Part shown: piece after piece, positions 1 through 64,000 of the stretch
How the letters are laid out: each line of letters begins with the position of its first letter
Position numbering within the stretch: position 1 is the first letter of the stretch
NCBI RefSeq assembly: GCF_054482595.1
Contig: NZ_CM137008.1
Direction: 5' to 3' (one strand)
DNA: 64,000 nt
Notes under the pieces: generated by a model
What the model was told of the DNA's origin: nothing
The model's database searches: none
The model's input: the letters and a program-made list of their open reading frames with translations, nothing else
Made by a program: the position numbers and the translations under genes

Positions 1-9
1 CAGTTCTCA

Positions 10-210
10 ATGGCGAATAGAATTGGCGCAAGAAATCTTTTTATGTCCAGCTCAGAGTCTAACCCCCTTGATATGACCTATGCCGGAATCAGTAATACAA
101 GTGCTCCAGGATTTACCATTGGACAACTTAGTATTATGCCAATGTTAGGTATGACCCTTCCTGGGGAAAATGGCTGGCCATACGGCGATCAAATACTCCA
201 TAATGATTAG
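10..210 (+). CDS. Possible 3' portion of an unknown b-region CDS that may start before the window
   Basis: ORF of 66 aa beginning 9 nt from window edge; no recognisable motif. Confidence 0.2.
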   Translation: MANRIGARNLFMSSSESNPLDMTYAGISNTSAPGFTIGQLSIMPMLGMTLPGENGWPYGDQILHND

Positions 211-372
211 AAGGTTAAGTATTTTATATTGGATATATGGCTATTGTGCTGCCATGATTCTAACAAATTATGCTTAAGAGGTGGTGCAACTCCTCTCATA
301 CAAAAAATACGTAAAATCAGTAACGGCTGGAAATAATTCAATACATACACTCTCGAAAGTGCATCAGCCAAC

Positions 373-403
373 CGCAGCACGTCTTGCATACGGCGTGTCT
401 GCG
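373..403. terminator. Imperfect inverted repeat (hairpin) upstream of the 419-aa orphan gene
   Basis: ccgcagcacg ... cgtgtctgcgg read in sequence; related to the hairpin at 1957..1990. Confidence 0.4.
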
Positions 404-617
404 GCTCTACCATATCTCCTATGAGCAACGTGTTAGCAGAGCCAAGCCACAACTCTAATTTTAATACATAATGAATGATAATAATATTAAAAATTTTCTG
501 TGTAACTAATTTACTATATGGTTTCTGATAAGAATCATTGCAAAGATTAAACAACTTGTATTACATTGACAGTTAAGCAGTTAATTTTATCACCTCTAAA
601 ATATATCAGCATCTAGC

Positions 618-1877
618 ATGCAACCTATCAAAATGGAGATTTTTATGACTAAAAAACCATGGGAAAGAAGACTTAAAGATTTATCGCACTTGCTCAAATG
701 CTGCATTGATACATATTTTGACCCTGAATTATTCCGCTTGAATTTGAATCAATTCCTCCAAACTGCAAGAACAGTAACATTTATTATTCAAAAAAACAAA
801 AACCAGATTATAGGATATGACATTTGGTATAACAATAATGTTATTGAAAAATGGAAAAATGATCCATTAATGGCTTGGGCTAAAAATTCTCGCAATACGA
901 TAGAAAAACAAGGCGATTTAGAAATGTATAGCGAGGCAAAGGCTACTCTTATTTCATCTTACATTGAAGAAAATGACATTGAGTTTATTACAAATGAAAG
1001 TATGTTAAACATTGGTATAAAAAAGTTAGTCAGACTTGCACAAAAGAAATTACCTTCATATTTAACTGAATCATCTATTATTAAATCAGAAAGACGATGG
1101 GTCGCTAATACGCTAAAAGATTACGAATTATTGCATGCCTTAGCTATAATCTATGGCAGAATGTATAACTGCTGTAACTCTCTTGGCATACAAATAAACA
1201 ATCCAATGGGTGACGATGTGATTTCGCCAACATCATTCGACTCTTTATTTGATGAAGCCAGGAGAATAACTTATTTAAAATTAAAAGATTACTCCATAAG
1301 CAAATTGTCATTTAGCATGATACAATATGATAATAAAATAATTCCTGAAGATATTAAAGAGCGTCTAAAACTGGTAGATAAGCCTAAAAATATCACTTCG
1401 ACAGAAGAGTTAGTTGACTATACAGCCAAGCTTGCAGAAACGACTTTTTTAAAGGACGGTTATCACATTCAAACATTAATTTTTTATGATAAACAATTCC
1501 ATCCAATTGATTTAATCAATACAACATTTGAAGATCAAGCAGATAAATATATTTTTTGGCGTTATGCAGCTGACAGAGCCAAAATAATAAATGCCTATGG
1601 CTTCATTTGGATATCAGAGCTATGGCTCAGAAAAGCAAGCATCAACTCCAATAAACCAATACATACAATGCCAATTATAGATGAAAGACTTCAGGTAATT
1701 GGAATTGATTCAAATAATAATCAAAAATGTATTTCATGGAAAATAGTTAGAGAAAACAAAGAAAAAAAACCGACTTTAGAAATATCAACAGCAGACTCAA
1801 AACATGACGGAAAACCATATTTCATGCGTTCAGTCTTAAAAGCAATTGGCGGTGATGTAAACACTATGAACAATTGA
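618..1877 (+). CDS. Hypothetical protein, 419 aa, AT-rich b-region cargo (moron); no recognisable domain
   Basis: Long uninterrupted ORF with ATG start; markedly AT-rich codon usage unlike neighbouring tail genes; convergent with tfa. Confidence 0.7.
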   Translation: MQPIKMEIFMTKKPWERRLKDLSHLLKCCIDTYFDPELFRLNLNQFLQTARTVTFIIQKNKNQIIGYDIWYNNNVIEKWKNDPLMAWAKNSRNTIEKQGDLEMYSEAKATLISSYIEENDIEFITNESMLNIGIKKLVRLAQKKLPSYLTESSIIKSERRWVANTLKDYELLHALAIIYGRMYNCCNSLGIQINNPMGDDVISPTSFDSLFDEARRITYLKLKDYSISKLSFSMIQYDNKIIPEDIKERLKLVDKPKNITSTEELVDYTAKLAETTFLKDGYHIQTLIFYDKQFHPIDLINTTFEDQADKYIFWRYAADRAKIINAYGFIWISELWLRKASINSNKPIHTMPIIDERLQVIGIDSNNNQKCISWKIVRENKEKKPTLEISTADSKHDGKPYFMRSVLKAIGGDVNTMNN

Positions 1878-1956
1878 GTCATAGAACTTCCATTATTCTC
1901 CTGAAGATAATAATCGCCAAATAAACCAATACTCAGCTTTACAATATACTAACTAA

Positions 1957-1990
1957 CCGCAGAACGTTATTTCATACAACGTTTCTGCGG
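1957..1990. terminator. Hairpin between convergent 419-aa gene and tfa (likely bidirectional terminator)
   Basis: ccgcagaacgtt ... aacgtttctgcgg inverted repeat in the 128-bp intergenic gap. Confidence 0.5.
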
Positions 1991-2005
1991 CATATCACAA
2001 AACTA

Positions 2006-2590
2006 TTATTCCATAACAGGGATTGCAGGCCACTCAATATCAGGTGCTACTGATGTATCAACTCGGTTCAGCAATACCCGATATGTCTTCCATGCCGCCA
2101 GTAACAATATCTCCTCCTCCGTCGCAATATCCAAATCTACCGCATCCTGAAGCGGCGCAATATGCTCACTGGCTACCCGCATGAGGCTGTTTTTTGTTTC
2201 TTCCGCCTCCCGTATACGAAACTGTTTTTCTGCTTCTGCATCTTTCACCCAGGTTGTGCCGTTCCACTTCTGATATTCCCCATCCGGCGACAACCAGGTG
2301 ACATTTTCCGGTAATGAGCCGAGTTCAGAAATAAATAACGCGTCCCCTGATGCCACGTCATAAACTGTTTTACCCCGATGGTCTTCAACAAGATGCCACG
2401 ATGCCTCATCACTGTTGAAAACAGCCACGAAGCCAGCCGGAATATCTGGCGGTGCAATATCGGTACTGTTTGCTGGCAGACCTGTATGAGGCGGAATGTA
2501 TGCGTCACCTTCACCAATAAATTCATTAGTTCCGGCCAGCAGATTATAAATTGTTATGGTCCGTGGTTGTTCACTCATTCTGAATGCCAT
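2006..2590 (-). CDS. tfa: Tail fibre assembly protein Tfa (194 aa)
   Basis: 194-aa ORF directly downstream of stf with 1-nt overlap; length and sequence match remembered lambda orf-194. Confidence 0.85.
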
Positions 2591-5500
2591 TATGCAAGCC
2601 TCACAATATAGTTAAATGCGATGTTTTTGACGGTGTTTTCCGCGTTACCAGCAGCGTTAACGGTGATGGTGTGTCCGTGTGAGCCAATCGCAACGGAGTG
2701 CGTATGAGCACCAATACCGACAGTATGCGCGTGTGCACCTGCACTTGCAGCAGTACCTGACACCGGGTGGGTATGCGCTCCGGCTGACGATGTGCCAGTA
2801 CTCGAGCCTGCACGAGACGCACCTTTGAGGGCTTTATCGCCCTGCTCGGTATTGCCAGATGGGTAACAGGCAACCGTGTGTGTATGTGCCCCTGCAGAAG
2901 CAGCCGTACCACTGACACTATGGGTGTGCGCTCCGGTGTTATTCGTGGATTTAGTGCCGTAATCAAACGACGATGTGGTTTTCGTCCCCAAATCCGTACT
3001 GGATGCACTGGCACTGTGGGTATGCGATTTAATGCCGTCCTGTTCCTGAGATAATACGGCACGACCACTGGCGGGCTTGCCCTTAATCGTCCAGCCACGC
3101 ATATCAGGGATCACGCCTGACGGATAAGCGGCTGCAAGTTTCGGGTAGGCAGATTTGTCAAAAGTCTGCCCCTGCATCAGGGCATAGCCAGACGGAACGG
3201 TATCTGATGGCCACGGGATTGGTGCACCGACTGGATAAAACTCTGCAGGAGGATGAGCCGAGGTGTAAAGCTGCGCCCACGGCGACCAGTTTGCGTCGGT
3301 CGTATCCCGTCGTGAACGAATAAATGCCGGAGCATGAGCACCGCTTGTACCACCCCAGCCGATGAGTAACTCACCTTCGCCAACGGCTGTCATCCCTTTC
3401 AGGTGAATGATATTTCCATACGCTGTTGGATATCCGTTGTTATACACCTCGTATAACTCAAGACCTGTTGCCCCCTGCGTATTGTCTGTCAGCGCGGTTA
3501 CCCGACCTTTTGAAGCCAGATTAACTGATGATACTGCTGTTCCACCTGACGGTAACGCCCCGATCTCTGATGCCGTTGGCTTATTTCTGGAGTTATAGTC
3601 CCTTCGCCAGCCAGGTGAATAATATGTTCCGTGATTAATATAGGTAAACTGGGCGTTAGTTGTTCCACCACCAGTGGAGGTGGTCGGTGTGGTAATGCGG
3701 ATCGTCATCGCTGACTTTATCCCCATTACTTCAATGACAGCTCCGGCGAGATGAATATTACCGCAGTCAGTATCAGTAATGATTTTATTATTGCCATAAG
3801 ACCAGGAACCCTTGCACATCCAGTATGGATGGTTAAATGCTCCCTGAGAATCCAGCCACTCGATAAACTGTGCAGTCGTCCAGTTTCCTGTTGTTGTGCT
3901 TACTGACCCACCGAAGGCACGGCAGGCACCAATATTTTTCGTAAAGGTATCTTTGCCAGGGATATCCGCACCGTTCTGATCTTTCTGCAGACGTTTCTCA
4001 GCATTGTCATTGGCTGCTTTTACTGCCTTTGGCGTTGCCGCCAGCGTTTCAGACGTGCTGTTGGTCGCGCTGCTTAACTGGATTATCCCTTTCTGTGCTG
4101 TCGTTGCATCCTGTGCGGTGTATTTCCCGTTAGCCAGGTCATACGCGGCCTTAACGGCTTTTGGCGTTGCCGCCTGTGACTCGGAAGTGCTGTTGGTCGC
4201 ACTGCTGAGCTGTACTATCCCCTTTTTCGTCGTGCTCGCATCCTCAAGCGCCACGGCGGATGCAATATCCTCTGCACGTTTTGCCGCTGTCTCAGCGCGC
4301 GTTGCTGCAGATTCCGCCGTACTTTTGCTCTGAGCTGCTGCCGTCGCACTACCAGCTGCCTCTGTCGCCTTCGTGGATGCCGTCGTGGCGCTACCCTTCG
4401 CTGCTGACGCCTGTCTGGTCGCCTCATCTTTTGAAGCAGACGCCGATGATGCCGATGACGCTGCCGAACTGGCTGACGATGCGGCAGCCGTTTTTGAGGA
4501 TTCTGCACGGGTTTCCGACGCTTTCGCGTTCGTTTCGGATGTCTTCGCTGCGGAAGCTGACCTCGCTGCTGCGCTGGCCTGTACAGCGGCTTCGCCAGCA
4601 TTCGTTGTGGCTGTTGAAGCAGACGATGCAGCACTTTCTGCCGACTTTCCGGCAGCGGTGGCACTGGCTGAGGCCTGCCCGGCACTTGTTGACGCGGCAC
4701 TGGCAGATGATGCAGCCGCTGTTTTTGAGCCTGCCGCAGCTGAGGCACTCTGTCCCGCTGCCGTTTCAGAAGACCTGGCGTTCGTCTCGGACGTCTTTGC
4801 CGCCTTCGCGGAATTTCCTGCCGCCGTTGCCGAGGAAGCGGCACTACTGGCGCTTGATGATGCGTTCGTTTCTGATGATTTCGCTGCCTCTTTTGAGGCC
4901 GCCGCATCCCGGGCTGAGGTGGCAGCTTCTGACGCCTTTGTGGTCGCGGCGGATGCAGAAGTGGCTGCAGATTTTTGTGACGCTGCCGCATTCGTTTCTG
5001 ACGTTTTCGCCGCACCGGCACTGGTAGCTGCCGCGCTTTTTGAGGACTCTGCAGCAGCAGCACTTTTCGATGCTTCACTGGCCTTTGTTGATGCCGTTCC
5101 TGCGCTGGAAGTCGCTGACTGAGCCGACGAAGCGGCCTGTCCGGCTGACGTGCTGGCTGCACGTGCTGAATCTGCAGCATCAGTCGCATGGGTTGCCGCC
5201 TCACGGGCAGATGTGCTGGCATCACTGGCTGACTTCTTCGCGGCTGCCGTGTTCTGTGCCACCACGGACGCGTTACGCGCCACCTCTTCCACCATCAGTT
5301 CAAAACGTCGCAATGCCTCCGGACGGGCATCATCCTCCGTCATCGCACCGAGAAAATCATTCAGCGTACCGGGTTGGGAATCTTCATACACGGTGATGGT
5401 CCCGGCATGTGACGGCGGGAATCCTTCCACCAACAGAATAACGCTGTACTGACCGTACTCAACGTCCATGCTGTAACGCCCGGCTTCATCCGGATTTTCT

Positions 5501-5625
5501 GAGGCCAGCGTGTTCACCACCACCGTGGTGCTGTTACGTTTTGCTTTCAGCTGGATTGTGCAGTTCTGAACCGGTTTTCCTGTGCCGTCTTTCAGTACAC
5601 CTGAAATCTTTACTGCCATATTCAC
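2590..5625 (-). CDS. stf: Side tail fibre protein Stf (1011 aa) with long Ala/Ser/Thr-rich repeat region and C-terminal His-x-His repeats
   Basis: Position after lom; low-complexity A/S/T repeat block and repeated GAHTHxV motifs near C-terminus typical of lambda/T4 gp37-type fibres. Confidence 0.85.
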
Positions 5626-5683
5626 CCCACAAAAAAGCCCGCCTGAACCGGCGGGCTGTCATAACACTGTGTTACCTGGCTAA

Positions 5684-6283
5684 TCAGAATTTATAACCGA
5701 CACCCACGATGAAACCGTCAGTGCGCCAGTCGCCACTGCCGGAACCTTCATAAGCGACATCAATGGCCACCGATTCGGTCGGGTTAAACTGCACGCCAGC
5801 TCCCCACGCCAGAGACGTGTTGCTGTGGCGACCGTCATCACTTCCGGTCAGCACATCGTGCGTTTTCCCCTTGCTGTCGGTCACCTGCAGATAATCCCCG
5901 GAGAAGGTCGAAACACGGCTGTAAGCCACCCCCGCCATCGCATACGCGCTGAACCATTCATTCACGCGCACAGACGGCCCCGCCATCACGCTGAACCAGC
6001 GGTTACGCACGGAATCTTCATGCCAGCGGGTATCGCTGTAATGCGTTTTTTGTTCATCTTCTGCGTCGGCATAACTGAAAGACGTAATCAGCCCCAGCGT
6101 GTCCGTAAATTCATAACGGTATTTCACGTTAATCCCGTTCAGATTATCGCTGCCGGGTGCGTTCGTACGGGCATGAAGATACCCTGCGCTCAGTGTGGAC
6201 TGATGTTCAGACGCCCATGCAGGCGCACCGGATACGGCCAGACAGATGGCTGCGGAAAAAATGGCTGCACAAACTTTACGCAT
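5684..6283 (-). CDS. lom: Outer membrane protein Lom (Ail/Lom family)
   Basis: 199-aa ORF with signal peptide, beta-barrel-like sequence, position between J and stf as in lambda. Confidence 0.85.
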   Translation of the reverse strand: MRKVCAAIFSAAICLAVSGAPAWASEHQSTLSAGYLHARTNAPGSDNLNGINVKYRYEFTDTLGLITSFSYADAEDEQKTHYSDTRWHEDSVRNRWFSVMAGPSVRVNEWFSAYAMAGVAYSRVSTFSGDYLQVTDSKGKTHDVLTGSDDGRHSNTSLAWGAGVQFNPTESVAIDVAYEGSGSGDWRTDGFIVGVGYKF

Positions 6284-6352
6284 AATTACCTCTCGCTTTT
6301 CTGCAATAAAAAAGGCGCCATTTCTGGCGCCCGTATTGGGGTTATAAAAATT

Positions 6353-9300
6353 TCAACTGATACTGATACCGGATGCGGCTTTTTTCGTTACCGAGACCAT
6401 TAAATCACTGATCCATGTTCTGGGCTCTCCACTGCCGCTCGACTGAACTTCAAATGTTAATATTACATCTCCGTCCCCCACTGGCATATCAATGATATTG
6501 CTGTACACGACTGTTGTCCTTTTCGAACCACTAGTGGATTTGTCATAGATTACATTGCCATTTTTGCGCACAATTAATCTGCAGGTATCGTAGATATTAG
6601 CGCCATCATTTCTACTAAAATATGGTGGCGCACCGTACATGATTGGTTGAATTATAATCTGCCTGTCAAAGGCATGATCGTCCTTAATATGAACGGTAAG
6701 TGAACCCTGTGGGTATTCTCCGGGGTGCGGAAATCGATGCCCTGTCGTTTTTACAAAATCACCACGCACCTGGTTAGCATCAAGCATCCCCTTAATAGTA
6801 CAGCTCTCATTAATCGTGACGTTGTTGAGCGTCCCGGCGTTCGCATTCACACTGCCACTGATATCCGCATTTTTAGCAGTCAGCTTTCCGTCAGGTGTCA
6901 GGGAGAATGCCGGAGGATTGCCACCACTGGTAATCGTGGGAGCAATAAGGAACTTGATCAGCGCCTCATTAATAAACGTCTGTCCGCCCTGTGTGACCAG
7001 TGCAGGAGTGGTGTTACCATTCGCCGGGTTAATAAATGCCACCCGGTCTGCAGCCAGCAGCACCTGACTCTGCATGCCGTCGGGGGTGTTCTCAATACCG
7101 GCACCGATACCCGCAATATAAAGGCGTCCGTCCTGCATCTGCTGCAGCTTCACTGCCCACATGCTGTTCAGGTTATTATTTGTATCAACCTGAACCTTCT
7201 GTATCTGCTGGATCGCTGCACTCTGGTCTTCCAGTTTCTTATTGACGGTCTGTGTTATTTCATTGCTGACATCCGTTATGGACGTCCTGATTTCAGTCAG
7301 GTCAGGCGCAAGCTGACCGTTATCAATCTGCGTCCACAGCTCCTGAGCCAGATGGGTTTTCCCTATCTCTCCTTTGAAAAAATCCAGATAGCCGGACGCA
7401 TCATCACTCGGCTGACCAACAGCCTCCACAAATGCCGATTTGCCAACGGTGTTCACACTGCGGATATAAAAATAATAATCATGGCCCGGTTTGATATTGA
7501 TACTGGCAGCTATCCAGTACAGCGCCGTGCCAAGATAGCGGGCTGTGGTTTCAACCTGCCTGATATCCGCAATCCGCTTTTCCGAGAACCAGAATTCAAA
7601 CTGTACCGTCGGGTCATAAACGGCAAGATGCGGCGTGGCGGTTATCTGAAAATAGCCCGGCGTCAGCTCAATCCGCGACGGCGCTGCCGGTGCGGCAATC
7701 CGGAACGATACCGATGCCGGATCGCCCTGCTGCCCCCAGGCATTTGCCGCCCGGACTGTCAGCCTGTAATTTCCCAGCGCCAGTTGCCTGAAGCGGTATG
7801 TGGTTTCCGTCGTCCGGGCCGTGCTGACCAGCCGTTCACTGCCATCATCCGCAGCCACGGTCAGGCGAAGCAGGAAGTTCACGCCCTTCACCACCTTCGG
7901 CGTGTCCCAGCGCGCCAGCACCTGATATTCCCCGCTGTCTGCGGTGACTTCGGCGGTCAGGTGCTGCACCGCTGGCGGCGTGACACCATTCACCGTGCCG
8001 CTCTGGTCACCGTCAAAGTGCGCCCCGTTATCCACGATGGCCTCTTTTGCCGGTACATGCTGCACGGCGGTGATGGCATACGTGCCGTCGTCGTTCTCAC
8101 GGATACTCACACAGCGGAACAGGCGCTGGCGCAGCGTCGGCAGCTTCAGCCCCCACACGCTGTACTCGGCAACGCCGTCAGGAACCCGGCTCACTTTCAC
8201 CTTCACGCCGTCGGTGACGGACTGGACCTCCACGCTGACCGGATTCCCCTGTCCGTCAACCAGGCTTATCAGCGTGGTGCCGGAAGATGGCAGCGTGATT
8301 TCACGGTCGAGCGTCAGTGTCCGGGTCTGGCTGTTCACCGCCAGCACACGCCCGCCGATGCTGATCCCCGCATAGTCATCATCGCAGATTTCAATGACAT
8401 CGCCCGGTACATGGCGAAGCCCTTCTGCGCCCACGCTGAAATCCACGGTCTGCGTTTCCAGCAGCTCCGTTTTAATCAGCCACAGCCCGGCTCGGTGTGC
8501 CTGCCCCCGGCTGGTACAGCCAAAGGCGTCCATCTTCGTGACATTACGACCGTAACGGAGAATGGCCTGCGTATCTTCAACAAGCTCTGTCGCCGTCTCC
8601 CAGCCGTTATTCGGGTCAATCCAGTTCACCTCAACGGCATTATGGCGGTCCTTCAGGGCGCTGAAGCTGTAGCGGAACGGCGCGCCATCATCCGGCATCA
8701 CCACATTACTGCGGTTATAGGTCCACACCTTATCCGACGGTCGGTCCTGCACGAACGTCAGCGTCTGCCCGTTCCATACCGGCATACAGCGCATCGCCGA
8801 GCAGAAATCACTGAGAACATCCCACGCCTTACGCTGTGTGGTCAGGTAGGCATTACAGGTGATGCGCGGCTCCGTGCCACCAAAGCCATCCGGCACCGAC
8901 TGGTCGCAATTCTGGCCGATGACATACAGCGCCCATTTGTCCACATCCGCCGCACCGAGACGCTTCCCCATGCCGTAGCGCGGATGGGTCAGCATATCCC
9001 ACAGACACCAGGCCATGTTATTGCTGTATGCTGGCTTAAACGTTCCGTCCCAGATACCGCTGTATTGTCGCGTCTGCGGGTTATAGTTCGACGGCACCTG
9101 CAGAATGCGCCCGCGAAGATGATAATTACGACTCACCTGCTGGCTGCCGAACTGCTCCGAGTCCACCTGTACGCCAACCAGTGCCGTGTTCGGGTAGCAC
9201 TGTTTCACATCGATGATTTCGGTGTATGACGACCAGAGCGTTTTGTTCTGCAACTGGTCTGTGGTGCTGTCCGGTGTCATCCTGCGCATCCGGATATTGA

Positions 9301-9829
9301 ACGGGCGCGGCGGCAGGTTATCCACCACTACCGATGCCAGATACTGCGAGGTGGTTTTGCCCTTAATGGTGATGTCTTTTTCCGTCACCCAGCCACCGTT
9401 ACGTTGTATCTGAACCAGCAGGCGGACTTCCGATGGATTCCGGTCCCCTTTTGAGGTGGTTTCCACCAGAGCCTGCACACCGAAGGTAAAACGCAGACGG
9501 TCGATGTTTGCCGACGTGATGGTCCGGATGATCGGCGTGTCGTATTTCACTTCCGTACCCAGCACCGTCTCGGAGCCGGAGGATTCAAACCCCTCAGGCG
9601 GTGTCTGCTCCTGCTCACCTGCCCGGAACACCACCGTGACGCCGGAGATGTTGGTATTCCCCTCACTGTCCAGCACTGGCGTACTGTTCAGCAGCACGCT
9701 TTTTAATCCATCCACCGGACCTTCAATCGGCCCTTCGCTGATGGCATCGATCACACTCAGCAACTGCGTGGACTTCAGGTTGTCCTTCGCTTCGCGCGGG
9801 GTATGCCCCTTACTGCTGCCTTTACCCAT
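6353..9829 (-). CDS. J: Tail tip host-specificity protein J
   Basis: 1158-aa ORF; N-terminus [26 protein letters not shown] matches remembered lambda J. Confidence 0.95.
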
Positions 9830-9889
9830 TCGTCATGCTCCATATACGACAAAACCGCCCGCAGGCGGTTTCACATAAAACGTTTTGCA

Positions 9890-10561
9890 TCAGCGACCAA
9901 TCACCACAACCTGACCACCATCCCCTTCGTCTGCCGTGCTGATCTCCTGAGAAACCACGCGTGACCCCACGCGCATTTCACCGTACAGAACCGGCAGAAC
10001 ATTGCCCTGGGCAACCATGTTATCCAGTGAGGAGAAATAGGTGTTCTGTTTGCCGTTATCCGTTGTCTGTGTACGGGGAGTTCTGGCTTTCGGTGCCAGC
10101 ATCTGCGCCACACCACCGAGCACCATACTGGCACCGAGAGAAAACAGGATGCCGGTCATACCACCGGCCCCAATGGCTGCCCCCCATGCTGCAAGGGTGG
10201 CTCCGGCGGTAAAGAATGATCCGGCAATGGCGGCAGCCCCCAGGACAATCTGGAATACGCCACCTGACTTGGCCCCGGCGACTCTGGGAACAATATGAAT
10301 CACAGCGCCATCAGGCAGAGTCTCATGTAACTGCGCCGTTAACCCGGACGTGCTGACGTCCCGCCCGGCAATCCGTACCTGATACCAGCCGTCGCTCAGT
10401 TTCTGACGAAACACCGGGAGCTGTGTGGCCAGTGCGCGGATGGCTTCAGCCCCCGTTTTCACACGAAGGTCGATGCGGCGGCCAAATCGTTGCAAATCCC
10501 CGTAAAGGCAGATGCGCGCCATGCCCGGTGACGCCAGAGGGAGTGTGTGCGTCGCTGCCAT
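9890..10561 (-). CDS. I: Tail assembly protein I
   Basis: 223-aa ORF overlapping K by about 100 nt as in lambda. Confidence 0.9.
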   Translation of the reverse strand: MAATHTLPLASPGMARICLYGDLQRFGRRIDLRVKTGAEAIRALATQLPVFRQKLSDGWYQVRIAGRDVSTSGLTAQLHETLPDGAVIHIVPRVAGAKSGGVFQIVLGAAAIAGSFFTAGATLAAWGAAIGAGGMTGILFSLGASMVLGGVAQMLAPKARTPRTQTTDNGKQNTYFSSLDNMVAQGNVLPVLYGEMRVGSRVVSQEISTADEGDGGQVVVIGR

Positions 10562-11202
10562 TTGTCGGTATACCTCTCTCGTTTGCTCAGTTGTTCAGGA
10601 ATATGGTGCAGCAGCTCGCCATCACCACAGTAAATGGCGGCATGATTCGGCACCGATGAACCAAAACAGCACAGCAGCACATCGCCCGGTTGTGCTGATG
10701 ACAACGGCACCTGATACAGCCCTGTGGCCTCCAGATTATCCAGATAGAGATTCTGACCGTGACGCCACCAGTCATCCTCGCGATGAAAATCCGGCATCTC
10801 AATCCCCGCCAGATGATAAGCATCCCGGAACAGCGTGTAACAGTCCGTCACCCCGTGCTCAAAGCGCCGCCCGGTGAGATGCGGCACACAGCGGAACTTA
10901 TGAATCGTCCCCCGGCAGACCAGCCACCACGGCAAATCACTCTGCACCTGCAGCCGCCTGTCGGCCTCACTCAGCCAGGGCAGACCGCCGGGGTGGCTGT
11001 GGACCAGCGCCACAATCTCACCCTGCATTTCTGCCTGCAGCCAGTCTTCCGGCGACATACGGAAATACGCCTCCGGCTCACCGGAGATATTCACGCAGGG
11101 GAAATATCTCTCCCCCTCCGGCGTGCTTACCACGAAGCCGCACGACTCCGCTGGCGCACATCGCCGGGCGTGCGCCAGAATCGCTGATTCTGTCTGTGTC
11201 AT
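10459..11202 (-). CDS. K: Tail assembly protein K (JAB/MPN plus NlpC/P60-like)
   Basis: 247-aa ORF between L and I; lambda-like order. Confidence 0.85.
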   Translation of the reverse strand: MTQTESAILAHARRCAPAESCGFVVSTPEGERYFPCVNISGEPEAYFRMSPEDWLQAEMQGEIVALVHSHPGGLPWLSEADRRLQVQSDLPWWLVCRGTIHKFRCVPHLTGRRFEHGVTDCYTLFRDAYHLAGIEMPDFHREDDWWRHGQNLYLDNLEATGLYQVPLSSAQPGDVLLCCFGSSVPNHAAIYCGDGELLHHIPEQLSKRERYTDKWQRRTHSLWRHRAWRASAFTGICNDLAAASTFV

Positions 11203-11207
11203 GGTAT

Positions 11208-11906
11208 TTACTGCGAAAGTTTGTTAATGGAAAGGAAGCCGCCAAAGTTGCCGACGTTATTGCGGAACTTACAACCGCTCAGGCATTTGCTGCATTTATC
11301 CTTCGTGATATCGGACGTTGGCTGGTCATATTCATCCGCGACCGCCGGACCTTGATAACCGCACTCATCGCCGCGATAGGTCCAGGTGCAGGTGTTGGCC
11401 AGCATGATACGTCCCGGAAAAACAGCGCCGTCCGTTTCCGTCGGCGTGGACAGTACAAAAGAGGCACTCACCGCGCTCAGTTCGCTGCACTGCTCAATGC
11501 GCCAGCGGCTGATCACCTCCTGCTCCGGATCGGCGTCACTGTTTCCGTTGACGAAGTTCACCGCATCCAGAAAACGGGCGTAAACCTTACGCCGGACCAC
11601 CGTTCCGCCGACCAGACTCTGCAGATCTTCCGCCATCCCGGTGACCATACCGTACAGGTTAGAAACCGTCAGCGTGGGGCGCGTACTGGTGCCTTTGCCA
11701 TTCAGTTCAAAACCACTCCCCTGAATGGGATACGGCTGATACTGTCGCCCCTGCCAGGTGACCGGCTCACCTTTTTCGTTCTGCTCATTACAGAAAAAAT
11801 AACGTTCTCCACCGACCTCTGTCAGATCGATTTCCCAGAGCACCACGCTGGCCGACTGCTCCGCACGGGTGCATTCATTCAGTGTTTCCTGCCGGATATC
11901 CTGCAT
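11208..11906 (-). CDS. L: Minor tail protein L
   Basis: 232-aa ORF; lambda order and length. Confidence 0.9.
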   Translation of the reverse strand: MQDIRQETLNECTRAEQSASVVLWEIDLTEVGGERYFFCNEQNEKGEPVTWQGRQYQPYPIQGSGFELNGKGTSTRPTLTVSNLYGMVTGMAEDLQSLVGGTVVRRKVYARFLDAVNFVNGNSDADPEQEVISRWRIEQCSELSAVSASFVLSTPTETDGAVFPGRIMLANTCTWTYRGDECGYQGPAVADEYDQPTSDITKDKCSKCLSGCKFRNNVGNFGGFLSINKLSQ

Positions 11907-12235
11907 CAGTTCACCACCTGTTCAAACTCTGCGCTGAACTCAACACGCAACATACGGACCTGCGACGACCATTTTGCGCAGGTCACCTTTATCTGCCTGT
12001 AACCATAAGGCGGCGTCCACAGAAAGGCCTTCCAGCCCCCGTGCTCAGCCAGAAACGACTCCAGCGCCGTGGCCTCTTCACGGGAGACAGACAGCGTCAC
12101 GCTGTACGTTTTCAGGTCGGCATTCAGCCCGGCAGGCGCTCGCTGGGAATAGCCATCACCAAAGCGCACTTTCCTGACGGAAGGGGCCGAAGCCACATCC
12201 ATACCGGGTTTCACTTTCCAGCGGAAGGTCTTCAT
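11906..12235 (-). CDS. M: Minor tail protein M
   Basis: 109-aa ORF; lambda order and length. Confidence 0.9.
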   Translation of the reverse strand: MKTFRWKVKPGMDVASAPSVRKVRFGDGYSQRAPAGLNADLKTYSVTLSVSREEATALESFLAEHGGWKAFLWTPPYGYRQIKVTCAKWSSQVRMLRVEFSAEFEQVVN

Positions 12236-14793
12236 CGTCCACCTCCGGAGAACAGACCACCATCGCGCATCTGTGTCTGAATTTCATCACGGGCACCCTT
12301 GCGGGCCATGTCATACACTGCCTTCATCATCTGTGGACCTGGCAGACCATTCGTACCGTCGTTCTGAATCACCACGTGATTGTTCTGATTAAAATTAATG
12401 CCTTCAGCCCGCCGCATCTGCGCCGGACTTCCGGCACCGCCCACATAACCACCCTCCGCATAGCCCCGCATCAGGCGGTACAGGTTGCCGACACCAATCC
12501 GGCTGGTTGCCTCCTTCGTGAAGACAAACTCACCACGGTGAACAATCCCCGCTGGCTCATATTTGCCACCGGTTCCCGTAAATCCTCCGGTCGCAAAATG
12601 GAATTTCGCCGCAGCTGCCTGAATGGCTGTACCGCCTGACGCCGATGCGCCACCACCAACAGCCCCGCCAATGGCGCTGCCAATACTCCCGACAATCCCC
12701 ACCATTGCCTGCTTAAGCAGAATTTCTGTCATCATGGACAGCACGGAGCGGGTGAAGCTGCGCCAGTTCTGTTCACTGCCGGTCAGCATCGCCGCCATAT
12801 TCTGCGCAATACCATCAAAGGTCTGCGTGGCTGCACTTTTAACCTGCGACATACTGTCCGTGGCACTCTCTTTCCACTCGCTCCAGCCGGACCTGAGGCC
12901 TGCCATCCAGCTCCCGCGAAGCAGGTCTTCAGCCGCCCAGGTCTTTTTCTGCTCTGACATGACGTTATTCAGCGCCAGCGGATTATCGCCATACTGTTCC
13001 TTCAGACGCTGTTCTGTGGCTTCCCGCGCTGCCTGCCGGTCAGTCAGCCCCCGGTTTTTCGCATCAATGGCGGCCCGTTTTGCCCGTTGCTGCTGTGCGA
13101 ATTTATCCGCCTGCTGCGCCAGCGCGTTCAGGCGCTCCTGATACGTAACCTTGTCGCCAAGTGCAGCCAGCTGGCGTTTGTACTCCAGCGTCTCATCTTT
13201 ATGCGCCAGCAGGGATTTCTCCTGTGCGGACAGCTGGCGACGTTGCGCCGCCTCCTCCAGTACCGCGAACTGACTCTCCGCCTTCCACAAATCCCGGCGC
13301 TGCTGGCTGATTTTCTCATTTGCTCCGGCATGCTTCTCCAGCGTCCGGAGTTCAGCCTGAAGCGTCAGCAGGGCAGCATGAGCACTGTCTTCCTGACGAT
13401 CGCCCGCAGACACTTTCACGCCGGACTGTTTCGGCTTTTTCAGCGTCGCTTCATAATCCTTTTTCGCCGCCGCCATCAGCGTGTTGTAATCTGCCTGCAG
13501 GATTTTCCCGTCTTTCAGTGCCTTGTTCAGTTCTTCCTGACGGGCGGTATATTTCTCCAGCGGCGTCTGCAGGCGTTCGTAAGCCTTCTGCGCCTCTTCG
13601 GTATATTTCAGCCGTGACGCTTCGGTATCGCTCTGCTGCTGCGCATTTTTGTCCTGTTGAGTCTGCTGCTCAGCCTTCTTTCGGGCGGCTTCAAGCGCAA
13701 GACGGGCCTTTTCACGATCATCCCAGTAACGCGCCCGCGCTTCATCGTTAACAAAATAATCATCCTTGCGCAGATTCCAGATGTCGTCTGCTTTCTTAAA
13801 CGCAGCCTCTGCCTTAATCAGCATCTCCTGCGCGGTATCAGGACGACCAATATCCAGCACCGCATCCCACATGGATTTGAATGCCCGCGCAGTCCTGTCT
13901 GCCCAGGTCTCCAGCGTGCCCATGTTCTCTTTCAGGCGGCGGGTCTGGTCATCAAACCCTTTCGTTGCGGCCTCGTTCGCCGCCTGCAATGCCCCGGCTT
14001 CATCGCCGGAACGCTGCAACTGAGCAACATACGCAATCTGCTCCGCCGTCACGTTATGGAACTGGCGTGCCATCGCCGTCAGCCCCGACGTCGGGTCTGT
14101 GGTCAGCTTCCCGAAGGCTTCAGCGACCTTGTCCACCTCCACGCCGGATGCAGAGGAGAAACGCGCCACACTCTGGCTGATGGACGCAATCTGAGCCTCA
14201 CCGCTTACCCCCGCCTTAACCAGTGCGCTGAGTGACTCGCTGGTCTGGTTAAACGTCAGCCCTGCCGCCTGCCCGGCTCTGGACAGGACCAGCATACGAT
14301 CTGCCGTCAGTCCCGCCTGATTGCCGGAAAGGACCAGCGTTTTGTTGAAATCGGACAGGGTTGAGTTGCCCTGATACCAGGCATACGCCAGCGCACCGGT
14401 CGCCACCGCCAGCGAGGTGGCCCCCACCATCGGCAGGGTGATCGCACCGGCAAGCCCCCTGAACATGGGGATCATCCCGCCGAAGGAGTCCTTAACCTGA
14501 CCACCCTGTTGCAGCAGGATCAGCCACGGACTTTGCCCGCCTGCAAGCTGCGTGGCCACGTCGGTGAACTGTGCAGGCAGCATACGCATGGCGGCTTTAT
14601 ACTGTCCGACGGAAATCCCCGCTTTCTGTGCAGCCAGCGCCTGCCGGTTCATTGACTGTTCAACGACTGCCGCTGTTTTTTTCGCATCACTTTCCGTACC
14701 GGAAAAATGACGCCTGACTCTGGCCATCTGCTCGTCAAATCTGGCCGCATCCAGACTCAAATCAACGACCAGATCGCCTACCGGTTCAGCCAT
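12232..14793 (-). CDS. H: Tail tape measure protein H
   Basis: 853-aa ORF, same length as lambda H; coiled-coil-rich. Confidence 0.95.
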   Translation of the reverse strand: MAEPVGDLVVDLSLDAARFDEQMARVRRHFSGTESDAKKTAAVVEQSMNRQALAAQKAGISVGQYKAAMRMLPAQFTDVATQLAGGQSPWLILLQQGGQVKDSFGGMIPMFRGLAGAITLPMVGATSLAVATGALAYAWYQGNSTLSDFNKTLVLSGNQAGLTADRMLVLSRAGQAAGLTFNQTSESLSALVKAGVSGEAQIASISQSVARFSSASGVEVDKVAEAFGKLTTDPTSGLTAMARQFHNVTAEQIAYVAQLQRSGDEAGALQAANEAATKGFDDQTRRLKENMGTLETWADRTARAFKSMWDAVLDIGRPDTAQEMLIKAEAAFKKADDIWNLRKDDYFVNDEARARYWDDREKARLALEAARKKAEQQTQQDKNAQQQSDTEASRLKYTEEAQKAYERLQTPLEKYTARQEELNKALKDGKILQADYNTLMAAAKKDYEATLKKPKQSGVKVSAGDRQEDSAHAALLTLQAELRTLEKHAGANEKISQQRRDLWKAESQFAVLEEAAQRRQLSAQEKSLLAHKDETLEYKRQLAALGDKVTYQERLNALAQQADKFAQQQRAKRAAIDAKNRGLTDRQAAREATEQRLKEQYGDNPLALNNVMSEQKKTWAAEDLLRGSWMAGLRSGWSEWKESATDSMSQVKSAATQTFDGIAQNMAAMLTGSEQNWRSFTRSVLSMMTEILLKQAMVGIVGSIGSAIGGAVGGGASASGGTAIQAAAAKFHFATGGFTGTGGKYEPAGIVHRGEFVFTKEATSRIGVGNLYRLMRGYAEGGYVGGAGSPAQMRRAEGINFNQNNHVVIQNDGTNGLPGPQMMKAVYDMARKGARDEIQTQMRDGGLFSGGGR

Positions 14794-15220
14794 ACCGGAC
14801 TCCTCCTGCGATCCCTTCTGATACTGTCATCAGCATTACGTCATCCTCCGTCATGTCCGCCACATCCGGGGAAGCGGGGATAACTTCATTCCCGTCCGGG
14901 CCAAAGCGGACACCTCCGGCAAGCCCTGCCGCTTTCTGCATCAGCACATCATCTTCAGGCTCTTCGTCAGCCTCACGCCGGTTCAGCAGACTGAAATCCA
15001 GCGGATGCATATCCGGATCGCTGAAAAACAGGCTGAGCACGGTGTACGTCAGCCCGGAAAAGTGCATATCCAGCAGAACATCATGAAAATAATGGGTACT
15101 GTAAAAGCGGTGCCAGTCGGCATACTCCGTGGATGACATCCCGGCAAGCATGGCGCGCCAGTCGGGTCGCCCCATCTCGCGCGCCAGTTTCAGGGCAAAA
15201 CTCAGCTCACCGTCGAACAC
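14786..15220 (-). CDS. T: Tail assembly chaperone T segment (expressed as G-T fusion by -1 frameshift)
   Basis: ORF in -1 frame overlapping the 3' end of G; lambda G/T architecture. Confidence 0.8.
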   Translation of the reverse strand: MFDGELSFALKLAREMGRPDWRAMLAGMSSTEYADWHRFYSTHYFHDVLLDMHFSGLTYTVLSLFFSDPDMHPLDFSLLNRREADEEPEDDVLMQKAAGLAGGVRFGPDGNEVIPASPDVADMTEDDVMLMTVSEGIAGGVRYG

Positions 15221-15624
15221 TTTCCCGCAGAAACAGGCTCTGCAGGCCCGGCGTCCTCTGCCTGTTCAGGGGCATTATTCACCACAAACTCAGACATTCC
15301 GGACAGACGTAACACCACGTTTTCAGCCTGAGCAATTGCCTCCGTGGGCCAGGTGGTAAGCACTTCCTGCTCAATCTGCGTAATGGCTTCATTCATGGAC
15401 GGCAGCTTTGTCTTCTGCGGATGGTTATGCCACAGAGACATCGCCACCAGAAACGCCCCGCCTCTGATAAGATCCTCTACAGACACCTGCAGGTTGCCAC
15501 TGGATTCAGCCTTTTTTTCCTGCTCTTTCAACCAGGCAAGATGCTCAATACGCTGCAGGGCTGACAGTTCAGAAAGCGTGACGGTCACACCGTTATGTTC
15601 AAATGATTCGGTTTTCAGGAACAT
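15202..15624 (-). CDS. G: Tail assembly chaperone G
   Basis: 140-aa ORF, lambda length and position. Confidence 0.9.
   Translation of the reverse strand: MFLKTESFEHNGVTVTLSELSALQRIEHLAWLKEQEKKAESSGNLQVSVEDLIRGGAFLVAMSLWHNHPQKTKLPSMNEAITQIEQEVLTTWPTEAIAQAENVVLRLSGMSEFVVNNAPEQAEDAGPAEPVSAGKCSTVS
15219..15225 (-). other. Programmed -1 ribosomal frameshift slippery heptamer GGGAAAG (G to G-T)
   Basis: Plus-strand ctttccc read at 15219..15225, just upstream of G stop. Confidence 0.6.
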
Positions 15625-15639
15625 CGCTGACTCTCCGGA

Positions 15640-16410
15640 TTAACTGGCGGTGACGGTAATTTCTGCAACCGCAGCAAACTCACCATTACCGGATACAACC
15701 GGAATGTTGACCTTGCCTGCAGCAACGCCGTTCACGGTGATGGTCATACCACTGACCGACACGGTGGCTTTTGTTTTATCCGCAGACACCGCACGGAAGC
15801 TCTTGTCGGTTACACCTTCCGGCTGGAATGCCACGGTCAGCGTGGTGCTCTGCCCTTTCACTACGGAAGCACTGGCTGGCGTTACCGTCATGCCGGTTGC
15901 TGCCGTCACCGTACTGCGATCTTCAGCCATCGACGGGCGTCCCACATTGGTGACCTTCACCGTGCGGGTGATCACTTCCTTAGCCGTCACCGCTTTACCG
16001 ATACTGCTGACCCAGCCACGGAACACATCGACCGTGCCGTTCGGGAAGCGGATTTTATAGGCACGGGTATCACCTTCATTAAACCACGCCAGCAGCGCCT
16101 GCTGCCCCTGCTCTCCGGGCATCCACGCCAGCGTGAAGCTGGTATCTCCGGCTGATTTCTGCCCCTGCCCGGTCGCAGTCCAGTCCGCATCTTCATCATC
16201 GAGATAGCTGTCGTCATAGGACTCAGCTGTCAGTTCGCCGGGCGTCAGGTCTTTAACTTTTGCCAGACGCGACCAGTCCACGTCTGAAAGCGGGTTCGCA
16301 TAAGGGTCACCGTTCCCCTTATAAACCCACAGTGTGGTCCCGGCACCTTTCACCGGCATTGTTGGATTTGGTACAGGCATAGCGTCCTCACATTTCATAG
16401 GTAATGACAT
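15640..16410 (-). CDS. V: Major tail protein V
   Basis: 256-aa ORF between U and G; C-terminal Ig-like region. Confidence 0.9.
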
Positions 16411-16783
16411 AAGTCAGATCGGCTGAACTCCACAGGCCCGCATCATCGTCGCGTCGGTAGTCATAGCCACTGGCCACCATACTGGTGATCAACTCTGACA
16501 GTGCCGGGATATCGCTCATCACCGGATAAATCCGGGACTCCATCCACGAATCCAGCTCTGAATCCGGCACCTGAGCAGGCAGGAAAACTTCAATATGCAG
16601 CTCCGCCTGCCAGGTATCACTGTCCAGCTCTTCGCCCGTGTATTCAGCGCCGGTGAGATAAACGGCAATTGCCGGAAAATCCGCCTCATCAAAAACAGCG
16701 GGGCGACCATCAAAAAGCGTCGCCCCGGTGTCATGCTTCTCCAGTGCATCCAGTACGGCTGCACGGAGTTCAGTATGTTTCAT
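16388..16783 (-). CDS. U: Tail terminator protein U
   Basis: 131-aa ORF, lambda length/order. Confidence 0.9.
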
Positions 16784-17358
16784 CGCTTTATTACCATTCT
16801 CAGTTGATGCTGCAGCGCATAGCCCAGCTCTTTCGGAAGACGTTCACGCCGTATCCGTTCAATATTCTGTTTAAACGCCGTGGTAAGCGGCACCGCCATC
16901 GGGATTTTCACCACATCAATGGGGTAACGGTTTTTCCCGGCCACACGCTGCATGACATGCCACCGGCCATTTTTCAGTTGCTGAATAAACGCGCCGGGAA
17001 TACGACGGTTTCCCACCACAAGCACGCTGCCGCCACCTTTCAGGGATGAACGCTGCCCCTTTTTACGACGTCTGCGGCGGGACAGGACAACCCGCGCATT
17101 ACCCAGCTTGATTACGGGCAAATCCCCCCGGTTAACCCTGATTCTGGCCTGCGGATTTTTGACCGTGGCCCTTTTCAGCCTGGCCCTTTCCTTTACCAGT
17201 TTCCGGCGTACCTTTGTCTCACGGGCAACCTGTGACGCAGACTGCGATATCGCGGATGACGCAACGCGGTTAATGGCCATTGCGGCGGCACCAGGCACCG
17301 CCGTTTTGCTGATACGGCTGAGGTTTTCAACGGCCTGCTCAAGACCTTTTATGGCCAT
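16780..17358 (-). CDS. Z: Tail completion protein Z
   Basis: 192-aa ORF, lambda length/order. Confidence 0.9.
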   Translation of the reverse strand: MAIKGLEQAVENLSRISKTAVPGAAAMAINRVASSAISQSASQVARETKVRRKLVKERARLKRATVKNPQARIRVNRGDLPVIKLGNARVVLSRRRRRKKGQRSSLKGGGSVLVVGNRRIPGAFIQQLKNGRWHVMQRVAGKNRYPIDVVKIPMAVPLTTAFKQNIERIRRERLPKELGYALQHQLRMVIKR

Positions 17359-17369
17359 ACATCCCCCTT

Positions 17370-17723
17370 TCAGCGGCGACGGTTAACGGCAGGCGGCACG
17401 CCACGCCCAAGCCAGAGATGACAGCTTCCGCCATCATCCGGCGAAACCCGATCTACCCAGAAGTTTTCCTCGCCGATGGTCAGTGTGTCTCCACGCCGCA
17501 GCTGCCGCACATCATCAGTCCGGACAAACAGGGACGGGCTGGAGCCTTCAACGCGCACCCCCTGTCCGGCATAGCTGATATTTTCAGGGTCATCAAAAAC
17601 ACCACGTATCACAGCACCGGACAGCTCACCGGATGTCATGGTGGCTGACGTTCCCATGTACCCGCGTATCGTTTCATCGGCGCGGGCAATGGCAGCATCG
17701 AACAGGTTATCGGAATCAGCCAC
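17370..17723 (-). CDS. FII: Head-tail joining protein FII
   Basis: 117-aa ORF, lambda length/order. Confidence 0.9.
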   Translation of the reverse strand: MADSDNLFDAAIARADETIRGYMGTSATMTSGELSGAVIRGVFDDPENISYAGQGVRVEGSSPSLFVRTDDVRQLRRGDTLTIGEENFWVDRVSPDDGGSCHLWLGRGVPPAVNRRR

Positions 17724-17734
17724 AGCGCCTCCCG

Positions 17735-18133
17735 TTATTGCATTCTGGCCAGGCCGCGCTCTGTCATTTCGGCTGCCACACCGGCAGAGACACGGAACGC
17801 TGTTCCCGGCAGCACAAATGCCACAGGTTCATCCCGGATGGCGTGAAGTGCATCAGTATGCAGCGTCACCAGTGCCACGACCGTGACCAGTTCAGCCGCA
17901 TCCTGAATCACGGTGTCCGGCTGCGCTGATACCACCTCATTTTCATGCCCGGTCAGCGCATTTTCCGGGCTGACAGGCGTGTCCTGGCCGGAAGTGTCAT
18001 CCGAGTCATCAAGCTCCTCTTCCAGCTCTGCCACACGGAGCGCCAGTTCTTCCTTCGTCCCCGTCAGGCTGACATCACGGTTCAGTTGCTCACCCAGCAC
18101 CTGAAGACGGGCAATCAGTTCATCTTTCGTCAT
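17735..18133 (-). CDS. FI: DNA packaging protein FI
   Basis: ORF contains MTKDELIARL start motif of lambda FI; start placed at that Met (132 aa). Confidence 0.85.
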   Translation of the reverse strand: MTKDELIARLQVLGEQLNRDVSLTGTKEELALRVAELEEELDDSDDTSGQDTPVSPENALTGHENEVVSAQPDTVIQDAAELVTVVALVTLHTDALHAIRDEPVAFVLPGTAFRVSAGVAAEMTERGLARMQ

Positions 18134-18174
18134 GGACTCCTCCACAGAGAGAAAATGGCCCCGAAGGGCCATGA

Positions 18175-19200
18175 TTACGCCAGTTGTACGGACACGAACT
18201 CATCAGGATCAGCCAGCAGCATCAGCGGTGCTGACTGAATCATGGTGAACTCACGCGCCGGATCGCCGGATGTCTTCCAGTTTTTCGGATAACGGGGAGA
18301 CGCATTAATACCCTCACTCAATGCATCCGCATCCTGAATACAGCCATAGGTGCGCAGACCGCGTGCCTGAGTGTTCCCCAGCACCATCGTGTTGTCCGGC
18401 AGGAAGTTCTTTTTGACACCGTTTTCCACGTACTGTCCGGAATACACGACGATGGCCACATCGCCATACATCCCCTTATAGGACACCGCTTTACCCAGGT
18501 CTTTCACCGCTGTCTCCAGCTCGGAATGAGAGCCGCGACGGGTATCCAGCTTCTCCTTGACGGCCTTGAAGGAACGGAACAGCGCCCAGCCTTTCGGATC
18601 GAACACGATGATATTCACCACACCGCTGGCGTTCAGCGCGTAGGCTTCGATATCGTCGGTCGGGTCATACGTGGACTTGTCACGCTTGCTCCACTCCGTG
18701 CCGCCGGACTGCGTGATGTTATTCGCCGCACTGCGGCCCATATCCACCTCAACCGGATCGAAGGCTTCACCGGTCATGGTGTATTTGCCTTTAAGCACGG
18801 CAGAAACTGCCTGCATCTCTTCGACCTGGGCAATGGCCAGCTCTTCGTCACGCATGTTCTGCATGATGATGCGACGGCGACGGTAAGCCGGATCCGCCAG
18901 ATTCTGCGGATCTTCATCCGGCAGGCGACGCAGGGTCATCTGCGGATTCACTTCATGCTTCGGCTTGACATATCCCGGCGTAAATTCAGAGGTGGAGCCG
19001 CCACGGGAGCGGATAACCTCACCGGAAACAATCGGCGAAACGTACAGCGCCATGTTTACCAGTCCAGGAATTTGTGAGAGATAGACTTTCTCCGTGGTGA
19101 AGGGATAGCTCTCACGGAAAAAGAGACGCAGAAACAGCGGATCAAACTTAAATTTCTGCTCATTTGCCGCCAGCAGCTGGGCGGTTGTGTACATCGACAT
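18175..19200 (-). CDS. E: Major capsid protein E
   Basis: Sequence MSMYTTAQLLAANEQKFKFDP matches lambda gpE; start placed at this Met (341 aa). Confidence 0.95.
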   Translation of the reverse strand: MSMYTTAQLLAANEQKFKFDPLFLRLFFRESYPFTTEKVYLSQIPGLVNMALYVSPIVSGEVIRSRGGSTSEFTPGYVKPKHEVNPQMTLRRLPDEDPQNLADPAYRRRRIIMQNMRDEELAIAQVEEMQAVSAVLKGKYTMTGEAFDPVEVDMGRSAANNITQSGGTEWSKRDKSTYDPTDDIEAYALNASGVVNIIVFDPKGWALFRSFKAVKEKLDTRRGSHSELETAVKDLGKAVSYKGMYGDVAIVVYSGQYVENGVKKNFLPDNTMVLGNTQARGLRTYGCIQDADALSEGINASPRYPKNWKTSGDPAREFTMIQSAPLMLLADPDEFVSVQLA

Positions 19201-19255
19201 AAAAAAATCCCGTAAAAAAAGCCGCACAGGCGGCCTTTAGTGATGAAGGGTAAAG

Positions 19256-19594
19256 TTAAACGATGCTGATTGCCGTTCCGGCAAACGCGGTCCGTTTTTT
19301 CGTCTCGTCGCTGGCAGCCTCCGGCCAGAGCACATCCTCATAACGGAACGTGCCGGACTTGTAGAACGTCAGCGTGGTGCTGGTCTGGTCAGCAGCAACC
19401 GCAAGAATGCCAACAGCAGCACCGTCGGTGGTGCCATCCCACGCAACCAGCTTACGGGTGGAGGTGTCCAGCATTAGCGGGGTCATTGCAGGCGCTTTCG
19501 CACTCAATCCGCCGGGCGCGGTTGCGGTATGAGCCGGGTCACTGTTGCCCAGCGGCTGGTAATGGGTAAAGGTTTCTTTGCTCATCATAAACAT
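19256..19594 (-). CDS. D: Head decoration protein D (exact start Met uncertain)
   Basis: [10 protein letters not shown]...AGTAISIV matches lambda gpD. Confidence 0.9.
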
Positions 19595-19597
19595 CCC

Positions 19598-20203
19598 TTA
19601 CACTGGTGTGTTCAGCAAATCGTTAACGGCATCAGATGCCGGGTTACCTGCAGCCAGCGGTGCCGGTGCCCCCTGCATCAGACGATCCAGCGCAGTGTCA
19701 CTGCGCGCCTGTGCACTCTGTGGTGCTGCGGCCAGAATGCGGCGTGCCGTTTCCACGGTCATACCGGGGGTTTCTGCCAGCACGCGGGCCTGTTCTTCGC
19801 GTCCGTGAGCCTCCTCACAGTTGAGGATCCCCATAATGCGGCTGTTTTCTGCCGCAACCGCTGCGGTGATCTGCGCGTTCACGTCCGGCTGCACCGCGCT
19901 GGCGTTTTCGCCCTCCGTCGCTGACACCACATCAGTAACATCAGCCTGCGAAGCAGTGGCTGAAACAGTTGTTGATTGAGTCTCTTTGGTCATTCGCCCT
20001 CCTGAGAGACGGGATTTACGTGCATCCAGTGCCTCACGCATAACGGTGATCGCATCGGTGCTGTTAACAAGTTCATCAGCCAGTCCGGCATCAATGGCCT
20101 CCTGACCGCTGTACACTGCAGCCTCGGTATCCAGAACAGCCTGCACGGACAGGCCGGTATATGCCGATACCTTCTGCGCAAACATCTGGCGGGTTGCATC
20201 CAT
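19598..20203 (-). CDS. nu3: Scaffolding protein Nu3 (in-frame nested in 3' part of C; 201 aa)
   Basis: Internal Met MDATRQMFAQ exactly 201 codons before the shared stop, as in lambda. Confidence 0.75.
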   Translation of the reverse strand: MDATRQMFAQKVSAYTGLSVQAVLDTEAAVYSGQEAIDAGLADELVNSTDAITVMREALDARKSRLSGGRMTKETQSTTVSATASQADVTDVVSATEGENASAVQPDVNAQITAAVAAENSRIMGILNCEEAHGREEQARVLAETPGMTVETARRILAAAPQSAQARSDTALDRLMQGAPAPLAAGNPASDAVNDLLNTPV

Positions 20204-20897
20204 CCGGGATTGCAGTGTTTCCCGGACGTCATCCGGAAGATGGCTGTAGGGGTTGCCATCCACCTTATGGCTGCCGCTGTAAATCAGCGTGATTTCCACG
20301 CCCTGTTTCTCCAGCGCAGCACCGTAATTACTGTGAGCCATCATGACGCCGATGGAGCCTGTCCGGGCGGTCTGTGTGACCAGACGCCGGGAGGCGGCAC
20401 TGGCAAGCAGCTGACCTGCACTACAGTTCATGTCGTTGGCCAGCGCCCATACCGGTTTTATGTCACGCACACGGGCGATGATGTCAGCGCAATCAAATAC
20501 CCCCGCCACCATCCCGCCTGGCGTGTCCATATCGAGCAGAATGCCGTCCACCATCGGATCGCTGGCAGCCTGTTGCAGACGGGCGATAATGCCGTTGTAA
20601 CCGGTCATCCCCGAATACGGCTGCAGCGCCCGCGTCCGGCTGACCAGCGTGCCGGACACCGGCAGCACGGCGATGCCATTCATGACCTGATAACTGCGGG
20701 CCTGTCGTGGCCCGTCATCATCACCGGATAACGCCAGCGTCGCGGGTGACTCTCCGGCAGTCAGGCTGTCACCTGACACCGCATCCGTCAGGCGGCTTAT
20801 CCCAATCTGGCCTGCAAGCGCACAAAAGAAAACCCGCGCATAGGCGGGTTCAAGCATCAGCGGCTCATTAAAGGCCATGCTGGCAATATGCGGGAGA

Positions 20898-20917
<20 letters not shown>
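19598..20917 (-). CDS. C: Capsid assembly protease C (start inferred at GTG; 439 aa)
   Basis: VTAELRNLPHIASMAFNEP aligns with lambda gpC N-terminus; the ORF-track upstream ATG extension is probably not used. Confidence 0.8.
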
Positions 20918-24598
<3,681 letters not shown>

Positions 24599-24624
<26 letters not shown>

Positions 24625-25144
24625 TCAGCAACCCCGGTATCAGTTCATCCAGCGCGGCTGCTTTGTTCATGGCTTTGATGATATCCCGTTTCAGGAAATC
24701 AACATGTCGGTTTTCCAGTTCCGGAAAACGCCGCTGCACCGACAGGGGGATCCCGTCGAGAATACTGGCAATTTCACCTGCGATCCGCGACAGCACGAAA
24801 GTACAGAATGCGGTTTCCACCACTTCAGCGGAGTCTCTGGCATTTTTCAGCTCCTGTGCGTCGGCCTGCGCACGCGTAAGTCGATGGCGTTCGTACTCAA
24901 TAGTCCCTGGCTGGAGATCTGTCTCGCTGGCCTGCCGCAGTTCTTCAACTTCCCGGCGCAGCTTTTCGTTCTCAATTTCAGCATCCCTTTCGGCATACCA
25001 TTTTATGACGGCGGCAGAGTCATAAAGCACCTCATTACCCTTGCCACCGCCTCGCAGAACGGGCATTCCCTGTTCCTGCCAGTTCTGAATGGTACGGATA
25101 CTCGCACCGAAAATGTCAGCCAGCTGCTTTTTGTTGACTTCCAT
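24599..25144 (-). CDS. nu1: Terminase small subunit Nu1
   Basis: 181-aa ORF MEVNKKQLADIFGASIRTIQNWQEQGMP (winged HTH), lambda length. Confidence 0.95.
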
Positions 25145-25345
25145 TGTTCATTCCACGGACAAAAACAGAGAAAGGAAACGACAGAGGCCAAAAAGCTCGC
25201 TTTCAGCACCTGTCGTTTCCTTTCTTTTCAGAGGGTATTTTAAATAAAAACATTAAGTTATGACGAAGAAGAACGGAAACGCCTTAAACCGGAAAATTTT
25301 CATAAATAGCGAAAACCCGCGAGGTCGCCGCCCCGTAACCTGTCG
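25145..25345. other. cos: cos region (cosB next to Nu1, cosN, cosQ side)
   Basis: Reverse complement of remembered lambda left-end sequence read directly; 12-nt cohesive end GGGCGGCGACCT present as aggtcgccgccc at 25322..25333. Confidence 0.85.
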
Positions 25346-25532
25346 GATCGCCGGAAAGGACCCGCAAAATGATAATAATTATCATCTACATGTCACAACG
25401 TGCATCTACGCAATCAAACCACGTCAAATAATCAATTATGACGCAGATATCGTATTAATTGATCTGCATCAACTTAACGTAAAAACAACTTCAGACAATA
25501 CAAATCAGCGACACTGAATACGGGACAACCTC

Positions 25533-25766
25533 ATGTCAACGAAGAACAGAACCCGCAGAACAACAACCCGCAACATCCGCTTTCCTAACCAAATGATTGA
25601 ACAAATTAACATCGCTCTTGATCAAAAAGGGTCCGGGAATTTCTCAGCCTGGGTCATTGAAGCCTGCCGCCGGAGACTGTGCTCAGAAAAAAGAGTTTCT
25701 CCTGAAGCAAACAAAGAAAAGAGTGACATTACTGAATTGCTCAGAAAACAGATCAGACCAGATTGA
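25533..25766 (+). CDS. Small ribbon-helix-helix-like protein (possibly DUF3950-like), cos-proximal cargo
   Basis: 77-aa ORF; motif RNIRFPNQMIEQINIAL resembles RHH beta-strand/helix; opposite strand to late genes. Confidence 0.5.
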   Translation: MSTKNRTRRTTTRNIRFPNQMIEQINIALDQKGSGNFSAWVIEACRRRLCSEKRVSPEANKEKSDITELLRKQIRPD

Positions 25767-25807
25767 AGCAATTTAGATAATCGTGCAGACTACGCCCCTC
25801 ATATCAC

Positions 25808-26233
25808 ATGGAAGGTACTACAATGGCTCAGGTTGCCATTTTTAAACAAATATTCGATAAAGTGCGAAATAATTTAAACTATCACTGGTTTTATTCTGAA
25901 CTAAAACGTCACAATGTCTCACATTACATTTACTATTTAGCTACAGAGAATATTCATCTTGTTCTTGAAAACGATAATACGGTTTTAATAAAAGGACAGG
26001 GTAAGGTTGTAAATGTAAGATTTTCAAAAAATAAATGCCTTATAGAAGCCACCTTAAAAGGATTCAAATCAGGAGAGTTATCATTTTACGAATACAGGAA
26101 AAATCTTGCTACAGCAGGGGTTTTCAGATGGATTACAAATATCCACGAAAACAAAAGGTATTACTATACCTTTGATAATTCATTACTCTTTACTGAGAAC
26201 ATTCAGAACACTACACAAATATTTCCGCACTAA
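25808..26233 (+). CDS. Hypothetical protein, possibly DUF1398/YbcV-like, cos-proximal cargo
   Basis: 141-aa AT-rich ORF; family assignment from memory only, unverified. Confidence 0.5.
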
Positions 26234-35122: not shown

Positions 35123-35830
35123 ATGGTTCAGAATGAAAAAGTGCGCAAAGAATTCGCCCAGCGGCTAGCGCAAGCCTGTAAAGAAGCTGGTCTTGATGAA
35201 CATGGTAGGGGTATGGCCATAGCCCGTGCCCTTTCTCTTTCGTCCAAAGGCGTTAGCAAATGGTTTAATGCTGAGTCTTTACCGCGTCAGGAAAAAATGA
35301 ATGCGCTTGCGAAATTTCTAAACGTTGATGTTGTTTGGCTTCAGCACGGCACTTCGTTAAATGGAGCGAATGATGAAGATACTCTTTCATTTGTTGGCAA
35401 ATTAAAAAAAGGGTTAGTGCGCGTGGTTGGTGAGGCAATTCTTGGTGTTGATGGTGCCATCGAGATGACCGAAGAGCGCGATGGGTGGCTCAAGATTTAT
35501 AGTGATGATCCAGATGCCTTTGGTCTTCGTGTGAAAGGAGACAGCATGTGGCCCAGAATAAAATCAGGAGAATATGTACTCATTGAGCCTAACACCAAAG
35601 TATTCCCGGGGGATGAGGTGTTTGTCAGAACCGTTGAAGGACACAACATGATCAAGATTCTTGGCTATGACAGAGATGGAGAATACCAATTTACAAGCAT
35701 CAACCAGGACCACAGGCCAATAACGTTACCTTATCATCAAGTAGCAAAGGTGGAGTATGTGGCTGGTATTCTGAAGCAATCTCGTCATCTGGATGACATC
35801 GAGGCAAGGGAGTGGCTGAAAAGTTTGTGA
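35123..35830 (+). CDS. cI: CI-type prophage repressor (HTH plus LexA/S24 peptidase-like C-terminal domain), non-lambda immunity
   Basis: 235-aa ORF; N-terminal HTH and C-terminal LexA/S24-like autocleavage domain (GDSM motif); differs from remembered lambda cI. Confidence 0.85.
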   Translation: MVQNEKVRKEFAQRLAQACKEAGLDEHGRGMAIARALSLSSKGVSKWFNAESLPRQEKMNALAKFLNVDVVWLQHGTSLNGANDEDTLSFVGKLKKGLVRVVGEAILGVDGAIEMTEERDGWLKIYSDDPDAFGLRVKGDSMWPRIKSGEYVLIEPNTKVFPGDEVFVRTVEGHNMIKILGYDRDGEYQFTSINQDHRPITLPYHQVAKVEYVAGILKQSRHLDDIEAREWLKSL

Positions 35831-35938
35831 CTTCAAGTACGCGACAAGCCCCGTCCTTCAGGGCGTGGAGGATGTCAAAATAACTTTAAATAACACACCA
35901 CCAACATTTAACACATTGAATTAAAAAACCTACAATAT

Positions 35939-36274
35939 TTGATGAGAGGCGTTATGGAACCGGTCAAAATTAAACCATCTGTGGATTATATTGAAACCTA
36001 TGCGGACTTCGCTAGTTTTGCTCCACTACCGGGAGCGGAAAAAAATCTCATTTGTATACATTTTATCGCAAACAAGTCAATACCTGCGGTACTATCCCAA
36101 AATGATATACCAGATCAACCAGGTAGAGCGAATATGCAGATAGGCTCTGTAAATGAACTCAATCAGCAATGCACTGTGATAATGCCAATGGCACAACTAA
36201 AGGCTCTTCAGGAGAATATAGTTCTTCTTTTCGAACAATTAGAGGCACAAAACTCTAATGGAGCGAAGTCGTAA
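35939..36274 (+). CDS. Hypothetical protein A of the cI-downstream operon (likely start at MEPVKIK, 35954; about 106 aa)
   Basis: ORF preceded by gagagg SD-like sequence; stop overlaps next start (TAATG); no recognisable domain. Confidence 0.65.
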   Translation: MMRGVMEPVKIKPSVDYIETYADFASFAPLPGAEKNLICIHFIANKSIPAVLSQNDIPDQPGRANMQIGSVNELNQQCTVIMPMAQLKALQENIVLLFEQLEAQNSNGAKS

Positions 36275-36957
36275 TGCAACAACCGGAAGAAGTAGGTGAT
36301 TTAACTATTACTTACAAAACATCAAGTATTGTTAAACCACTGCAAGTTTCCCTGAATAACGTTAATACTCGCGATTTCATGATGTTCATGGAAACAGCAA
36401 AAGGTAATCTGTTTTCTACGCCTATTTCCTCTTATTCACCAAAAAACATGGTGGATGATGCGACCAATTCCCAGCTAACTGCTACAATCGTAGATAAAGG
36501 AGGGGTTGCCGATTGTAAAGGACAATCTAATGTTATCCCACCGTACGAGGAAACTCCTATACAGGGAACCGCAATGTCCGATTTGAGCAGAAACGAAATA
36601 CAGGCACTTCTGAAGGCAAATAAAGCTGAAGTGGATGCAGTGGCCTCAAAAATGCAGGCTGATATGGCCAAATGGCGTGAACTAATGGCTTCAGATATAA
36701 AGGAGATGAAGCATTTAGTTGTTACTCAGCACGAACAAATCAACAGTCGTCTGGACATACAATCGAGTAGAATTGAGAGTGCCCTTGACTCCCAATCAAA
36801 AAAGATCGATGCAGCTCTTTCTGTTCAAGAGGCAAAGTTAGAAGGTAAGCTTAGTGATGTTAAGCTTGATATAATCAAATGGGCCCTTGGCTTGCCAGCA
36901 TTAGCATTTGCTGTATATAAAATCTACGGATTGCTCTCTGGAGTCTCAACCCCCTAA
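36274..36957 (+). CDS. Hypothetical protein B of the cI-downstream operon: coiled-coil protein with C-terminal transmembrane anchor (227 aa)
   Basis: ORF translationally coupled to the upstream gene; heptad-like stretch in residues ~110-200; hydrophobic tail IIKWALGLPALAFAVYKIYGLLSGV. Confidence 0.7.
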   Translation: MQQPEEVGDLTITYKTSSIVKPLQVSLNNVNTRDFMMFMETAKGNLFSTPISSYSPKNMVDDATNSQLTATIVDKGGVADCKGQSNVIPPYEETPIQGTAMSDLSRNEIQALLKANKAEVDAVASKMQADMAKWRELMASDIKEMKHLVVTQHEQINSRLDIQSSRIESALDSQSKKIDAALSVQEAKLEGKLSDVKLDIIKWALGLPALAFAVYKIYGLLSGVSTP

Positions 36958-36963
36958 TACACA

Positions 36964-36989
36964 CCCGGCCTCAGTGCCGGGTTTTCTTT
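36964..36989 (+). terminator. Rho-independent terminator after the cI-downstream operon (tIMM-like)
   Basis: cccggc ctcagt gccggg followed by ttttcttt. Confidence 0.7.
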
Positions 36990-37198
36990 GCCCAACGTTC
37001 GCCCACCTAAAAACACATAATCGATTGTATTTATTGAAAAACTGATAGATACAACTTGCTAAACAGTGCAACCCTGATCCCTGCCCCATCACCTTCATCC
37101 TCAACATTTACAAAAATAAAATACCTTATATATCAAAACCATATCTCGAGAAAACGAATGAACAACAAAATTTCGTACTTATGGTTCTTGATTGTATC

Positions 37199-37227
37199 GA
37201 ACCAATAGTTCATTATTATCACCATCA
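37199..37227 (+). promoter_or_regulatory. Candidate pL (-35 TTGATT, 17-nt spacer, -10 CATTAT) with overlapping oL-like sites
   Basis: Read in sequence; tcgtacttatggttc motif shared with oR region. Confidence 0.4.
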
Positions 37228-37263
37228 GCAGGACGCTGGAAGCCAAACGGAACAGACTGGCAG

Positions 37264-37308
37264 GCTCTTTAAACAACGTCGAACTCTCGACTACGTGGCT
37301 GAAAAGCC
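37264..37308 (+). promoter_or_regulatory. nutL (boxA GCTCTTT ... boxB hairpin GGCUGAAAAGCC)
   Basis: gctctttaaacaacg...ctacgtggctgaaaagcc aligns with nutR candidate. Confidence 0.6.
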
Positions 37309-37407
37309 AGATCACCCAACCACATAAGCTGTGGGATGCAATGCCGAAGCAACCGTCTCAGGAGGAGCTTCGAGATTGCATCGCCAAAGTTTATTCGGGA
37401 GGAATCT

Positions 37408-37680
37408 ATGTCCAGAAAAACAAAATTTAAAGGCACCGCAGCTTCTCGCCGTAGAGCCCGTCGCGCAAATCTGCAAAGTCAGGAGGCGATCAGCTCCGAC
37501 AAGCTACACAGACCAACCCCTTCACGAGTGGTCTTGCAATGCAAGCGCAAACCAGCAATGAGAGCAGAAGTTATAACTCTGACAACGTTGACCAGAAAAT
37601 ATGAAGGTTCAACTTGTCTTCCGAACGTAGCTCTTTACGCGGCAGGCTACCGGAAATCAAAACAACTGACGGCGAGATGA
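37408..37680 (+). CDS. N: N-type transcription antiterminator with N-terminal arginine-rich motif
   Basis: Strong SD gggagg before ATG; MSRKTKFKGTAASRRRARRANLQ arginine-rich motif; position downstream of pL/nutL. Confidence 0.75.
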   Translation: MSRKTKFKGTAASRRRARRANLQSQEAISSDKLHRPTPSRVVLQCKRKPAMRAEVITLTTLTRKYEGSTCLPNVALYAAGYRKSKQLTAR

Positions 37681-37696
37681 TAAATTAATTTGCTAA

Positions 37697-38278
37697 TTAC
37701 TTGTTTTTGCCATGCTTATCCTGAGCGATAAGTTCATCCATAAGACTGTCTTTCTTCCCAGCAAACCTAATGTAGCACTCATTTCTATAGCGTTCCGGGA
37801 TAACAAAACGGTCGATTTCAGGATATCCAGTAGCAGAAGGTACCCGAATAAGAAGCCCTTTTTCGAGCAATGAGATTGCTTCAGGGCTTCCCTTTTCTGT
37901 CTTTAGCTGGTTATTAGCGGCTACAGCGAATGCCAAATACGCTCTTTCTCCAAGAGTTAACGAATCAAACAAATCTTGCACGTATTTCTCTTCTTTAGAT
38001 TTGCGCTTCTGAGCAGCGAATATCTCAATTCTTTCAGTCACAGCGTGATAAGCGGAATTAACAACGCCGTTAAGCACATAGCTAACGCAAAACAACAGGA
38101 TGTAATACATCCAGTAATGAGGAAGGATTTCTGGATTATGCAGGTTTATCCATTCTTTTACGCTTACAGGCATAACAATAATCAATATGATCAGGATGAT
38201 TAGCATATGAATCAACTGTTTAAGTGTCATTCCTTGCAGGAAAAAATGCATTAGTTCCTGCCACCATGAGTTGTTCAT
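37697..38278 (-). CDS. sieB: Superinfection exclusion protein B-like inner membrane protein
   Basis: 193-aa ORF with N-terminal hydrophobic helices, convergent with N; lambda sieB position/orientation from memory. Confidence 0.5.
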   Translation of the reverse strand: MNNSWWQELMHFFLQGMTLKQLIHMLIILIILIIVMPVSVKEWINLHNPEILPHYWMYYILLFCVSYVLNGVVNSAYHAVTERIEIFAAQKRKSKEEKYVQDLFDSLTLGERAYLAFAVAANNQLKTEKGSPEAISLLEKGLLIRVPSATGYPEIDRFVIPERYRNECYIRFAGKKDSLMDELIAQDKHGKNK

Positions 38279-38492
38279 CGGCGTTTCTCTTTTGCTCTCT
38301 GTAGGGGTGAATAGAGTTTATCCGATTTCTCGCTGTAGGGGTACACGAGAACCACCGAGCCTGATGTGGTTAAAAGACAGGCATACTAATAAACACTGCA
38401 CTGTGTATTCATTCCAACGAGTGAATACACTGAGCAATGTCGCTCGTAACTAAACAGGAGCCGACTTGTTCTGATTATTGGAAATCTTCTTT

Positions 38493-38518
38493 GCCCTCCA
38501 ATGTGAGGGCGATTTTTT
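38493..38518 (+). terminator. Rho-independent terminator in pL operon (tL1-like)
   Basis: gccctc caatgtg agggc followed by gatttttta. Confidence 0.6.
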
Positions 38519-38538
38519 ATCTGTGAGGATATGAATAG

Positions 38539-38907
38539 ATGTCAAACATCAAAAAATACATCATTGATTACGACTGGAAAGCATCAATAGAAATTGAAAT
38601 CGACCATGACGTAATGACAGAGGAAAAACTTCACCAGATTAATAATTTCTGGTCAGACTCTGAATACCGACTCAATAAACACGGCTCTGTATTAAATGCT
38701 GTATTAATCATGCTGGCGCAACATGCTCTGCTTATAGCAATTTCAAGCGACTTAAATGCATATGGTGTTGTGTGTGAGTTCGACTGGAATGATGGAAATG
38801 GTCAGGAAGGATGGCCTCCAATGGATGGTAGCGAAGGAATAAGAATTACCGATATCGATACATCAGGAATATTTGATTCAGATGATATGACTATCAAAGC
38901 CGCCTGA
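38539..38907 (+). CDS. ea10: Ea10-like protein (122 aa)
   Basis: Length identical to lambda Ea10 and position upstream of cIII. Confidence 0.65.
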   Translation: MSNIKKYIIDYDWKASIEIEIDHDVMTEEKLHQINNFWSDSEYRLNKHGSVLNAVLIMLAQHALLIAISSDLNAYGVVCEFDWNDGNGQEGWPPMDGSEGIRITDIDTSGIFDSDDMTIKAA

Positions 38908-38979
38908 GCGCGGCGTTACCGCATACCAATAACGCTTCACTCGAGGCGTTTTTCGTTATGTATAAATAAGGAGCACACC

Positions 38980-39144
38980 ATGCAATATGCCATTGCAGGG
39001 TGGCCTGTTGCTGGCTGCCCTTCCGAATCTTTACTTGAACGAATCACCCGTAAATTACGTGACGGATGGAAACGCCTTATCGACATACTTAATCAGCCAG
39101 GAGTCCCAAAAAATGGATCAAACACTTATGGCTATCCAGACTAA
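38980..39144 (+). CDS. cIII: CIII (54 aa; below ORF-track threshold)
   Basis: Manual translation [54 protein letters not shown]. Confidence 0.9.
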   Translation: MQYAIAGWPVAGCPSESLLERITRKLRDGWKRLIDILNQPGVPKNGSNTYGYPD

Positions 39145-39256
39145 ATTCACTATCGCCACTTTTATTGGCGATGAAAAGATGTTTCGTGAGGCCGTCGACG
39201 CTTATAAAAAATGGATATTAATACTGAAACTGAGATCAAGCAAAAGCATTCACTAA
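39113..39256 (+). CDS. kil: Kil (47 aa; host killing, FtsZ inhibitor)
   Basis: [47 protein letters not shown] is the 3' part of an artefactual 89-aa track ORF. Confidence 0.85.
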
Positions 39257-39627
39257 CCCCCTTTCCTGTTTTCCTAATCAGCCCGGCATTTCGCGGGCGA
39301 TATTTTCACAGCTATTTCAGGAGTTCAGCCATGAACGCTTATTACATTCAGGATCGTCTTGAGGCTCAGAGCTGGACGCGTCACTACCAGCAGATCGCCC
39401 GTGAAGAGAAAGAGGCAGAACTGGCAGACGACATGGAAAAAGGTCTGCCCCAGCACCTGTTTGAATCACTCTGCATCGATCATTTACAACGCCACGGGGC
39501 CAGCAAAAAAGCCATTACCCGTGCGTTTGATGACGATGTTGAGTTTCAGGAGCGCATGGCAGAACACATCCGGTACATGGTTGAAACCATTGCTCACCAC
39601 CAGGTTGATATTGATTCAGAGGTATAA
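39211..39627 (+). CDS. gam: Gam (RecBCD inhibitor)
   Basis: 138-aa ORF, lambda length/sequence. Confidence 0.95.
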
Positions 39628-39632
39628 AACGG

Positions 39633-40418
39633 ATGAGTACAGCACTCGCAACGCTGGCTGGGAAGCTGGCTGAACGCGTCGGCATGGATTCTGTCGACCC
39701 ACAGGAACTGATCACCACTCTTCGCCAGACGGCATTTAAAGGTGATGCCAGCGATGCGCAGTTCATCGCATTGCTGATCGTCGCCAACCAGTACGGCCTT
39801 AATCCGTGGACGAAAGAAATTTACGCCTTCCCTGACAAGCAGAACGGCATCGTTCCGGTGGTGGGCGTTGATGGCTGGTCCCGTATCATCAATGAAAACC
39901 AGCAGTTTGATGGCATGGACTTTGAGCAGGACAATGAATCCTGCACATGCCGGATTTACCGCAAGGACCGCAATCATCCGATCTGCGTTACCGAGTGGAT
40001 GGATGAATGCCGCCGCGAACCATTCAAAACCCGCGAAGGCAGAGAAATCACGGGGCCGTGGCAGTCGCATCCCAAACGGATGTTACGGCATAAAGCCATG
40101 ATTCAGTGTGCCCGTCTCGCCTTCGGATTTGCTGGTATCTATGACAAGGATGAAGCCGAGCGCATTGTCGAAAATACCGCATACACTGCAGAACGTCAGC
40201 CGGAACGCGACATCACTCCGGTTAACGATGAAACCATGCAGGAGATTAACACTCTGCTGATTGCCCTGGATAAAACATGGGATGACGACTTATTGCCGCT
40301 CTGTTCCCAGATATTTCGCCGCGACATTCGAGCATCGTCAGAACTGACACAGGCCGAAGCAGTGAAAGCTCTTGGATTCCTGAAACAGAAAGCCACTGAG
40401 CAGAAGGTGGCAGCATGA
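39633..40418 (+). CDS. bet: Bet (Red-beta single-strand annealing protein)
   Basis: 261-aa ORF, lambda length/sequence. Confidence 0.95.
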
Positions 40419-41095
40419 CACCGGACATTATCCTGCAGCGTACCGGGATCGACGTGAGAGCTGTCGAACAGGGGGATGATGCGTGGCACAAATTACGGCT
40501 CGGCGTCATCACCGCTTCAGAGGTTCACAATGTGATAGCAAAACCCCGCTCCGGAAAGAAATGGCCTGACATGAAAATGTCCTACTTCCACACCCTGCTT
40601 GCCGAGGTTTGCACCGGTGTGGCTCCGGAAGTTAACGCTAAGGCGCTGGCCTGGGGAAAACAGTACGAGAACGACGCCAGAGCCCTCTTTGAGTTCACTT
40701 CCGGCGTGAATGTTACTGAATCCCCGATCATCTATCGCGACGAAAGTATGCGCACCGCCTGCTCTCCCGATGGTTTATGCAGTGACGGCAACGGCCTTGA
40801 ACTGAAATGCCCGTTTACCTCCCGGGATTTCATGAAGTTCCGGCTCGGTGGTTTCGAGGCCATAAAGTCGGCTTACATGGCCCAGGTGCAGTACAGCATG
40901 TGGGTGACGCGAAAAGATGCCTGGTACTTTGCCAACTATGACCCGCGCATGAAGCGTGAAGGCCTGCATTATGTCGTGATTGAGCGGAATGAAAAGTACA
41001 TGGCGAGTTTTGACGAGATGGTGCCGGAGTTCATCGAAAAAATGGACGAGGCACTGGCTGAAATTGGTTTTGTATTTGGGGAGCAATGGCGATGA
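40415..41095 (+). CDS. exo: Exo (Red-alpha 5'-3' exonuclease)
   Basis: 226-aa ORF, lambda length/sequence. Confidence 0.95.
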
Positions 41096-41274
41096 CGCAT
41101 CCTCACGATAATATCCGGGTAGGCGCAATCACTTTCGTCTACTCCGTTACAAAGCGAGGCTGGGTATTTCCCGGCCTTTCTGTTATCAGAAATCCACTGA
41201 AAGCACAGCGGCTGGCTGAGGAGATAAATAATAAACGGGGAGCTGTATGCACAAAGCATCTCCCGTTGAGTTAA
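41092..41274 (+). CDS. Orf60a-like small protein
   Basis: [19 protein letters not shown]; lambda order after exo. Confidence 0.7.
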
Positions 41275-41438
41275 GAACGAGTATCGAGATGGCACATAGC
41301 CTCGCTCAAATTGGAGTCAGGTTTGTGCCAATACCAGTAGAAACAGACGAAGAATTTCATACGTTAGCCGCATCCCTTTCACAAAAGCTGGAAATGATGG
41401 TGGCGAAAGCAGAAGCAGATGAGAGAGACCAGGTATGA
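41247..41438 (+). CDS. Orf63-like small protein
   Basis: 63-aa ORF, lambda order. Confidence 0.7.
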   Translation: MHKASPVELRTSIEMAHSLAQIGVRFVPIPVETDEEFHTLAASLSQKLEMMVAKAEADERDQV

Positions 41439-41514
41439 CAACCACGGAATGCATTTTTCTGGCAGCGGGCTTCATATTCTGTGTGCTTATGCTTGCCGAC
41501 ATGGGACTTGTTCA

Positions 41515-41730
41515 ATGACACCTCAGCAGGAAAACGCCCTTCGCAGTATTGCCCGTCAGGCTAATTCTGAAATCAAAAAAGCCAGACAGCAGTTTCCGGA
41601 TAAAAACGTCGATGACATTTGCCGTAGCGTACTGAAGAAGCACCGCGAAACGGTAACGCTGATGGGATTCACACCGACTCATTTAAGCCTGGCGATCGGC
41701 ATGTTAAACGGCGTCTTTAAGGAACGGTGA
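41515..41730 (+). CDS. Orf61-like small protein (start uncertain)
   Basis: MTPQQENALRSIARQANSEIKKARQQF; within a longer track ORF. Confidence 0.6.
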   Translation: MTPQQENALRSIARQANSEIKKARQQFPDKNVDDICRSVLKKHRETVTLMGFTPTHLSLAIGMLNGVFKER

Positions 41731-41828
41731 GCATGAAAAACAAAATCATCATGGAGCTACAGGCTCCTTTTTTATTATTCGCATTCACCCTCAAGCGTAT
41801 TAACCAACAATTCAGGGATTAATGAAAG

Positions 41829-42050
41829 ATGGCAGACATCATTGATTCAGCATCAGAAATTGAAGAATTACAGCGCAATACAGCAATAAAAATGCGTCGT
41901 CTGAACTACCAGACTATATCCGCCACTCATTGTTGTGAGTGTGGCGATCCCATAGATGAACGAAGACGCCTGGTCGTTCAGGGTTGTCGGACTTGTGCAA
42001 GTTGCCAGGAGGATCTGGAGCTTATCAGTAAACAGAGAGGTTCGAAGTGA
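41829..42050 (+). CDS. TraR/DksA-family C4 zinc-finger protein (lambda Orf73-like)
   Basis: 73 aa with CxxC...CxxC motif (CCECG ... CRTCASC). Confidence 0.8.
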   Translation: MADIIDSASEIEELQRNTAIKMRRLNYQTISATHCCECGDPIDERRRLVVQGCRTCASCQEDLELISKQRGSK

Positions 42051-42454
42051 GCGAAATTAACTCTCAGGCACTGCGTGAAGCGGCAGAGAAAGCCGGTGAA
42101 GATAAGTGGCAGGCTAAAAAAATAAATGGTGATTTTTTCGTTATTCGTCACGGTAGTTATACAAGACAGCATGGCTACACATCGTATCAACCCATTGCGG
42201 AGATTGATTGTAAGCCAGTCCGGGATTTTGTTGCCAAGGCTAATCCGGCTACCGTGCTGGAATTACTGGATGAACTGGAAGCAGCAAAAAAGCGCATTGC
42301 AGAACTGGAAGCGCGGGAAATACTGCTCCCGGAACGTAGCAGCATGCTTCATCGAACAGATTTTCACGATGATTACCAAACGGTAATGGCATACAAAGTT
42401 TCTGAAGTCATCGATGCAATCCGCGCTACTGGCATTCGCATCAAAGGAGAGTGA
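42047..42454 (+). CDS. Hypothetical early-left protein (possibly Ea22-like)
   Basis: 135-aa ORF, coiled-coil segment; no firm motif. Confidence 0.5.
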   Translation: MSEINSQALREAAEKAGEDKWQAKKINGDFFVIRHGSYTRQHGYTSYQPIAEIDCKPVRDFVAKANPATVLELLDELEAAKKRIAELEAREILLPERSSMLHRTDFHDDYQTVMAYKVSEVIDAIRATGIRIKGE

Positions 42455-43211
42455 GATGATTCACTACCACGGTGGGCCTATTACTCCTGATACGTGCGCA
42501 ATGAGGGCATGGAAAGGGCGACATGCGTTTATCAGTTTTGCGCATTCAGGCCAGATCAATCTCGCGGCTGAATACTGTCAGTCGTTCGCGCTGGACAACG
42601 GTGCATTCACCGCCTGGAAAGCAGCTGGCAAAAACAAAATCGACTGGAGCGATTACTACGAGTTTGTTGCTCGCTGGAAGAATCACCCAGGATTCGATTT
42701 TGCCATTATCCCGGATATTATTGATGGCGGAGAGGAGGAAAATGATGCGCTTCTGAATGAGTGGCCTCACGGAAAACTAGCTGGCGTTCCAGTGTGGCAC
42801 ATGAATGAAAGTGACGCGCGATTTATTCATTTGTGCAATGAGTTTCCGCGAGTGGCTATCGGTAGTTGTGGCGACTATGACGTAAAGCGCCCAACTCTTG
42901 CGGTAGCCAGAATGAAAGACCTGATTCGTCACATTGTTGATGGGCATGGTCAGCCGGTTACGAAACTACATGGATTGCGCATGTTAAATCCGCTGATATT
43001 CACAAAATTACCCTTAGCCAGCGCAGATAGTACGAACGTCGCTCGAAACATCGGTATTGATAAAGCCTGGTCTAGGGCTTATGCACCTGCAAGTAAAGAG
43101 ACACGCGCAGCATTAATGGTAGAACGGATTGAGGCACACAATAGCCCTGGTTCTCTTGCGTATTGTGAACAACGCGACCGCTTTGAAATGCAATTGCAAC
43201 TAGCAGTTTAA
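42414..43211 (+). CDS. Hypothetical protein (likely start MIHYHGG at 42456; about 251 aa)
   Basis: Long ORF with typical codon usage; no motif I can assign with confidence. Confidence 0.6.
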   Translation: MQSALLAFASKESEMIHYHGGPITPDTCAMRAWKGRHAFISFAHSGQINLAAEYCQSFALDNGAFTAWKAAGKNKIDWSDYYEFVARWKNHPGFDFAIIPDIIDGGEEENDALLNEWPHGKLAGVPVWHMNESDARFIHLCNEFPRVAIGSCGDYDVKRPTLAVARMKDLIRHIVDGHGQPVTKLHGLRMLNPLIFTKLPLASADSTNVARNIGIDKAWSRAYAPASKETRAALMVERIEAHNSPGSLAYCEQRDRFEMQLQLAV

Positions 43212-43221
43212 GGACTAACAA

Positions 43222-44019
43222 ATGACCACTATTACCAAAGAACGTATTGAATTGTTCATTAAAAATCCGCTTGAAAACGGACTTACTCGTGGCGAACAAA
43301 TGGAACTGGCACGAATTGCACTGGCATCACTGGAACGCGAACTGATTCGCCACGAGCATGCCAAATGGTCTGACTCCACATTTGGCTGCGTTGGCCCCAT
43401 TGGTCCACTGAAACACCTCTCAAAAGAGGCTCTGGAAGCCGCAGCCGAACCAGACGATCTCAGCGAGTGGGCTGATATGCATTTCCTGTTGTGGGATGCA
43501 CAGCGCCGTGCTGGCATCAGCGATGCTGAAATTACCGCTGCTATGGAAGATAAATTGAAGATCAACATGGAGCGCCAGTGGCCTGAACCAATAGATGGTG
43601 AGCCTCGCTTGCACATTAAAGAACCCGGCAACTCTCCGGTAATTCCGGATGGTTTATCCACGGTATGCGCTGAGGCTTATCAGGTTGTAGGAGTTATGGC
43701 AGATGCGCTTGGTGTATTCGGTGATGCAGCAGTACAGAAAGTTCTGGATAACCTGTCACAGCAAAAACTTGTTCACAGAGATGTGCTGCCGTTCTCGCTT
43801 CCGGTGACTCCGGATGGTTGGATAAGCTGTAGTGAGCGAATGCCGAAAGAAACGGGTGACATTATTGTTGTTTCGGATGGCATTGTAATGTCCGGGATTT
43901 CTTATTCTCGTCGTGACGGGTTCTATATAGCCGCATTGGAGTACGACGACGATGAGCCAATTGGCGGTGTAACCCACTGGATGCCTCTACCAGAACCGCC
44001 TCGATTAAAGGAGCTATAA
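43222..44019 (+). CDS. Phage protein with C-terminal DUF551-like domain (N-terminal part possibly DUF550-like)
   Basis: 265-aa ORF; C-terminal W..C.ERMP ... VTHWMPLPEPP pattern typical of DUF551. Confidence 0.6.
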   Translation: MTTITKERIELFIKNPLENGLTRGEQMELARIALASLERELIRHEHAKWSDSTFGCVGPIGPLKHLSKEALEAAAEPDDLSEWADMHFLLWDAQRRAGISDAEITAAMEDKLKINMERQWPEPIDGEPRLHIKEPGNSPVIPDGLSTVCAEAYQVVGVMADALGVFGDAAVQKVLDNLSQQKLVHRDVLPFSLPVTPDGWISCSERMPKETGDIIVVSDGIVMSGISYSRRDGFYIAALEYDDDEPIGGVTHWMPLPEPPRLKEL

Positions 44020-44133
44020 TAGTGAACTATTATATCTATTTGTATTAAAAGAGTTTTTATAAAATAAATCTTCCAAAGCATGTAAAAACACTGTTAATCT
44101 TAACGTGTGTGAAACGTGAAGAGAGGTGTTGAA

Positions 44134-44415
44134 ATGAGCATTCATGATTTGTGTGAAGATCAAGAGCAATGGGCTATGCAGACCCTTATGGGATCAGGAG
44201 TTCTTGCAAGGTGCAGAATCCATAACGATGTAATTTTAGACAGCGGAAATGATGCTTCTTCTGCTTATAAATTAGGAACTTACCTATATCAAAAAGATAA
44301 TAGCTGCAACTTATTCAATACTCTTACTGAAGCCCGCGACGCAATAAAGGATGCATATGAATCGTATTGTGGGATCGATGATTGCCCACAATGCTCAAAA
44401 TACATTGACGATTAA
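44134..44415 (+). CDS. ea8.5: Ea8.5-like protein (93 aa; Cys-containing)
   Basis: Length matches lambda Ea8.5; C-terminal CPQC...IDD motif; start placed at MSIHDL. Confidence 0.6.
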   Translation: MSIHDLCEDQEQWAMQTLMGSGVLARCRIHNDVILDSGNDASSAYKLGTYLYQKDNSCNLFNTLTEARDAIKDAYESYCGIDDCPQCSKYIDD

Positions 44416-44503
44416 TAATATGAACAAGTAACTATCCTCGCACTCGCGGGGATTTCTTTTATCTGAACTCGCTACGGCGAGTTTTGTTTTATGGAGATGA
44501 TAA

Positions 44504-44671
44504 ATGCACTTCCGAGTTACAGGTGAATGGAATGGAGAACCATTCAACAGAGTTATCGAAGCCGAGAACATCAGCGACTGCTATGACCACTGGATGCTGT
44601 GGGCGCAGATAGCACATGCAGACGTAACCAATATTCGAATTGAAGAACTGAAAGAACACCAAGCCGCCTGA
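44504..44671 (+). CDS. Small ORF (55 aa) upstream of xis, followed by hairpin/T-run
   Basis: Manual translation MHFRVTGEWNGEPFNRVIEAENISDCYDHWMLWAQIAHADVTNIRIEELKEHQAA; below track threshold. Confidence 0.45.
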   Translation: MHFRVTGEWNGEPFNRVIEAENISDCYDHWMLWAQIAHADVTNIRIEELKEHQAA

Positions 44672-44710
44672 TGGCGGTTTTTTCTTGCGTGTAATTGCGG
44701 AGACTTTGCG

Positions 44711-44929
44711 ATGTACTTGACACTTCAGGAGTGGAACGCACGCCAGCGACGCCCAAGAAGCCTTGAAACAGTTCGTCGATGGGTACGCGAGTGCAGGATA
44801 TTCCCTCCTCCGGTTAAGGATGGAAGAGAGTATCTGTTCCACGAATCAGCGGTAAAGGTTGACTTAAATCGACCAGTAACAGGTAGCCTTTTGAAGAGGA
44901 TCAGAAATGGGAAGAAGGCGAAGTCATGA
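44711..44929 (+). CDS. xis: Excisionase Xis
   Basis: 72-aa ORF MYLTLQEWNARQRRPRSLETVRRWVRECRIFPPPV matches lambda Xis; 23-nt overlap with int. Confidence 0.95.
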   Translation: MYLTLQEWNARQRRPRSLETVRRWVRECRIFPPPVKDGREYLFHESAVKVDLNRPVTGSLLKRIRNGKKAKS

Positions 44930-45980
44930 GCGCCGGGATTTACCCCCTAACCTTTATATAAGAAACAATGGATATTACTGCTACAGGGACCCAAGGACGG
45001 GTAAAGAGTTTGGATTAGGCCGAGACAGGAGGATAGCAATCACTGAAGCAATACAGGCCAATATTGAGTTACTCTCAGACAGCGGACGCAAATCACTGAT
45101 AGACAGAATTAAAGGCGGTGACGCAATCACTCTTCATGTGTGGCTTGACCGATATGAAACAATCCTCACCGAAAGGGGGATCAGGCCGAAAACTCTACTC
45201 GACTACGCCAGCAAAATCAGGGCAATCCGAAGAAAATTGCCGGACAAACCGCTCACTGACATATCAACGAAAGAAGTGGCAGCAATGCTAAACACCTACG
45301 TAGCAGAAGGTAAAGCAGCTTCCGCAAAATTAATCAGGTCAACCCTTGTTGACGTTTTTCGTGAAGCAATAGCCGAGGGGCATGTGGCAACGAATCCGGT
45401 AACAGCAACCCGTACAGCAAAGTCAGAAGTAAGGCGCTCAAGGCTGACAGCTAATGAGTATGTCGAGATTTACCATGCAGCCGAACCTCTCCCTATCTGG
45501 CTAAGGCTGGCGATGGATTTGGCCGTCGTTACAGGGCAGAGAGTCGGCGATTTGTGCAGAATGAAATGGTCAGACATAAACGACAACCATCTTCACATTA
45601 AACAGAGTAAAACAGGGGCTAAACTCGCCATTCCGCTAACGCTAACGATTGACGCGCTCAATATCTCATTGGCTGATACACTACAGAAATGCAGGGAGGC
45701 CAGCAGCAGTGAAACTATAATCGCATCAAAGCATCACGATCCGCTTTCCCCGAAAACAGTATCAAAGTATTTTACAAAGGCGAGAAATGCATCTGGCCTC
45801 TCATTTGATGGAAACCCGCCAACATTCCATGAACTGCGTAGCCTGTCAGCGAGGCTATACCGGAACCAGATTGGCGATAAGTTTGCTCAACGTCTTCTCG
45901 GGCATAAATCAGATTCAATGGCGGCGCGGTATAGGGACAGCCGTGGACGGGAATGGGACAAAATTGAAATCGACAAATGA
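44907..45980 (+). CDS. int: Tyrosine integrase Int (lambda-type; N-terminal arm-binding domain lambda-identical, core-binding region divergent)
   Basis: 357-aa ORF; N-terminal ~55 aa identical to remembered lambda Int, divergence after residue ~56, conserved catalytic C-terminus (HELRSL ... LLGH ... Y). Confidence 0.95.
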   Translation: MGRRRSHERRDLPPNLYIRNNGYYCYRDPRTGKEFGLGRDRRIAITEAIQANIELLSDSGRKSLIDRIKGGDAITLHVWLDRYETILTERGIRPKTLLDYASKIRAIRRKLPDKPLTDISTKEVAAMLNTYVAEGKAASAKLIRSTLVDVFREAIAEGHVATNPVTATRTAKSEVRRSRLTANEYVEIYHAAEPLPIWLRLAMDLAVVTGQRVGDLCRMKWSDINDNHLHIKQSKTGAKLAIPLTLTIDALNISLADTLQKCREASSSETIIASKHHDPLSPKTVSKYFTKARNASGLSFDGNPPTFHELRSLSARLYRNQIGDKFAQRLLGHKSDSMAARYRDSRGREWDKIEIDK

Positions 45981-46074
45981 TTTTATTTTGACTAATAATG
46001 ACCTACTTACATTAATTTACTGATAATTAAAGAGATTTTAAATATACAACTTATTCACCTTAAGTGCACCGACC
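45981..46074. other. Int-proximal prophage/chromosome junction (attL-type site) and torS upstream region
   Basis: 94-bp AT-rich segment between int stop and torS start; core sequence cannot be defined without the other junction. Confidence 0.5.
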
Positions 46075-48819
46075 GTGAATTTAACCCTGACCCGAAGACT
46101 CTGGATGGGCTTTGCCCTGATGGCACTGTTAACCCTGACCAGTACCCTGGTGGGATGGTACAACCTGCGCTTTATCAGCCAGGTGGAAAAAGACAATACT
46201 CAGGCATTGATTCCTACCATGAATATGGCGCGCCAGTTGAGCGAAGCCAGCGCCTGGGAACTTTTCGCCGCGCAGAACCTGACCAGTGCCGATAACGAAA
46301 AGATGTGGCAGGCGCAGGGGCGAATGCTCACCGCACAAAGCCTGAAGATTAATGCGTTGCTGCAAGCGTTACGGGAACAAGGTTTTGATACCACCGCTAT
46401 TGAACAACAGGAGCAGGAGATCTCCCGTTCGTTACGTCAGCAAGGGGAACTGGTGGGGCAGCGTTTGCAACTGCGCCAGCAACAACAGCGACTCAGTCAG
46501 CAGATAGTCGCTGCCGCCGATGAGATCGCACGCCTGGCGCAAGGTCAGGCGAATAATGCGACAACTTCCGCTGGAGCGACCCAGGCCGGGATTTACGATT
46601 TGATCGAACAAGATCAGCGTCAGGCTGCTGAAAGTGCACTCGACCGGCTGATTGATATCGATCTTGAGTATGTTAACCAGATGAATGAACTGCGCCTTAG
46701 CGCCCTGCGGGTGCAGCAAATGGTGATGAATCTGGGGCTGGAACAGATCCAGAAAAATGCGCCAACGCTGGAAAGGCAGCTCAATAATGCGGTGAAAATT
46801 CTGCAACGTCGGCAAATACGCATTGAAGATCCGGGAGTTCGTGCGCAGGTCGCAACAACGTTAACTACCGTTAGCCAATATAGCGATCTGTTGGCGCTGT
46901 TCCAGCAGGACAGTGAAATCAGCAATCACCTGCAAACTCTCGCCCAAAATAATATCGCCCAGTTCGCGCAGTTTAGTAGCGAAGTCAGTCAGCTGGTCGA
47001 CACCATTGAGCTGCGCAATCAGCATGGACTGGCGCATCTGGAAAAAGCCAGTGCACGCGGGCAATACAGCCTGTTATTGCTGGGGATGGTTTCACTTTGC
47101 GCACTGATTCTGATCCTCTGGCGCGTGGTTTATCGCTCAGTCACGCGTCCACTTGCCGAACAAACGCAGGCGCTGCAACGGCTGCTGGACGGTGATATTG
47201 ACTCCCCTTTTCCGGAAACCGCTGGCGTACGGGAGCTGGATACCATCGGGCGGCTGATGGATGCGTTTCGCAGCAGTGTTCATGCACTGAATCGCCACCG
47301 CGAACAGCTGGCGGCGCAGGTCAAAGCACGTACAGCTGAATTGCAGGAACTGGTGATAGAACACCGACAGGCACGGGCGGAAGCAGAAAAAGCCAGCCAG
47401 GCAAAATCGGCGTTTCTGGCGGCGATGAGCCATGAGATCCGCACACCGCTGTACGGTATTCTCGGCACCGCACAGCTACTGGCAGATAACCCCACACTTA
47501 ACGCCCAGCGTGATGATTTGCGGGCAATTACTGACTCTGGTGAATCGTTGCTGACCATCCTCAACGATATTCTCGATTATTCGGCTATCGAAGCAGGTGG
47601 CAAGAATGTTTCGGTCAGCGATGAGCCCTTTGAACCGCGCCCGCTGCTGGAAAGTACCCTGCAATTAATGAGCGGACGGGTGAAAGGTCGCCCGATTCGC
47701 CTGGCAACGGCAATTGCCGATGATGTACCGAGCGCGTTAATGGGCGATCCGCGGCGTATTCGTCAGGTCATTACCAACCTGTTGAGCAACGCCCTGCGTT
47801 TTACTGACGAAGGGCAGATCGTTTTACGTAGCCGTACTGATGGTGAGCAATGGCTGGTCGAAGTGGAAGACAGCGGCTGCGGTATTGATCCCGCGAAACT
47901 GGCAGAAATCTTCCAGCCATTTATTCAGGTAAGTGGCAAACGCGGCGGCACCGGGCTGGGGCTGACTATCAGTAGCCGTCTGGCCCAGGCGATGGGCGGC
48001 GAACTGAGCGCCACCAGCACGCTGGAGGTTGGAAGCTGTTTTTGTTTACGCTTGCCGTTACGTGTTGCCACAGCACCCGCGCCAAAAACAGCCAATCAGG
48101 CGGTGCGTCTGGACGGTTTACGTTTGCTGTTAATTGAAGATAACCCGCTAACCCAGCGAATTACCGTTGAGATGCTGAACACCAGTGGTGCGCAGGTTGT
48201 TGCTATTGGCAATGCCGCGCAGGCTTTAGAGACACTGCAAAATAGCGAACCGTTTGCTGCCGCACTGGTGGATTTTGATCTGCCGGATATCGACGGCATT
48301 ACCCTTGCCCGGCAACTGGCACAGCAATATCCGTCGCTGGTTTTGATTGGCTTTAGCGCTCATGTCATTGACGAAACGCTGCGCCAGCGTACCAGTTCAC
48401 TATTTCGCGGGATTATCCCTAAACCGGTGCCGCGTGAAGTGCTCGGTCAGTTACTGGCGCACTATCTCCACCTGCAAGTCAATAACGATCTACCACTTGA
48501 TGTATCGCAACTCAATGAAGATGCTCAATTAATGGGGACGGAGAAGATCCACGAATGGCTGGCATTATTTAAACAACATGCCCTGCCGCTTCTCGATGAA
48601 ATCGACATTGCCCGCGCCAGCCAGGACAGCGAGAAAATAAAGCGTGCCGCGCATCAGCTAAAAAGCAGTTGCTCGAGTCTGGGAATGCGTAGCGCCAGTC
48701 AGCTATGCGCACAACTGGAGCAGCAGCCATTATCTGCCCCCCTTCCACACGAAGAAATTACACGCAGTGTTGCCGCTCTGGAAGCATGGTTGAATAAGAA
48801 AGACCTGAACGCGATTTGA
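46075..48819 (+). CDS. torS: TMAO sensor histidine kinase TorS
   Basis: 914-aa [24 protein letters not shown]; HisKA/HATPase/receiver/HPt architecture. Confidence 0.95.
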
Positions 48820-48890
48820 ATCAATATCAGCCAGTTAAGAATAACTAGAATAGTGGCATTTGGTATGCAACTTAACGGACTGGCAAAATC

Positions 48891-49964
48891 ATGGCAGAGA
48901 AAAAAAGAACCCGCTGGCAGCGGCGGCCAGGCACGACGGGCGGCAAATTACCGTGGAATGACTGGCGCAATGCCACGACCTGGCGTAAAGCGACGCAATT
49001 CTTACTATTGGCAATGAATATTTATATTGCCATCACGTTCTGGTATTGGGTGCGCTATTACGAAACGGCAGGTAGTACGACATTTCTCGCCAGACCGGGA
49101 GGTATCGAAGGCTGGCTACCGATTGCCGGTCTGATGAATCTGAAATATAGCCTTGCAACAGGTCAGTTACCGTCCGTCCACGCCGCCGCGATGCTGTTAT
49201 TGGTCGCTTTTATCGTCATCAGTCTATTACTCAAAAAGGCCTTTTGCTCATGGTTATGCCCGGTTGGTACGCTTTCTGAATTAATCGGCGATCTCGGTAA
49301 CAAACTGTTTGGTCGGCAATGTGTCCTTCCCCGCTGGCTGGATATTCCTCTGCGCGGCGTGAAGTATTTGCTGTTGAGTTTTTTTCTCTATATCGCGTTA
49401 TTGATGCCCGCTCAGGCGATTCACTATTTTATGTTGTCGCCCTACAGCGTGGTGATGGACGTAAAAATGCTCGATTTCTTTCGTCATATGGGGACCGCGA
49501 CATTAATCAGCGTGAACGTTTTGCTGATTACCAGCCTGTTTATTCGCCATGCCTGGTGTCGTTATCTTTGCCCATATGGCGCGCTGATGGGCGTGGTTTC
49601 GCTATTATCGCCGTTTAAGATTCGTCGCAATGCCGAAAGTTGTATCGATTGTGGCAAATGCGCAAAAAATTGCCCATCACGGATCCCGGTCGATAAATTA
49701 ATTCAGGTACGAACAGTGGAATGTACCGGCTGTATGACTTGCGTAGAGTCATGTCCGGTAGCCTCAACATTGACCTTTTCACTGCAAAAACCTGCGGCAA
49801 ATAAAAAAGCCTTTGCGTTGTCTGGCTGGTTAATGACGCTACTGGTTCTGGGGATTATGTTTACGGTGATTGGTTACGCAATGTATGCAGGAGTATGGCA
49901 AAGCCCGGTGCCGGAGGAATTGTACCGACGCTTAATTCCGCAAGCGCCAATGATTGGTCACTAA
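48891..49964 (+). CDS. yccM: 4Fe-4S membrane protein YccM
   Basis: 357-aa ORF with multiple Cys clusters (CxxCxxCxxxCP) and TM segments; K-12 gene order. Confidence 0.85.
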   Translation: MAEKKRTRWQRRPGTTGGKLPWNDWRNATTWRKATQFLLLAMNIYIAITFWYWVRYYETAGSTTFLARPGGIEGWLPIAGLMNLKYSLATGQLPSVHAAAMLLLVAFIVISLLLKKAFCSWLCPVGTLSELIGDLGNKLFGRQCVLPRWLDIPLRGVKYLLLSFFLYIALLMPAQAIHYFMLSPYSVVMDVKMLDFFRHMGTATLISVNVLLITSLFIRHAWCRYLCPYGALMGVVSLLSPFKIRRNAESCIDCGKCAKNCPSRIPVDKLIQVRTVECTGCMTCVESCPVASTLTFSLQKPAANKKAFALSGWLMTLLVLGIMFTVIGYAMYAGVWQSPVPEELYRRLIPQAPMIGH

Positions 49965-50013
49965 ATTAGCAACAAGCGGAACATCACCTCGCACGGGGTG
50001 ATGTTCACAAAAT

Positions 50014-50187
50014 CACATTATTTTGATTTTGACATCATAACTTTCAAGCCCGGTCATTTTTTCTCGCGCGGTGAAGCGAATTTCAGAGACTTCTTTCCCT
50101 GTATTCTTGTTCAGCTCGGCGATTTTTTGCGCGATAAAGTCGGCGATTTCCGTTTCGGCTTGTTTTTTTAACTCTTCAATATTCACT
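50014..50187 (-). CDS. gnsA: GnsA (57 aa; GTG start; ends approximate)
   Basis: Manual translation VNIEELKKQAETEIADFIAQKIAELNKNTGKEVSEIRFTAREKMTGLESYDVKIKIM. Confidence 0.75.
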
Positions 50188-50406
50188 GTTAACCTCTTCT
50201 GGTCTTAAAAGACAGCAACACGCCAGTAAGGTGTTGGTTCCCGGTACCCTGGTCAGGTAAGAAATGTTATAAGCCATCTCCCCGAAAGATTCAATAATCA
50301 ACAGGTTATCGCTTACTATACATACAGCGTTGAAGAAAAATAAGGCAGATATAAAAAAGGCTCCACGAGGGAGCCTGATATTATTTTGTGAAATCCAGCG
50401 GCGCAT
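50176..50406 (-). CDS. ymcE: YmcE (76 aa small membrane protein)
   Basis: [28 protein letters not shown] within an 87-aa track ORF; K-12 order between gnsA and cspG. Confidence 0.7.
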   Translation of the reverse strand: MRRWISQNNIRLPRGAFFISALFFFNAVCIVSDNLLIIESFGEMAYNISYLTRVPGTNTLLACCCLLRPEEVNSEY

Positions 50407-50641
50407 GGTCAGTGCGTATTTGCAGCGCGACGTTATCAAAGGTGATCATCGTCGATTTACAAAAAATACACTTAGCGCCCAAAGGGTTTCGCTCCGTCAC
50501 ATCGAATGCCGATGTGCGGTACTGTGAACCATGACAACATGGACAGCGGAAATGGAGATGTTGAGTAATAACGGCAACCTTAGAGCGTAACAACGTTCGC
50601 TGCCGCGGGGCCACGTTGCCCCTGCTCAATAGAAAATTCAA
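50381..50641 (-). CDS. Small Cys-rich ORF overlapping cspG 3' end (possibly ymcF-like; may be spurious)
   Basis: 86-aa ORF with CPCCH ... CIFC; overlaps cspG by about 60 nt in another frame. Confidence 0.25.
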
Positions 50642-50792
50642 CTTTCTGATTTTCGTTCAGCGTGCGGAATTCATTGCTCTGGATGGCGGTGAAATGGACG
50701 AAAACGTCTTTGCTGCCATCATCAGGAGTGATAAAGCCAAAACCTTTATCTGCGTTAAACCATTTTACTAAACCAGTCATTTTATTAGACAT
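50580..50792 (-). CDS. cspG: Cold shock protein CspG
   Basis: 70-aa [26 protein letters not shown]; S1-like cold shock domain. Confidence 0.95.
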
Positions 50793-51077
50793 ATTTTACT
50801 TCCTTCATTTTGGGCCTTTCGGCAAACAGGGCTTTAATACAGAAACTACTTAGTGTTCAGGAGAGAGACTCAAAAGAAGGGGATAATGCCTGATAATGAG
50901 AACTGCTTTAGTAAACTACTTTGTATGCTGTCTGTCTTTCCAACCGACGCAGCTATTAACGCATGATAATTGAGATTAAGCAAATTTTATTTTAGCCGTC
51001 CGGCGGTCTTAAATATCGCTGGCTTTATTTTATTAACCCCGTATAGTGCAGCGCAGTATTTTCAGTAAGGAATTTGT

Positions 51078-51290
51078 TTGTCCCGTAAAATGACAGGAAT
51101 TGTCAAAACCTTTGATCGCAAAAGCGGCAAAGGATTCATTATCCCCTCCGACGGTCGTAAAGAAGTTCAGGTCCATATTTCCGCATTCACTCCCCGCGAC
51201 GCAGAAGTGCTTATACCAGGATTACGCGTGGAATTTTGCCGCGTAAATGGCCTGCGAGGACCAACAGCGGCAAATGTTTATCTCTCTTAA
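51078..51290 (+). CDS. cspH: Cold shock-like protein CspH
   Basis: 70-aa [26 protein letters not shown]. Confidence 0.9.
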
Positions 51291-51731
51291 TATGACGCTG
51301 CTTGTTTAAAGCTGACTGGTTTTATTGGCATAGTTCAATAGTCAACACCATGTATTATAACACAAGTTACTTTTTCACCGGAAAACTAATCCATTTGACC
51401 GAATATCTCTACAACTAATAGTTATAAATGCCACTTAACAGCGAGTTATAGTACCACTTGAAACTATATTGCCAACAATAGTTAATAGCTTTCTTAACAA
51501 TTTTCTTATCTTTAATTTGTATTTTGCTAAGATTTATCTTATGCTCACAAGTCGTATTTCCAGAGGGGAATAGTTAACAATCTTATATTTCCCTCTGCGC
51601 GCCTTTCTCACCCGCTGTATATAGTGCAAGTGGTATGAGGAAAGGGAGATTTCACAAGGATGTTATACTCAAAGTAGACAATCCTGATCTCAAGCGTACG
51701 TATTGTCCATGCGATGAATAAAGGAAAAGTT

Positions 51732-52037
51732 ATGAAACACAAGCTTTCTGCAATCCTTATGGCCTTCATGTTGACGACGCCAGCTGCGTTTGCTGCCCCT
51801 GAAGCAGCAAACGGGACCGAGGCAACGACGGGTACTACTGGCACCACAACGACCACTACCGGTGCAACCACGACGGCTGCTACCACTGGTGGCGTGGCTG
51901 CTGGCGCTGTCGGCACGGCGACAGTTGTCGGTGTGGCAACGGCTGTTGGTGTGGCGACGTTGGCAGTAGTTGCAGCAAATGACAGTGGCGATGGCGGTTC
52001 TCATAACACCTCAACCACCACGTCCACTACGCGCTAA
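51732..52037 (+). CDS. gfcA: Thr-rich small membrane protein GfcA (YmcD)
   Basis: MKHKLSAILMAF signal/anchor then TTGTTGTTTTTTGATTTAATTGG threonine-rich tract. Confidence 0.85.
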   Translation: MKHKLSAILMAFMLTTPAAFAAPEAANGTEATTGTTGTTTTTTGATTTAATTGGVAAGAVGTATVVGVATAVGVATLAVVAANDSGDGGSHNTSTTTSTTR

Positions 52038-52143
52038 TTCTGCTTAAACGCGTCGAAATTAAAGTTAAATAATACCCGGTTGCGATATTCGTACCGGGCT
52101 TTAGAGATTTGCATTTTTTTAATTAACCTTTCAAGGATTAAAG

Positions 52144-52788
52144 GTGCGCCCTCTTATTTTATCGATTTTCGCACTATTTCTTGCGGGATGTACGCACAGC
52201 CAGCAAAGTATGGTCGATACATTTCGCGCCAGCCTTTTCGATAATCAGGATATCACCGTAGCGGATCAGCAGATCCAGGCGTTGCCTTATTCCACGATGT
52301 ATTTACGCCTTAATGAAGGGCAACGAATCTTTGTGGTACTGGGATATATAGAACAAGAACAAAGCAAATGGTTATCCCAGGATAACGCCATGCTGGTTAC
52401 CCACAATGGACGTCTTTTAAAGACCGTCAAACTTAATAATAATCTGCTGGAAGTGACAAATTCCGGGCAGGACCCTCTGCGTAACGCGCTGGCAATAAAA
52501 GACGGCAGCCGCTGGACGCGCGATATTCTCTGGAGTGAAGACAACCATTTTCGCTCTGCGACCCTGAGTTCCACTTTTTCCTTTGCTGGATTAGAGACGC
52601 TGCATATTGCGGGTCGCGATGTGCTGTGTAATGTCTGGCAGGAAGAGGTGACTTCCACGCTGCCAGAAAAACAGTGGCAAAACACATTCTGGGTCGATTC
52701 GGCTACTGGCCAGGTTCGTCAAAGTCGGCAAATGTTAGGCGCAGGGGTTATTCCCGTAGAAATGACGTTTCTTAAACCCGCACCATGA
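52144..52788 (+). CDS. gfcB: Lipoprotein GfcB (YmcC)
   Basis: 214-aa ORF with lipobox LAGC; K-12 order. Confidence 0.9.
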   Translation: MRPLILSIFALFLAGCTHSQQSMVDTFRASLFDNQDITVADQQIQALPYSTMYLRLNEGQRIFVVLGYIEQEQSKWLSQDNAMLVTHNGRLLKTVKLNNNLLEVTNSGQDPLRNALAIKDGSRWTRDILWSEDNHFRSATLSSTFSFAGLETLHIAGRDVLCNVWQEEVTSTLPEKQWQNTFWVDSATGQVRQSRQMLGAGVIPVEMTFLKPAP

Positions 52789-53531
52789 ATAAATTACAGT
52801 CGTATTTCATTGCCAGCGTACTTTACGTAATGACACCCCATGCCTTTGCGCAAGGAACGGTGACTATTTATCTGCCTGGCGAACAACAGACACTTTCCGT
52901 TGGCCCCGTGGAGAATGTTGCCCAGTTGGTGACACAACCGCAACTGCGCGATCGCCTCTGGTGGCCTGGTGCCCTGCTGACCGACTCCGCGGTGAAAGCT
53001 AAAGCGCTTAAAGACTACCAACATGTCATGGCACAGCTTGCTTCCTGGGAAGCAGAAGCTGACGACGATGTGGCGGCAACGATTAAATCCGTGCGCCAGC
53101 AGTTACTCAATCTCAATATTACTGGTCGCTTACCGGTCAAACTGGACCCTGATTTTGTACGAGTGGATGAGAACAGCAATCCCCCGCTGGTCGGGAACTA
53201 TACGCTCTATACCGTACAGCGCCCGGTGACTATTACTCTTCTGGGTGCGGTTTCTGGGGCTGGGCAATTGCCCTGGCAGGCAGGCCGTAGCGTTACCGAT
53301 TATCTGCAAGATCACCCCCGTCTTGCAGGCGCGGACAAGAATAACGTTATCGTGATTACGCCTGAGGGTGAGACTGTCGTCGCCCCTGTTGCCCTGTGGA
53401 ATAAAAGACATGTGGAACCACCGCCTGGCAGCCAGCTTTGGTTAGGCTTTTCTGCGCATGTACTGCCCGAAAAATATGCTGATTTAAATGACCAGATTGT
53501 GTCTGTTTTAACGCAACGTGTTCCTGACTGA
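52785..53531 (+). CDS. gfcC: GfcC (YmcB)
   Basis: 248-aa ORF with signal peptide; operon order. Confidence 0.9.
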
Positions 53532-55627
53532 TGAAGAAGAATTCTTATCTTTTAAGCTGCCTGGCCATTGCCGTCTCCAGTGCCTGTCATGCTGAAGTAT
53601 TAACCTACCCGGATCCGCTGGGTTCGTCGCAATCGGACTTTGGCGGCACAGGATTGTTGCAGATGCCAAATGCGCGCATCGCACCGGAAGGTGAATTCAG
53701 CGTCAACTACCGGGATAACGATCAATACCGTTTCTACTCCACCTCCGTGGCGCTGTTCCCATGGCTGGAAGGCACCATTCGTTATACGGATGTGCGCACA
53801 CGTAAATATAGCCAGTGGGAAGATTTCAGCGGCGATCAGTCATACAAAGACAAATCATTCGATTTTAAACTTCGCCTGTGGGAAGAAGGTTACTGGCTAC
53901 CGCAAGTGGCGTTTGGTAAACGTGATATTGCTGGTACGGGTCTGTTTGACGGTGAGTATCTGGTGGCCAGCAAGCAAGCGGGGCCATTTGATTTCACCCT
54001 CGGGATGGCATGGGGCTACGCCGGTAATGCAGGCAATATTACCAACCCGTTTTGCCGGGTGAGCGATAAATATTGTCATCGCGCAGAGTCTCACGATGCG
54101 GGCGATATCAGCTTTAGCGATATCTTTCGTGGCCCAGCCTCCATCTTTGGCGGCATTGAGTATCAAACGCCGTGGAATCCCCTGCGTCTGAAACTCGAAT
54201 ACGACGGCAACAATTACCAGAATGATTTCGCTGGCAAACTGCCTCAGGCAAGCCATTTCAACGTCGGTGCAGTTTATCGCGCTGCCAGCTGGGCAGACCT
54301 CAACCTGAGTTATGAACGCGGTAACACGTTGATGTTTGGTTTCACTTTACGGACCAATTTCAACGATCTGCGCCCTGCCCTGCGCGATACGCCAAAACCG
54401 GCATATCAACCTGCGCCTGAATCTGAAGGATTGCAGTACACCACGGTAGCAAACCAACTTACCGCCCTGAAGTATAACGCGGGCTTTGACGCGCCAGAAA
54501 TTCAGCTACGCGATAAGACGCTGTATATGTCTGGTCAGCAATACAAATACCGTGACTCTCGTGAAGCGGTCGATCGTGCCAACCGGATTCTGGTGAATAA
54601 CCTGCCGCAAGGCGTTGAGAAGATTAGCGTGACGCAAAAGCGCGAGCATATGGCGATGGTGACTACCGAAACCGACGTAGCCAGCCTGCGCAAACAGCTG
54701 GCAGGTACAGCGCCTGGTCAATCAGAGCCACTGCAACAACAACGTGTTGAAGCTGAAGATCTTTCTGCCTTTGGTCGGGGCTACCGTATTCGTGAAGATC
54801 GCTTTAGCTACTCTTTCAACCCAACACTTTCACAGTCGCTGGGCGGCCCGGAAGATTTCTATATGTTCCAGCTGGGGCTGATGTCCAGCGCCCGCTACTG
54901 GTTTACCGACCACCTGCTGCTTGATGGCGGTATTTTCACCAATATTTACAACAACTACGACAAGTTTAAGTCTTCACTGTTGCCCGCGGACTCTACCCTG
55001 CCCCGCGTGCGCACGCATATCCGTGATTACGTTCGCAATGACGTTTATCTCAACAACTTGCAGGCGAATTACTTTGCCGACTTAGGCAATGGTTTCTATG
55101 GCCAGGTGTATGGCGGTTATCTGGAAACGATGTACGCCGGTGTCGGTTCCGAGCTGCTTTATCGCCCGCTAGATGCCAGCTGGGCGCTGGGTGTGGACGT
55201 TAACTACGTGAAGCAGCGTGACTGGGACAACATGATGCGCTTCACCGATTATTCCACGCCAACTGGTTTCGTGACGGCTTACTGGAACCCGCCGACGCTC
55301 AATGGCGTACTGATGAAACTTAGCGTTGGGCAATATCTGGCAAAAGATAAAGGGGCAACGATCGACGTCGCCAAACGCTTTGACAGCGGCGTGGCGGTAG
55401 GGGTATGGGCGGCAATCAGTAACGTATCTAAAGATGACTACGGCGAAGGCGGCTTTAGTAAAGGTTTTTATATCTCGATTCCGTTCGACTTGATGACCAT
55501 TGGACCTAACCGCAACCGCGCGGTGGTTTCGTGGACACCATTGACGCGTGATGGTGGACAAATGCTGTCACGCAAATACCAGCTCTATCCAATGACGGCA
55601 GAGCGAGAAGTACCGGTTGGACAATAA
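53531..55627 (+). CDS. gfcD: Outer membrane lipoprotein GfcD (YmcA)
   Basis: 698-aa ORF; operon order. Confidence 0.9.
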
Positions 55628-55672
55628 CCTGACGTAATTCATAACATTACATTGACTGATAAATATAAACCA

Positions 55673-56812
55673 ATGAAAAAGAACATTTTTAAGTTTTCGG
55701 TACTGACATTGGCTGTTCTGTCTTTGACAGCATGTACCCTTGTTCCTGGTCAGAATTTATCGACCAGTAACAAGGATGTCATTGAACTACCTGACAATCA
55801 GTATGACCTGGACAAAATGGTCAATATCTATCCCGTCACGCCAGGATTGATTGATCAGTTGCGCGCCAAACCGATTATGTCGCAGGCTAACCCGGAGCTG
55901 GAGCAGCAAATCGCGAACTATGAATATCGTATCGGCATTGGTGATGTGTTGATGGTTACGGTCTGGGATCACCCGGAACTAACCACCCCCGCAGGGCAAT
56001 ACCGTAGCGCCAGTGATACCGGCAACTGGGTTAACGCCGATGGTGCGATTTTCTACCCCTATATTGGTCGCCTGAAAGTGGCCGGGAAAACACTTACCCA
56101 GGTACGCAACGAGATTACAGCGCGTCTGGATTCAGTCATTGAAAGCCCGCAGGTCGATGTCAGCGTCGCGGCGTTCCGATCGCAAAAAGCGTACGTCACC
56201 GGCGAAGTCAGCAAATCGGGTCAGCAGCCGATTACCAATATTCCTCTGACCATCATGGATGCGATTAACGCCGCAGGCGGTCTGACCGCAGATGCAGACT
56301 GGCGCAATGTGGTGCTCACCCAGAATGGCGTAAAGACCAAAGTGAACCTCTATGCGCTGATGCAGCGTGGCGACTTGCGCCAGAACAAACTGCTGCACCC
56401 GGGAGATATTTTATTTATTCCGCGCAACGATGATCTGAAAGTCTTCGTGATGGGTGAAGTGGGTAAACAGAGCACGCTGAAAATGGACCGCAGCGGTATG
56501 ACCCTGGCGGAAGCGCTGGGTAACGCTGAGGGTATGAATCAGGATGTCGCTGATGCGACGGGGATTTTTGTTATTCGTGCAACGCAAAACAAGCAGAATG
56601 GCAAAATCGCCAATATTTATCAGCTGAATGCGAAGGACGCATCGGCAATGATACTCGGAACGGAATTCCAGCTTGAACCTTACGACATTGTTTATGTCAC
56701 TACCGCGCCTCTGGCTCGTTGGAACCGTGTGATTTCTCTGCTGGTACCGACGATTTCCGGGGTGCATGACCTGACAGAGACTTCACGGTGGATTCAAACA
56801 TGGCCCAACTAA
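55673..56812 (+). CDS. gfcE: Polysaccharide export lipoprotein GfcE (Wza homologue)
   Basis: [21 protein letters not shown] lipobox; 379 aa. Confidence 0.9.
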
Positions 56813-57246
56813 AATTTAACTCAATCCTGGTGGTTTGTACCGGCAACATTTGCCGTTCGCCCATTGGCGAGCGCTTGCTGCGTAAACGTCTGCCGGGCGT
56901 AAAAGTCAAATCGGCAGGTGTTCATGGTCTGGTAAAACACCCTGCAGATGCGACAGCGGCAGATGTTGCCGCTAATCATGGCGTATCTCTTGAAGGACAT
57001 GCCGGACGTAAGCTCACTGCTGAGATGGCACGAAATTACGATCTGATTCTGGCAATGGAGTCGGAACATATTGCTCAGGTTACCGCAATCGCTCCCGAGG
57101 TCCGCGGGAAGACAATGCTGTTTGGGCAATGGCTGGAACAGAAAGAGATCCCGGATCCCTATCGTAAAAGTCAGGACGCATTTGAACATGTCTACGGTAT
57201 GTTGGAGCGCGCCAGTCAGGAATGGGCGAAGCGCCTCAGCCGGTAA
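56800..57246 (+). CDS. etp: Low-molecular-weight protein-tyrosine phosphatase Etp
   Basis: CTGNICRSP active-site P-loop motif. Confidence 0.9.
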
Positions 57247-57265
57247 TTTGAGTTTATAAAATACG

Positions 57266-59446
57266 ATGACAACTAAAAATATGAATACGCCACCAGGCAG
57301 CACTCAGGAAAATGAGATCGATCTGCTTCGTCTGGTCGGCGAGTTATGGGATCACCGTAAGTTTATTATCAGCGTGACCGCGTTATTCACGCTGATCGCT
57401 GTCGCTTACTCGCTGTTAAGCACACCAATTTATCAGGCAGATACTCTGGTCCAGGTTGAGCAAAAACAGGGCAACGCCATTCTCAGCGGCCTGAGTGATA
57501 TGATCCCTAACTCATCGCCCGAGTCTGCACCGGAGATCCAACTGCTGCAATCGCGCATGATTCTCGGTAAAACCATTGCTGAACTGAATCTGCGCGACAT
57601 GGTTGAGCAGAAGTATTTTCCGATTGTGGGTCGCGGCTGGGCGAGATTAACCAAAGAGAAACCAGGTGAGCTGGCGATCAGCTGGATGCATATTCCACAA
57701 CTGAATGGTCAGGATCAGCAACTGACACTCACGGTTGGGGAAAACGGCCACTATACGCTGGAAGGTGAAGAGTTCACCGTCAATGGTATGGTCGGCCAGC
57801 GTCTGGAAAAAGATGGCGTTGCGCTGACTATAGCGGATATTAAGGCCAAACCAGGAACACAGTTTGTCCTGAGCCAACGTACCGAACTGGAAGCGATTAA
57901 CGCGTTGCAGGAAACCTTTACCGTTAGCGAACGCAGTAAAGAAAGCGGGATGCTGGAACTTACCATGACCGGTGATGATCCCCAGTTGATTACCCGTATT
58001 CTGAACAGCATCGCTAACAACTATTTGCAACAGAATATCGCTCGCCAGGCGGCGCAGGATTCACAAAGCCTTGAATTCTTACAGCGCCAGTTGCCTGAAG
58101 TGCGCAGCGAGCTGGACCAGGCGGAAGAAAAACTCAACGTTTATCGCCAGCAGCGCGATTCGGTTGACCTTAACCTGGAAGCCAAAGCCGTTCTTGAGCA
58201 GATTGTGAACGTTGATAATCAACTCAATGAGCTGACCTTCCGCGAGGCAGAGATCTCCCAGCTGTATAAGAAAGATCACCCAACTTATCGTGCGCTGCTG
58301 GAAAAACGCCAGACGCTGGAGCAAGAACGCAAACGCCTGAATAAGCGGGTATCGGCTATGCCTTCCACCCAACAGGAAGTGTTGCGTTTAAGTCGTGACG
58401 TAGAAGCGGGCCGTGCGGTATATCTGCAATTACTTAACCGCCAGCAGGAGTTGAGTATTTCGAAATCCAGTGCCATTGGTAACGTGCGGATTATCGACCC
58501 GGCAGTCACTCAGCCGCAGCCAGTGAAACCGAAAAAAGCGTTGAACGTGGTGCTTGGTTTTATTCTTGGCCTGTTTATTTCGGTGGGTGCCGTGCTGGCG
58601 CGTGCGATGTTGCGTCGTGGTGTAGAAGCACCGGAACAACTGGAAGAGCACGGCATCAGCGTTTATGCCACTATCCCAATGTCCGAGTGGCTGGATAAAC
58701 GCACCCGTCTGCGTAAGAAAAATTTATTTTCTAATCAGCAGCGCCATCGTACTAAAAATATCCCCTTCCTGGCGGTGGATAACCCGGCGGATTCTGCTGT
58801 GGAAGCCGTACGTGCGCTACGAACCAGTCTGCATTTCGCTATGATGGAGACTGAGAATAACATTCTGATGATCACCGGTGCGACGCCAGACAGTGGTAAA
58901 ACATTTGTCAGTTCAACTCTGGCAGCGGTGATCGCCCAGTCCGATCAAAAAGTGTTATTTATTGATGCCGACTTACGCCGTGGTTATTCGCATAACCTGT
59001 TTACCGTGAGTAATGAACATGGCTTGTCGGAATATCTGGCAGGTAAAGATGAGCTCAACAAAGTGATCCAGCATTTTGGCAAAGGAGGCTTTGATGTGAT
59101 TACTCGCGGTCAGGTGCCACCTAACCCGTCTGAACTGCTGATGCGCGATCGGATGCGTCAATTACTGGAATGGGCGAACGACCATTACGATCTGGTGATT
59201 GTCGATACGCCGCCGATGCTGGCGGTGAGCGATGCTGCGGTCGTGGGGCGCTCTGTCGGCACCAGCCTGCTGGTTGCACGTTTTGGCCTGAACACCGCCA
59301 AAGAGGTGAGTTTGTCAATGCAGCGTCTGGAACAGGCAGGCGTCAATATTAAAGGCGCTATCCTCAATGGTGTGATTAAACGCGCCAGCACCGCTTACAG
59401 TTACGGCTATAACTATTACGGTTATAGTTACTCCGAGAAAGAGTAA
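57266..59446 (+). CDS. etk: Tyrosine-protein kinase Etk (Wzc family)
   Basis: 726-aa ORF; Walker A GATPDSGKT and C-terminal Tyr-rich tail YSYGYNYYGYSY. Confidence 0.95.
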   Translation: MTTKNMNTPPGSTQENEIDLLRLVGELWDHRKFIISVTALFTLIAVAYSLLSTPIYQADTLVQVEQKQGNAILSGLSDMIPNSSPESAPEIQLLQSRMILGKTIAELNLRDMVEQKYFPIVGRGWARLTKEKPGELAISWMHIPQLNGQDQQLTLTVGENGHYTLEGEEFTVNGMVGQRLEKDGVALTIADIKAKPGTQFVLSQRTELEAINALQETFTVSERSKESGMLELTMTGDDPQLITRILNSIANNYLQQNIARQAAQDSQSLEFLQRQLPEVRSELDQAEEKLNVYRQQRDSVDLNLEAKAVLEQIVNVDNQLNELTFREAEISQLYKKDHPTYRALLEKRQTLEQERKRLNKRVSAMPSTQQEVLRLSRDVEAGRAVYLQLLNRQQELSISKSSAIGNVRIIDPAVTQPQPVKPKKALNVVLGFILGLFISVGAVLARAMLRRGVEAPEQLEEHGISVYATIPMSEWLDKRTRLRKKNLFSNQQRHRTKNIPFLAVDNPADSAVEAVRALRTSLHFAMMETENNILMITGATPDSGKTFVSSTLAAVIAQSDQKVLFIDADLRRGYSHNLFTVSNEHGLSEYLAGKDELNKVIQHFGKGGFDVITRGQVPPNPSELLMRDRMRQLLEWANDHYDLVIVDTPPMLAVSDAAVVGRSVGTSLLVARFGLNTAKEVSLSMQRLEQAGVNIKGAILNGVIKRASTAYSYGYNYYGYSYSEKE

Positions 59447-59458
59447 AACTGAAGGTAA

Positions 59459-59497
59459 AGTGACCGGATGCGGCGTGAACGCCTTTTCCGGTCTACG
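59459..59497. repeat. REP (repetitive extragenic palindromic) element
   Basis: gtgaccggatgcggcgtgaacgccttttccggtctacgc matches REP consensus pattern. Confidence 0.75.
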
Positions 59498-59529
59498 CAT
59501 TAGACAGTTCTTCGTTTGTCATCAGCCTC

Positions 59530-59561
59530 AGAGCATTCAGGTAGCTGAATGCTCTTTTTTA
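59530..59561 (+). terminator. Rho-independent terminator downstream of etk
   Basis: agagcattcag gtag ctgaatgctct followed by tttttt. Confidence 0.8.
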
Positions 59562-59565
59562 TACA

Positions 59566-60867
59566 TTACAAACTGCACGCCGGTATGCGTGCTTCATTCA
59601 CGATTTGCGTAAAACCGGCCAACGAACACATGCCCTGCGCATTTCGCTCTTCACATCCTGCCAGGGTCAGTTTCACCTCTCCGGGCGGCGTATTTAATGA
59701 CAGCGGCGTTTTATCACGCATCTGCTGTAAAGTCTGGAAGACCAGCGAAACCTGAATCCACTGGCTGTTATCGCTTAGCCGACGCCAGCGTTCAAACACC
59801 AGTTCACCACCTGGCGGCGTGTTATCCGGCTGACCTGGAAGCGTCCAATTGAGCTCCAGTGCGCCGCCGAGATTTGCCAGATTAGTATCGTGTCCGGCGA
59901 TAAACAGCACTGAAGTGGGTAATGTCACACTATACGCCTGTTTTTGCGGTGGATGGGGCGTCAACGCTGTCATGATCAATTCCAACAACGGGGTGGCGCG
60001 GCTGCGGGCAACCTCTGGCGTGCGTTGTAGTAAATAAAATTGCGCGTTATGCAAACTTAGCAACGTGTTCCACTGGTGTGAATCAGTGATCCTTCCCCAC
60101 CCCGGCTCCGGCATTCCCTGTGCCTGTTGCAGGAGAAATATCTCCGTCAGCATTGATGCGAGGCTTACCGCACCGGTTAATGAGACATTGTCGGCGCTCA
60201 CCTTGAGTTCCGATGGTAATGCCTGCATTAATGAACAGCTTTCGTCCTGTTTCTCACGGTTAAGGCACAAGTTTGATTGCGGAAAATTAAGCACCCGTTC
60301 CAGTTCGCGAAACGCCGTTTGCCGATGCCCGGTAAAGTCAGCAATTGACCCTCCTGCCCTGCTGAGGATCGCGTCAGTCACGTTCGCGTTATCCAGTTGG
60401 CAAACGCCAGTTTTTAGAGGATTAAATAACGGATCGGGACTGGACGTATCTGCCTGGGTATGTACGGTTATTGCACAGTCAGGTGCCAGCCCGGCGGCGA
60501 AGGCTTCGCCTGTTTTACGGGTACGCTCGTCGACATCAGCAATAATCGCGACCTGACCAGGCTGCGGGCAGCCCTTTTTCGCCAGCAATCCGTCGGCTAC
60601 CAGACGCTGGCGTTGGTAATGTCCGAGATAGGCGATTAGCTCACCACCGCGCGGTGTCAGCCAACCTAGTTTTACCGGCCAGGTTGGCCATGCGTCTGGG
60701 GTGACATCCTGCATCAGTTGCGTGGCCTTGGTTGGGGCACGCACACCATGACGACTGACAATCACCACACTTTCCAGCTTCAGCTCCGGCTCCGGCTCAC
60801 TCTGAGCGAATGCAGATTGCGGGGTTAACGGAATCAGAAGAGATAAAAATGGGATCAAGATCGCTTT
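59566..60867 (-). CDS. appA: Periplasmic acid phosphatase/phytase AppA
   Basis: MKAILIPFLSLLIPLTPQSAFA signal peptide; RHGVRAP histidine acid phosphatase motif. Confidence 0.95.
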   Translation of the reverse strand, partial: KAILIPFLSLLIPLTPQSAFAQSEPEPELKLESVVIVSRHGVRAPTKATQLMQDVTPDAWPTWPVKLGWLTPRGGELIAYLGHYQRQRLVADGLLAKKGCPQPGQVAIIADVDERTRKTGEAFAAGLAPDCAITVHTQADTSSPDPLFNPLKTGVCQLDNANVTDAILSRAGGSIADFTGHRQTAFRELERVLNFPQSNLCLNREKQDESCSLMQALPSELKVSADNVSLTGAVSLASMLTEIFLLQQAQGMPEPGWGRITDSHQWNTLLSLHNAQFYLLQRTPEVARSRATPLLELIMTALTPHPPQKQAYSVTLPTSVLFIAGHDTNLANLGGALELNWTLPGQPDNTPPGGELVFERWRRLSDNSQWIQVSLVFQTLQQMRDKTPLSLNTPPGEVKLTLAGCEERNAQGMCSLAGFTQIVNEARIPACSL

Positions 60868-60949
60868 CATCGATATGTTTCCGCTTTTCATATCCGACAT
60901 TATTGATTGCCTGATACGACGCTAATGCGCCGCATCAGACTTACGTTCG

Positions 60950-61042
60950 TTAACTTTTCAATCGCGGGTCCAGCCATACCAACACAAGGGTGGAGAGCGA
61001 ACACATCAACAAAATGCCGACGAACCAAAGTAAATACCACAT
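60950..61042 (-). CDS. appX: AppX small membrane protein (30 aa; cytochrome bd-II accessory)
   Basis: Manual translation MWYLLWFVGILLMCSLSTLVLVWLDPRLKS between appB and appA. Confidence 0.7.
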   Translation of the reverse strand: MWYLLWFVGILLMCSLSTLVLVWLDPRLKS

Positions 61043-61054
61043 TGTTCCTGCTCC

Positions 61055-62191
61055 TTAGTACAGCTCGTTTTCGTTACGGCGGAGAGTTTCTGTCGTCATG
61101 CGTCCCCACATTTTGTAGTAGCTCCAGAGAGTGTAGAGCAACACAATGGGCAAAAATATCAGCACGATTACCAACATAATGCTCAGCGTCAGCTGACTGG
61201 AAGTGCTGTCCCACAACGTCAGGCTGGAGATTGGACTCACGCTTGACGGCATGACAAAGGGGAACAGCGTGATGCCTGCCGTGAAAATCACGCCAAATTG
61301 CATCAATGACGCCATCAAAAATCCCCAACCCGGGCGACCACGATAAATCGCCATCACCGTCAGCAATGGGCAGAAGAACCCCAGCAGCGGGAAGATCCAC
61401 AAAACGGGCGACTCGACAAAATTATTCATCCAGGCACCAGGTAGCACTGCCACCAGTTTCATTAACGGATTGGAAGGACCGTTAGCATCCTGGGCGAGCA
61501 GTACAAAGCCATCAATACCGACCCACAGCCAGTAACCCGCCAGCAAAAAGCACAGCATCACCAGTAGTGCGGCGCGTTTAGTCGCCAGCTGTGAACGCAG
61601 ATGAATCACACCAACAGTTTTCAGTTGTAACCAGACGCCACCTTGCAAAATCACCATCCCAAGGCTGAGCAATCCGCACAATAAAGGGAATGGCGTCAGC
61701 AGTTGCCAGAAGGTGCCGAGATACTCCACGCGTAATTGCGGTGTGAAGGCAAACGGCACGCCGAGCAACAAGTTGCCGAAGGCGATACCGAAGACTACCG
61801 GCGGCACCAGACTGCCGATGACCAGACCGGCATCCCACATTTTACGCCAGCGTGCATCGGCGATTTTTCCGCGATAATCAAAGGCCAGCGGGCGGAAGAA
61901 CAGTGAGCACAGCACCAGGATCATCGCCACATAAAAGCCGGAAAACGCCGCTGCATACACTCTGGGCCAGGCGGCAAATAATGCCCCACCTGCGAGGATC
62001 AACCAGACCTGATTGCCTTCCCAGTGCGCACCAACGCTATTAATCACTATCCGGCGTTCATCATCATCACGCGCCACCAGCGGCAGCAAACAGCCAATCC
62101 CCATGTCAAATCCGTCGGAGATCATAAAGACCACCAGGATCACGCCAATCAGCAGCCACCAGATGAAGCGCAATGTTTCATAATCAAACAT
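61055..62191 (-). CDS. appB: Cytochrome bd-II oxidase subunit II AppB
   Basis: 378-aa polytopic membrane ORF; operon order. Confidence 0.95.
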
Positions 62192-62202
62192 GATTTTCTC
62201 CT

Positions 62203-63747
62203 TTACCCCTGTTGCTGCGTCGGTTGTTCACTCTGCATCGCGCTCGGCCCCAGACGGGCATATTTCTGCATCAGGTAGACTTCGGCGATTAAGAACAGGG
62301 TGTAAAGCCCTACGATCATGATCAGTGAGAAAGCCAGTTGTCCTGTGGTTAAAGCGGAGTGCGCGGAGTATGTCGGTAAGATGTCCTGTATCGCCCACGG
62401 CTGACGACCAAACTCGGTCATAAACCACCCGGCTTCAATCGCAATCCACGGCAACGGCAAACTCCAGAGCGCCATTTTCAGCACCCAGCGATGCTGGTCG
62501 ATTTTGCCACGCAGCGTCTGGACAAGCGCAATCAGCATCACCAGTAGCAGCAGGGAACCACAGCCCACCATGATGCGGAAACTCCAGAATACCGGCGCAA
62601 CCTGAGGTATCGCGCCACGCATCGCCGCCTGGTACTGTGCGGCTGTGACATGATTCATATCCGGCGCATAGCGGGAGAGCAACATGCCGTAACCCAGGTC
62701 GCCTTCCAGCTCCCGGAATGCCTGCAACACATGCGGCTCACGATTGCCTTGCGATATTTCCTGCATTAACAGCCAGGCCATACGTCCGCGTTGCAAGCGT
62801 GGGTAGGTTTCAGCCATCAAATTCTTCAGACCCGGCACGGGTTTATCTAGTGAGTGAGTGGCGAGGATCCCTAACAGCGCGGGAATTTTGATGGCAAAGG
62901 CGTTACGCTCTTGATCCTGTTCCGGCCAGGCAACCACATGGAACGGTGCAGGAGCAGGTTCCGTTTGCCACTCCCCTTCCATCGCCGCCAGTTTTACCGG
63001 TTGTACTTGCGCGACTTCATACGCAGAACTGTCTCCGAGTTGCAGGGTACCGATAATCGCCAGAGTACCGAAGACGGAACCGATGGCAAACGAGCGTAAT
63101 GCGACATCGCGCTCCCGTCCGCGCAGTAAATACCAGGCGCTGATCGCCATAATAAACATGGCCCCGGTCACGTAGCCCGCCATTACGGTGTGCACAAATT
63201 TCACCTGGCTGACCGGGTTAAAGACCAGCTCGCTGAAGCTGGTCATCTCCATACGCAGGGTGTCGATATCAAAATGCGCACCGGTCGGGTATTGCATCCA
63301 ACCGTTGGCATTCAATATCCACAATGCAGAGAGATTTGAACCGAACGCCACCAGCCACGTCACCAGCAGGTGCTGGTATTTATTCAGCCGCTGCCAGCCG
63401 AAGAAGAAAAGCCCGACAAAGGTGGATTCGAGGAAGAAGGCCATTAATGCTTCCATCGCCAGCGGTGCGCCAAAAATATCGCCCACATAGTTGGAATAGA
63501 ATGACCAGTTAGTACCAAACTGAAACTCCATGGTCAGGCCGGTAGCCACGCCAAGAGCAAAGTTGATACCGAAGAGCTTACCCCAGAAGCGCGTCATATC
63601 GCGGTAGATTGTTTTGCCGGTGACCACGTAAATGGTTTCCATGATAGCCAGCAAAAAAATCAGCCCCAGGGTAAGGGGTACAAATAAAAAGTGATACAGC
63701 GCGGTCAGAGCAAACTGCCAGCGCGATAAATCAATGACATCCCACAT
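62203..63747 (-). CDS. appC: Cytochrome bd-II oxidase subunit I AppC
   Basis: [29 protein letters not shown]; 514 aa. Confidence 0.95.
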
Positions 63748-63877
63748 GCGCACTCCTGTAGGCGAAGAGAGAAAAATAACCCGATAATGGTAGATCTCCC
63801 TCTTTATCCTGAAACTCTACGACCAGAGGTATTCGCCGATTGCGATATTCATAAGCCTGAAAGCGATACTTACCGTC

Positions 63878-64000
63878 TTTTTACGTCGGTGCAGCTTCCG
63901 CCAGCCACTGACATACCTCGCTAAGCCGCTGCGCAGAGTCGACCAAATCTTCTGGCGCTGCCAGCACCACTTCCGGTATTGGGCAGATTTCATAACTTTC
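63878..64000 (-). CDS. hyaF: HyaF, 3' end only (truncated by window edge)
   Basis: Minus-strand frame reads ...APEDLVDSAQRLSEVCQWLAEAAPT then stop; upstream of app operon as in K-12. Confidence 0.6.

Follow-up and report, generated by a model that had tools for sequence, protein, structure and literature searches.

Three tightly packed genes occupy a variable interval of a lambda-like prophage

The region from 42047 to 44019 of the window (the 64,000-nucleotide stretch of contig NZ_CM137008.1 that was analyzed) holds three tightly packed genes on the + strand, with a TraR/Orf73 homologue on one side and ea8.5 on the other (Table 1). The lambda-like E. coli prophage that carries the trio is integrated upstream of torS. 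A first-pass annotation had described these three genes, both of their flanks, and their setting in a lambdoid exo-xis region with variable accessory content, and each of these descriptions held on reanalysis. Its remark that the gene content differs from that of lambda was also borne out by synteny comparison: a single 549-nt ea22 gene lies at this place in lambda, versus 1,973 nt and three genes here.

Table 1. Features of the interval and its flanks, with positions in the window.
Feature	Position	Strand	Evidence
TraR/DksA-type zinc-finger protein (lambda Orf73 homologue), 73 aa	41829..42050	+	PF01258 8.4e-09, TIGR02419 1.6e-14, phrog_54
ORF-A, Ead/Ea22-family, 135 aa, GTG start	42047..42454	+	PF13935, phrog_1667
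Shine-Dalgarno AAGGAG of ORF-B, within ORF-A 3' end	42444..42449	+	Sequence inspection
ORF-B, stand-alone DpdA-type (TGT-fold) DNA-guanine transglycosylase candidate, 251 aa	42456..43211	+	
ORF-C, EaA-like mosaic, 265 aa	43222..44019	+	Pfam and PHROG matches
DUF550/dATP-dGTP pyrophosphohydrolase domain, ORF-C residues 42-137	43345..43632	+	PF04447 1.3e-40, 138 bits (cut-off 23)
DUF551 domain, ORF-C residues 199-260	43816..44001	+	PF04448 7.6e-14, 52.8 bits (cut-off 22)
Ea8.5 homologue	44116..44415	+	PF20735 1.1e-15
Terminator-like hairpins 3' of Ea8.5 homologue	44434-44453, 44465-44484		Terminator scan

The stop codon of the TraR gene and the GTG start of ORF-A overlap (GTGA), and the trio is joined by coupled starts and stops with Shine-Dalgarno sites. 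Neither a + strand promoter-like site nor a strong internal terminator was detected within the three-gene block. The exact ORF-A, ORF-B, and ORF-C proteins are all present in public collections (33 contigs for ORF-B, at least 1000 for ORF-C, and 62 to at least 1000 for ORF-A). Among 5426 complete E. coli genomes, 50 share the 2.65-kb arrangement, while 4155 match the query in its flanking parts. Because the exact proteins occur elsewhere and the arrangement recurs, the three ORFs are real genes and not chance reading frames. An antisense ORF of 148 aa (43215-43661) lies wholly within ORF-C; it had no support and was rejected. The best explanation for the interval is that three accessory genes, each independent of the others, sit in the pL (early-left) operon and form a tightly coupled chain after TraR/Orf73. 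We found no functional tie between the three genes and the TraR-like gene, operon position being the sole link. Any connection of ORF-B to the PAPS-reductase gene, which is lambda NinC-like, was also discarded, PAPS-reductase being a standard nin-region gene.

The first-pass annotation regarded all three genes as unassigned. This stands for ORF-B, and there only with respect to NCBI, Pfam, and NCBIfam; it does not stand for ORF-A (PF13935) or ORF-C (DUF550 and DUF551). The refuting condition it named, that all three are diverged Ea22/Ea31/Ea59 homologues, applies to ORF-A, given its PF13935 match (64.1 bits; cut-off 27), and to neither of the others, since ORF-B is of the DpdA type and ORF-C of the P22/BTP1 EaA type.

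ORF-A and ORF-C belong to named phage families

The PF13935 match of ORF-A (2.6 × 10−17) covers residues 2-109, and the protein also matches phrog_1667 (1.7 × 10−56). The exact protein carries the name ead/Ea22-like in public contigs (62 to at least 1000). Compared to lambda Ea22, whose C-terminal folded domain is known by NMR (PMC10834534), the first 14 residues are identical and the C-terminal GIRIKGE tail is common to both, whereas the middle differs and ORF-A is shorter (135 versus 182 aa). BLAST aligned the two ends of lambda Ea22 only: an N-terminal block, residues 1-84, interrupted by a 27-residue gap, and the final 17 residues. By sequence comparison, ORF-A is a mosaic variant of lambda Ea22 and is probably a variant of the Ea22-type lysis-lysogeny modulator. 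The putative coiled coil of ORF-A, so labeled in the first-pass annotation, rests on the LELLDELEAAKKRIAELEARE stretch and on membership in the Ea22 family.

Residues 1-45 of ORF-C form an N-terminal module, which is followed by a DUF550 domain, a linker, and the DUF551 domain that had already been noticed in this 265-aa protein (Table 1). Read directly from the translation, the DUF550 domain contains the acidic motifs E69xxE72 and E82xxD85. Over the DUF550 core, ORF-C and BTP1 EaA share 48% identity; compared to the EaA proteins of P22 and BTP1, it carries DUF551 at its C terminus and has a different N-terminal module. As a consequence of this mosaic structure, PGAP splits ORF-C of strain EC5502 into a fragment and a 234-aa CDS despite the open frame, while public records list the identical 265-aa protein as "DUF550 domain-containing." The DUF550 family takes its name from an enzyme of Acinetobacter phage SH-Ab 15497, and dATP/dGTP pyrophosphohydrolase activity is known only for that phage's fusion protein (PMC12884076). 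With both the profile match and the motifs present, ORF-C is a member of the dATP/dGTP pyrophosphohydrolase family, and its DUF550 domain is predicted to hydrolyze dATP/dGTP to monophosphates. Searches of PDB sequences with ORF-A and ORF-C returned nothing meaningful.

ORF-B is very likely a member of the phage DpdA family

The mechanically called ORF for the middle gene begins at ATG 42414 and would encode 265 aa. We rejected this reading in favor of the 251-aa product beginning at ATG 42456 because AAGGAG lies upstream of that codon with a 6-nt spacer, the homologues all start with MIH(Y/F)HG, and PGAP agrees; the length of about 251 aa in the first-pass annotation was therefore right. This ATG is one base past the ORF-A stop codon (TGA, 42452-42454), and ORF-A and ORF-B are translationally coupled via the Shine-Dalgarno sequence inside the ORF-A 3' end.

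ORF-B is labeled "hypothetical protein" by RefSeq in all 203 of the E. coli genomes that carry it. It has no match in Pfam or NCBIfam, and a Pfam scan of 66 diverse family members yielded noise only. Clustered at 50% identity, the family amounts to 1470 clusters, and since RefSeq, Pfam, and NCBIfam offer no model that covers it, its members are annotated as hypothetical everywhere. In contrast, ORF-B matches PHROG 887, "queuine tRNA-ribosyltransferase," at 7.6 × 10−102, and a family profile built from the 66 members aligned to CAjan DpdA with a probability of 98.9% (hhalign; E = 1.5 × 10−17; 174 columns). ORF-B is also 35% identical to DpdA of phage 7-11 (tblastn). PDB searches with the ORF-B sequence and two family profiles gave spurious matches only (GCN4, Rab8, and a designed repeat protein). 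A canonical tRNA-guanine transglycosylase (PF01702) was rejected, as ORF-B has neither a TGT profile match nor the CxCxxC...H zinc subdomain; the hhalign probability of the family against E. coli Tgt was 1.7%. Together, these comparisons make it very likely that ORF-B belongs to the phage DpdA family.

The DpdA catalytic residues are conserved in ORF-B

The closest validated reference is DpdA of phage CAjan (gp35, YP_009196829), the preQ0 DNA transglycosylase of Queuovirinae, which, like ORF-B, has E. coli as its host. Kot et al. named CAjan residues Asp63, Phe67, Asp105, His132, Gly153/154, Phe189, and Asp206, which align by hhalign to ORF-B D47, F51, D90, H115, G136-S137, L174, and D191, respectively; the second pocket Gly (CAjan Gly154) is thus Ser137 in ORF-B. 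The catalytic Asp pair (general acid/base and nucleophile) and the base-stacking aromatic residue four positions after the first Asp are both present. D47, H172, D191, and S192 are invariant in all 66 family sequences, 64 of which have F or Y at position 51. When CAjan, 7-11, and the relatives linked to precursor genes were added, D47, F51, H115, G136, H172, and D191 remained invariant. The guanine-recognizing Asp is ambiguous: D90, which pairs with CAjan Asp105, is kept in 36/66 sequences, whereas D87 is kept in 65/66, such that this acid appears shifted in the ORF-B family. We predict an active site comprising D47, F51, D87/D90, H115, G136-S137, H172, and D191.

Overall identity to CAjan DpdA is just ~21 to 23%, and the ORF-B C terminus is 55 aa shorter. 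The two proteins nonetheless align at both catalytic Asp residues and at the stacking Phe, the His, and the Gly, and both are without the zinc-binding Cys cluster: the cysteines of ORF-B (14, 41, 127, 138, and 237) form no cluster, and neither protein has the zinc site found in bacterial DpdA and TGT. The bacterial DpdA of Salmonella Montevideo (PDB 7UI4) differs further, with 413 aa, four insertions, a structural Zn, and a requirement for the DpdB ATPase, all of which ORF-B lacks; it gave no sequence-level match to ORF-B in the PDB sequence and profile searches.

An initial structure model of ORF-B, made from 22 close homologues, reached a pLDDT of 61 and was replaced after diverse representatives had been collected. 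The resulting AF2 model (pLDDT 91.6; pTM 0.89) has eight strands in a TGT-like (beta/alpha)8 barrel. Its structural matches in BFVD are phage "queuine tRNA-ribosyltransferase" proteins, down to an E value of 1 × 10−9, while a Foldseek search of the PDB yielded only generic TIM barrels (TrpA, E = 3 × 10−3), with TGT at rank 45. The model is best explained as a minimal TIM-barrel enzyme of 251 aa without the zinc subdomain.

ORF-B relatives occur with and without ORF-A- and ORF-C-type neighbors

ORF-B is present in 203 of the 5426 complete E. coli genomes, and the full arrangement in just 50. The copy is full length in 200 of the 203 records and at least 95% identical at the nucleotide level in 202. 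About 100 columns are invariant over 22 homologues down to 65% identity, and the catalytic residues are invariant over the 66 members down to ~33% identity. Given this conservation, ORF-B appears to be under strong purifying selection.

Homologues are found in Salmonella phages BTP1 (SIU02687) and SPN3UB (YP_007011024), both at 92% protein identity, and in SfI, HK106, SEN1, and Vibrio phage Athena1 at 67% to 35% identity. All six were placed by Hutinet et al. in 2019 in a third group, "DpdA only" (PMC6884629). ORF-B is an additional member of this known group, which it resembles in length, early-operon position, and the lack of any accompanying deazaguanine gene; unlike the listed relatives, it sits in a lambda-like E. 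coli prophage by torS. The family was catalogued already in 2019, and our literature search turned up no test of DNA modification by the DpdA-only protein of any lambdoid or P2-like phage.

Gene neighborhoods vary among the relatives. The Ea22/DpdA/DUF550 trio occurs in the same order in BTP1, a P22-like phage. Homologues stand without Ea22-like or DUF550 neighbors in SfI, HK106, SEN1, and Vibrio phages including D453, as well as in P2-like, Yersinia, Aeromonas, and Pectobacterium prophages. In the P2-like prophages, the homologue immediately precedes replication gene A. Homologues at 39 to 45% identity directly follow VUT/YhhQ-family transporter genes in two unrelated phages, and one relative in this identity range overlaps a QueD gene.

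ORF-B may modify phage DNA with a base supplied by the host

CAjan encodes FolE, QueD, QueE, QueC, and YhhQ and modifies ~32% of its G, whereas the prophage encodes none of the five, as judged from the annotation of the near-identical EC5502 prophage and from Pfam scans. In the absence of a deazaguanine synthesis gene in the prophage, the base would have to be preQ0 from the host queuosine pathway, and modification by ORF-B is therefore expected to be partial. Deletion of CAjan dpdA (gp35) abolishes dPreQ0 (PMC6884629, PMC7544227). In the CAjan ΔqueC mutant, host-made preQ0 is still incorporated in E. coli, giving 3.5 dPreQ0 per 10^3 nt, one twelfth of the wild-type level. Among the tested DpdA-only phages, 7-11 contains a trace of dADG (0.02% of G modified) and Orion shows no modification, so the effect of ORF-B may be small.

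We propose that ORF-B would be expressed as a delayed-early gene upon infection or induction and would flip guanines out of double-stranded DNA at short motifs. D191 would attack C1', guanine would leave, and a covalent enzyme-DNA intermediate would form, to be resolved by an incoming 7-deazaguanine base, most likely preQ0, deprotonated by D47. The expected benefit is that progeny DNA would be shielded in the next host from restriction systems that read guanine; the DNA might also pass for "self" by imitating the mark of Dpd systems. Neither ORF-A nor ORF-C would be a required partner. We lean modestly toward an ORF-B-dependent deazaguanine modification of the phage DNA being real.

Alternative readings of ORF-B and the three-gene block

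The silence of Orion and the trace in 7-11, together with the lack of any precursor synthesis or transporter gene in the prophage, would also be expected if ORF-B were silent cargo, a marginal remnant with negligible activity owing to the scarcity of free host preQ0, in a region of ordinary mosaic filler. We regard this as unlikely: a decaying remnant is at odds with ~100 columns conserved over 22 homologues, catalytic residues fixed in 66 members, nearly all E. coli copies being full length, and a family of 1470 clusters, and the CAjan ΔqueC result indicates that host preQ0 alone can support measurable incorporation. The low modification of tested DpdA-only phages could instead mean that ORF-B has the TGT fold but a substrate other than DNA, either host tRNA or, as for Cap10, protein-linked or free 7-deazaguanine in counterdefense against type IV CBASS or QatABCD. 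Like Cap10, ORF-B has no zinc subdomain, and its H172/D191 pair is spaced like H226/D248 of Cap10. However, the operon of Cap10 (PDB 9NTN) also encodes a CD-NTase and the QueC-like Cap9, and Cap10 itself binds the deazaguanylated N terminus of a protein, while ORF-B is 9% identical to Cap10, has no Cap9/QueC or CD-NTase partner nearby, and matches no PADLOC model at E values up to 0.01. Its homology by sequence is to the DNA-acting CAjan DpdA, which has the same His/Asp pair and is also without the zinc motif. Action on tRNA is further disfavored by the lack of a tRNA-binding C-terminal domain and of similarity to E. coli Tgt. Activity away from DNA is therefore quite unlikely in our judgment. 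It would be highly improbable, in particular, that ORF-B is a minimal Cap10-like TGT that manipulates defense or host, either stripping or hijacking the 7-deazaguanine of type IV CBASS or Qat proteins or draining preQ0 and so altering queuosine-tRNA and translation in lytic growth. To our knowledge, neither stripping of protein deazaguanine nor draining of the preQ0 pool has been described for any phage protein.

The three genes could also form one module, in which DUF550 adjusts dGTP/dATP pools and the Ea22-like protein assists or regulates the transglycosylase. The shared gene order in BTP1 and the translational coupling of the three genes in the prophage fit this idea, as does the use of DUF550 enzymes by base-replacement pathways of Z-genome phages (PMC12884076). 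In contrast, the many homologues without either neighbor argue against an obligate module, and counts in E. coli diverge widely, with ORF-B in about four times as many genomes as the full arrangement and the flanking pieces far more frequent than ORF-B. Moreover, DpdA acts after replication through base exchange (PMC10516641), such that a change in dNTP pools is unnecessary. We therefore consider a joint module very unlikely and retain the reading of three independent accessory genes.

If ORF-B is active as a DNA transglycosylase, the DNA of ordinary lambda-like and Shiga-toxin-converting E. coli prophages would contain 7-deazaguanine, and one 756-bp gene would suffice by borrowing a host queuosine precursor. 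This would bear on how toxin-converting phages evade restriction and on their host range, on their sensitivity to defenses that target deazaguanine (Dag glycosylases and Dpd systems), and on how such phage DNA behaves in base-calling and restriction analysis. An active ORF-B would also offer the easiest genetic system, combining a lambda-type phage, E. coli K-12, and que mutants, for the question raised in 2019 of what role DpdA serves in "DpdA-only" phages. An Stx1a-converting phage carries a 98% identical copy of ORF-B.

Three genes occupy the place of ea22

The window contains most of one lambda-type prophage, whose modules run in window order from tail fibers through tail, head, terminase, lysis genes, Q, nin region, O/P, cI region, and gam-bet-exo to int. 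The integrase gene ends 95 nt before the start codon of torS, placing the attachment site within the torS upstream regulatory region. The block formed by ORF-A, ORF-B, and ORF-C is located on the + strand of the exo-xis accessory region, and its GC content (0.45 to 0.51) is unremarkable for the prophage. Lambda has a single 549-nt ea22 gene where these three ORFs stand, consistent with the first-pass annotation, which had described the gene content as unlike that of lambda.

Features of the prophage and its right flank (window coordinates)
Feature	Coordinates	Strand	Remarks
419-aa ORF	618-1877	+	directly past tail-fiber assembly gene; prophage end opposite int
Side tail-fiber gene	2590-5625		3036 nt
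DUF1398 gene	25808-26233	+	between lysis cassette and terminase genes; strand opposite to both
Lambda NinC-like gene	31081-32013	-	PAPS-reductase domain, PF01507
exo	40415-41095	+	followed in order by DUF1317/orf60a, DUF1382/orf63, orf61-like gene
TraR/Orf73	41829-42050	+	
ORF-A	42047-42454	+	135 aa
ORF-B	42456-43211	+	251 aa
Antisense ORF	43215-43661	-	148 aa; GTG start; wholly within ORF-C
ORF-C	43222-44019	+	265 aa
ea8.5	44116-44415	+	followed in order by lambdap35-like gene, xis, int
Integrase	44907-45980		prophage end
Integrase-torS gap	45981-46074		
torS	46075-48819		beyond integrase

All three ORFs are genuine genes at the positions first proposed, as judged by their starts, Shine-Dalgarno sites, and the public occurrence of the exact proteins. 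ORF-A begins with a GTG overlapping the TraR stop codon (GTGA), and its own stop ends 2 bases ahead of the ORF-B ATG. Mechanical ORF calling starts ORF-B at ATG 42414; the true start is ATG 42456. The latter follows an AAGGAG Shine-Dalgarno sequence by 6 nt, yields the N-terminus MIH(Y/F)HG found in every homologue, and is the start chosen by PGAP in E. coli EC5502, which carries a near-identical prophage. Because all three observations fit this start, the earlier estimate of roughly 251 aa was right. A gap of 10 nt separates ORF-B from ORF-C, which has an AAGGA of its own. No sigma-70-like site was found on the + strand of the block, and terminator-like hairpins within it are only weak, good ones lying past ea8.5 at 44434, 44465, and also 44661. 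These features, read in the light of established lambda biology, suggest that the N-antiterminated pL transcript would cover the three genes. Nothing supports the 148-aa antisense ORF within ORF-C, which is probably spurious.

ORF-B is very probably a phage DpdA

The first-pass annotation had left all three proteins unassigned. For ORF-B this agrees with standard annotation: the protein has no match in Pfam, NCBIfam, or PADLOC, and PDB searches with its sequence and with family HMMs found nothing. It is named "hypothetical protein" in 203/203 complete E. coli genomes that carry the gene and likewise across its 90% cluster (1287 members). ORF-B does, however, match PHROG 887, "queuine tRNA-ribosyltransferase" (7.6e-102), and a search of 1.84 billion representatives returned a family of 1470 clusters (E up to 1e-3). 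In an alignment of 66 diverse members (identity down to ~33%), D47, H172, D191, and S192 were invariant, and D87, H115, G136, and others nearly so.

We compared this 66-member profile with gp35 of phage CAjan, a DpdA (DNA-guanine transglycosylase, inserting 7-deazaguanines) whose gene deletion abolishes dPreQ0 (PMC6884629, PMC7544227). The two aligned over 174 columns (hhalign probability 98.9%, E 1.5e-17). The CAjan active site of Kot et al. (PMC7544227), Asp63, Phe67, Asp105, His132, Gly153/154, Phe189, and Asp206, aligns in order to ORF-B D47, F51, D90, H115, G136/S137, L174, and D191. When CAjan, phage 7-11, two YhhQ-family-linked relatives, and one QueD-linked relative were added in an 11-sequence alignment, D47, F51, H115, G136, H172, and D191 stayed invariant; the guanine-reading Asp was ambiguous between D87 (65/66 family members) and D90 (36/66, but aligned to CAjan Asp105).

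Gene neighborhoods and published catalogs point the same way. In a Drexlerviridae phage and a bat-feces siphovirus, VUT/YhhQ-family transporter genes are followed directly by relatives with 39 to 45% identity, and a Caulobacter phage has another, which overlaps a QueD gene; YhhQ is described as the preQ0 transporter (Hutinet et al. 2019, PMC6884629). ORF-B is 92% identical to the proteins of BTP1, a P22-like Salmonella phage, and SPN3UB. These two, with proteins of SfI, HK106, SEN1, and Athena1, stand in the DpdA column of Supplementary Data 1 of the same study without any other pathway gene. The tie to canonical tRNA-guanine transglycosylase (TGT) is by fold only: the ORF-B profile against E. 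coli Tgt gave an hhalign probability of 1.7%, and Foldseek against the PDB gave non-specific barrels. ORF-B lacks the zinc site that TGT and bacterial DpdA possess. The site is likewise absent from CAjan DpdA and Cap10 and thus does not define the phage subfamily. We are highly confident that ORF-B belongs to the phage DpdA family, in which it is a new member of the cataloged "DpdA-only" group and not a new kind of system.

Proposed modification of phage DNA

DpdA is proposed to act by double displacement, in which one Asp displaces guanine to give a covalent enzyme-DNA intermediate and a second deprotonates the incoming 7-deazaguanine (PMC10164549). All DpdA-type modifications are regarded as post-replicative (PMC10516641). 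By this chemistry, ORF-B would insert a 7-deazaguanine base into phage DNA; the base would have to be host supplied, since folE, queD, queE, queC, and yhhQ were all absent from the prophage. A host-derived base can suffice in E. coli, given that host preQ0 still gives CAjan ΔqueC 1/12 of the wild-type dPreQ0 level, or 3.5 per 10^3 nt (PMC7544227). The yield of a DpdA-only phage can nevertheless be tiny: phage 7-11 has 0.02% of G as dADG, and Orion, whose host lacks the pathway, has no modification (PMC6884629). On balance, we lean slightly toward a real, ORF-B-dependent deazaguanine modification of phage DNA, whose benefit may be restriction evasion or mimicry of the Dpd "self" mark. None of the open-access papers searched had tested a DpdA-only member from lambdoid or P2-like phages, though absence there is no proof. 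Whether deazaguanine occurs in the DNA of lambdoid phages, including Stx-converting ones, is easily tested in this genetic background, and the main value of the finding is this ready experiment together with the annotation gap.

ORF-A and ORF-C belong to named families

The description as unassigned did not hold for the flanking proteins, which are ordinary members of named families. ORF-A matches Pfam Ead_Ea22 (PF13935; 64 bits versus a cutoff of 27) and PHROG 1667, so that a diverged Ea22 homologue, the outcome that the first-pass annotation had set against its own reading if it held for all three proteins, is what profile search returned for this one. Its first 14 residues are identical to those of lambda Ea22, and the "LELLDE" helix start and C-terminal "GIRIKGE" tail are common to both, whereas the middle differs; identity to the BTP1 Ead/Ea22-like protein is ~31%, in two pieces. 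By these matches, ORF-A is another mosaic variant of the Ead/Ea22 family, of which lambda Ea22 favors lysogeny (PMC10834534).

ORF-C residues 42 to 137 match PF04447 (138 bits; formerly DUF550, now dATP/dGTP pyrophosphohydrolase), and residues 199 to 260 match DUF551; residues 1 to 45 and the linker match separate PHROGs. The DUF550 core, 48% identical to BTP1 EaA, carries E69xxE72 and E82xxD85, motifs similar to those that bind metal in all-alpha (MazG-type) NTP pyrophosphohydrolases. PF04447 takes its current name from an enzyme of Acinetobacter phage SH-Ab 15497, a DUF5664-DUF550 protein that converts dGTP and dATP to monophosphates (PMC12884076). In EC5502, PGAP splits ORF-C into a "partial" pseudogene fragment (43222-43341) and a 234-aa CDS (43315-44019), although the 265-aa frame is uninterrupted and the full-length protein has a public entry as "DUF550 domain-containing protein." The split falls at a mosaic recombination joint: Salmonella phages S107, S135, and S137 resemble this DNA at the nucleotide level across ORF-B, and the resemblance ends ~115 nt into ORF-C.

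ORF-B is an independent cassette

Each exact protein was already in public collections. The 2.65-kb arrangement occurs in 50/5426 complete E. coli genomes, and the Stx1a-converting phage Stx1a_EH2115 matches 77% of the arrangement at 99.5%. BTP1 has the same order, Ead/Ea22-like, DpdA-like, DUF550 (EaA). ORF-B homologues without either neighbor occur in SfI, HK106, Vibrio phage D453, Yersinia and Aeromonas prophages, and P2-like prophages, the last with a TraR-like gene on one side of the DpdA-like gene and replication gene A on the other. Given these homologues, and 203 complete E. coli genomes with the ORF-B gene versus only 50 with the full arrangement, we conclude that two common ea-region genes are separated here by the insertion of an independent cassette, ORF-B.

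In P2-like Pectobacterium prophages (3280-4250 of the loci) and in Salmonella phage SEN1, likewise P2-like (1979-3313 of the locus), replication gene A comes directly after the DpdA-like gene. A TraR/DksA zinc-finger gene directly precedes the DpdA-like gene in the Pectobacterium prophages; in SEN1, a DUF5405 gene separates the two. The lambdoid prophage studied here likewise has a TraR-like gene a short way upstream, a recurrence that may reflect no more than a common habit of early operons. Plasmid records account for 5/217 E. coli matches to ORF-B. The non-chromosomal record NZ_CP130669.1 (E. coli SM107, 111,450 bp) carries the whole 2.65-kb segment at 100% identity (29824-32474). Such copies may represent a phage-plasmid or a mis-assigned contig.

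Other observations in the prophage

The side tail-fiber gene is 2919 nt in EC5502 (4377888-4380806), indicating that this best-matching genome differs in its host-range module, while the exo-xis segment is 100% identical. The 419-aa ORF had no match in Pfam or PADLOC; its EC5502 counterpart is "hypothetical," with two further hypothetical genes beyond, outside the window. The NinC-like protein also matches PADLOC models SspD (2.2e-14), BrxP, and DndC, components of DNA phosphorothioation and BREX; it is a standard nin-region gene. The DUF1398 gene, next to a YnfO-family gene in EC5502, occupies what looks like a typical moron position.

Follow-up and report, generated by a model that had tools for sequence, protein, structure and literature searches.

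A probable DpdA-family DNA transglycosylase encoded in the early-left operon of a lambda-like Escherichia coli prophage

The 64,000-nucleotide stretch of DNA analysed here (the window) is part of the Escherichia coli chromosome and contains a lambda-like prophage integrated beside torS. A small gene in the early-left operon of this prophage almost certainly encodes an intact enzyme of the DpdA family. With moderate confidence, and on the strength of homology, we propose that this dpdA-like protein inserts a host-derived 7-deazaguanine, preQ0 or ADG, into DNA; that it gives meaningful protection from restriction seems much less likely than the insertion itself. Judged by its sequence, the protein belongs to the subgroup of phage DpdA proteins catalogued in 2019 and is therefore an already known variant rather than a new one.

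The reading frame runs through 251 codons without an internal stop, and its translation begins with MIHYHGGPITPDT (Table 1). The initial annotation had postulated a protein of roughly 251 aa at this position, which is borne out by the open frame, the ribosome binding site, the CDS called by PGAP and the homologues. A gene on the minus strand of the same interval was ruled out, as the frames there are full of stops. Four lines of evidence set the start at 42456: the Shine-Dalgarno sequence; the stop codon of the upstream Ea22-like gene at 42452–42454; the PGAP annotation of a 100% identical genome, which gives the same 251-aa CDS with the same start (WP_072650491.1, 'hypothetical protein'); and the alignments to hundreds of homologues, which begin at residue 1. 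The in-frame ATG at 42414, which would yield a protein of 265 aa, was rejected on these four grounds. The stop codon of the Ea22-like gene lies after this rejected ATG and just before the accepted one, which makes translational coupling of the two genes probable.

Table 1. Positions in the window of the dpdA-like gene, its conserved motifs and selected genes of the pL operon. The coordinate of the N gene equals that in the annotated locus plus 33999.
Feature	Position	Strand	Remarks
N antiterminator gene	37408..37680	+	head of the pL operon; dpdA-like gene ~5 kb downstream
Ead/Ea22-like gene	42047..42454	+	upstream neighbour; also neighbour in BTP1
Shine-Dalgarno sequence AAAGGAG	42443..42449	+	6 nt 5' of ATG 42456
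dpdA-like CDS	42456..43211	+	251 aa plus stop; predicted minimal zinc-less TGT-superfamily (beta/alpha)8 barrel
ALDNGAF codons	42588..42608	+	residues 45–51, end of beta3; aligns to LDSGAFS of 9g DpdA
D87 codon	42714..42716	+	IPDxIDG, just after beta4
H115 codon	42798..42800	+	PVWHxxE, end of beta5; aligns to H141 of 9g DpdA
GSCGDYD codons	42861..42881	+	residues 136–142, loop after beta6; aligns to LGG(M/L)VGAS of 9g DpdA
H172 codon	42969..42971	+	KLHGLR, beta7; aligns to His196 of 9g DpdA
SADST codons	43020..43034	+	residues 189–193, beta8; aligns to SCDSS of 9g DpdA
EaA-like gene	43222..44019	+	downstream neighbour; DUF550 (dATP/dGTP pyrophosphohydrolase) and DUF551 domains

Homologues of the dpdA-like protein form more than 7,600 clusters at 90% identity, nearly all of them unnamed, and 780 representatives at 50% identity (E ≤ 1e-3), which makes the gene more than a chance open reading frame. 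The closest relatives are found in temperate phages: the protein is 98% identical to one in an Stx1a-converting phage record, 92% to those of Salmonella phages BTP1, SPN3UB, S107 and others (over 100% of the length for BTP1 and SPN3UB), 67% to that of SfI, 37% to that of SEN1 and 35% to those of HK106 and 7-11. Compared as DNA, the gene and its neighbours on the left match a portion of an Stx1a-converting phage record at 99.5% identity. Supplementary Data 1 of Hutinet et al. 2019 contains BTP1, SPN3UB, SfI, HK106 and SEN1 with DpdA as the only listed gene (PMC6884629), and the genes matched in HK106 (YP_007151699) and SEN1 (YP_009217891) are the exact accessions of that list; within the region of BTP1 examined, no gene other than the matched one has a TGT annotation. 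The allele is present in 203 of 5,426 complete E. coli genomes (3.7%), and all 11 of the 11 full-length RefSeq matches listed from such genomes bear the label 'hypothetical protein'. Lambdoid and P22-like relatives are widespread in phages of Salmonella, Shigella, Klebsiella, Pantoea and Vibrio. One homologue, on a phage-like contig, is fused to a QueD/PTPS domain, which ties the family independently to the 7-deazaguanine pathway. A second fusion, to a fragment of a Dam-type methyltransferase, occupies the slot before gpA in a P2-like prophage, the same slot as the SEN1 copy. Our search of the literature outside subscription journals found no study of the BTP1/HK106 DpdA clade and, from 2024 onwards, no later work on temperate phages with DpdA alone.

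The relationship to DpdA proteins of proven function emerged from profile comparisons. An alignment of 49 family sequences matched the single sequence of the validated DpdA of phage 9g with an hhalign probability of 98.4% (E 5e-15) and the alignment of the 9g family with 99.0% (E 8.7e-18, 173 columns). The motifs correspond in pairs (ours/9g): LDNGAF/LDSGAF, PVWHxxE/PCFHAGE, AIGSSG/TLGGMVG, KLHG/KVH196G and SADST/SCDSS. Residues D47, D87 and D191 thereby align to D72, D114 and D215 of 9g DpdA, and H172 aligns to its His196, the residue that separates DpdA from DpdA2 in the study of Hutinet et al. (PMC6884629). Simpler searches were blank: Pfam, NCBIfam, PADLOC and phmmer against the PDB returned no match for the dpdA-like protein, Pfam gave no meaningful match for any of the 49 family members, and the HMMER profile built from them retrieved from the PDB sequences only coiled-coil noise from GCN4 constructs. 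These HMMER negatives in the PDB and Pfam are uninformative, since the profile of the validated 9g DpdA likewise finds nothing in the PDB by HMMER.

The PHROGs search assigned the protein to phrog_887 (E 3e-101), a family to which the search likewise assigned the validated DpdA of 9g (E 2e-98) and the homologues from 7-11, SEN1 and HK106. The name of this family, like RefSeq annotations of phage relatives, reads 'queuine tRNA-ribosyltransferase', and the fold is that of the TGT superfamily, so that a true tRNA-guanine transglycosylase reprogramming host tRNA modification during infection has to be weighed. E. coli, though, already has a Tgt of its own. The label was inherited through remote homology, no Pfam TGT match exists, and the protein is devoid of the zinc subdomain and of the insertions with which TGT grips its tRNA. 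DNA is the substrate of the nearest validated relative, which does not depend on the host Tgt (PMC6884629). The family alignment compared with E. coli Tgt (sequence identical to PDB 10fa_A) scored an hhalign probability of 0.7%, which carries no weight because the profile of validated DpdA1 failed the same comparison (2.2%). Taken together, we find activity on tRNA very improbable.

The structure predicted by AlphaFold2 from the alignment of 49 sequences (pLDDT 93.1, pTM 0.90) comprises eight beta/alpha units, and the resulting (beta/alpha)8 barrel, whose nearest solved neighbours are of TGT type, places the protein in the TGT superfamily. Foldseek against the PDB returned only generic TIM barrels; the best structural match is Cap10 (PDB 9ntn). 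Among the predicted viral structures of BFVD, 27 significant matches were found, 11 of them named queuine/queuosine tRNA-ribosyltransferase, the rest unnamed and none with another function; among them is one from Cellulophaga phage phiST, and it is a distant TGT/DpdA homologue from this phage by which the DpdA3 subfamily is defined. Every conserved residue of the model lies at the C-terminal end of strands beta3–beta8 and hence on the catalytic face of the TIM barrel. D47, H172, S189, D191 and S192 are invariant in the 49 sequences, and H5, A50, W54, P86, D87, H115, E118 and G136 are nearly so. In a wider set of 95 diverse members, D47, D87 and H115 are each kept in 92, H172 in 86, D191 in 83 and G136 in 87, while residue 51 is phenylalanine or tyrosine in 89.

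Roles for these residues can be suggested by analogy with characterised enzymes. D191, corresponding to D256 of bDpdA, is probably the catalytic nucleophile that forms a covalent enzyme–DNA intermediate, D47 (bDpdA D95) the probable general acid/base, D87 (bDpdA D130) probably the base-recognition aspartate and F51 (bDpdA F99) the probable base-stacking residue (PMC10164549). H115 probably takes part in base recognition as well, and H172 probably forms a hydrogen bond with the nucleophile D191, as in the H226/D248 pair of Cap10 (Cap10 preprint). The zinc motif CxCxxC occurs in none of 94 members, and the alignment of 49 sequences has no conserved cysteine; this is compatible with activity on DNA because the validated 9g DpdA also lacks the zinc motif. 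After beta8, at the place of the large Ins8 of bDpdA, the protein has only about 20 residues, and its pI of 6.6 is not basic; these two features, like the missing zinc site, weigh against our main reading.

The conservation described above bears on the notion that the gene is a functionless or decaying passenger, the remnant of a moron. Its location in the variable ea region of lambdoid phages and the very low modification found in relatives (see below) would fit such a remnant. Against it speak the breadth of the family, with its 780 representatives, the retention of catalytic residues in 87–97% of diverse members, the intact frame preceded by a strong ribosome binding site, and the identity of at least 99% in 184 of the 203 complete E. 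coli genomes that carry the gene; decay is the explanation in which we place the least belief.

The resemblance to Cap10 raises another alternative. As Cap10 is the best structural match, is zinc-less and binds 7-amido-7-deazaguanine, a non-canonical substrate or acceptor is conceivable, and the dpdA-like protein might bind or transfer 7-deazaguanine on a carrier other than DNA, for instance a protein N-terminus; interference with 7-deazaguanine-based immunity (type IV CBASS, QatABCD) would be one possible purpose. The prophage, though, encodes no Cap9/QueC-like or CD-NTase partner, PADLOC gave no match, and the link by sequence profiles runs to DpdA1 and not to Cap10. Moreover, the validated 9g DpdA is equally without the zinc motif and has the same histidine, and the relatives 7-11 and MED16 do carry dADG in their DNA. 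We therefore judge a Cap10-like function improbable, and the insertion of a 7-deazaguanine into DNA remains our preferred reading.

The surroundings of the gene were compared with other genomes; within the stretch compared, 40000–46500, the window is 100% identical to E. coli strain 4FM. The plus strand carries in order a cI-like repressor, N, cIII, kil, gam, bet, exo, DUF1317, DUF1382, a TraR/DksA zinc finger, the Ea22-like gene, the dpdA-like gene, the EaA-like gene with its DUF550 and DUF551 domains, an ea8.5-like gene, xis and int. The dpdA-like gene thus sits in the N-antiterminated pL operon, between exo and xis/int. A promoter scan found no sigma-70-like site just upstream on the plus strand, and a terminator-like hairpin was noticed at 41753–41767, upstream of the gene. 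Since a promoter just upstream is absent and this hairpin intervenes, expression would need N-antiterminated read-through: the gene would be transcribed from pL as a delayed-early gene, presumably silent in the repressed lysogen and made upon induction or infection. The initial annotation had already assigned the gene to the early-left operon, and its co-orientation with N, cIII, kil, gam, bet and exo upstream and with xis and int downstream agrees with this. The same annotation had suggested that the product is a globular enzyme, which the barrel of the predicted structure supports, and had pointed to the motifs ALDNGAF and GSCGDYD, both of which fall in conserved active-site loops (D47 and F51 in the former, G136 in the latter). 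Its speculation about a nucleobase-modifying activity expressed from pL now gains support from the homology to validated DpdA and from the structure prediction.

BTP1 possesses the corresponding three-gene cassette, Ea22-like/dpdA-like/EaA, in its early-left operon. The adjacency to the EaA-like/DUF550 gene is common to BTP1 and S107, and absent in HK106, SEN1 and 7-11. A conserved partner gene was consequently rejected: the neighbours vary among the window and BTP1 (Ea22-like, DUF550), HK106, SEN1 and 7-11, and the pairing with a gene of the dATP/dGTP pyrophosphohydrolase domain is not obligatory. This also touches the idea that the protein removes bases only, as a DNA or nucleotide glycosylase or hydrolase that damages host DNA or erases host marks. 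Besides the lack of a conserved DUF550 adjacency, the protein retains the full base-recognition set common with transglycosylases, and its relatives carry inserted dADG; base removal alone accordingly appears to be a very slim prospect in comparison with transglycosylation.

The mechanism by which the dpdA-like protein would insert a base can be modelled on bDpdA and TGT. In these enzymes, a double displacement takes place: one aspartate protonates and expels guanine, a second one bonds covalently to C1', and the incoming 7-deazaguanine resolves the intermediate, with a third aspartate and a histidine reading the base and a phenylalanine stacking on it (PMC10164549). In the dpdA-like protein, D191 would attack C1' and expel guanine, with D47 acting as the general acid and H172 positioning D191, to give a covalent enzyme–DNA intermediate. 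A free 7-deazaguanine, recognised by D87, H115 and the stacking F51, would then attack this intermediate and stay in the DNA. The inserted base would be either preQ0 or the amide ADG, the latter being an intermediate of QueC. No preQ0 genes are present in the prophage (folE, queD, queE, queC and queF: none annotated), hence the base would have to be supplied by the queuosine pathway of the host (FolE, QueD, QueE, QueC). Such a supply is plausible because, when DpdA of 9g is the only phage enzyme expressed in E. coli, plasmid DNA receives preQ0 of the host at 790 per 10^6 nt, with no requirement for host Tgt (PMC6884629). The expected outcome would be a sparse and probably motif-specific presence of dPreQ0 or dADG on phage DNA, possibly also on host DNA, which could blunt some nucleases.

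The modification levels reported for related phages are low. Virion DNA of phage 7-11 contains dADG at 0.02% of G (PMC6884629), and in Pantoea phage MED16, whose DpdA shares 55% identity with the SEN1 and SW9 proteins and has a reported HHpred match of 99% to 2ASH, dADG amounts to about 0.13% of G and gives no protection from the restriction enzymes tested (PMC8306585). Mycobacteriophage Orion, another phage with DpdA alone, shows no modification (PMC6884629). The unmodified DNA of Orion counts against our main reading, and so does the finding that the only two measured relatives, 7-11 and MED16, are modified at trace level and with dADG, not preQ0, in MED16 without protection. The trace levels would fit an active DNA transglycosylase with a role other than bulk anti-restriction, which would write rare, sequence-specific ADG marks and may take ADG directly; the marks could pass for the self-mark of a host Dpd-type modification-restriction system or have a part in regulation or packaging. 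Apart from the levels of 0.02–0.13% of G without protection from the tested enzymes, several observations are in line with this role. What the relatives contain is the amide, dADG, for which phages have no known amidohydrolase, and the bacterial Dpd system uses this same nucleoside as its mark (PMC10164549). Although the output is at trace level, conservation of the catalytic residues is strong, and the family holds the pre-gpA slot in P2-like prophages, with one member fused to a Dam-type methyltransferase domain. Low levels could, on the other hand, merely reflect a limited supply of host preQ0 in the laboratory, and we see rare marking as a rather unlikely, yet not negligible, purpose of the gene.

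A more speculative proposal, to which we give little credence, is that the minimal DpdA of temperate enterobacterial phages, with neither zinc nor insertions, would be no bulk anti-restriction enzyme but a specialised transferase for ADG, or for a carrier-borne deazaguanine as in Cap10, that writes rare site-specific marks or uses a non-DNA acceptor in order to evade or sabotage Dpd, type IV CBASS or QatABCD.

If the dpdA-like protein is active as preferred here, lambda-like, P22-like and P2-like prophages of E. coli and Salmonella, including Stx-converting ones, would put 7-deazaguanine in DNA with the use of one small gene and the queuosine pathway of the host only. This would affect the crossing of restriction barriers by phages, the recognition of their DNA by newly described 7-deazaguanine-DNA glycosylases (bioRxiv 10.1101/2025.10.29.685425) and the quality of nanopore sequencing of phage DNA. 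The prophage described here provides the best genetic system for establishing the role of DpdA in phages that have no other gene of the pathway, as it is a lambda-type phage in E. coli, for which que mutants are available; CDG builds up in a queC deletion strain and preQ0 in a queF deletion strain.

Among the characterised enzymes of the superfamily, bacterial Tgt (PF01702) differs from the dpdA-like protein in having a zinc subdomain and an N-terminal lid, and the phage protein is shorter by about 125 residues. Cap10 of type IV CBASS has only the fold and the zinc-less Asp/His active site in common with it; the partners of Cap10 are Cap9 and a CD-NTase that bears the base at its N-terminus, and the nucleic-acid surface of Cap10 has been reshaped to bind protein (Cap10 preprint). 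The CD-NTase of the Cap10 operon has an N-terminal M(G/S)G(G/S)GG tail, and the prophage has no such gene. The bDpdA of the Salmonella Montevideo Dpd system (PDB 7ui4) is a protein of 413 aa with insertions Ins1, 2, 3 and 8 and a CXCX2CX22H zinc site, all of them missing from the phage protein; Ins8 alone takes up 128 residues and builds a DNA-binding crescent, and bDpdA requires the ATPase DpdB (PMC10164549), whereas no dpdB, dpdC or dpdD-K is found in the prophage.

The resemblance is closer to DpdA1, the validated preQ0 DNA transglycosylase of 9g and Escherichia phage CAjan, which shares the LDxGAF, xHG (His196) and xDS motifs and is likewise without the zinc motif. The 9g enzyme is longer (317 against 251 aa), being extended at the C-terminus and by some 40 residues at the N-terminus, and is encoded beside folE, queD, queE and gat-queC, whereas the dpdA-like gene stands alone and would depend on the host for the base. 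Phages of the 9g/CAjan type have up to 25–30% of G modified (PMC6884629). Closest of all are the gamma-proteobacterial phages with DpdA only, among them BTP1, SPN3UB, SfI, HK106, SEN1, 7-11 and MED16, whose DpdA proteins correspond to group 3 of Hutinet et al. 2019 (PMC6884629) and to the cluster 'DpdA/TGT_1' of the MED16 paper (PMC8306585). They are alike in the lone gene of an early operon unaccompanied by phage preQ0 genes, in protein size and in motifs, and nothing substantive sets the present copy apart from them; it sits in a lambda-like E. coli prophage at torS.

Directly 3' of the dpdA-like gene, which encodes a small phage relative of the DNA-guanine transglycosylase DpdA, lies an ORF combining DUF550 (PF04447, dATP/dGTP pyrophosphohydrolase) and DUF551 domains. 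This ORF is intact in the window, whereas PGAP annotates two pieces, a "pseudogene" fragment plus a CDS of reduced length, in the genome of strain 4FM, which is identical in this region. The DUF550/DUF551 gene adjoins the dpdA-like gene in the window prophage and in phages BTP1 and S107, and it is not beside it in HK106, SEN1 and 7-11.

Features in the window and in related loci (L002, Salmonella phage 7-11)
Feature	Location	Strand	Remarks
PAPS-reductase-domain gene	31081-31953	-	nin region
Terminator-like hairpin	41753-41767		upstream of TraR/DksA gene
TraR/DksA-type C4 zinc-finger gene	41829-42050	+	small; shortly upstream of dpdA-like gene
DUF550+DUF551 gene	43222-44019	+	265 aa
Three tandem terminator-like hairpins	within 44434-44680	+	between ea8.5-like gene and xis
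dpdA-like ORF, extended	L002:5950-6690		246 aa, MEVRVWGG...
TraR/DksA-type C4 zinc-finger gene	L007:2476-2697		P2-like prophage; shortly upstream of dpdA-like gene
QueD/PTPS + DpdA-like fusion	L008:2840-3847		335 aa; JGI metagenome contig
TraR/DksA-type C4 zinc-finger gene	L009:5777-6004		P2-like prophage; shortly upstream of dpdA-like gene
Dam D12 methyltransferase (partial) + DpdA-like fusion	L009:6001-7266		421 aa; Logan contig, P2-like prophage

Two natural fusions were found within the dpdA-like family, one with QueD/PTPS and the other with a Dam D12 methyltransferase. In the latter the methyltransferase is partial, the DpdA-like part lacks its first ~38 residues, and the gene is flanked by the TraR/DksA zinc finger and gpA. 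A small TraR/DksA zinc-finger gene 5' of the dpdA-like gene is common to the lambda-like prophage analyzed here and to two P2-like prophages, although this proximity may merely reflect the usual content of early operons. Terminator-like hairpins are over-represented between 41000 and 46200 of the window (14, against 5.2 expected from shuffled sequences), above all in 44434-44680.

GenBank places the start of the 7-11 ORF at 5986, giving 234 aa; translation from an upstream ATG regains the first beta strand of the protein, which is missing from the annotated version. The enterobacterial dpdA-like protein of the window prophage shares 92% identity with a protein encoded by the 1,719-bp record OR850331.1. 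That record bears the name "Staphylococcus phage SA 1298 Kay", so mislabelling or contamination is the probable explanation. The PAPS-reductase domain encoded in the nin region belongs to the adenine-nucleotide alpha-hydrolase superfamily, as does QueC.

Follow-up and report, generated by a model that had tools for sequence, protein, structure and literature searches.

An HK022-type integration module at the torS-proximal end of a lambda-like prophage in Escherichia coli

Introduction

The integrases of phages HK022 and lambda are the classical model of how a heterobivalent integrase can change its core-site specificity without losing arm-site recognition. A 64,000-nucleotide stretch of DNA (contig NZ_CM137008.1; 'the window' refers to all of it) carries an integrase gene directly 5' of torS, and an initial annotation took the product for a lambda-type Int with a switched core-site specificity, which raises the question of which site this enzyme recognises and whether that specificity is new. 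We conclude that the locus is, almost certainly, the right end, with int, of a lambda-like prophage that an HK022-type module put into the 82-bp torS-torT intergenic region of E. coli, which is the canonical attB of HK022. Carey et al. (2019, eLife) have already described this site, how often it is occupied and what that does to torS transcription, and the module described here is a well-characterised one at its normal site.

The integrase and excisionase genes

The phage side of the locus comprises the following features.

44661..44684, plus strand: terminator-like hairpin followed by a T-run, 5' of xis (consensus scan alone)
44685..44698, plus strand: TTGC-N6-TTGC box, the cII-binding motif of pI, just 5' of xis (read from the sequence)
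44711..44929, plus strand: xis, 72-aa excisionase (Pfam Exc, E=3.9e-41)
44907..45980, plus strand: int, HK022-type heterobivalent tyrosine integrase of 357 aa, complete ORF (ORF, Pfam, alignments to lambda and HK022 Int)
44907-45098, plus strand: arm-binding domain of Int, approximately codons 1-64
45099-45413, plus strand: core-binding domain of Int, codons 65-169
45414-45977, plus strand: catalytic domain of Int, codons 170-357

The predicted Int aligns over its full length to the lambda Int structures (PDB 5J0N and 1Z1G) and matches three Pfam families in the expected order: Arm-DNA-bind_1 (residues 1-68), the SAM-like core-binding Phage_int_SAM_1 (81-158) and Phage_integrase (179-346; E=2.5e-41). 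As the initial annotation had held, the catalytic motifs are retained, with all six residues R212, K235, H308, R311, H333 and Y342 in place (lambda numbering). Its statement that the first 55 or so residues are those of lambda also proved exact: in an alignment with wild-type Int translated from NC_001416, identity is 100% over residues 1-55, and the two proteins first part at L56/F56. Over the whole protein, 267 of 356 residues (75%) are shared, but unevenly, with 90.6% identity in residues 1-64, 69.5% in residues 65-169 and 72.2% in residues 170-356. The core-binding region is thus divergent, as had been proposed, but the divergence is not confined to it, the catalytic domain having diverged equally.

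At the DNA level, identity to lambda runs at 93-100% from xis to approximately position 45070 and falls abruptly to 60-69% beyond, a pattern that marks a sharp lambda/HK022 mosaic joint, judging from the alignment. Five positions at 45030-45062 (within 45027-45070) differ from both lambda and HK022, all of them synonymous; because these changes leave the protein unaltered, the arm-binding domain is conserved at the protein level. HK022 and the window differ at 53 nucleotides, of which 17 fall within the 105 nt of 45015-45119 (Int residues 56-71), and this cluster coincides with the mosaic joint and with the inter-domain linker.

The xis ORF overlaps int by 23 nt (44907-44929). Its product shares every residue with HK022 Xis (100%) and matches lambda Xis at 71 of 72 residues, G59S being the sole difference. 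Together with Int and the host proteins IHF and Fis, Xis would reverse integration and excise the prophage. At the position matching the TTGC-N6-TTGC box, the mEp235 annotation records a putative lambda cII binding site, and a pI promoter with this box would make int expression cII-dependent. Three terminator-like hairpins lie just 5' of xis on the plus strand (44434-44484 and 44661-44684), against 0.6 expected, and the last of them (44661-44684) directly adjoins the cII box of pI.

Core-site specificity of the integrase

With an identity to lambda that is complete over residues 1-55 and about 70% beyond them, the protein could at first sight be a lambda-derived Int whose diverged core-binding region is aimed at a new site 5' of torS, that is, an enzyme of undescribed specificity. 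Comparison with HK022 leaves this reading exceedingly improbable. Int is identical to HK022 Int at 345 of 357 residues (96.6%), and the 12 differences (residues 58, 59, 60, 62, 71, 78, 88, 117, 137, 187, 232 and 261) all lie away from the specificity positions and are concentrated around the inter-domain linker, with five of the 12 in or beside it (residues 58-62 and 71). Dorgai, Yagil and Weisberg reportedly showed in 1995 that positions 99, 282, 283, 287 and 319 suffice to give lambda Int the specificity of HK022. In our alignment the lambda residues N99, S282, G283, R287 and E319 are absent and Int carries D, P, K, K and R in their place, so that the specificity positions D99, P282, K283, K287, R319 and R329 are all of the HK022 type; N99D and H329R have been cited as lambda-to-HK022 specificity switches (PMC10863862). 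All known HK022 specificity residues are accordingly present, and, as detailed below, both P' arm and core match HK022 attP exactly and the insertion site is the published HK022 attB.

The same protein is found in E. coli strain 4FM and corresponds to RefSeq WP_000533666.1, an accession that annotates strain WAT too. When positions 44700-46080 were searched against phage genomes by megablast, the Stx1a-converting phages of O26 E. coli and H19J matched at 98.4-98.8% DNA identity, mEp235 and mEp506 at 96.2-96.3%, and the int-xis-attP region of HK022 at 96.1%, while lambda, 434 and HK97 matched at about 77%. The corresponding spot in mEp235 (96.2%) is annotated as 'prophage attachment site (type HK022)'. 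On these alignments the integrase is best described as an allele of HK022 Int and not as a new specificity variant. The switch of core-site specificity that the initial annotation had read from the lambda comparison is therefore borne out by the near-identity to HK022, a textbook case that it had missed.

The attL junction

To the right of int, the window contains the following features.

45973..46004, minus strand: predicted arm-type Int sites P'3 (45973-45982), P'2 (45985-45994) and P'1 (45995-46004), colinear with the lambda block
45981..46053, plus strand: phage P' arm, 73 bp from the int stop to the junction (HK022 identity)
46013..46025, minus strand: IHF-like site TATCAGTAAATTA at the lambda H' position (consensus WATCARNNNNTTR and position)
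46047..46067, plus strand: attL core, consisting of C' CAACTTA (46047-46053), overlap TTCACCT (46054-46060) and B TAAGTGC (46061-46067) (att alignment)
46075..48819, plus strand: torS, TMAO sensor kinase, full length (Pfam TorS_sensor_domain, HisKA, HATPase_c, Response_reg and Hpt)

We aligned nine attachment-site sequences: the window junction, HK022 attP, the empty torS-torT regions of K-12, IAI39 and O26 RM10386, and both junctions of the 4FM and Stx1a_11KH263 prophages. K-12 attB reads AACCTTT-TTCACCT-AAAGTGC and HK022 attP reads CAACTTA-TTCACCT-AAAGGAT. Set against the uninterrupted torS-torT region of K-12, the junction is an exact HK022 C'-O-B hybrid core: host attB sequence begins at 46061, with HK022 attP to the left of it and IAI39/O26 attB to the right. 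Integration is intergenic and directly 5' of torS, away from the gal-bio site, as the initial annotation had maintained. That annotation had also taken 45981..46074 for the torS start region that the prophage abuts. The prophage does abut torS, but 45981..46053 is phage P' arm, the crossover falls in 46054..46060, and 14 host bases precede the annotated GTG.

PMC7736782 gives the HK022 site as a 21-bp B-O-B' with a 7-bp overlap; the overlap TTCACCT was derived here from the att-site alignment. In hosts with T at the first base of B, attP and attB have only the seven bases TTCACCT in common, with mismatches on either side. The window attL carries the phage base to the left of TTCACCT and the host base to the right, and the attR of Stx1a_11KH263 is the reciprocal. 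Because attL and attR carry reciprocal flanking bases in this T-allele context, the crossover is confined to the 7 bp 46054..46060, and the TTCACCT crossover deduced from sequence matches the published overlap.

Strand exchange of this kind would follow from the known division of labour in heterobivalent integrases. The lambda-identical N-terminal domain of Int would bind arm-type sites, the HK022 residues of the core-binding and catalytic domains would shift core recognition away from the lambda core and toward that of HK022, and Int tetramers with IHF would bridge the arm and core sites. Exchange inside the 7-bp TTCACCT would then leave the attL, C'-O-B, that is observed at 46047-46067.

The lambda-like arm-binding domain and Xis would equally suit an Int of lambda specificity that inserted by chance at a secondary, non-gal-bio site. 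This explanation has next to no chance of being correct, given that positions 99, 282, 283, 287, 319 and 329 are of the HK022 type, that the core CAACTTA-TTCACCT is unlike the lambda overlap TTTATAC, and that the same int-torS junction (query 45700-46500, at least 80% coverage) is present in 191 of 5,426 complete E. coli genomes, EPEC E2348/69 among them.

A host polymorphism in the B half-site

The base T46061, the innermost of the B half-site, differs from the A found in both K-12 attB and HK022 attP, and it is the only base at which this B site departs from K-12. A synthetic empty attB carrying T found a 100% match in three unoccupied genomes, and IAI39 and O26 RM10386, whose sites are unoccupied, show T directly at this position; the Stx1a_11KH263 attL has it as well. 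T46061 is a natural host attB allele.

Two other origins for this base were considered and rejected. The 15-bp duplication annotated in LC744179 had suggested that T came from a variant phage attP, but the attR of both Stx1a_11KH263 and 4FM has A on the phage side, and the empty sites of IAI39 and O26 RM10386 have T. (Given T46061, the annotated '15-bp duplication' of LC744179 is imperfect.) An Int allele co-adapted to T was set aside since 4FM has an identical Int on an A-type attB.

Prophages occupy both alleles of the B site: the present one and those of O26 Stx1a lysogens sit at T, and that of 4FM at A. There is a slim chance, in our estimation, that the A/T polymorphism matters functionally, by changing the frequency of lysogenisation or excision, or torS output, between E. 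coli lineages. It could alter recombination or torS output because it adjoins the cleavage/overlap region and falls within the 5' leader of the torS transcript made from the phage promoter, and, since both alleles are found occupied, any such effect would be quantitative and not all-or-none.

The P' arm and torS

The 80 bases that follow the int stop, up to and including the overlap (45981..46060), are 100% identical to HK022 attP, and the 73-bp spacing between stop codon and junction is the one shown for HK022 (PMC6814406). The predicted block of arm-type sites reads ATGATTTTATTTTGACTAATAATGACCT in the window versus ATGATTTTATTTTGACTGATAGTGACCT in lambda, and an arm-consensus search matched at 45985 and 45995. 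The names P'1, P'2 and P'3 are those of lambda attP. Lambda-like P'1-P'3 sites are consistent with an arm-binding domain identical to that of lambda. The IHF consensus WATCARNNNNTTR is weak, with nine matches in the window against 4.5 expected, and the putative site at 46013-46025 was assigned by its position.

A sigma-70 consensus scan of the P' arm returned two weak matches (45970-45999 and 45998-46027) against 0.9 expected, and thus no evidence of a promoter; Carey et al. (2019) likewise saw no clear -10 or -35 element there (PMC6814406). In HK022 lysogens, experiments have shown that the P' arm holds an outward promoter and a start site from which torS is transcribed (PMC6814406). The inserted prophage comes between torS and both of its native start sites, as well as the IscR operator (Carey et al. 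2019, PMC6814406), and in lysogens, where torS is transcribed from the phage promoter of the P' arm, TorS is raised and the aerobic bet-hedging expression of torCAD is abolished (PMC6814406).

Because the P' arm is base-for-base that of HK022, the same rewiring of torS by a phage promoter is expected in the present strain: as a by-product of integration, torS would be severed from its native promoters and transcribed from the P' arm. The initial annotation had described torS as intact, which holds for the coding sequence, full length in the window, but not for its regulation, the gene being separated from the native promoters and the IscR site (PMC6814406).

The int stop is 94 nt from the annotated torS GTG at 46075, with the 14 host bases making up the host part of this gap. 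In torS lacZ fusions only a downstream ATG was used (Carey et al. 2019, PMC6814406), and here that ATG, as read from the sequence, is at 46105, which places the attL core 38 nt from the torS start, versus 8 nt if the GTG is taken. The ORF-based, RefSeq-style start at GTG 46075 is probably a mis-call for ATG 46105.

The prophage body and its far end

Leftward from the junction, the prophage continues to the edge of the window.

1..46053, no strand assigned: lambda-like prophage body, cut by the left edge of the window, with its attL side as the right end (alignment to the 4FM prophage)

Its genes are in lambda order, from tail, head and lysis through nin, replication, immunity and red to xis-int. 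Positions 1-47392 align to the torT-torS prophage of E. coli 4FM in a single BLAST alignment of 47,395 nt at 99.45% identity. The 4FM prophage is about 48.4 kb long and its attR would fall about 2.3 kb past the left edge of the window. A search of the window for the attR core AACCTTTTTCACCTAAAGGAT, with up to three mismatches, gave no match beyond attL, as did a search for a second copy of the LC744179 15-bp duplication, and K-12 torT had no BLAST match in the window. Since none of the three was found within it, the other junction lies outside, in agreement with the initial annotation. In 4FM, the nearest relative, the far end is beside torT, where attR reads gcgactc-AACATTT-TTCACCT-AAAGGAT at 57 bp from the torT start codon; the far junction of Stx1a_11KH263 beside torT is likewise B'-O-C.

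With attR absent from the window, the prophage could be defective or rearranged, with an intact HK022-type attL, int and xis but an attR lost or displaced, leaving the element fixed and unable to excise. Carey et al. found precedents in several strains with large torS-torT rearrangements in which attL is kept (PMC6814406). We regard this as improbable here, because 47.4 kb are collinear with the 4FM prophage, whose proper attR adjoins torT, and because the genes seen are all in lambda order with int and xis full-length.

Several genes of the prophage body are of separate interest. A 419-aa ORF at 618-1877 (plus strand), on the strand opposite to the late genes, is flanked by the tail-fibre genes and, outside the window, by attR. 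Its sole match is phrog_19262 (unknown function), Pfam and PADLOC giving none, which makes it a candidate for a moron or cargo gene. Two more hypothetical genes lie further left of it in 4FM. Directly 3' of the CI-like repressor gene (35123-35830), in the position of lambda rexA/rexB, are ORFs of 106 aa and 227 aa (35954-36957, plus strand). The 227-aa product matches phrog_14825 (unknown function) and, below threshold, a CCDC90-like Pfam family, the 106-aa product has no match, and neither has a significant PADLOC match; the pair could be an exclusion or defence cassette. At 42414-43211 (plus strand), a 265-aa protein matches phrog_887 (queuine tRNA-ribosyltransferase-like; E=7.6e-102), with no Pfam match, and may be a DpdA-type 7-deazaguanine DNA-modification enzyme. 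Its neighbour at 43222-44019 (plus strand) is a dATP/dGTP pyrophosphohydrolase fused to DUF551, and the collinear 4FM annotation has a PAPS-reductase-domain gene in the nin region. PADLOC scans of five cargo ORFs of the prophage had no usable outcome.

In the annotation of the collinear 4FM prophage, only about 570 bp separate the Q-like antiterminator from the holin (window ~27,700-29,050), and stx genes are not listed. The int-attL segment nevertheless shares 98.8% identity with that of O26 Stx1a-converting phages, an integration module common to otherwise different lambdoid phages.

Comparison with known systems

HK022 (AF069308, NC_002166; Yagil et al. 1989) is matched in the length and sequence of Int (357 aa, 96.6%), in Xis (identical), in the P' arm and C'-overlap (100%), in the torS-torT site, in an int gene that reads out toward torS and in the 73 bp between stop codon and junction. 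The differences are the 12 Int substitutions and the rest of the prophage, which is lambda-like, unlike the HK022/HK97-like structural genes of HK022. As these structural genes are lambda-like, the integration module alone is common to the two phages. With lambda (NC_001416) the prophage shares the heterobivalent architecture, Int residues 1-55, near-identical P'1-P'3 sites, an Xis one residue different and the same catalytic residues; it differs in having an Int of 75% identity with HK022 specificity residues, the TTCACCT overlap and the torS-torT attB in place of lambda's gal-bio.

The closest likenesses are among other prophages at torS-torT, with int-attL-torS junctions 95-99.6% identical in the O26:H11 Stx1a phages (LC744179-84), H19J, NRG 857C, WAT and 4FM. 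The 4FM prophage has the identical Int and is collinear throughout at 99.45%, differing in the B site (A versus T). Stx1a phages at torS-torT have been described in O26:H11 (PMC10042803), and the present prophage differs from them in being without stx. Carey et al. (2019, eLife, PMC6814406) give the torS-torT interval as the integration site of HK022, report a prophage there in about 5% of complete E. coli genomes, and state that all torS-torT prophages have HK022-like integrases reading toward torS with attL at the same position.

The discovery value of the locus is small, as the occupancy of torS-torT in a few percent of E. coli and the effect on torS and torCAD were published in 2019. For annotation, the right boundary of the prophage can be fixed to 46054-46060 and the torS start flagged. 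For the biology of the strain, the prediction is that it would over-express torS from a phage promoter and lose aerobic torCAD bet-hedging, like HK022 lysogens.

Follow-up and report, generated by a model that had tools for sequence, protein, structure and literature searches.

The 64-kb stretch of DNA analysed here (the window) very probably, at about 93%, carries the native, uninterrupted chromosomal gfcABCDE-etp-etk operon of a non-K-12 Escherichia coli, with a sequence nearest to XH990 and the O157:H7 lineage. The locus, known under the older operon name ymcDCBA-yccZ-etp-etk, displays the gene order, full-length orthologues, export and kinase motifs, accessory families and uninterrupted upstream region of a group 4 capsule operon. 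The finding stands but is not new: this is the ordinary form of the locus, and the IS1-disrupted K-12 version is the exception. As a discovery it carries little weight; all seven genes already have RefSeq annotation in thousands of genomes. Its value lies in annotation, where it marks a non-K-12 strain of an XH990 / O157-like sequence type in which the machinery to export O-antigen capsule has been retained. Published work connects this capsule with resistance to defensins, shielding of the T3SS and colonisation of the gut (PMC3853201, PMC8592465).

Operon organization and gene integrity

The genes gfcA, gfcB, gfcC, gfcD, gfcE, etp and etk span positions 51732-59446, all on the + strand, as seen in the ORF list and in translations compared with three annotated references. 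The seven co-oriented genes lie between cspH and appA, in the order annotated by RefSeq for O157:H7, K-12, XH990, 4FM and E2348/69. From gfcA to etk, consecutive genes are spaced by +106, -4, -1, +45, -13 and +19 nt (gaps positive, overlaps negative). The operon has a G+C content of 0.511, vs 0.351 in the spacer between cspH and gfcA. The terminator scan placed a strong terminator only 3' of etk, and the O-antigen cluster, waaL and the regulators lie outside the 64-kb window. The genes are as follows:

51078-51290, + strand: cspH, the upstream neighbour (70 aa, TTG start; NCBIfam CspH equivalog, 176 bits, cutoff 141)
51732-52037, + strand: gfcA, Thr-rich small protein with a signal-like N-terminus (101 aa, 28% Thr)
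52144-52788, + strand: gfcB, YjbF-family lipoprotein (214 aa, GTG start; Pfam PF11102, E = 7e-69)
52785-53531, + strand: gfcC, periplasmic protein (248 aa; Pfam GfcC N- and C-terminal domains, PF20616 and PF06251)
53531-55627, + strand: gfcD, YjbH-family outer-membrane protein (698 aa; Pfam PF06082, 899 bits, positions 1-657 of 658)
55673-56812, + strand: gfcE, Wza-type outer-membrane polysaccharide export lipoprotein (379 aa; NCBIfam PRK15078, 703 bits)
56800-57246, + strand: etp, low-molecular-weight phosphotyrosine phosphatase (148 aa; NCBIfam Etp equivalog, 333.7 bits, cutoff 247)
57266-59446, + strand: etk, Wzc-type tyrosine autokinase and co-polymerase (726 aa; NCBIfam PRK09841 equivalog, 1596 bits, cutoff 1248, positions 1-726 of 726)

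The initial annotation had described the operon as intact, and this holds for every gene: none of the seven (0/7) contains an internal stop when translated and compared with O157:H7, K-12 TG1 and EPEC E2348/69, and all seven proteins have the lengths given in the RefSeq annotation of these strains. GfcA is identical to the O157:H7 protein WP_001299283.1 and matched no Pfam or NCBIfam model in profile searches. GfcB has the lipobox LAGC at residues 13-16 and matches PDB 2IN5 (YmcC; E = 1e-129). The start of gfcC and the stop of gfcB overlap by 4 nt, and GfcC matches PDB 3P42 (E = 2.5e-147). GfcD is one residue apart from K-12 and one from O157. For gfcE, the start was set at 55673 (the mechanical ORF list begins at a TTG at 55652); the protein contains the Pfam domains Poly_export, SLBB and Wza_C and the lipobox LTAC, and is identical in O157, K-12 and EPEC, as is the upstream CspH. 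Etp carries the motifs C13-X5-R-S (CTGNICRS) and D119-P and is identical in all references compared. Etk matches PDB 3CIO (the Etk kinase domain; E = 2e-180), shows 0-3 residue differences among the strains compared, and contains the Walker A (GATPDSGKT), Walker A' (VLFIDAD) and Walker B (LVIVDTPP) motifs, Tyr574 and a C-terminus with 7 Tyr among the last 20 residues. Across lineages the pN/pS of the operon is ~0.04 (range 0.034-0.046); the operon is under strong purifying selection, as are GfcB, GfcC, GfcD and GfcE each. With full-length proteins that lie 0-6 residues each from their EPEC counterparts, the motifs present and such a pN/pS, the earlier reading of the locus as potentially functional is reasonable.

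The IS1 target site

In K-12 TG1, a 768-bp IS1D flanked by a duplicated 9-bp target (CGTATTGTC) lies upstream of gfcA, with the IS1 end 33 nt from the gfcA ATG. The initial annotation had mentioned this insertion, and the K-12 sequence verifies it. The window has the empty site:

51699-51707, no strand assigned: empty K-12 IS1 target site CGTATTGTC, single copy, 24 nt 5' of the gfcA ATG

A K-12-type, IS1-disrupted gfc locus was rejected, as the target occurs once and no IS1 sequence is found there. Over the whole window, blastn with the K-12 IS1D returned only chance matches of 12-18 nt, so IS1 is absent from it. Ever since the first description of the operon, the K-12 ymc promoter has been reported to carry IS1, and pathogenic strains to be without it (PMC2516531). 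The proposal of a non-K-12 host is borne out by an operon that is 100% identical to that of XH990 and 98.6% identical to that of K-12, and by the absence of the K-12 IS1. The window also contains a lambda-like prophage next to torS, which K-12 is without.

The cspH-gfcA spacer

The spacer had been described as AT-rich and 440 bp long; the composition stands, and the length is actually 441 bp. Its parts are:

51291-51731, + strand: cspH-gfcA spacer, AT-rich regulatory region, uninterrupted (441 bp, G+C 0.351)
51291-51480, + strand: fast-evolving 5' part, which holds most SNPs within E. coli (identity to E. albertii 50-60%)
51485-51602, + strand: conserved AT-rich block (~90% identity to E. albertii and 94-96% to Escherichia sp. 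MOD1-EC7003; flanks 50-80%)
51561-51597, + strand: conserved hairpin with an 11-12 bp stem, CAGAGGGGAAUA / UAUUUCCCUCUG (folding and RNAalifold)
51602-51645 and 51646-51691, + strand: two predicted stem-loops in the putative leader (folding)

The spacer aligns without gaps to that of O157:H7 (2 SNPs, at 51397 and 51550), of EPEC (26 SNPs) and of K-12 after removal of IS1 and one copy of the target duplication (28 SNPs). These alignments of 51291-51731 contain no IS remnant and no deletion, and the promoter region is, as first described, uninterrupted. In eight of nine E. coli strains compared the spacer measures 441 bp (K-12 counted after IS1 removal); in strain ET729 it has a 10-bp insertion.

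Judging from its conservation, the block 51485-51602 is the likeliest site of the core promoter and operators. In a consensus scan, promoter-like sites in the spacer were at chance level (3 found vs 2.6 expected from shuffled sequence), and an Rfam search returned no family within the spacer. The hairpin at 51561-51597 has no U-tract downstream; two variable stem pairs alternate between G-U and A-U, and the closing pair is broken in one of eight sequences. Such an exchange, confined to G-U and A-U, fits an RNA of the + strand. Folding of 51540-51735 gave z = -2.9 relative to shuffles. Over eight sequences, the stem-loops predicted at 51602-51691 had a single compensatory pair alongside several broken ones, with a covariation term of 0.

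Identity to E. albertii is 90-100% in the promoter-proximal 250 bp of the spacer, vs 50-60% in the distal part. It is conceivable, at rather long odds, that the promoter-proximal portion encodes a structured 5' leader through which group 4 capsule expression is controlled once transcription has begun. Candidate elements could be the hairpin at 51561-51597 and the predicted stem-loops up to 51691, and such a leader could work by temperature- or factor-dependent occlusion or by antitermination. The searchable literature yielded no regulator or leader element of the gfc operon.

Comparison with related loci

The experimentally defined reference, the gfc operon of EPEC O127:H6 E2348/69, whose products are reported to be required for capsule, has the same seven genes in the same order at the same cspH-appA site, with the same protein lengths. 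From gfcA to etk, residue differences number 2, 1, 6, 4, 0, 0 and 3 (16 in total), and the 441-bp spacer has no indel, its 26 SNPs lying mostly in the 5' 190 bp. XH990, a urinary isolate, is the best match, with an operon 100% identical; the host itself is not an O157:H7 strain. O157:H7 shows 99.5-99.6% DNA identity over 8,156 bp, with all proteins identical to those of the window except at GfcD residue 369; at position 51397, the A of O157 is a G in the window, giving TTGACC. K-12 is more distant (98.6% operon identity, 11 amino-acid differences), and its genes are full length too; it differs in having IS1D and the 9-bp duplication upstream of gfcA, whereas the site in the window is empty.

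The Wza-Wzb-Wzc proteins of group 1 capsule and colanic acid systems are paralogues of GfcE, Etp and Etk with the same domains. Etk matches the Wzc structures 7NHR and 9R62 (E-values down to 1e-290), and the match of Etp to Wzb scores 198 bits; however, the kinase and phosphatase of the window pass the Etk and Etp equivalog cutoffs and stay below those for Wzc and Wzb. Compared with the group 1 system, the window adds the group-4-specific gfcABCD upstream and has no linked glycosyltransferase, wzx or wzy. YjbF, YjbG and YjbH of the yjbEFGH exopolysaccharide operon share Pfam families with GfcB, GfcC and GfcD, but yjbEFGH forms a four-gene locus of its own at another chromosomal site, has no OPX, phosphatase or kinase genes, and is absent from the window.

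Function and expression

In the group 4 system, O-antigen repeat units from the Wzx/Wzy pathway undergo polymerisation in the periplasm, and the polymer is exported as a high-molecular-weight O-antigen capsule, instead of or besides being ligated to lipid A-core. GfcE is a Wza-like outer-membrane channel, Etk a Wzc-like inner-membrane co-polymerase and tyrosine autokinase, and Etp a Wzb-like phosphatase that cycles the phosphorylation state of Etk. GfcA-D are group-4-specific accessory envelope proteins: GfcA is Thr-rich, GfcB a lipoprotein, GfcC periplasmic and GfcD an outer-membrane barrel. In the strain studied here, transcription would start from a promoter in the block 51485-51602 and proceed through a leader of ~130-230 nt. 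The operon would probably be expressed only under particular conditions, and capsule would be made given a suitable O-antigen cluster in the strain. In published work, a single mRNA is reported to span the seven genes, and O157:H7 to make an O-antigen capsule regulated inversely to the T3SS (PMC8592465).

At the sequence level the spacer is colinear with its counterparts in EPEC and EHEC, both capsule-proficient, and an intact promoter region does not in itself show expression. The operon could be intact yet effectively cryptic here, silenced for instance by nucleoid proteins on the AT-rich spacer, so that no capsule is ordinarily made; we consider this possible but on balance unlikely. The low G+C of the spacer, 35%, is typical of silenced promoters, and the loss of the locus by IS insertion or deletion in many lineages suggests that it is often dispensable. 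In N-minimal medium, strong gfcA expression was reported for EPEC, whereas EHEC O157:H7, whose spacer shares all but 2 of its 441 positions with the window, had ~30-fold lower gfcA mRNA and no visible capsule by staining (PMC3853201). The same study describes an active G4C export operon in both EPEC and EHEC (PMC3853201). However, production of O-antigen capsule by O157:H7 has been reported under other conditions, and gfcB scored in a cattle colonisation screen (PMC8592465). The pN/pS of ~0.04 across lineages likewise argues for continued use.

A role chiefly in signalling, with Etk and Etp controlling tyrosine phosphorylation of targets such as Ugd and thereby affecting polymyxin resistance and the heat-shock response, appears improbable as a replacement for capsule export. 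Within the operon, conservation is highest in Etk and Etp (Etp identical throughout, Etk 0-3 residues apart). Etk phosphorylates Ugd, and resistance to polymyxin requires Etk even in K-12 with its IS1 (PMC2516531). But purifying selection also acts on GfcB, GfcC, GfcD and GfcE, and signalling is compatible with a capsule role, the two not being mutually exclusive. To our knowledge, GfcB-E have no role outside polysaccharide export. A hidden inactivating change, either a regulatory SNP or a deleterious missense mutation, that would leave the locus non-functional despite its intact look is very improbable. The candidates are the two spacer SNPs relative to O157:H7 (51397 and 51550) and the 16 amino-acid differences from EPEC; however, the window base at 51550 is that of every other strain compared, the G at 51397 is common to XH990 and EPEC, GfcD residue 369, unlike that of O157, agrees with K-12 and EPEC, and all tested motifs are intact. 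The preferred reading remains an uninterrupted capsule export operon.

Distribution of the intact state

The operon is present in 3,746 of 5,426 complete E. coli genomes and missing from ~31%. With a 200-nt probe spanning the IS1 target site, the site was found uninterrupted in 3,180 of the 5,426 genomes (~59%), the majority of the ~3,600 genomes that hold it. The K-12-type junction occurs in at most 405 of the 5,426 (~7%). Other lineages have independent IS insertions, and many have lost the locus via IS insertion or deletion; given these several routes, the K-12 state is one of several recurrent ways of losing it. The uninterrupted state says little beyond the strain not belonging to K-12 or another IS-hit lineage.

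Intergenic and 3' elements

Further elements lie in the gfcA-gfcB spacer and after the operon:

52075-52098, + strand: hairpin CCCGGT...ACCGGG followed by a T-rich stretch, read from the sequence of the 106-bp gfcA-gfcB spacer
59460-59561, + strand: operon end, between the convergent etk and appA (terminator scan and sequence)
59460-59495, + strand: REP-like element (sequence)
59530-59561, + strand: 11-bp stem-loop with a T-run (terminator scan)

The hairpin at 52075-52098 was not called by the terminator scan; it may act as a partial attenuator. At the operon end, a sub-threshold Rfam match to naRNA4, which is REP-derived, covers 59420-59493.

Operon layout and gene integrity

The window carries an uninterrupted gfcABCDE-etp-etk (group 4 capsule) operon, whose seven genes are tightly packed on the plus strand, the last ending at 59446. 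The intergenic region between cspH and gfcA (the spacer) is distinctly poorer in G+C than the operon (0.351 vs 0.511).

The gfc operon and its upstream region (gfcA to etk from the ORF list and a coordinate check)
51078-51290, plus strand: cspH, upstream neighbour of the spacer
51291-51731, plus strand: spacer, 441 bp
51732-52037, plus strand: gfcA, 101 aa
52144-52788, plus strand: gfcB, 214 aa
52785-53531, plus strand: gfcC, 248 aa
53531-55627, plus strand: gfcD, 698 aa
55673-56812, plus strand: gfcE, 379 aa
56800-57246, plus strand: etp, 148 aa
57266-59446, plus strand: etk, 726 aa

The coordinates of the initial annotation hold, except that it put the spacer at 440 bp, one less than measured. 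Each gene was translated and compared with the RefSeq-annotated copies of O157:H7 Vac_07.1 (EHEC), K-12 TG1 and EPEC E2348/69. None of the seven contains an internal stop, and all protein lengths equal those of the three references, in agreement with the earlier description of the genes as full length. The operon genes are under strong purifying selection, as pN/pS across the seven is 0.046 against K-12, 0.044 against EPEC and 0.034 against a divergent strain.

Etk and Etp exceed the curated cutoffs of their own NCBIfam equivalogs (1596 vs 1248 bits and 334 vs 247 bits, respectively) and fall under those of the models for the paralogues Wzc and Wzb. GfcE matches the polysaccharide export model PRK15078 (703 bits) and contains Poly_export, SLBB and Wza_C domains; GfcB, GfcC and GfcD contain YjbF, GfcC-N/C and YjbH domains, respectively. 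Among PDB sequences, GfcB matches 2IN5 (YmcC/GfcB), GfcC matches 3P42 and Etk matches 3CIO (kinase domain), all with E <= 1e-129. The expected motifs are present: lipoboxes in GfcB (LAGC) and GfcE (LTAC), CX5R(S) and DP in Etp, and, in Etk, Walker A, A' and B, Tyr574 and seven tyrosines clustered at the C-terminus.

The IS1 site

K-12 does carry an IS1 upstream of gfcA, as the initial annotation stated: in TG1 it is a 768-bp IS1D with a 9-bp direct duplication, CGTATTGTC, on both sides. The element ends 33 nt before the gfcA ATG, so that the whole K-12 spacer is severed from the ribosome-binding site. In the window this 9-mer is present as a single copy (51699-51707), and a blastn search with IS1D against all 64 kb returned only chance matches of 12-18 nt. 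Without IS1 and one of the two 9-bp copies, the K-12 spacer also measures 441 bp and aligns with that of the window without gaps (28 SNPs); the O157:H7 and EPEC spacers, likewise gap-free, differ at 2 and 26 positions, respectively. An IS remnant or a promoter deletion is incompatible with an uninterrupted promoter region; the gap-free alignments rule out both, and the claim of such a region therefore stands.

PMC2516531 nevertheless describes Etk as active in K-12 under some conditions. For gfcA, a genomic SELEX study of K-12 gives TGGAGA-18-TACACT as an RNA polymerase "constitutive promoter" (PMC3946193), which in K-12 TG1 sits within the IS1D end facing gfcA (10520-10576 of L002, the TG1 locus) and is directed outward to the gene. 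This outward promoter may account for the low-level etk/gfc expression that persists in K-12 according to the literature, but is irrelevant to the window, where IS1 is absent.

Host background

Over 8,156 bp the closest match is the urinary isolate XH990 (100%), followed by O157:H7 genomes (99.5-99.6%) and K-12 (98.6%). The match to XH990, O157 and K-12 breaks off upstream of 46047, 29 nt before torS; from there the window carries a lambda-like prophage. The host is therefore clearly not K-12, as had been suggested, and it differs from every single genome examined.

The prophage fills the torT-torS intergenic site (window 1-46046, the window start lying within it), with the junction to the chromosome at 46046/46047 and the integrase at about 44907-45980. 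Its genes include tail, head, lysis, Q, nin, O/P, cI/cII, N, red/gam, xis and int. Strains 4FM (mink) and EC5502 (human) share this prophage and junction, with 99.9% identity. In EPEC E2348/69 the site holds another prophage whose integrase protein is identical (WP_000533666.1), and the site is unoccupied in XH990, O157:H7 Vac_07.1 and K-12.

Near the operon, gnsA is an intact 57-aa ORF (50013-50186, minus strand). It is likewise intact in XH990, 4FM and K-12, and the O157:H7 Vac_07.1 annotation marks it as frameshifted. The intact gnsA also points away from a typical O157:H7 as the host.

Frequency of intact and disrupted loci

The operon is matched in 3,746 of the 5,426 complete E. coli genomes in RefSeq, with at least 80% of its length in 3,696; from the match count, it is missing from ~1,700. 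With a 200-nt probe that has the K-12 IS1 site at its centre, 3,180 of the 5,426 show an unbroken match. The K-12-type left junction occurs in no more than 405, including many laboratory derivatives of K-12; this is an upper bound because in at least one genome (RM14721) the match is pieced together from two parts of a different insertion, an IS1A located 49 bp past the K-12 site. Other disruptions include an IS1A within the gfcA-gfcB spacer (B18271), an IS1B inside gfcB (NRZ99027-2) and an IS3 inside gfcA (Tig228). In Nissle 1917, where the operon is missing, a deletion that starts at the cspH stop codon extends into the 3' end of appA, leaving the two coding sequences overlapping by 13 nt.

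The uninterrupted locus is thus not unusual in E. coli. The window represents the common and presumably ancestral state, and the K-12 state is one of several recurrent routes to losing it. The locus is a textbook one in its usual state, previously annotated and described.

Counted by insertion position, the 5' end of the gfc locus (window 51700-52800; compared in the related loci L010, L011, L012, L013 and L007 of other strains) has taken up IS1 at four separate places and IS3 within gfcA, independently in different E. coli lineages. In the window, appA (59566-60900, minus strand) reads 444 aa from the first in-frame start; the RefSeq lengths are 434 aa (closest strains), 432 aa (K-12) and 436 aa (Nissle 1917, whose gfc deletion altered the 3' end of the gene).

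Expression and regulatory region

The seven genes are cotranscribed on a single mRNA, the gfc pathway gives rise to O-antigen capsules in EPEC, EHEC and Shigella sonnei, and gfcB was a hit in a screen for O157:H7 cattle colonisation (PMC8592465). As established for the family, the window copy would be expected to export Wzx/Wzy-made O-antigen polymer via GfcE, under control of an Etk/Etp phosphorylation cycle, with GfcA-D probably acting as group-4-specific envelope accessories. The sequence results confirm what was initially observed and support its interpretation as a non-K-12 host with a potentially functional locus. The export operon has been described as active in both EPEC and EHEC; in N-minimal medium, however, EHEC gfcA mRNA was about 30-fold below that of EPEC and no EHEC capsule stained (PMC3853201). 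Since the window spacer is of the EHEC type except for two SNPs, at 51397 and 51550, where O157 has A and G, respectively, "uninterrupted" should not be taken as "expressed".

The spacer is unevenly conserved. Its distal part (51291-51450) is 50-60% identical to E. albertii and about 80% to cryptic-clade Escherichia, 51485-51600 is about 90% and 94-96% identical, respectively, and the last 85 bp are 92-100% identical across these comparisons. A sigma-70 consensus scan found 3 sites where 2.6 are expected by chance, which makes promoter assignment impossible; hexamers sought manually in the conserved block were weak (7-8/12 matches) and were dropped. At 51397 the window shares a G with XH990 and EPEC, as against A in O157:H7, K-12 and five further strains. 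This G completes the -35-like TTGACC of TTGACC-16-AATAGT (51395-51422), the only plus-strand promoter-like match in the spacer, which is no better than chance by a shuffle control and lies in sequence poorly conserved in E. albertii. A literature search for YjjQ and H-NS as possible regulators found nothing usable among the papers covered.

The conserved part of the spacer folds better than shuffled sequence (z = -2.9), and in a predicted hairpin (51561-51597) the variable pairs alternate between G-U and A-U. RNAalifold on eight sequences, E. albertii and cryptic-clade Escherichia among them, returned zero for the covariation term, with one compensatory pair and several broken ones. An exact 20-nt pattern searched in GTDB species representatives returned 14 hits; just two, in E. 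albertii and Escherichia sp. MOD1-EC7003, were genuine, too few for covariation statistics. Covariation support for the fold is nil to weak overall. Between 50000 and 60000, Rfam models (E up to 1, plus and minus strands) found nothing within the spacer; the only matches were the thermoregulator of the cspG 5' UTR and, also outside the spacer, two below threshold. A structured 5' leader in the promoter-proximal spacer that controls group 4 capsule expression is a candidate reading of low probability.

Flanking elements

Operon transcription most likely ends at an 11-bp stem-loop with a T-run (59530-59561). The segment 59460-59561 comprises a REP-like palindromic element, with a sub-threshold naRNA4 match of 33 bits, followed by this strong stem-loop, which has T-runs on both sides, lies between the convergent etk and appA and is probably a bidirectional terminator. 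On the other side of the operon, the Rfam cspA thermoregulator (RF01766) is matched at full length at 50526-50948 on the minus strand (153 bits vs a gathering score of 78), spanning the 5' UTR and the start of cspG (50580-50792, minus strand), which is divergent from cspH.
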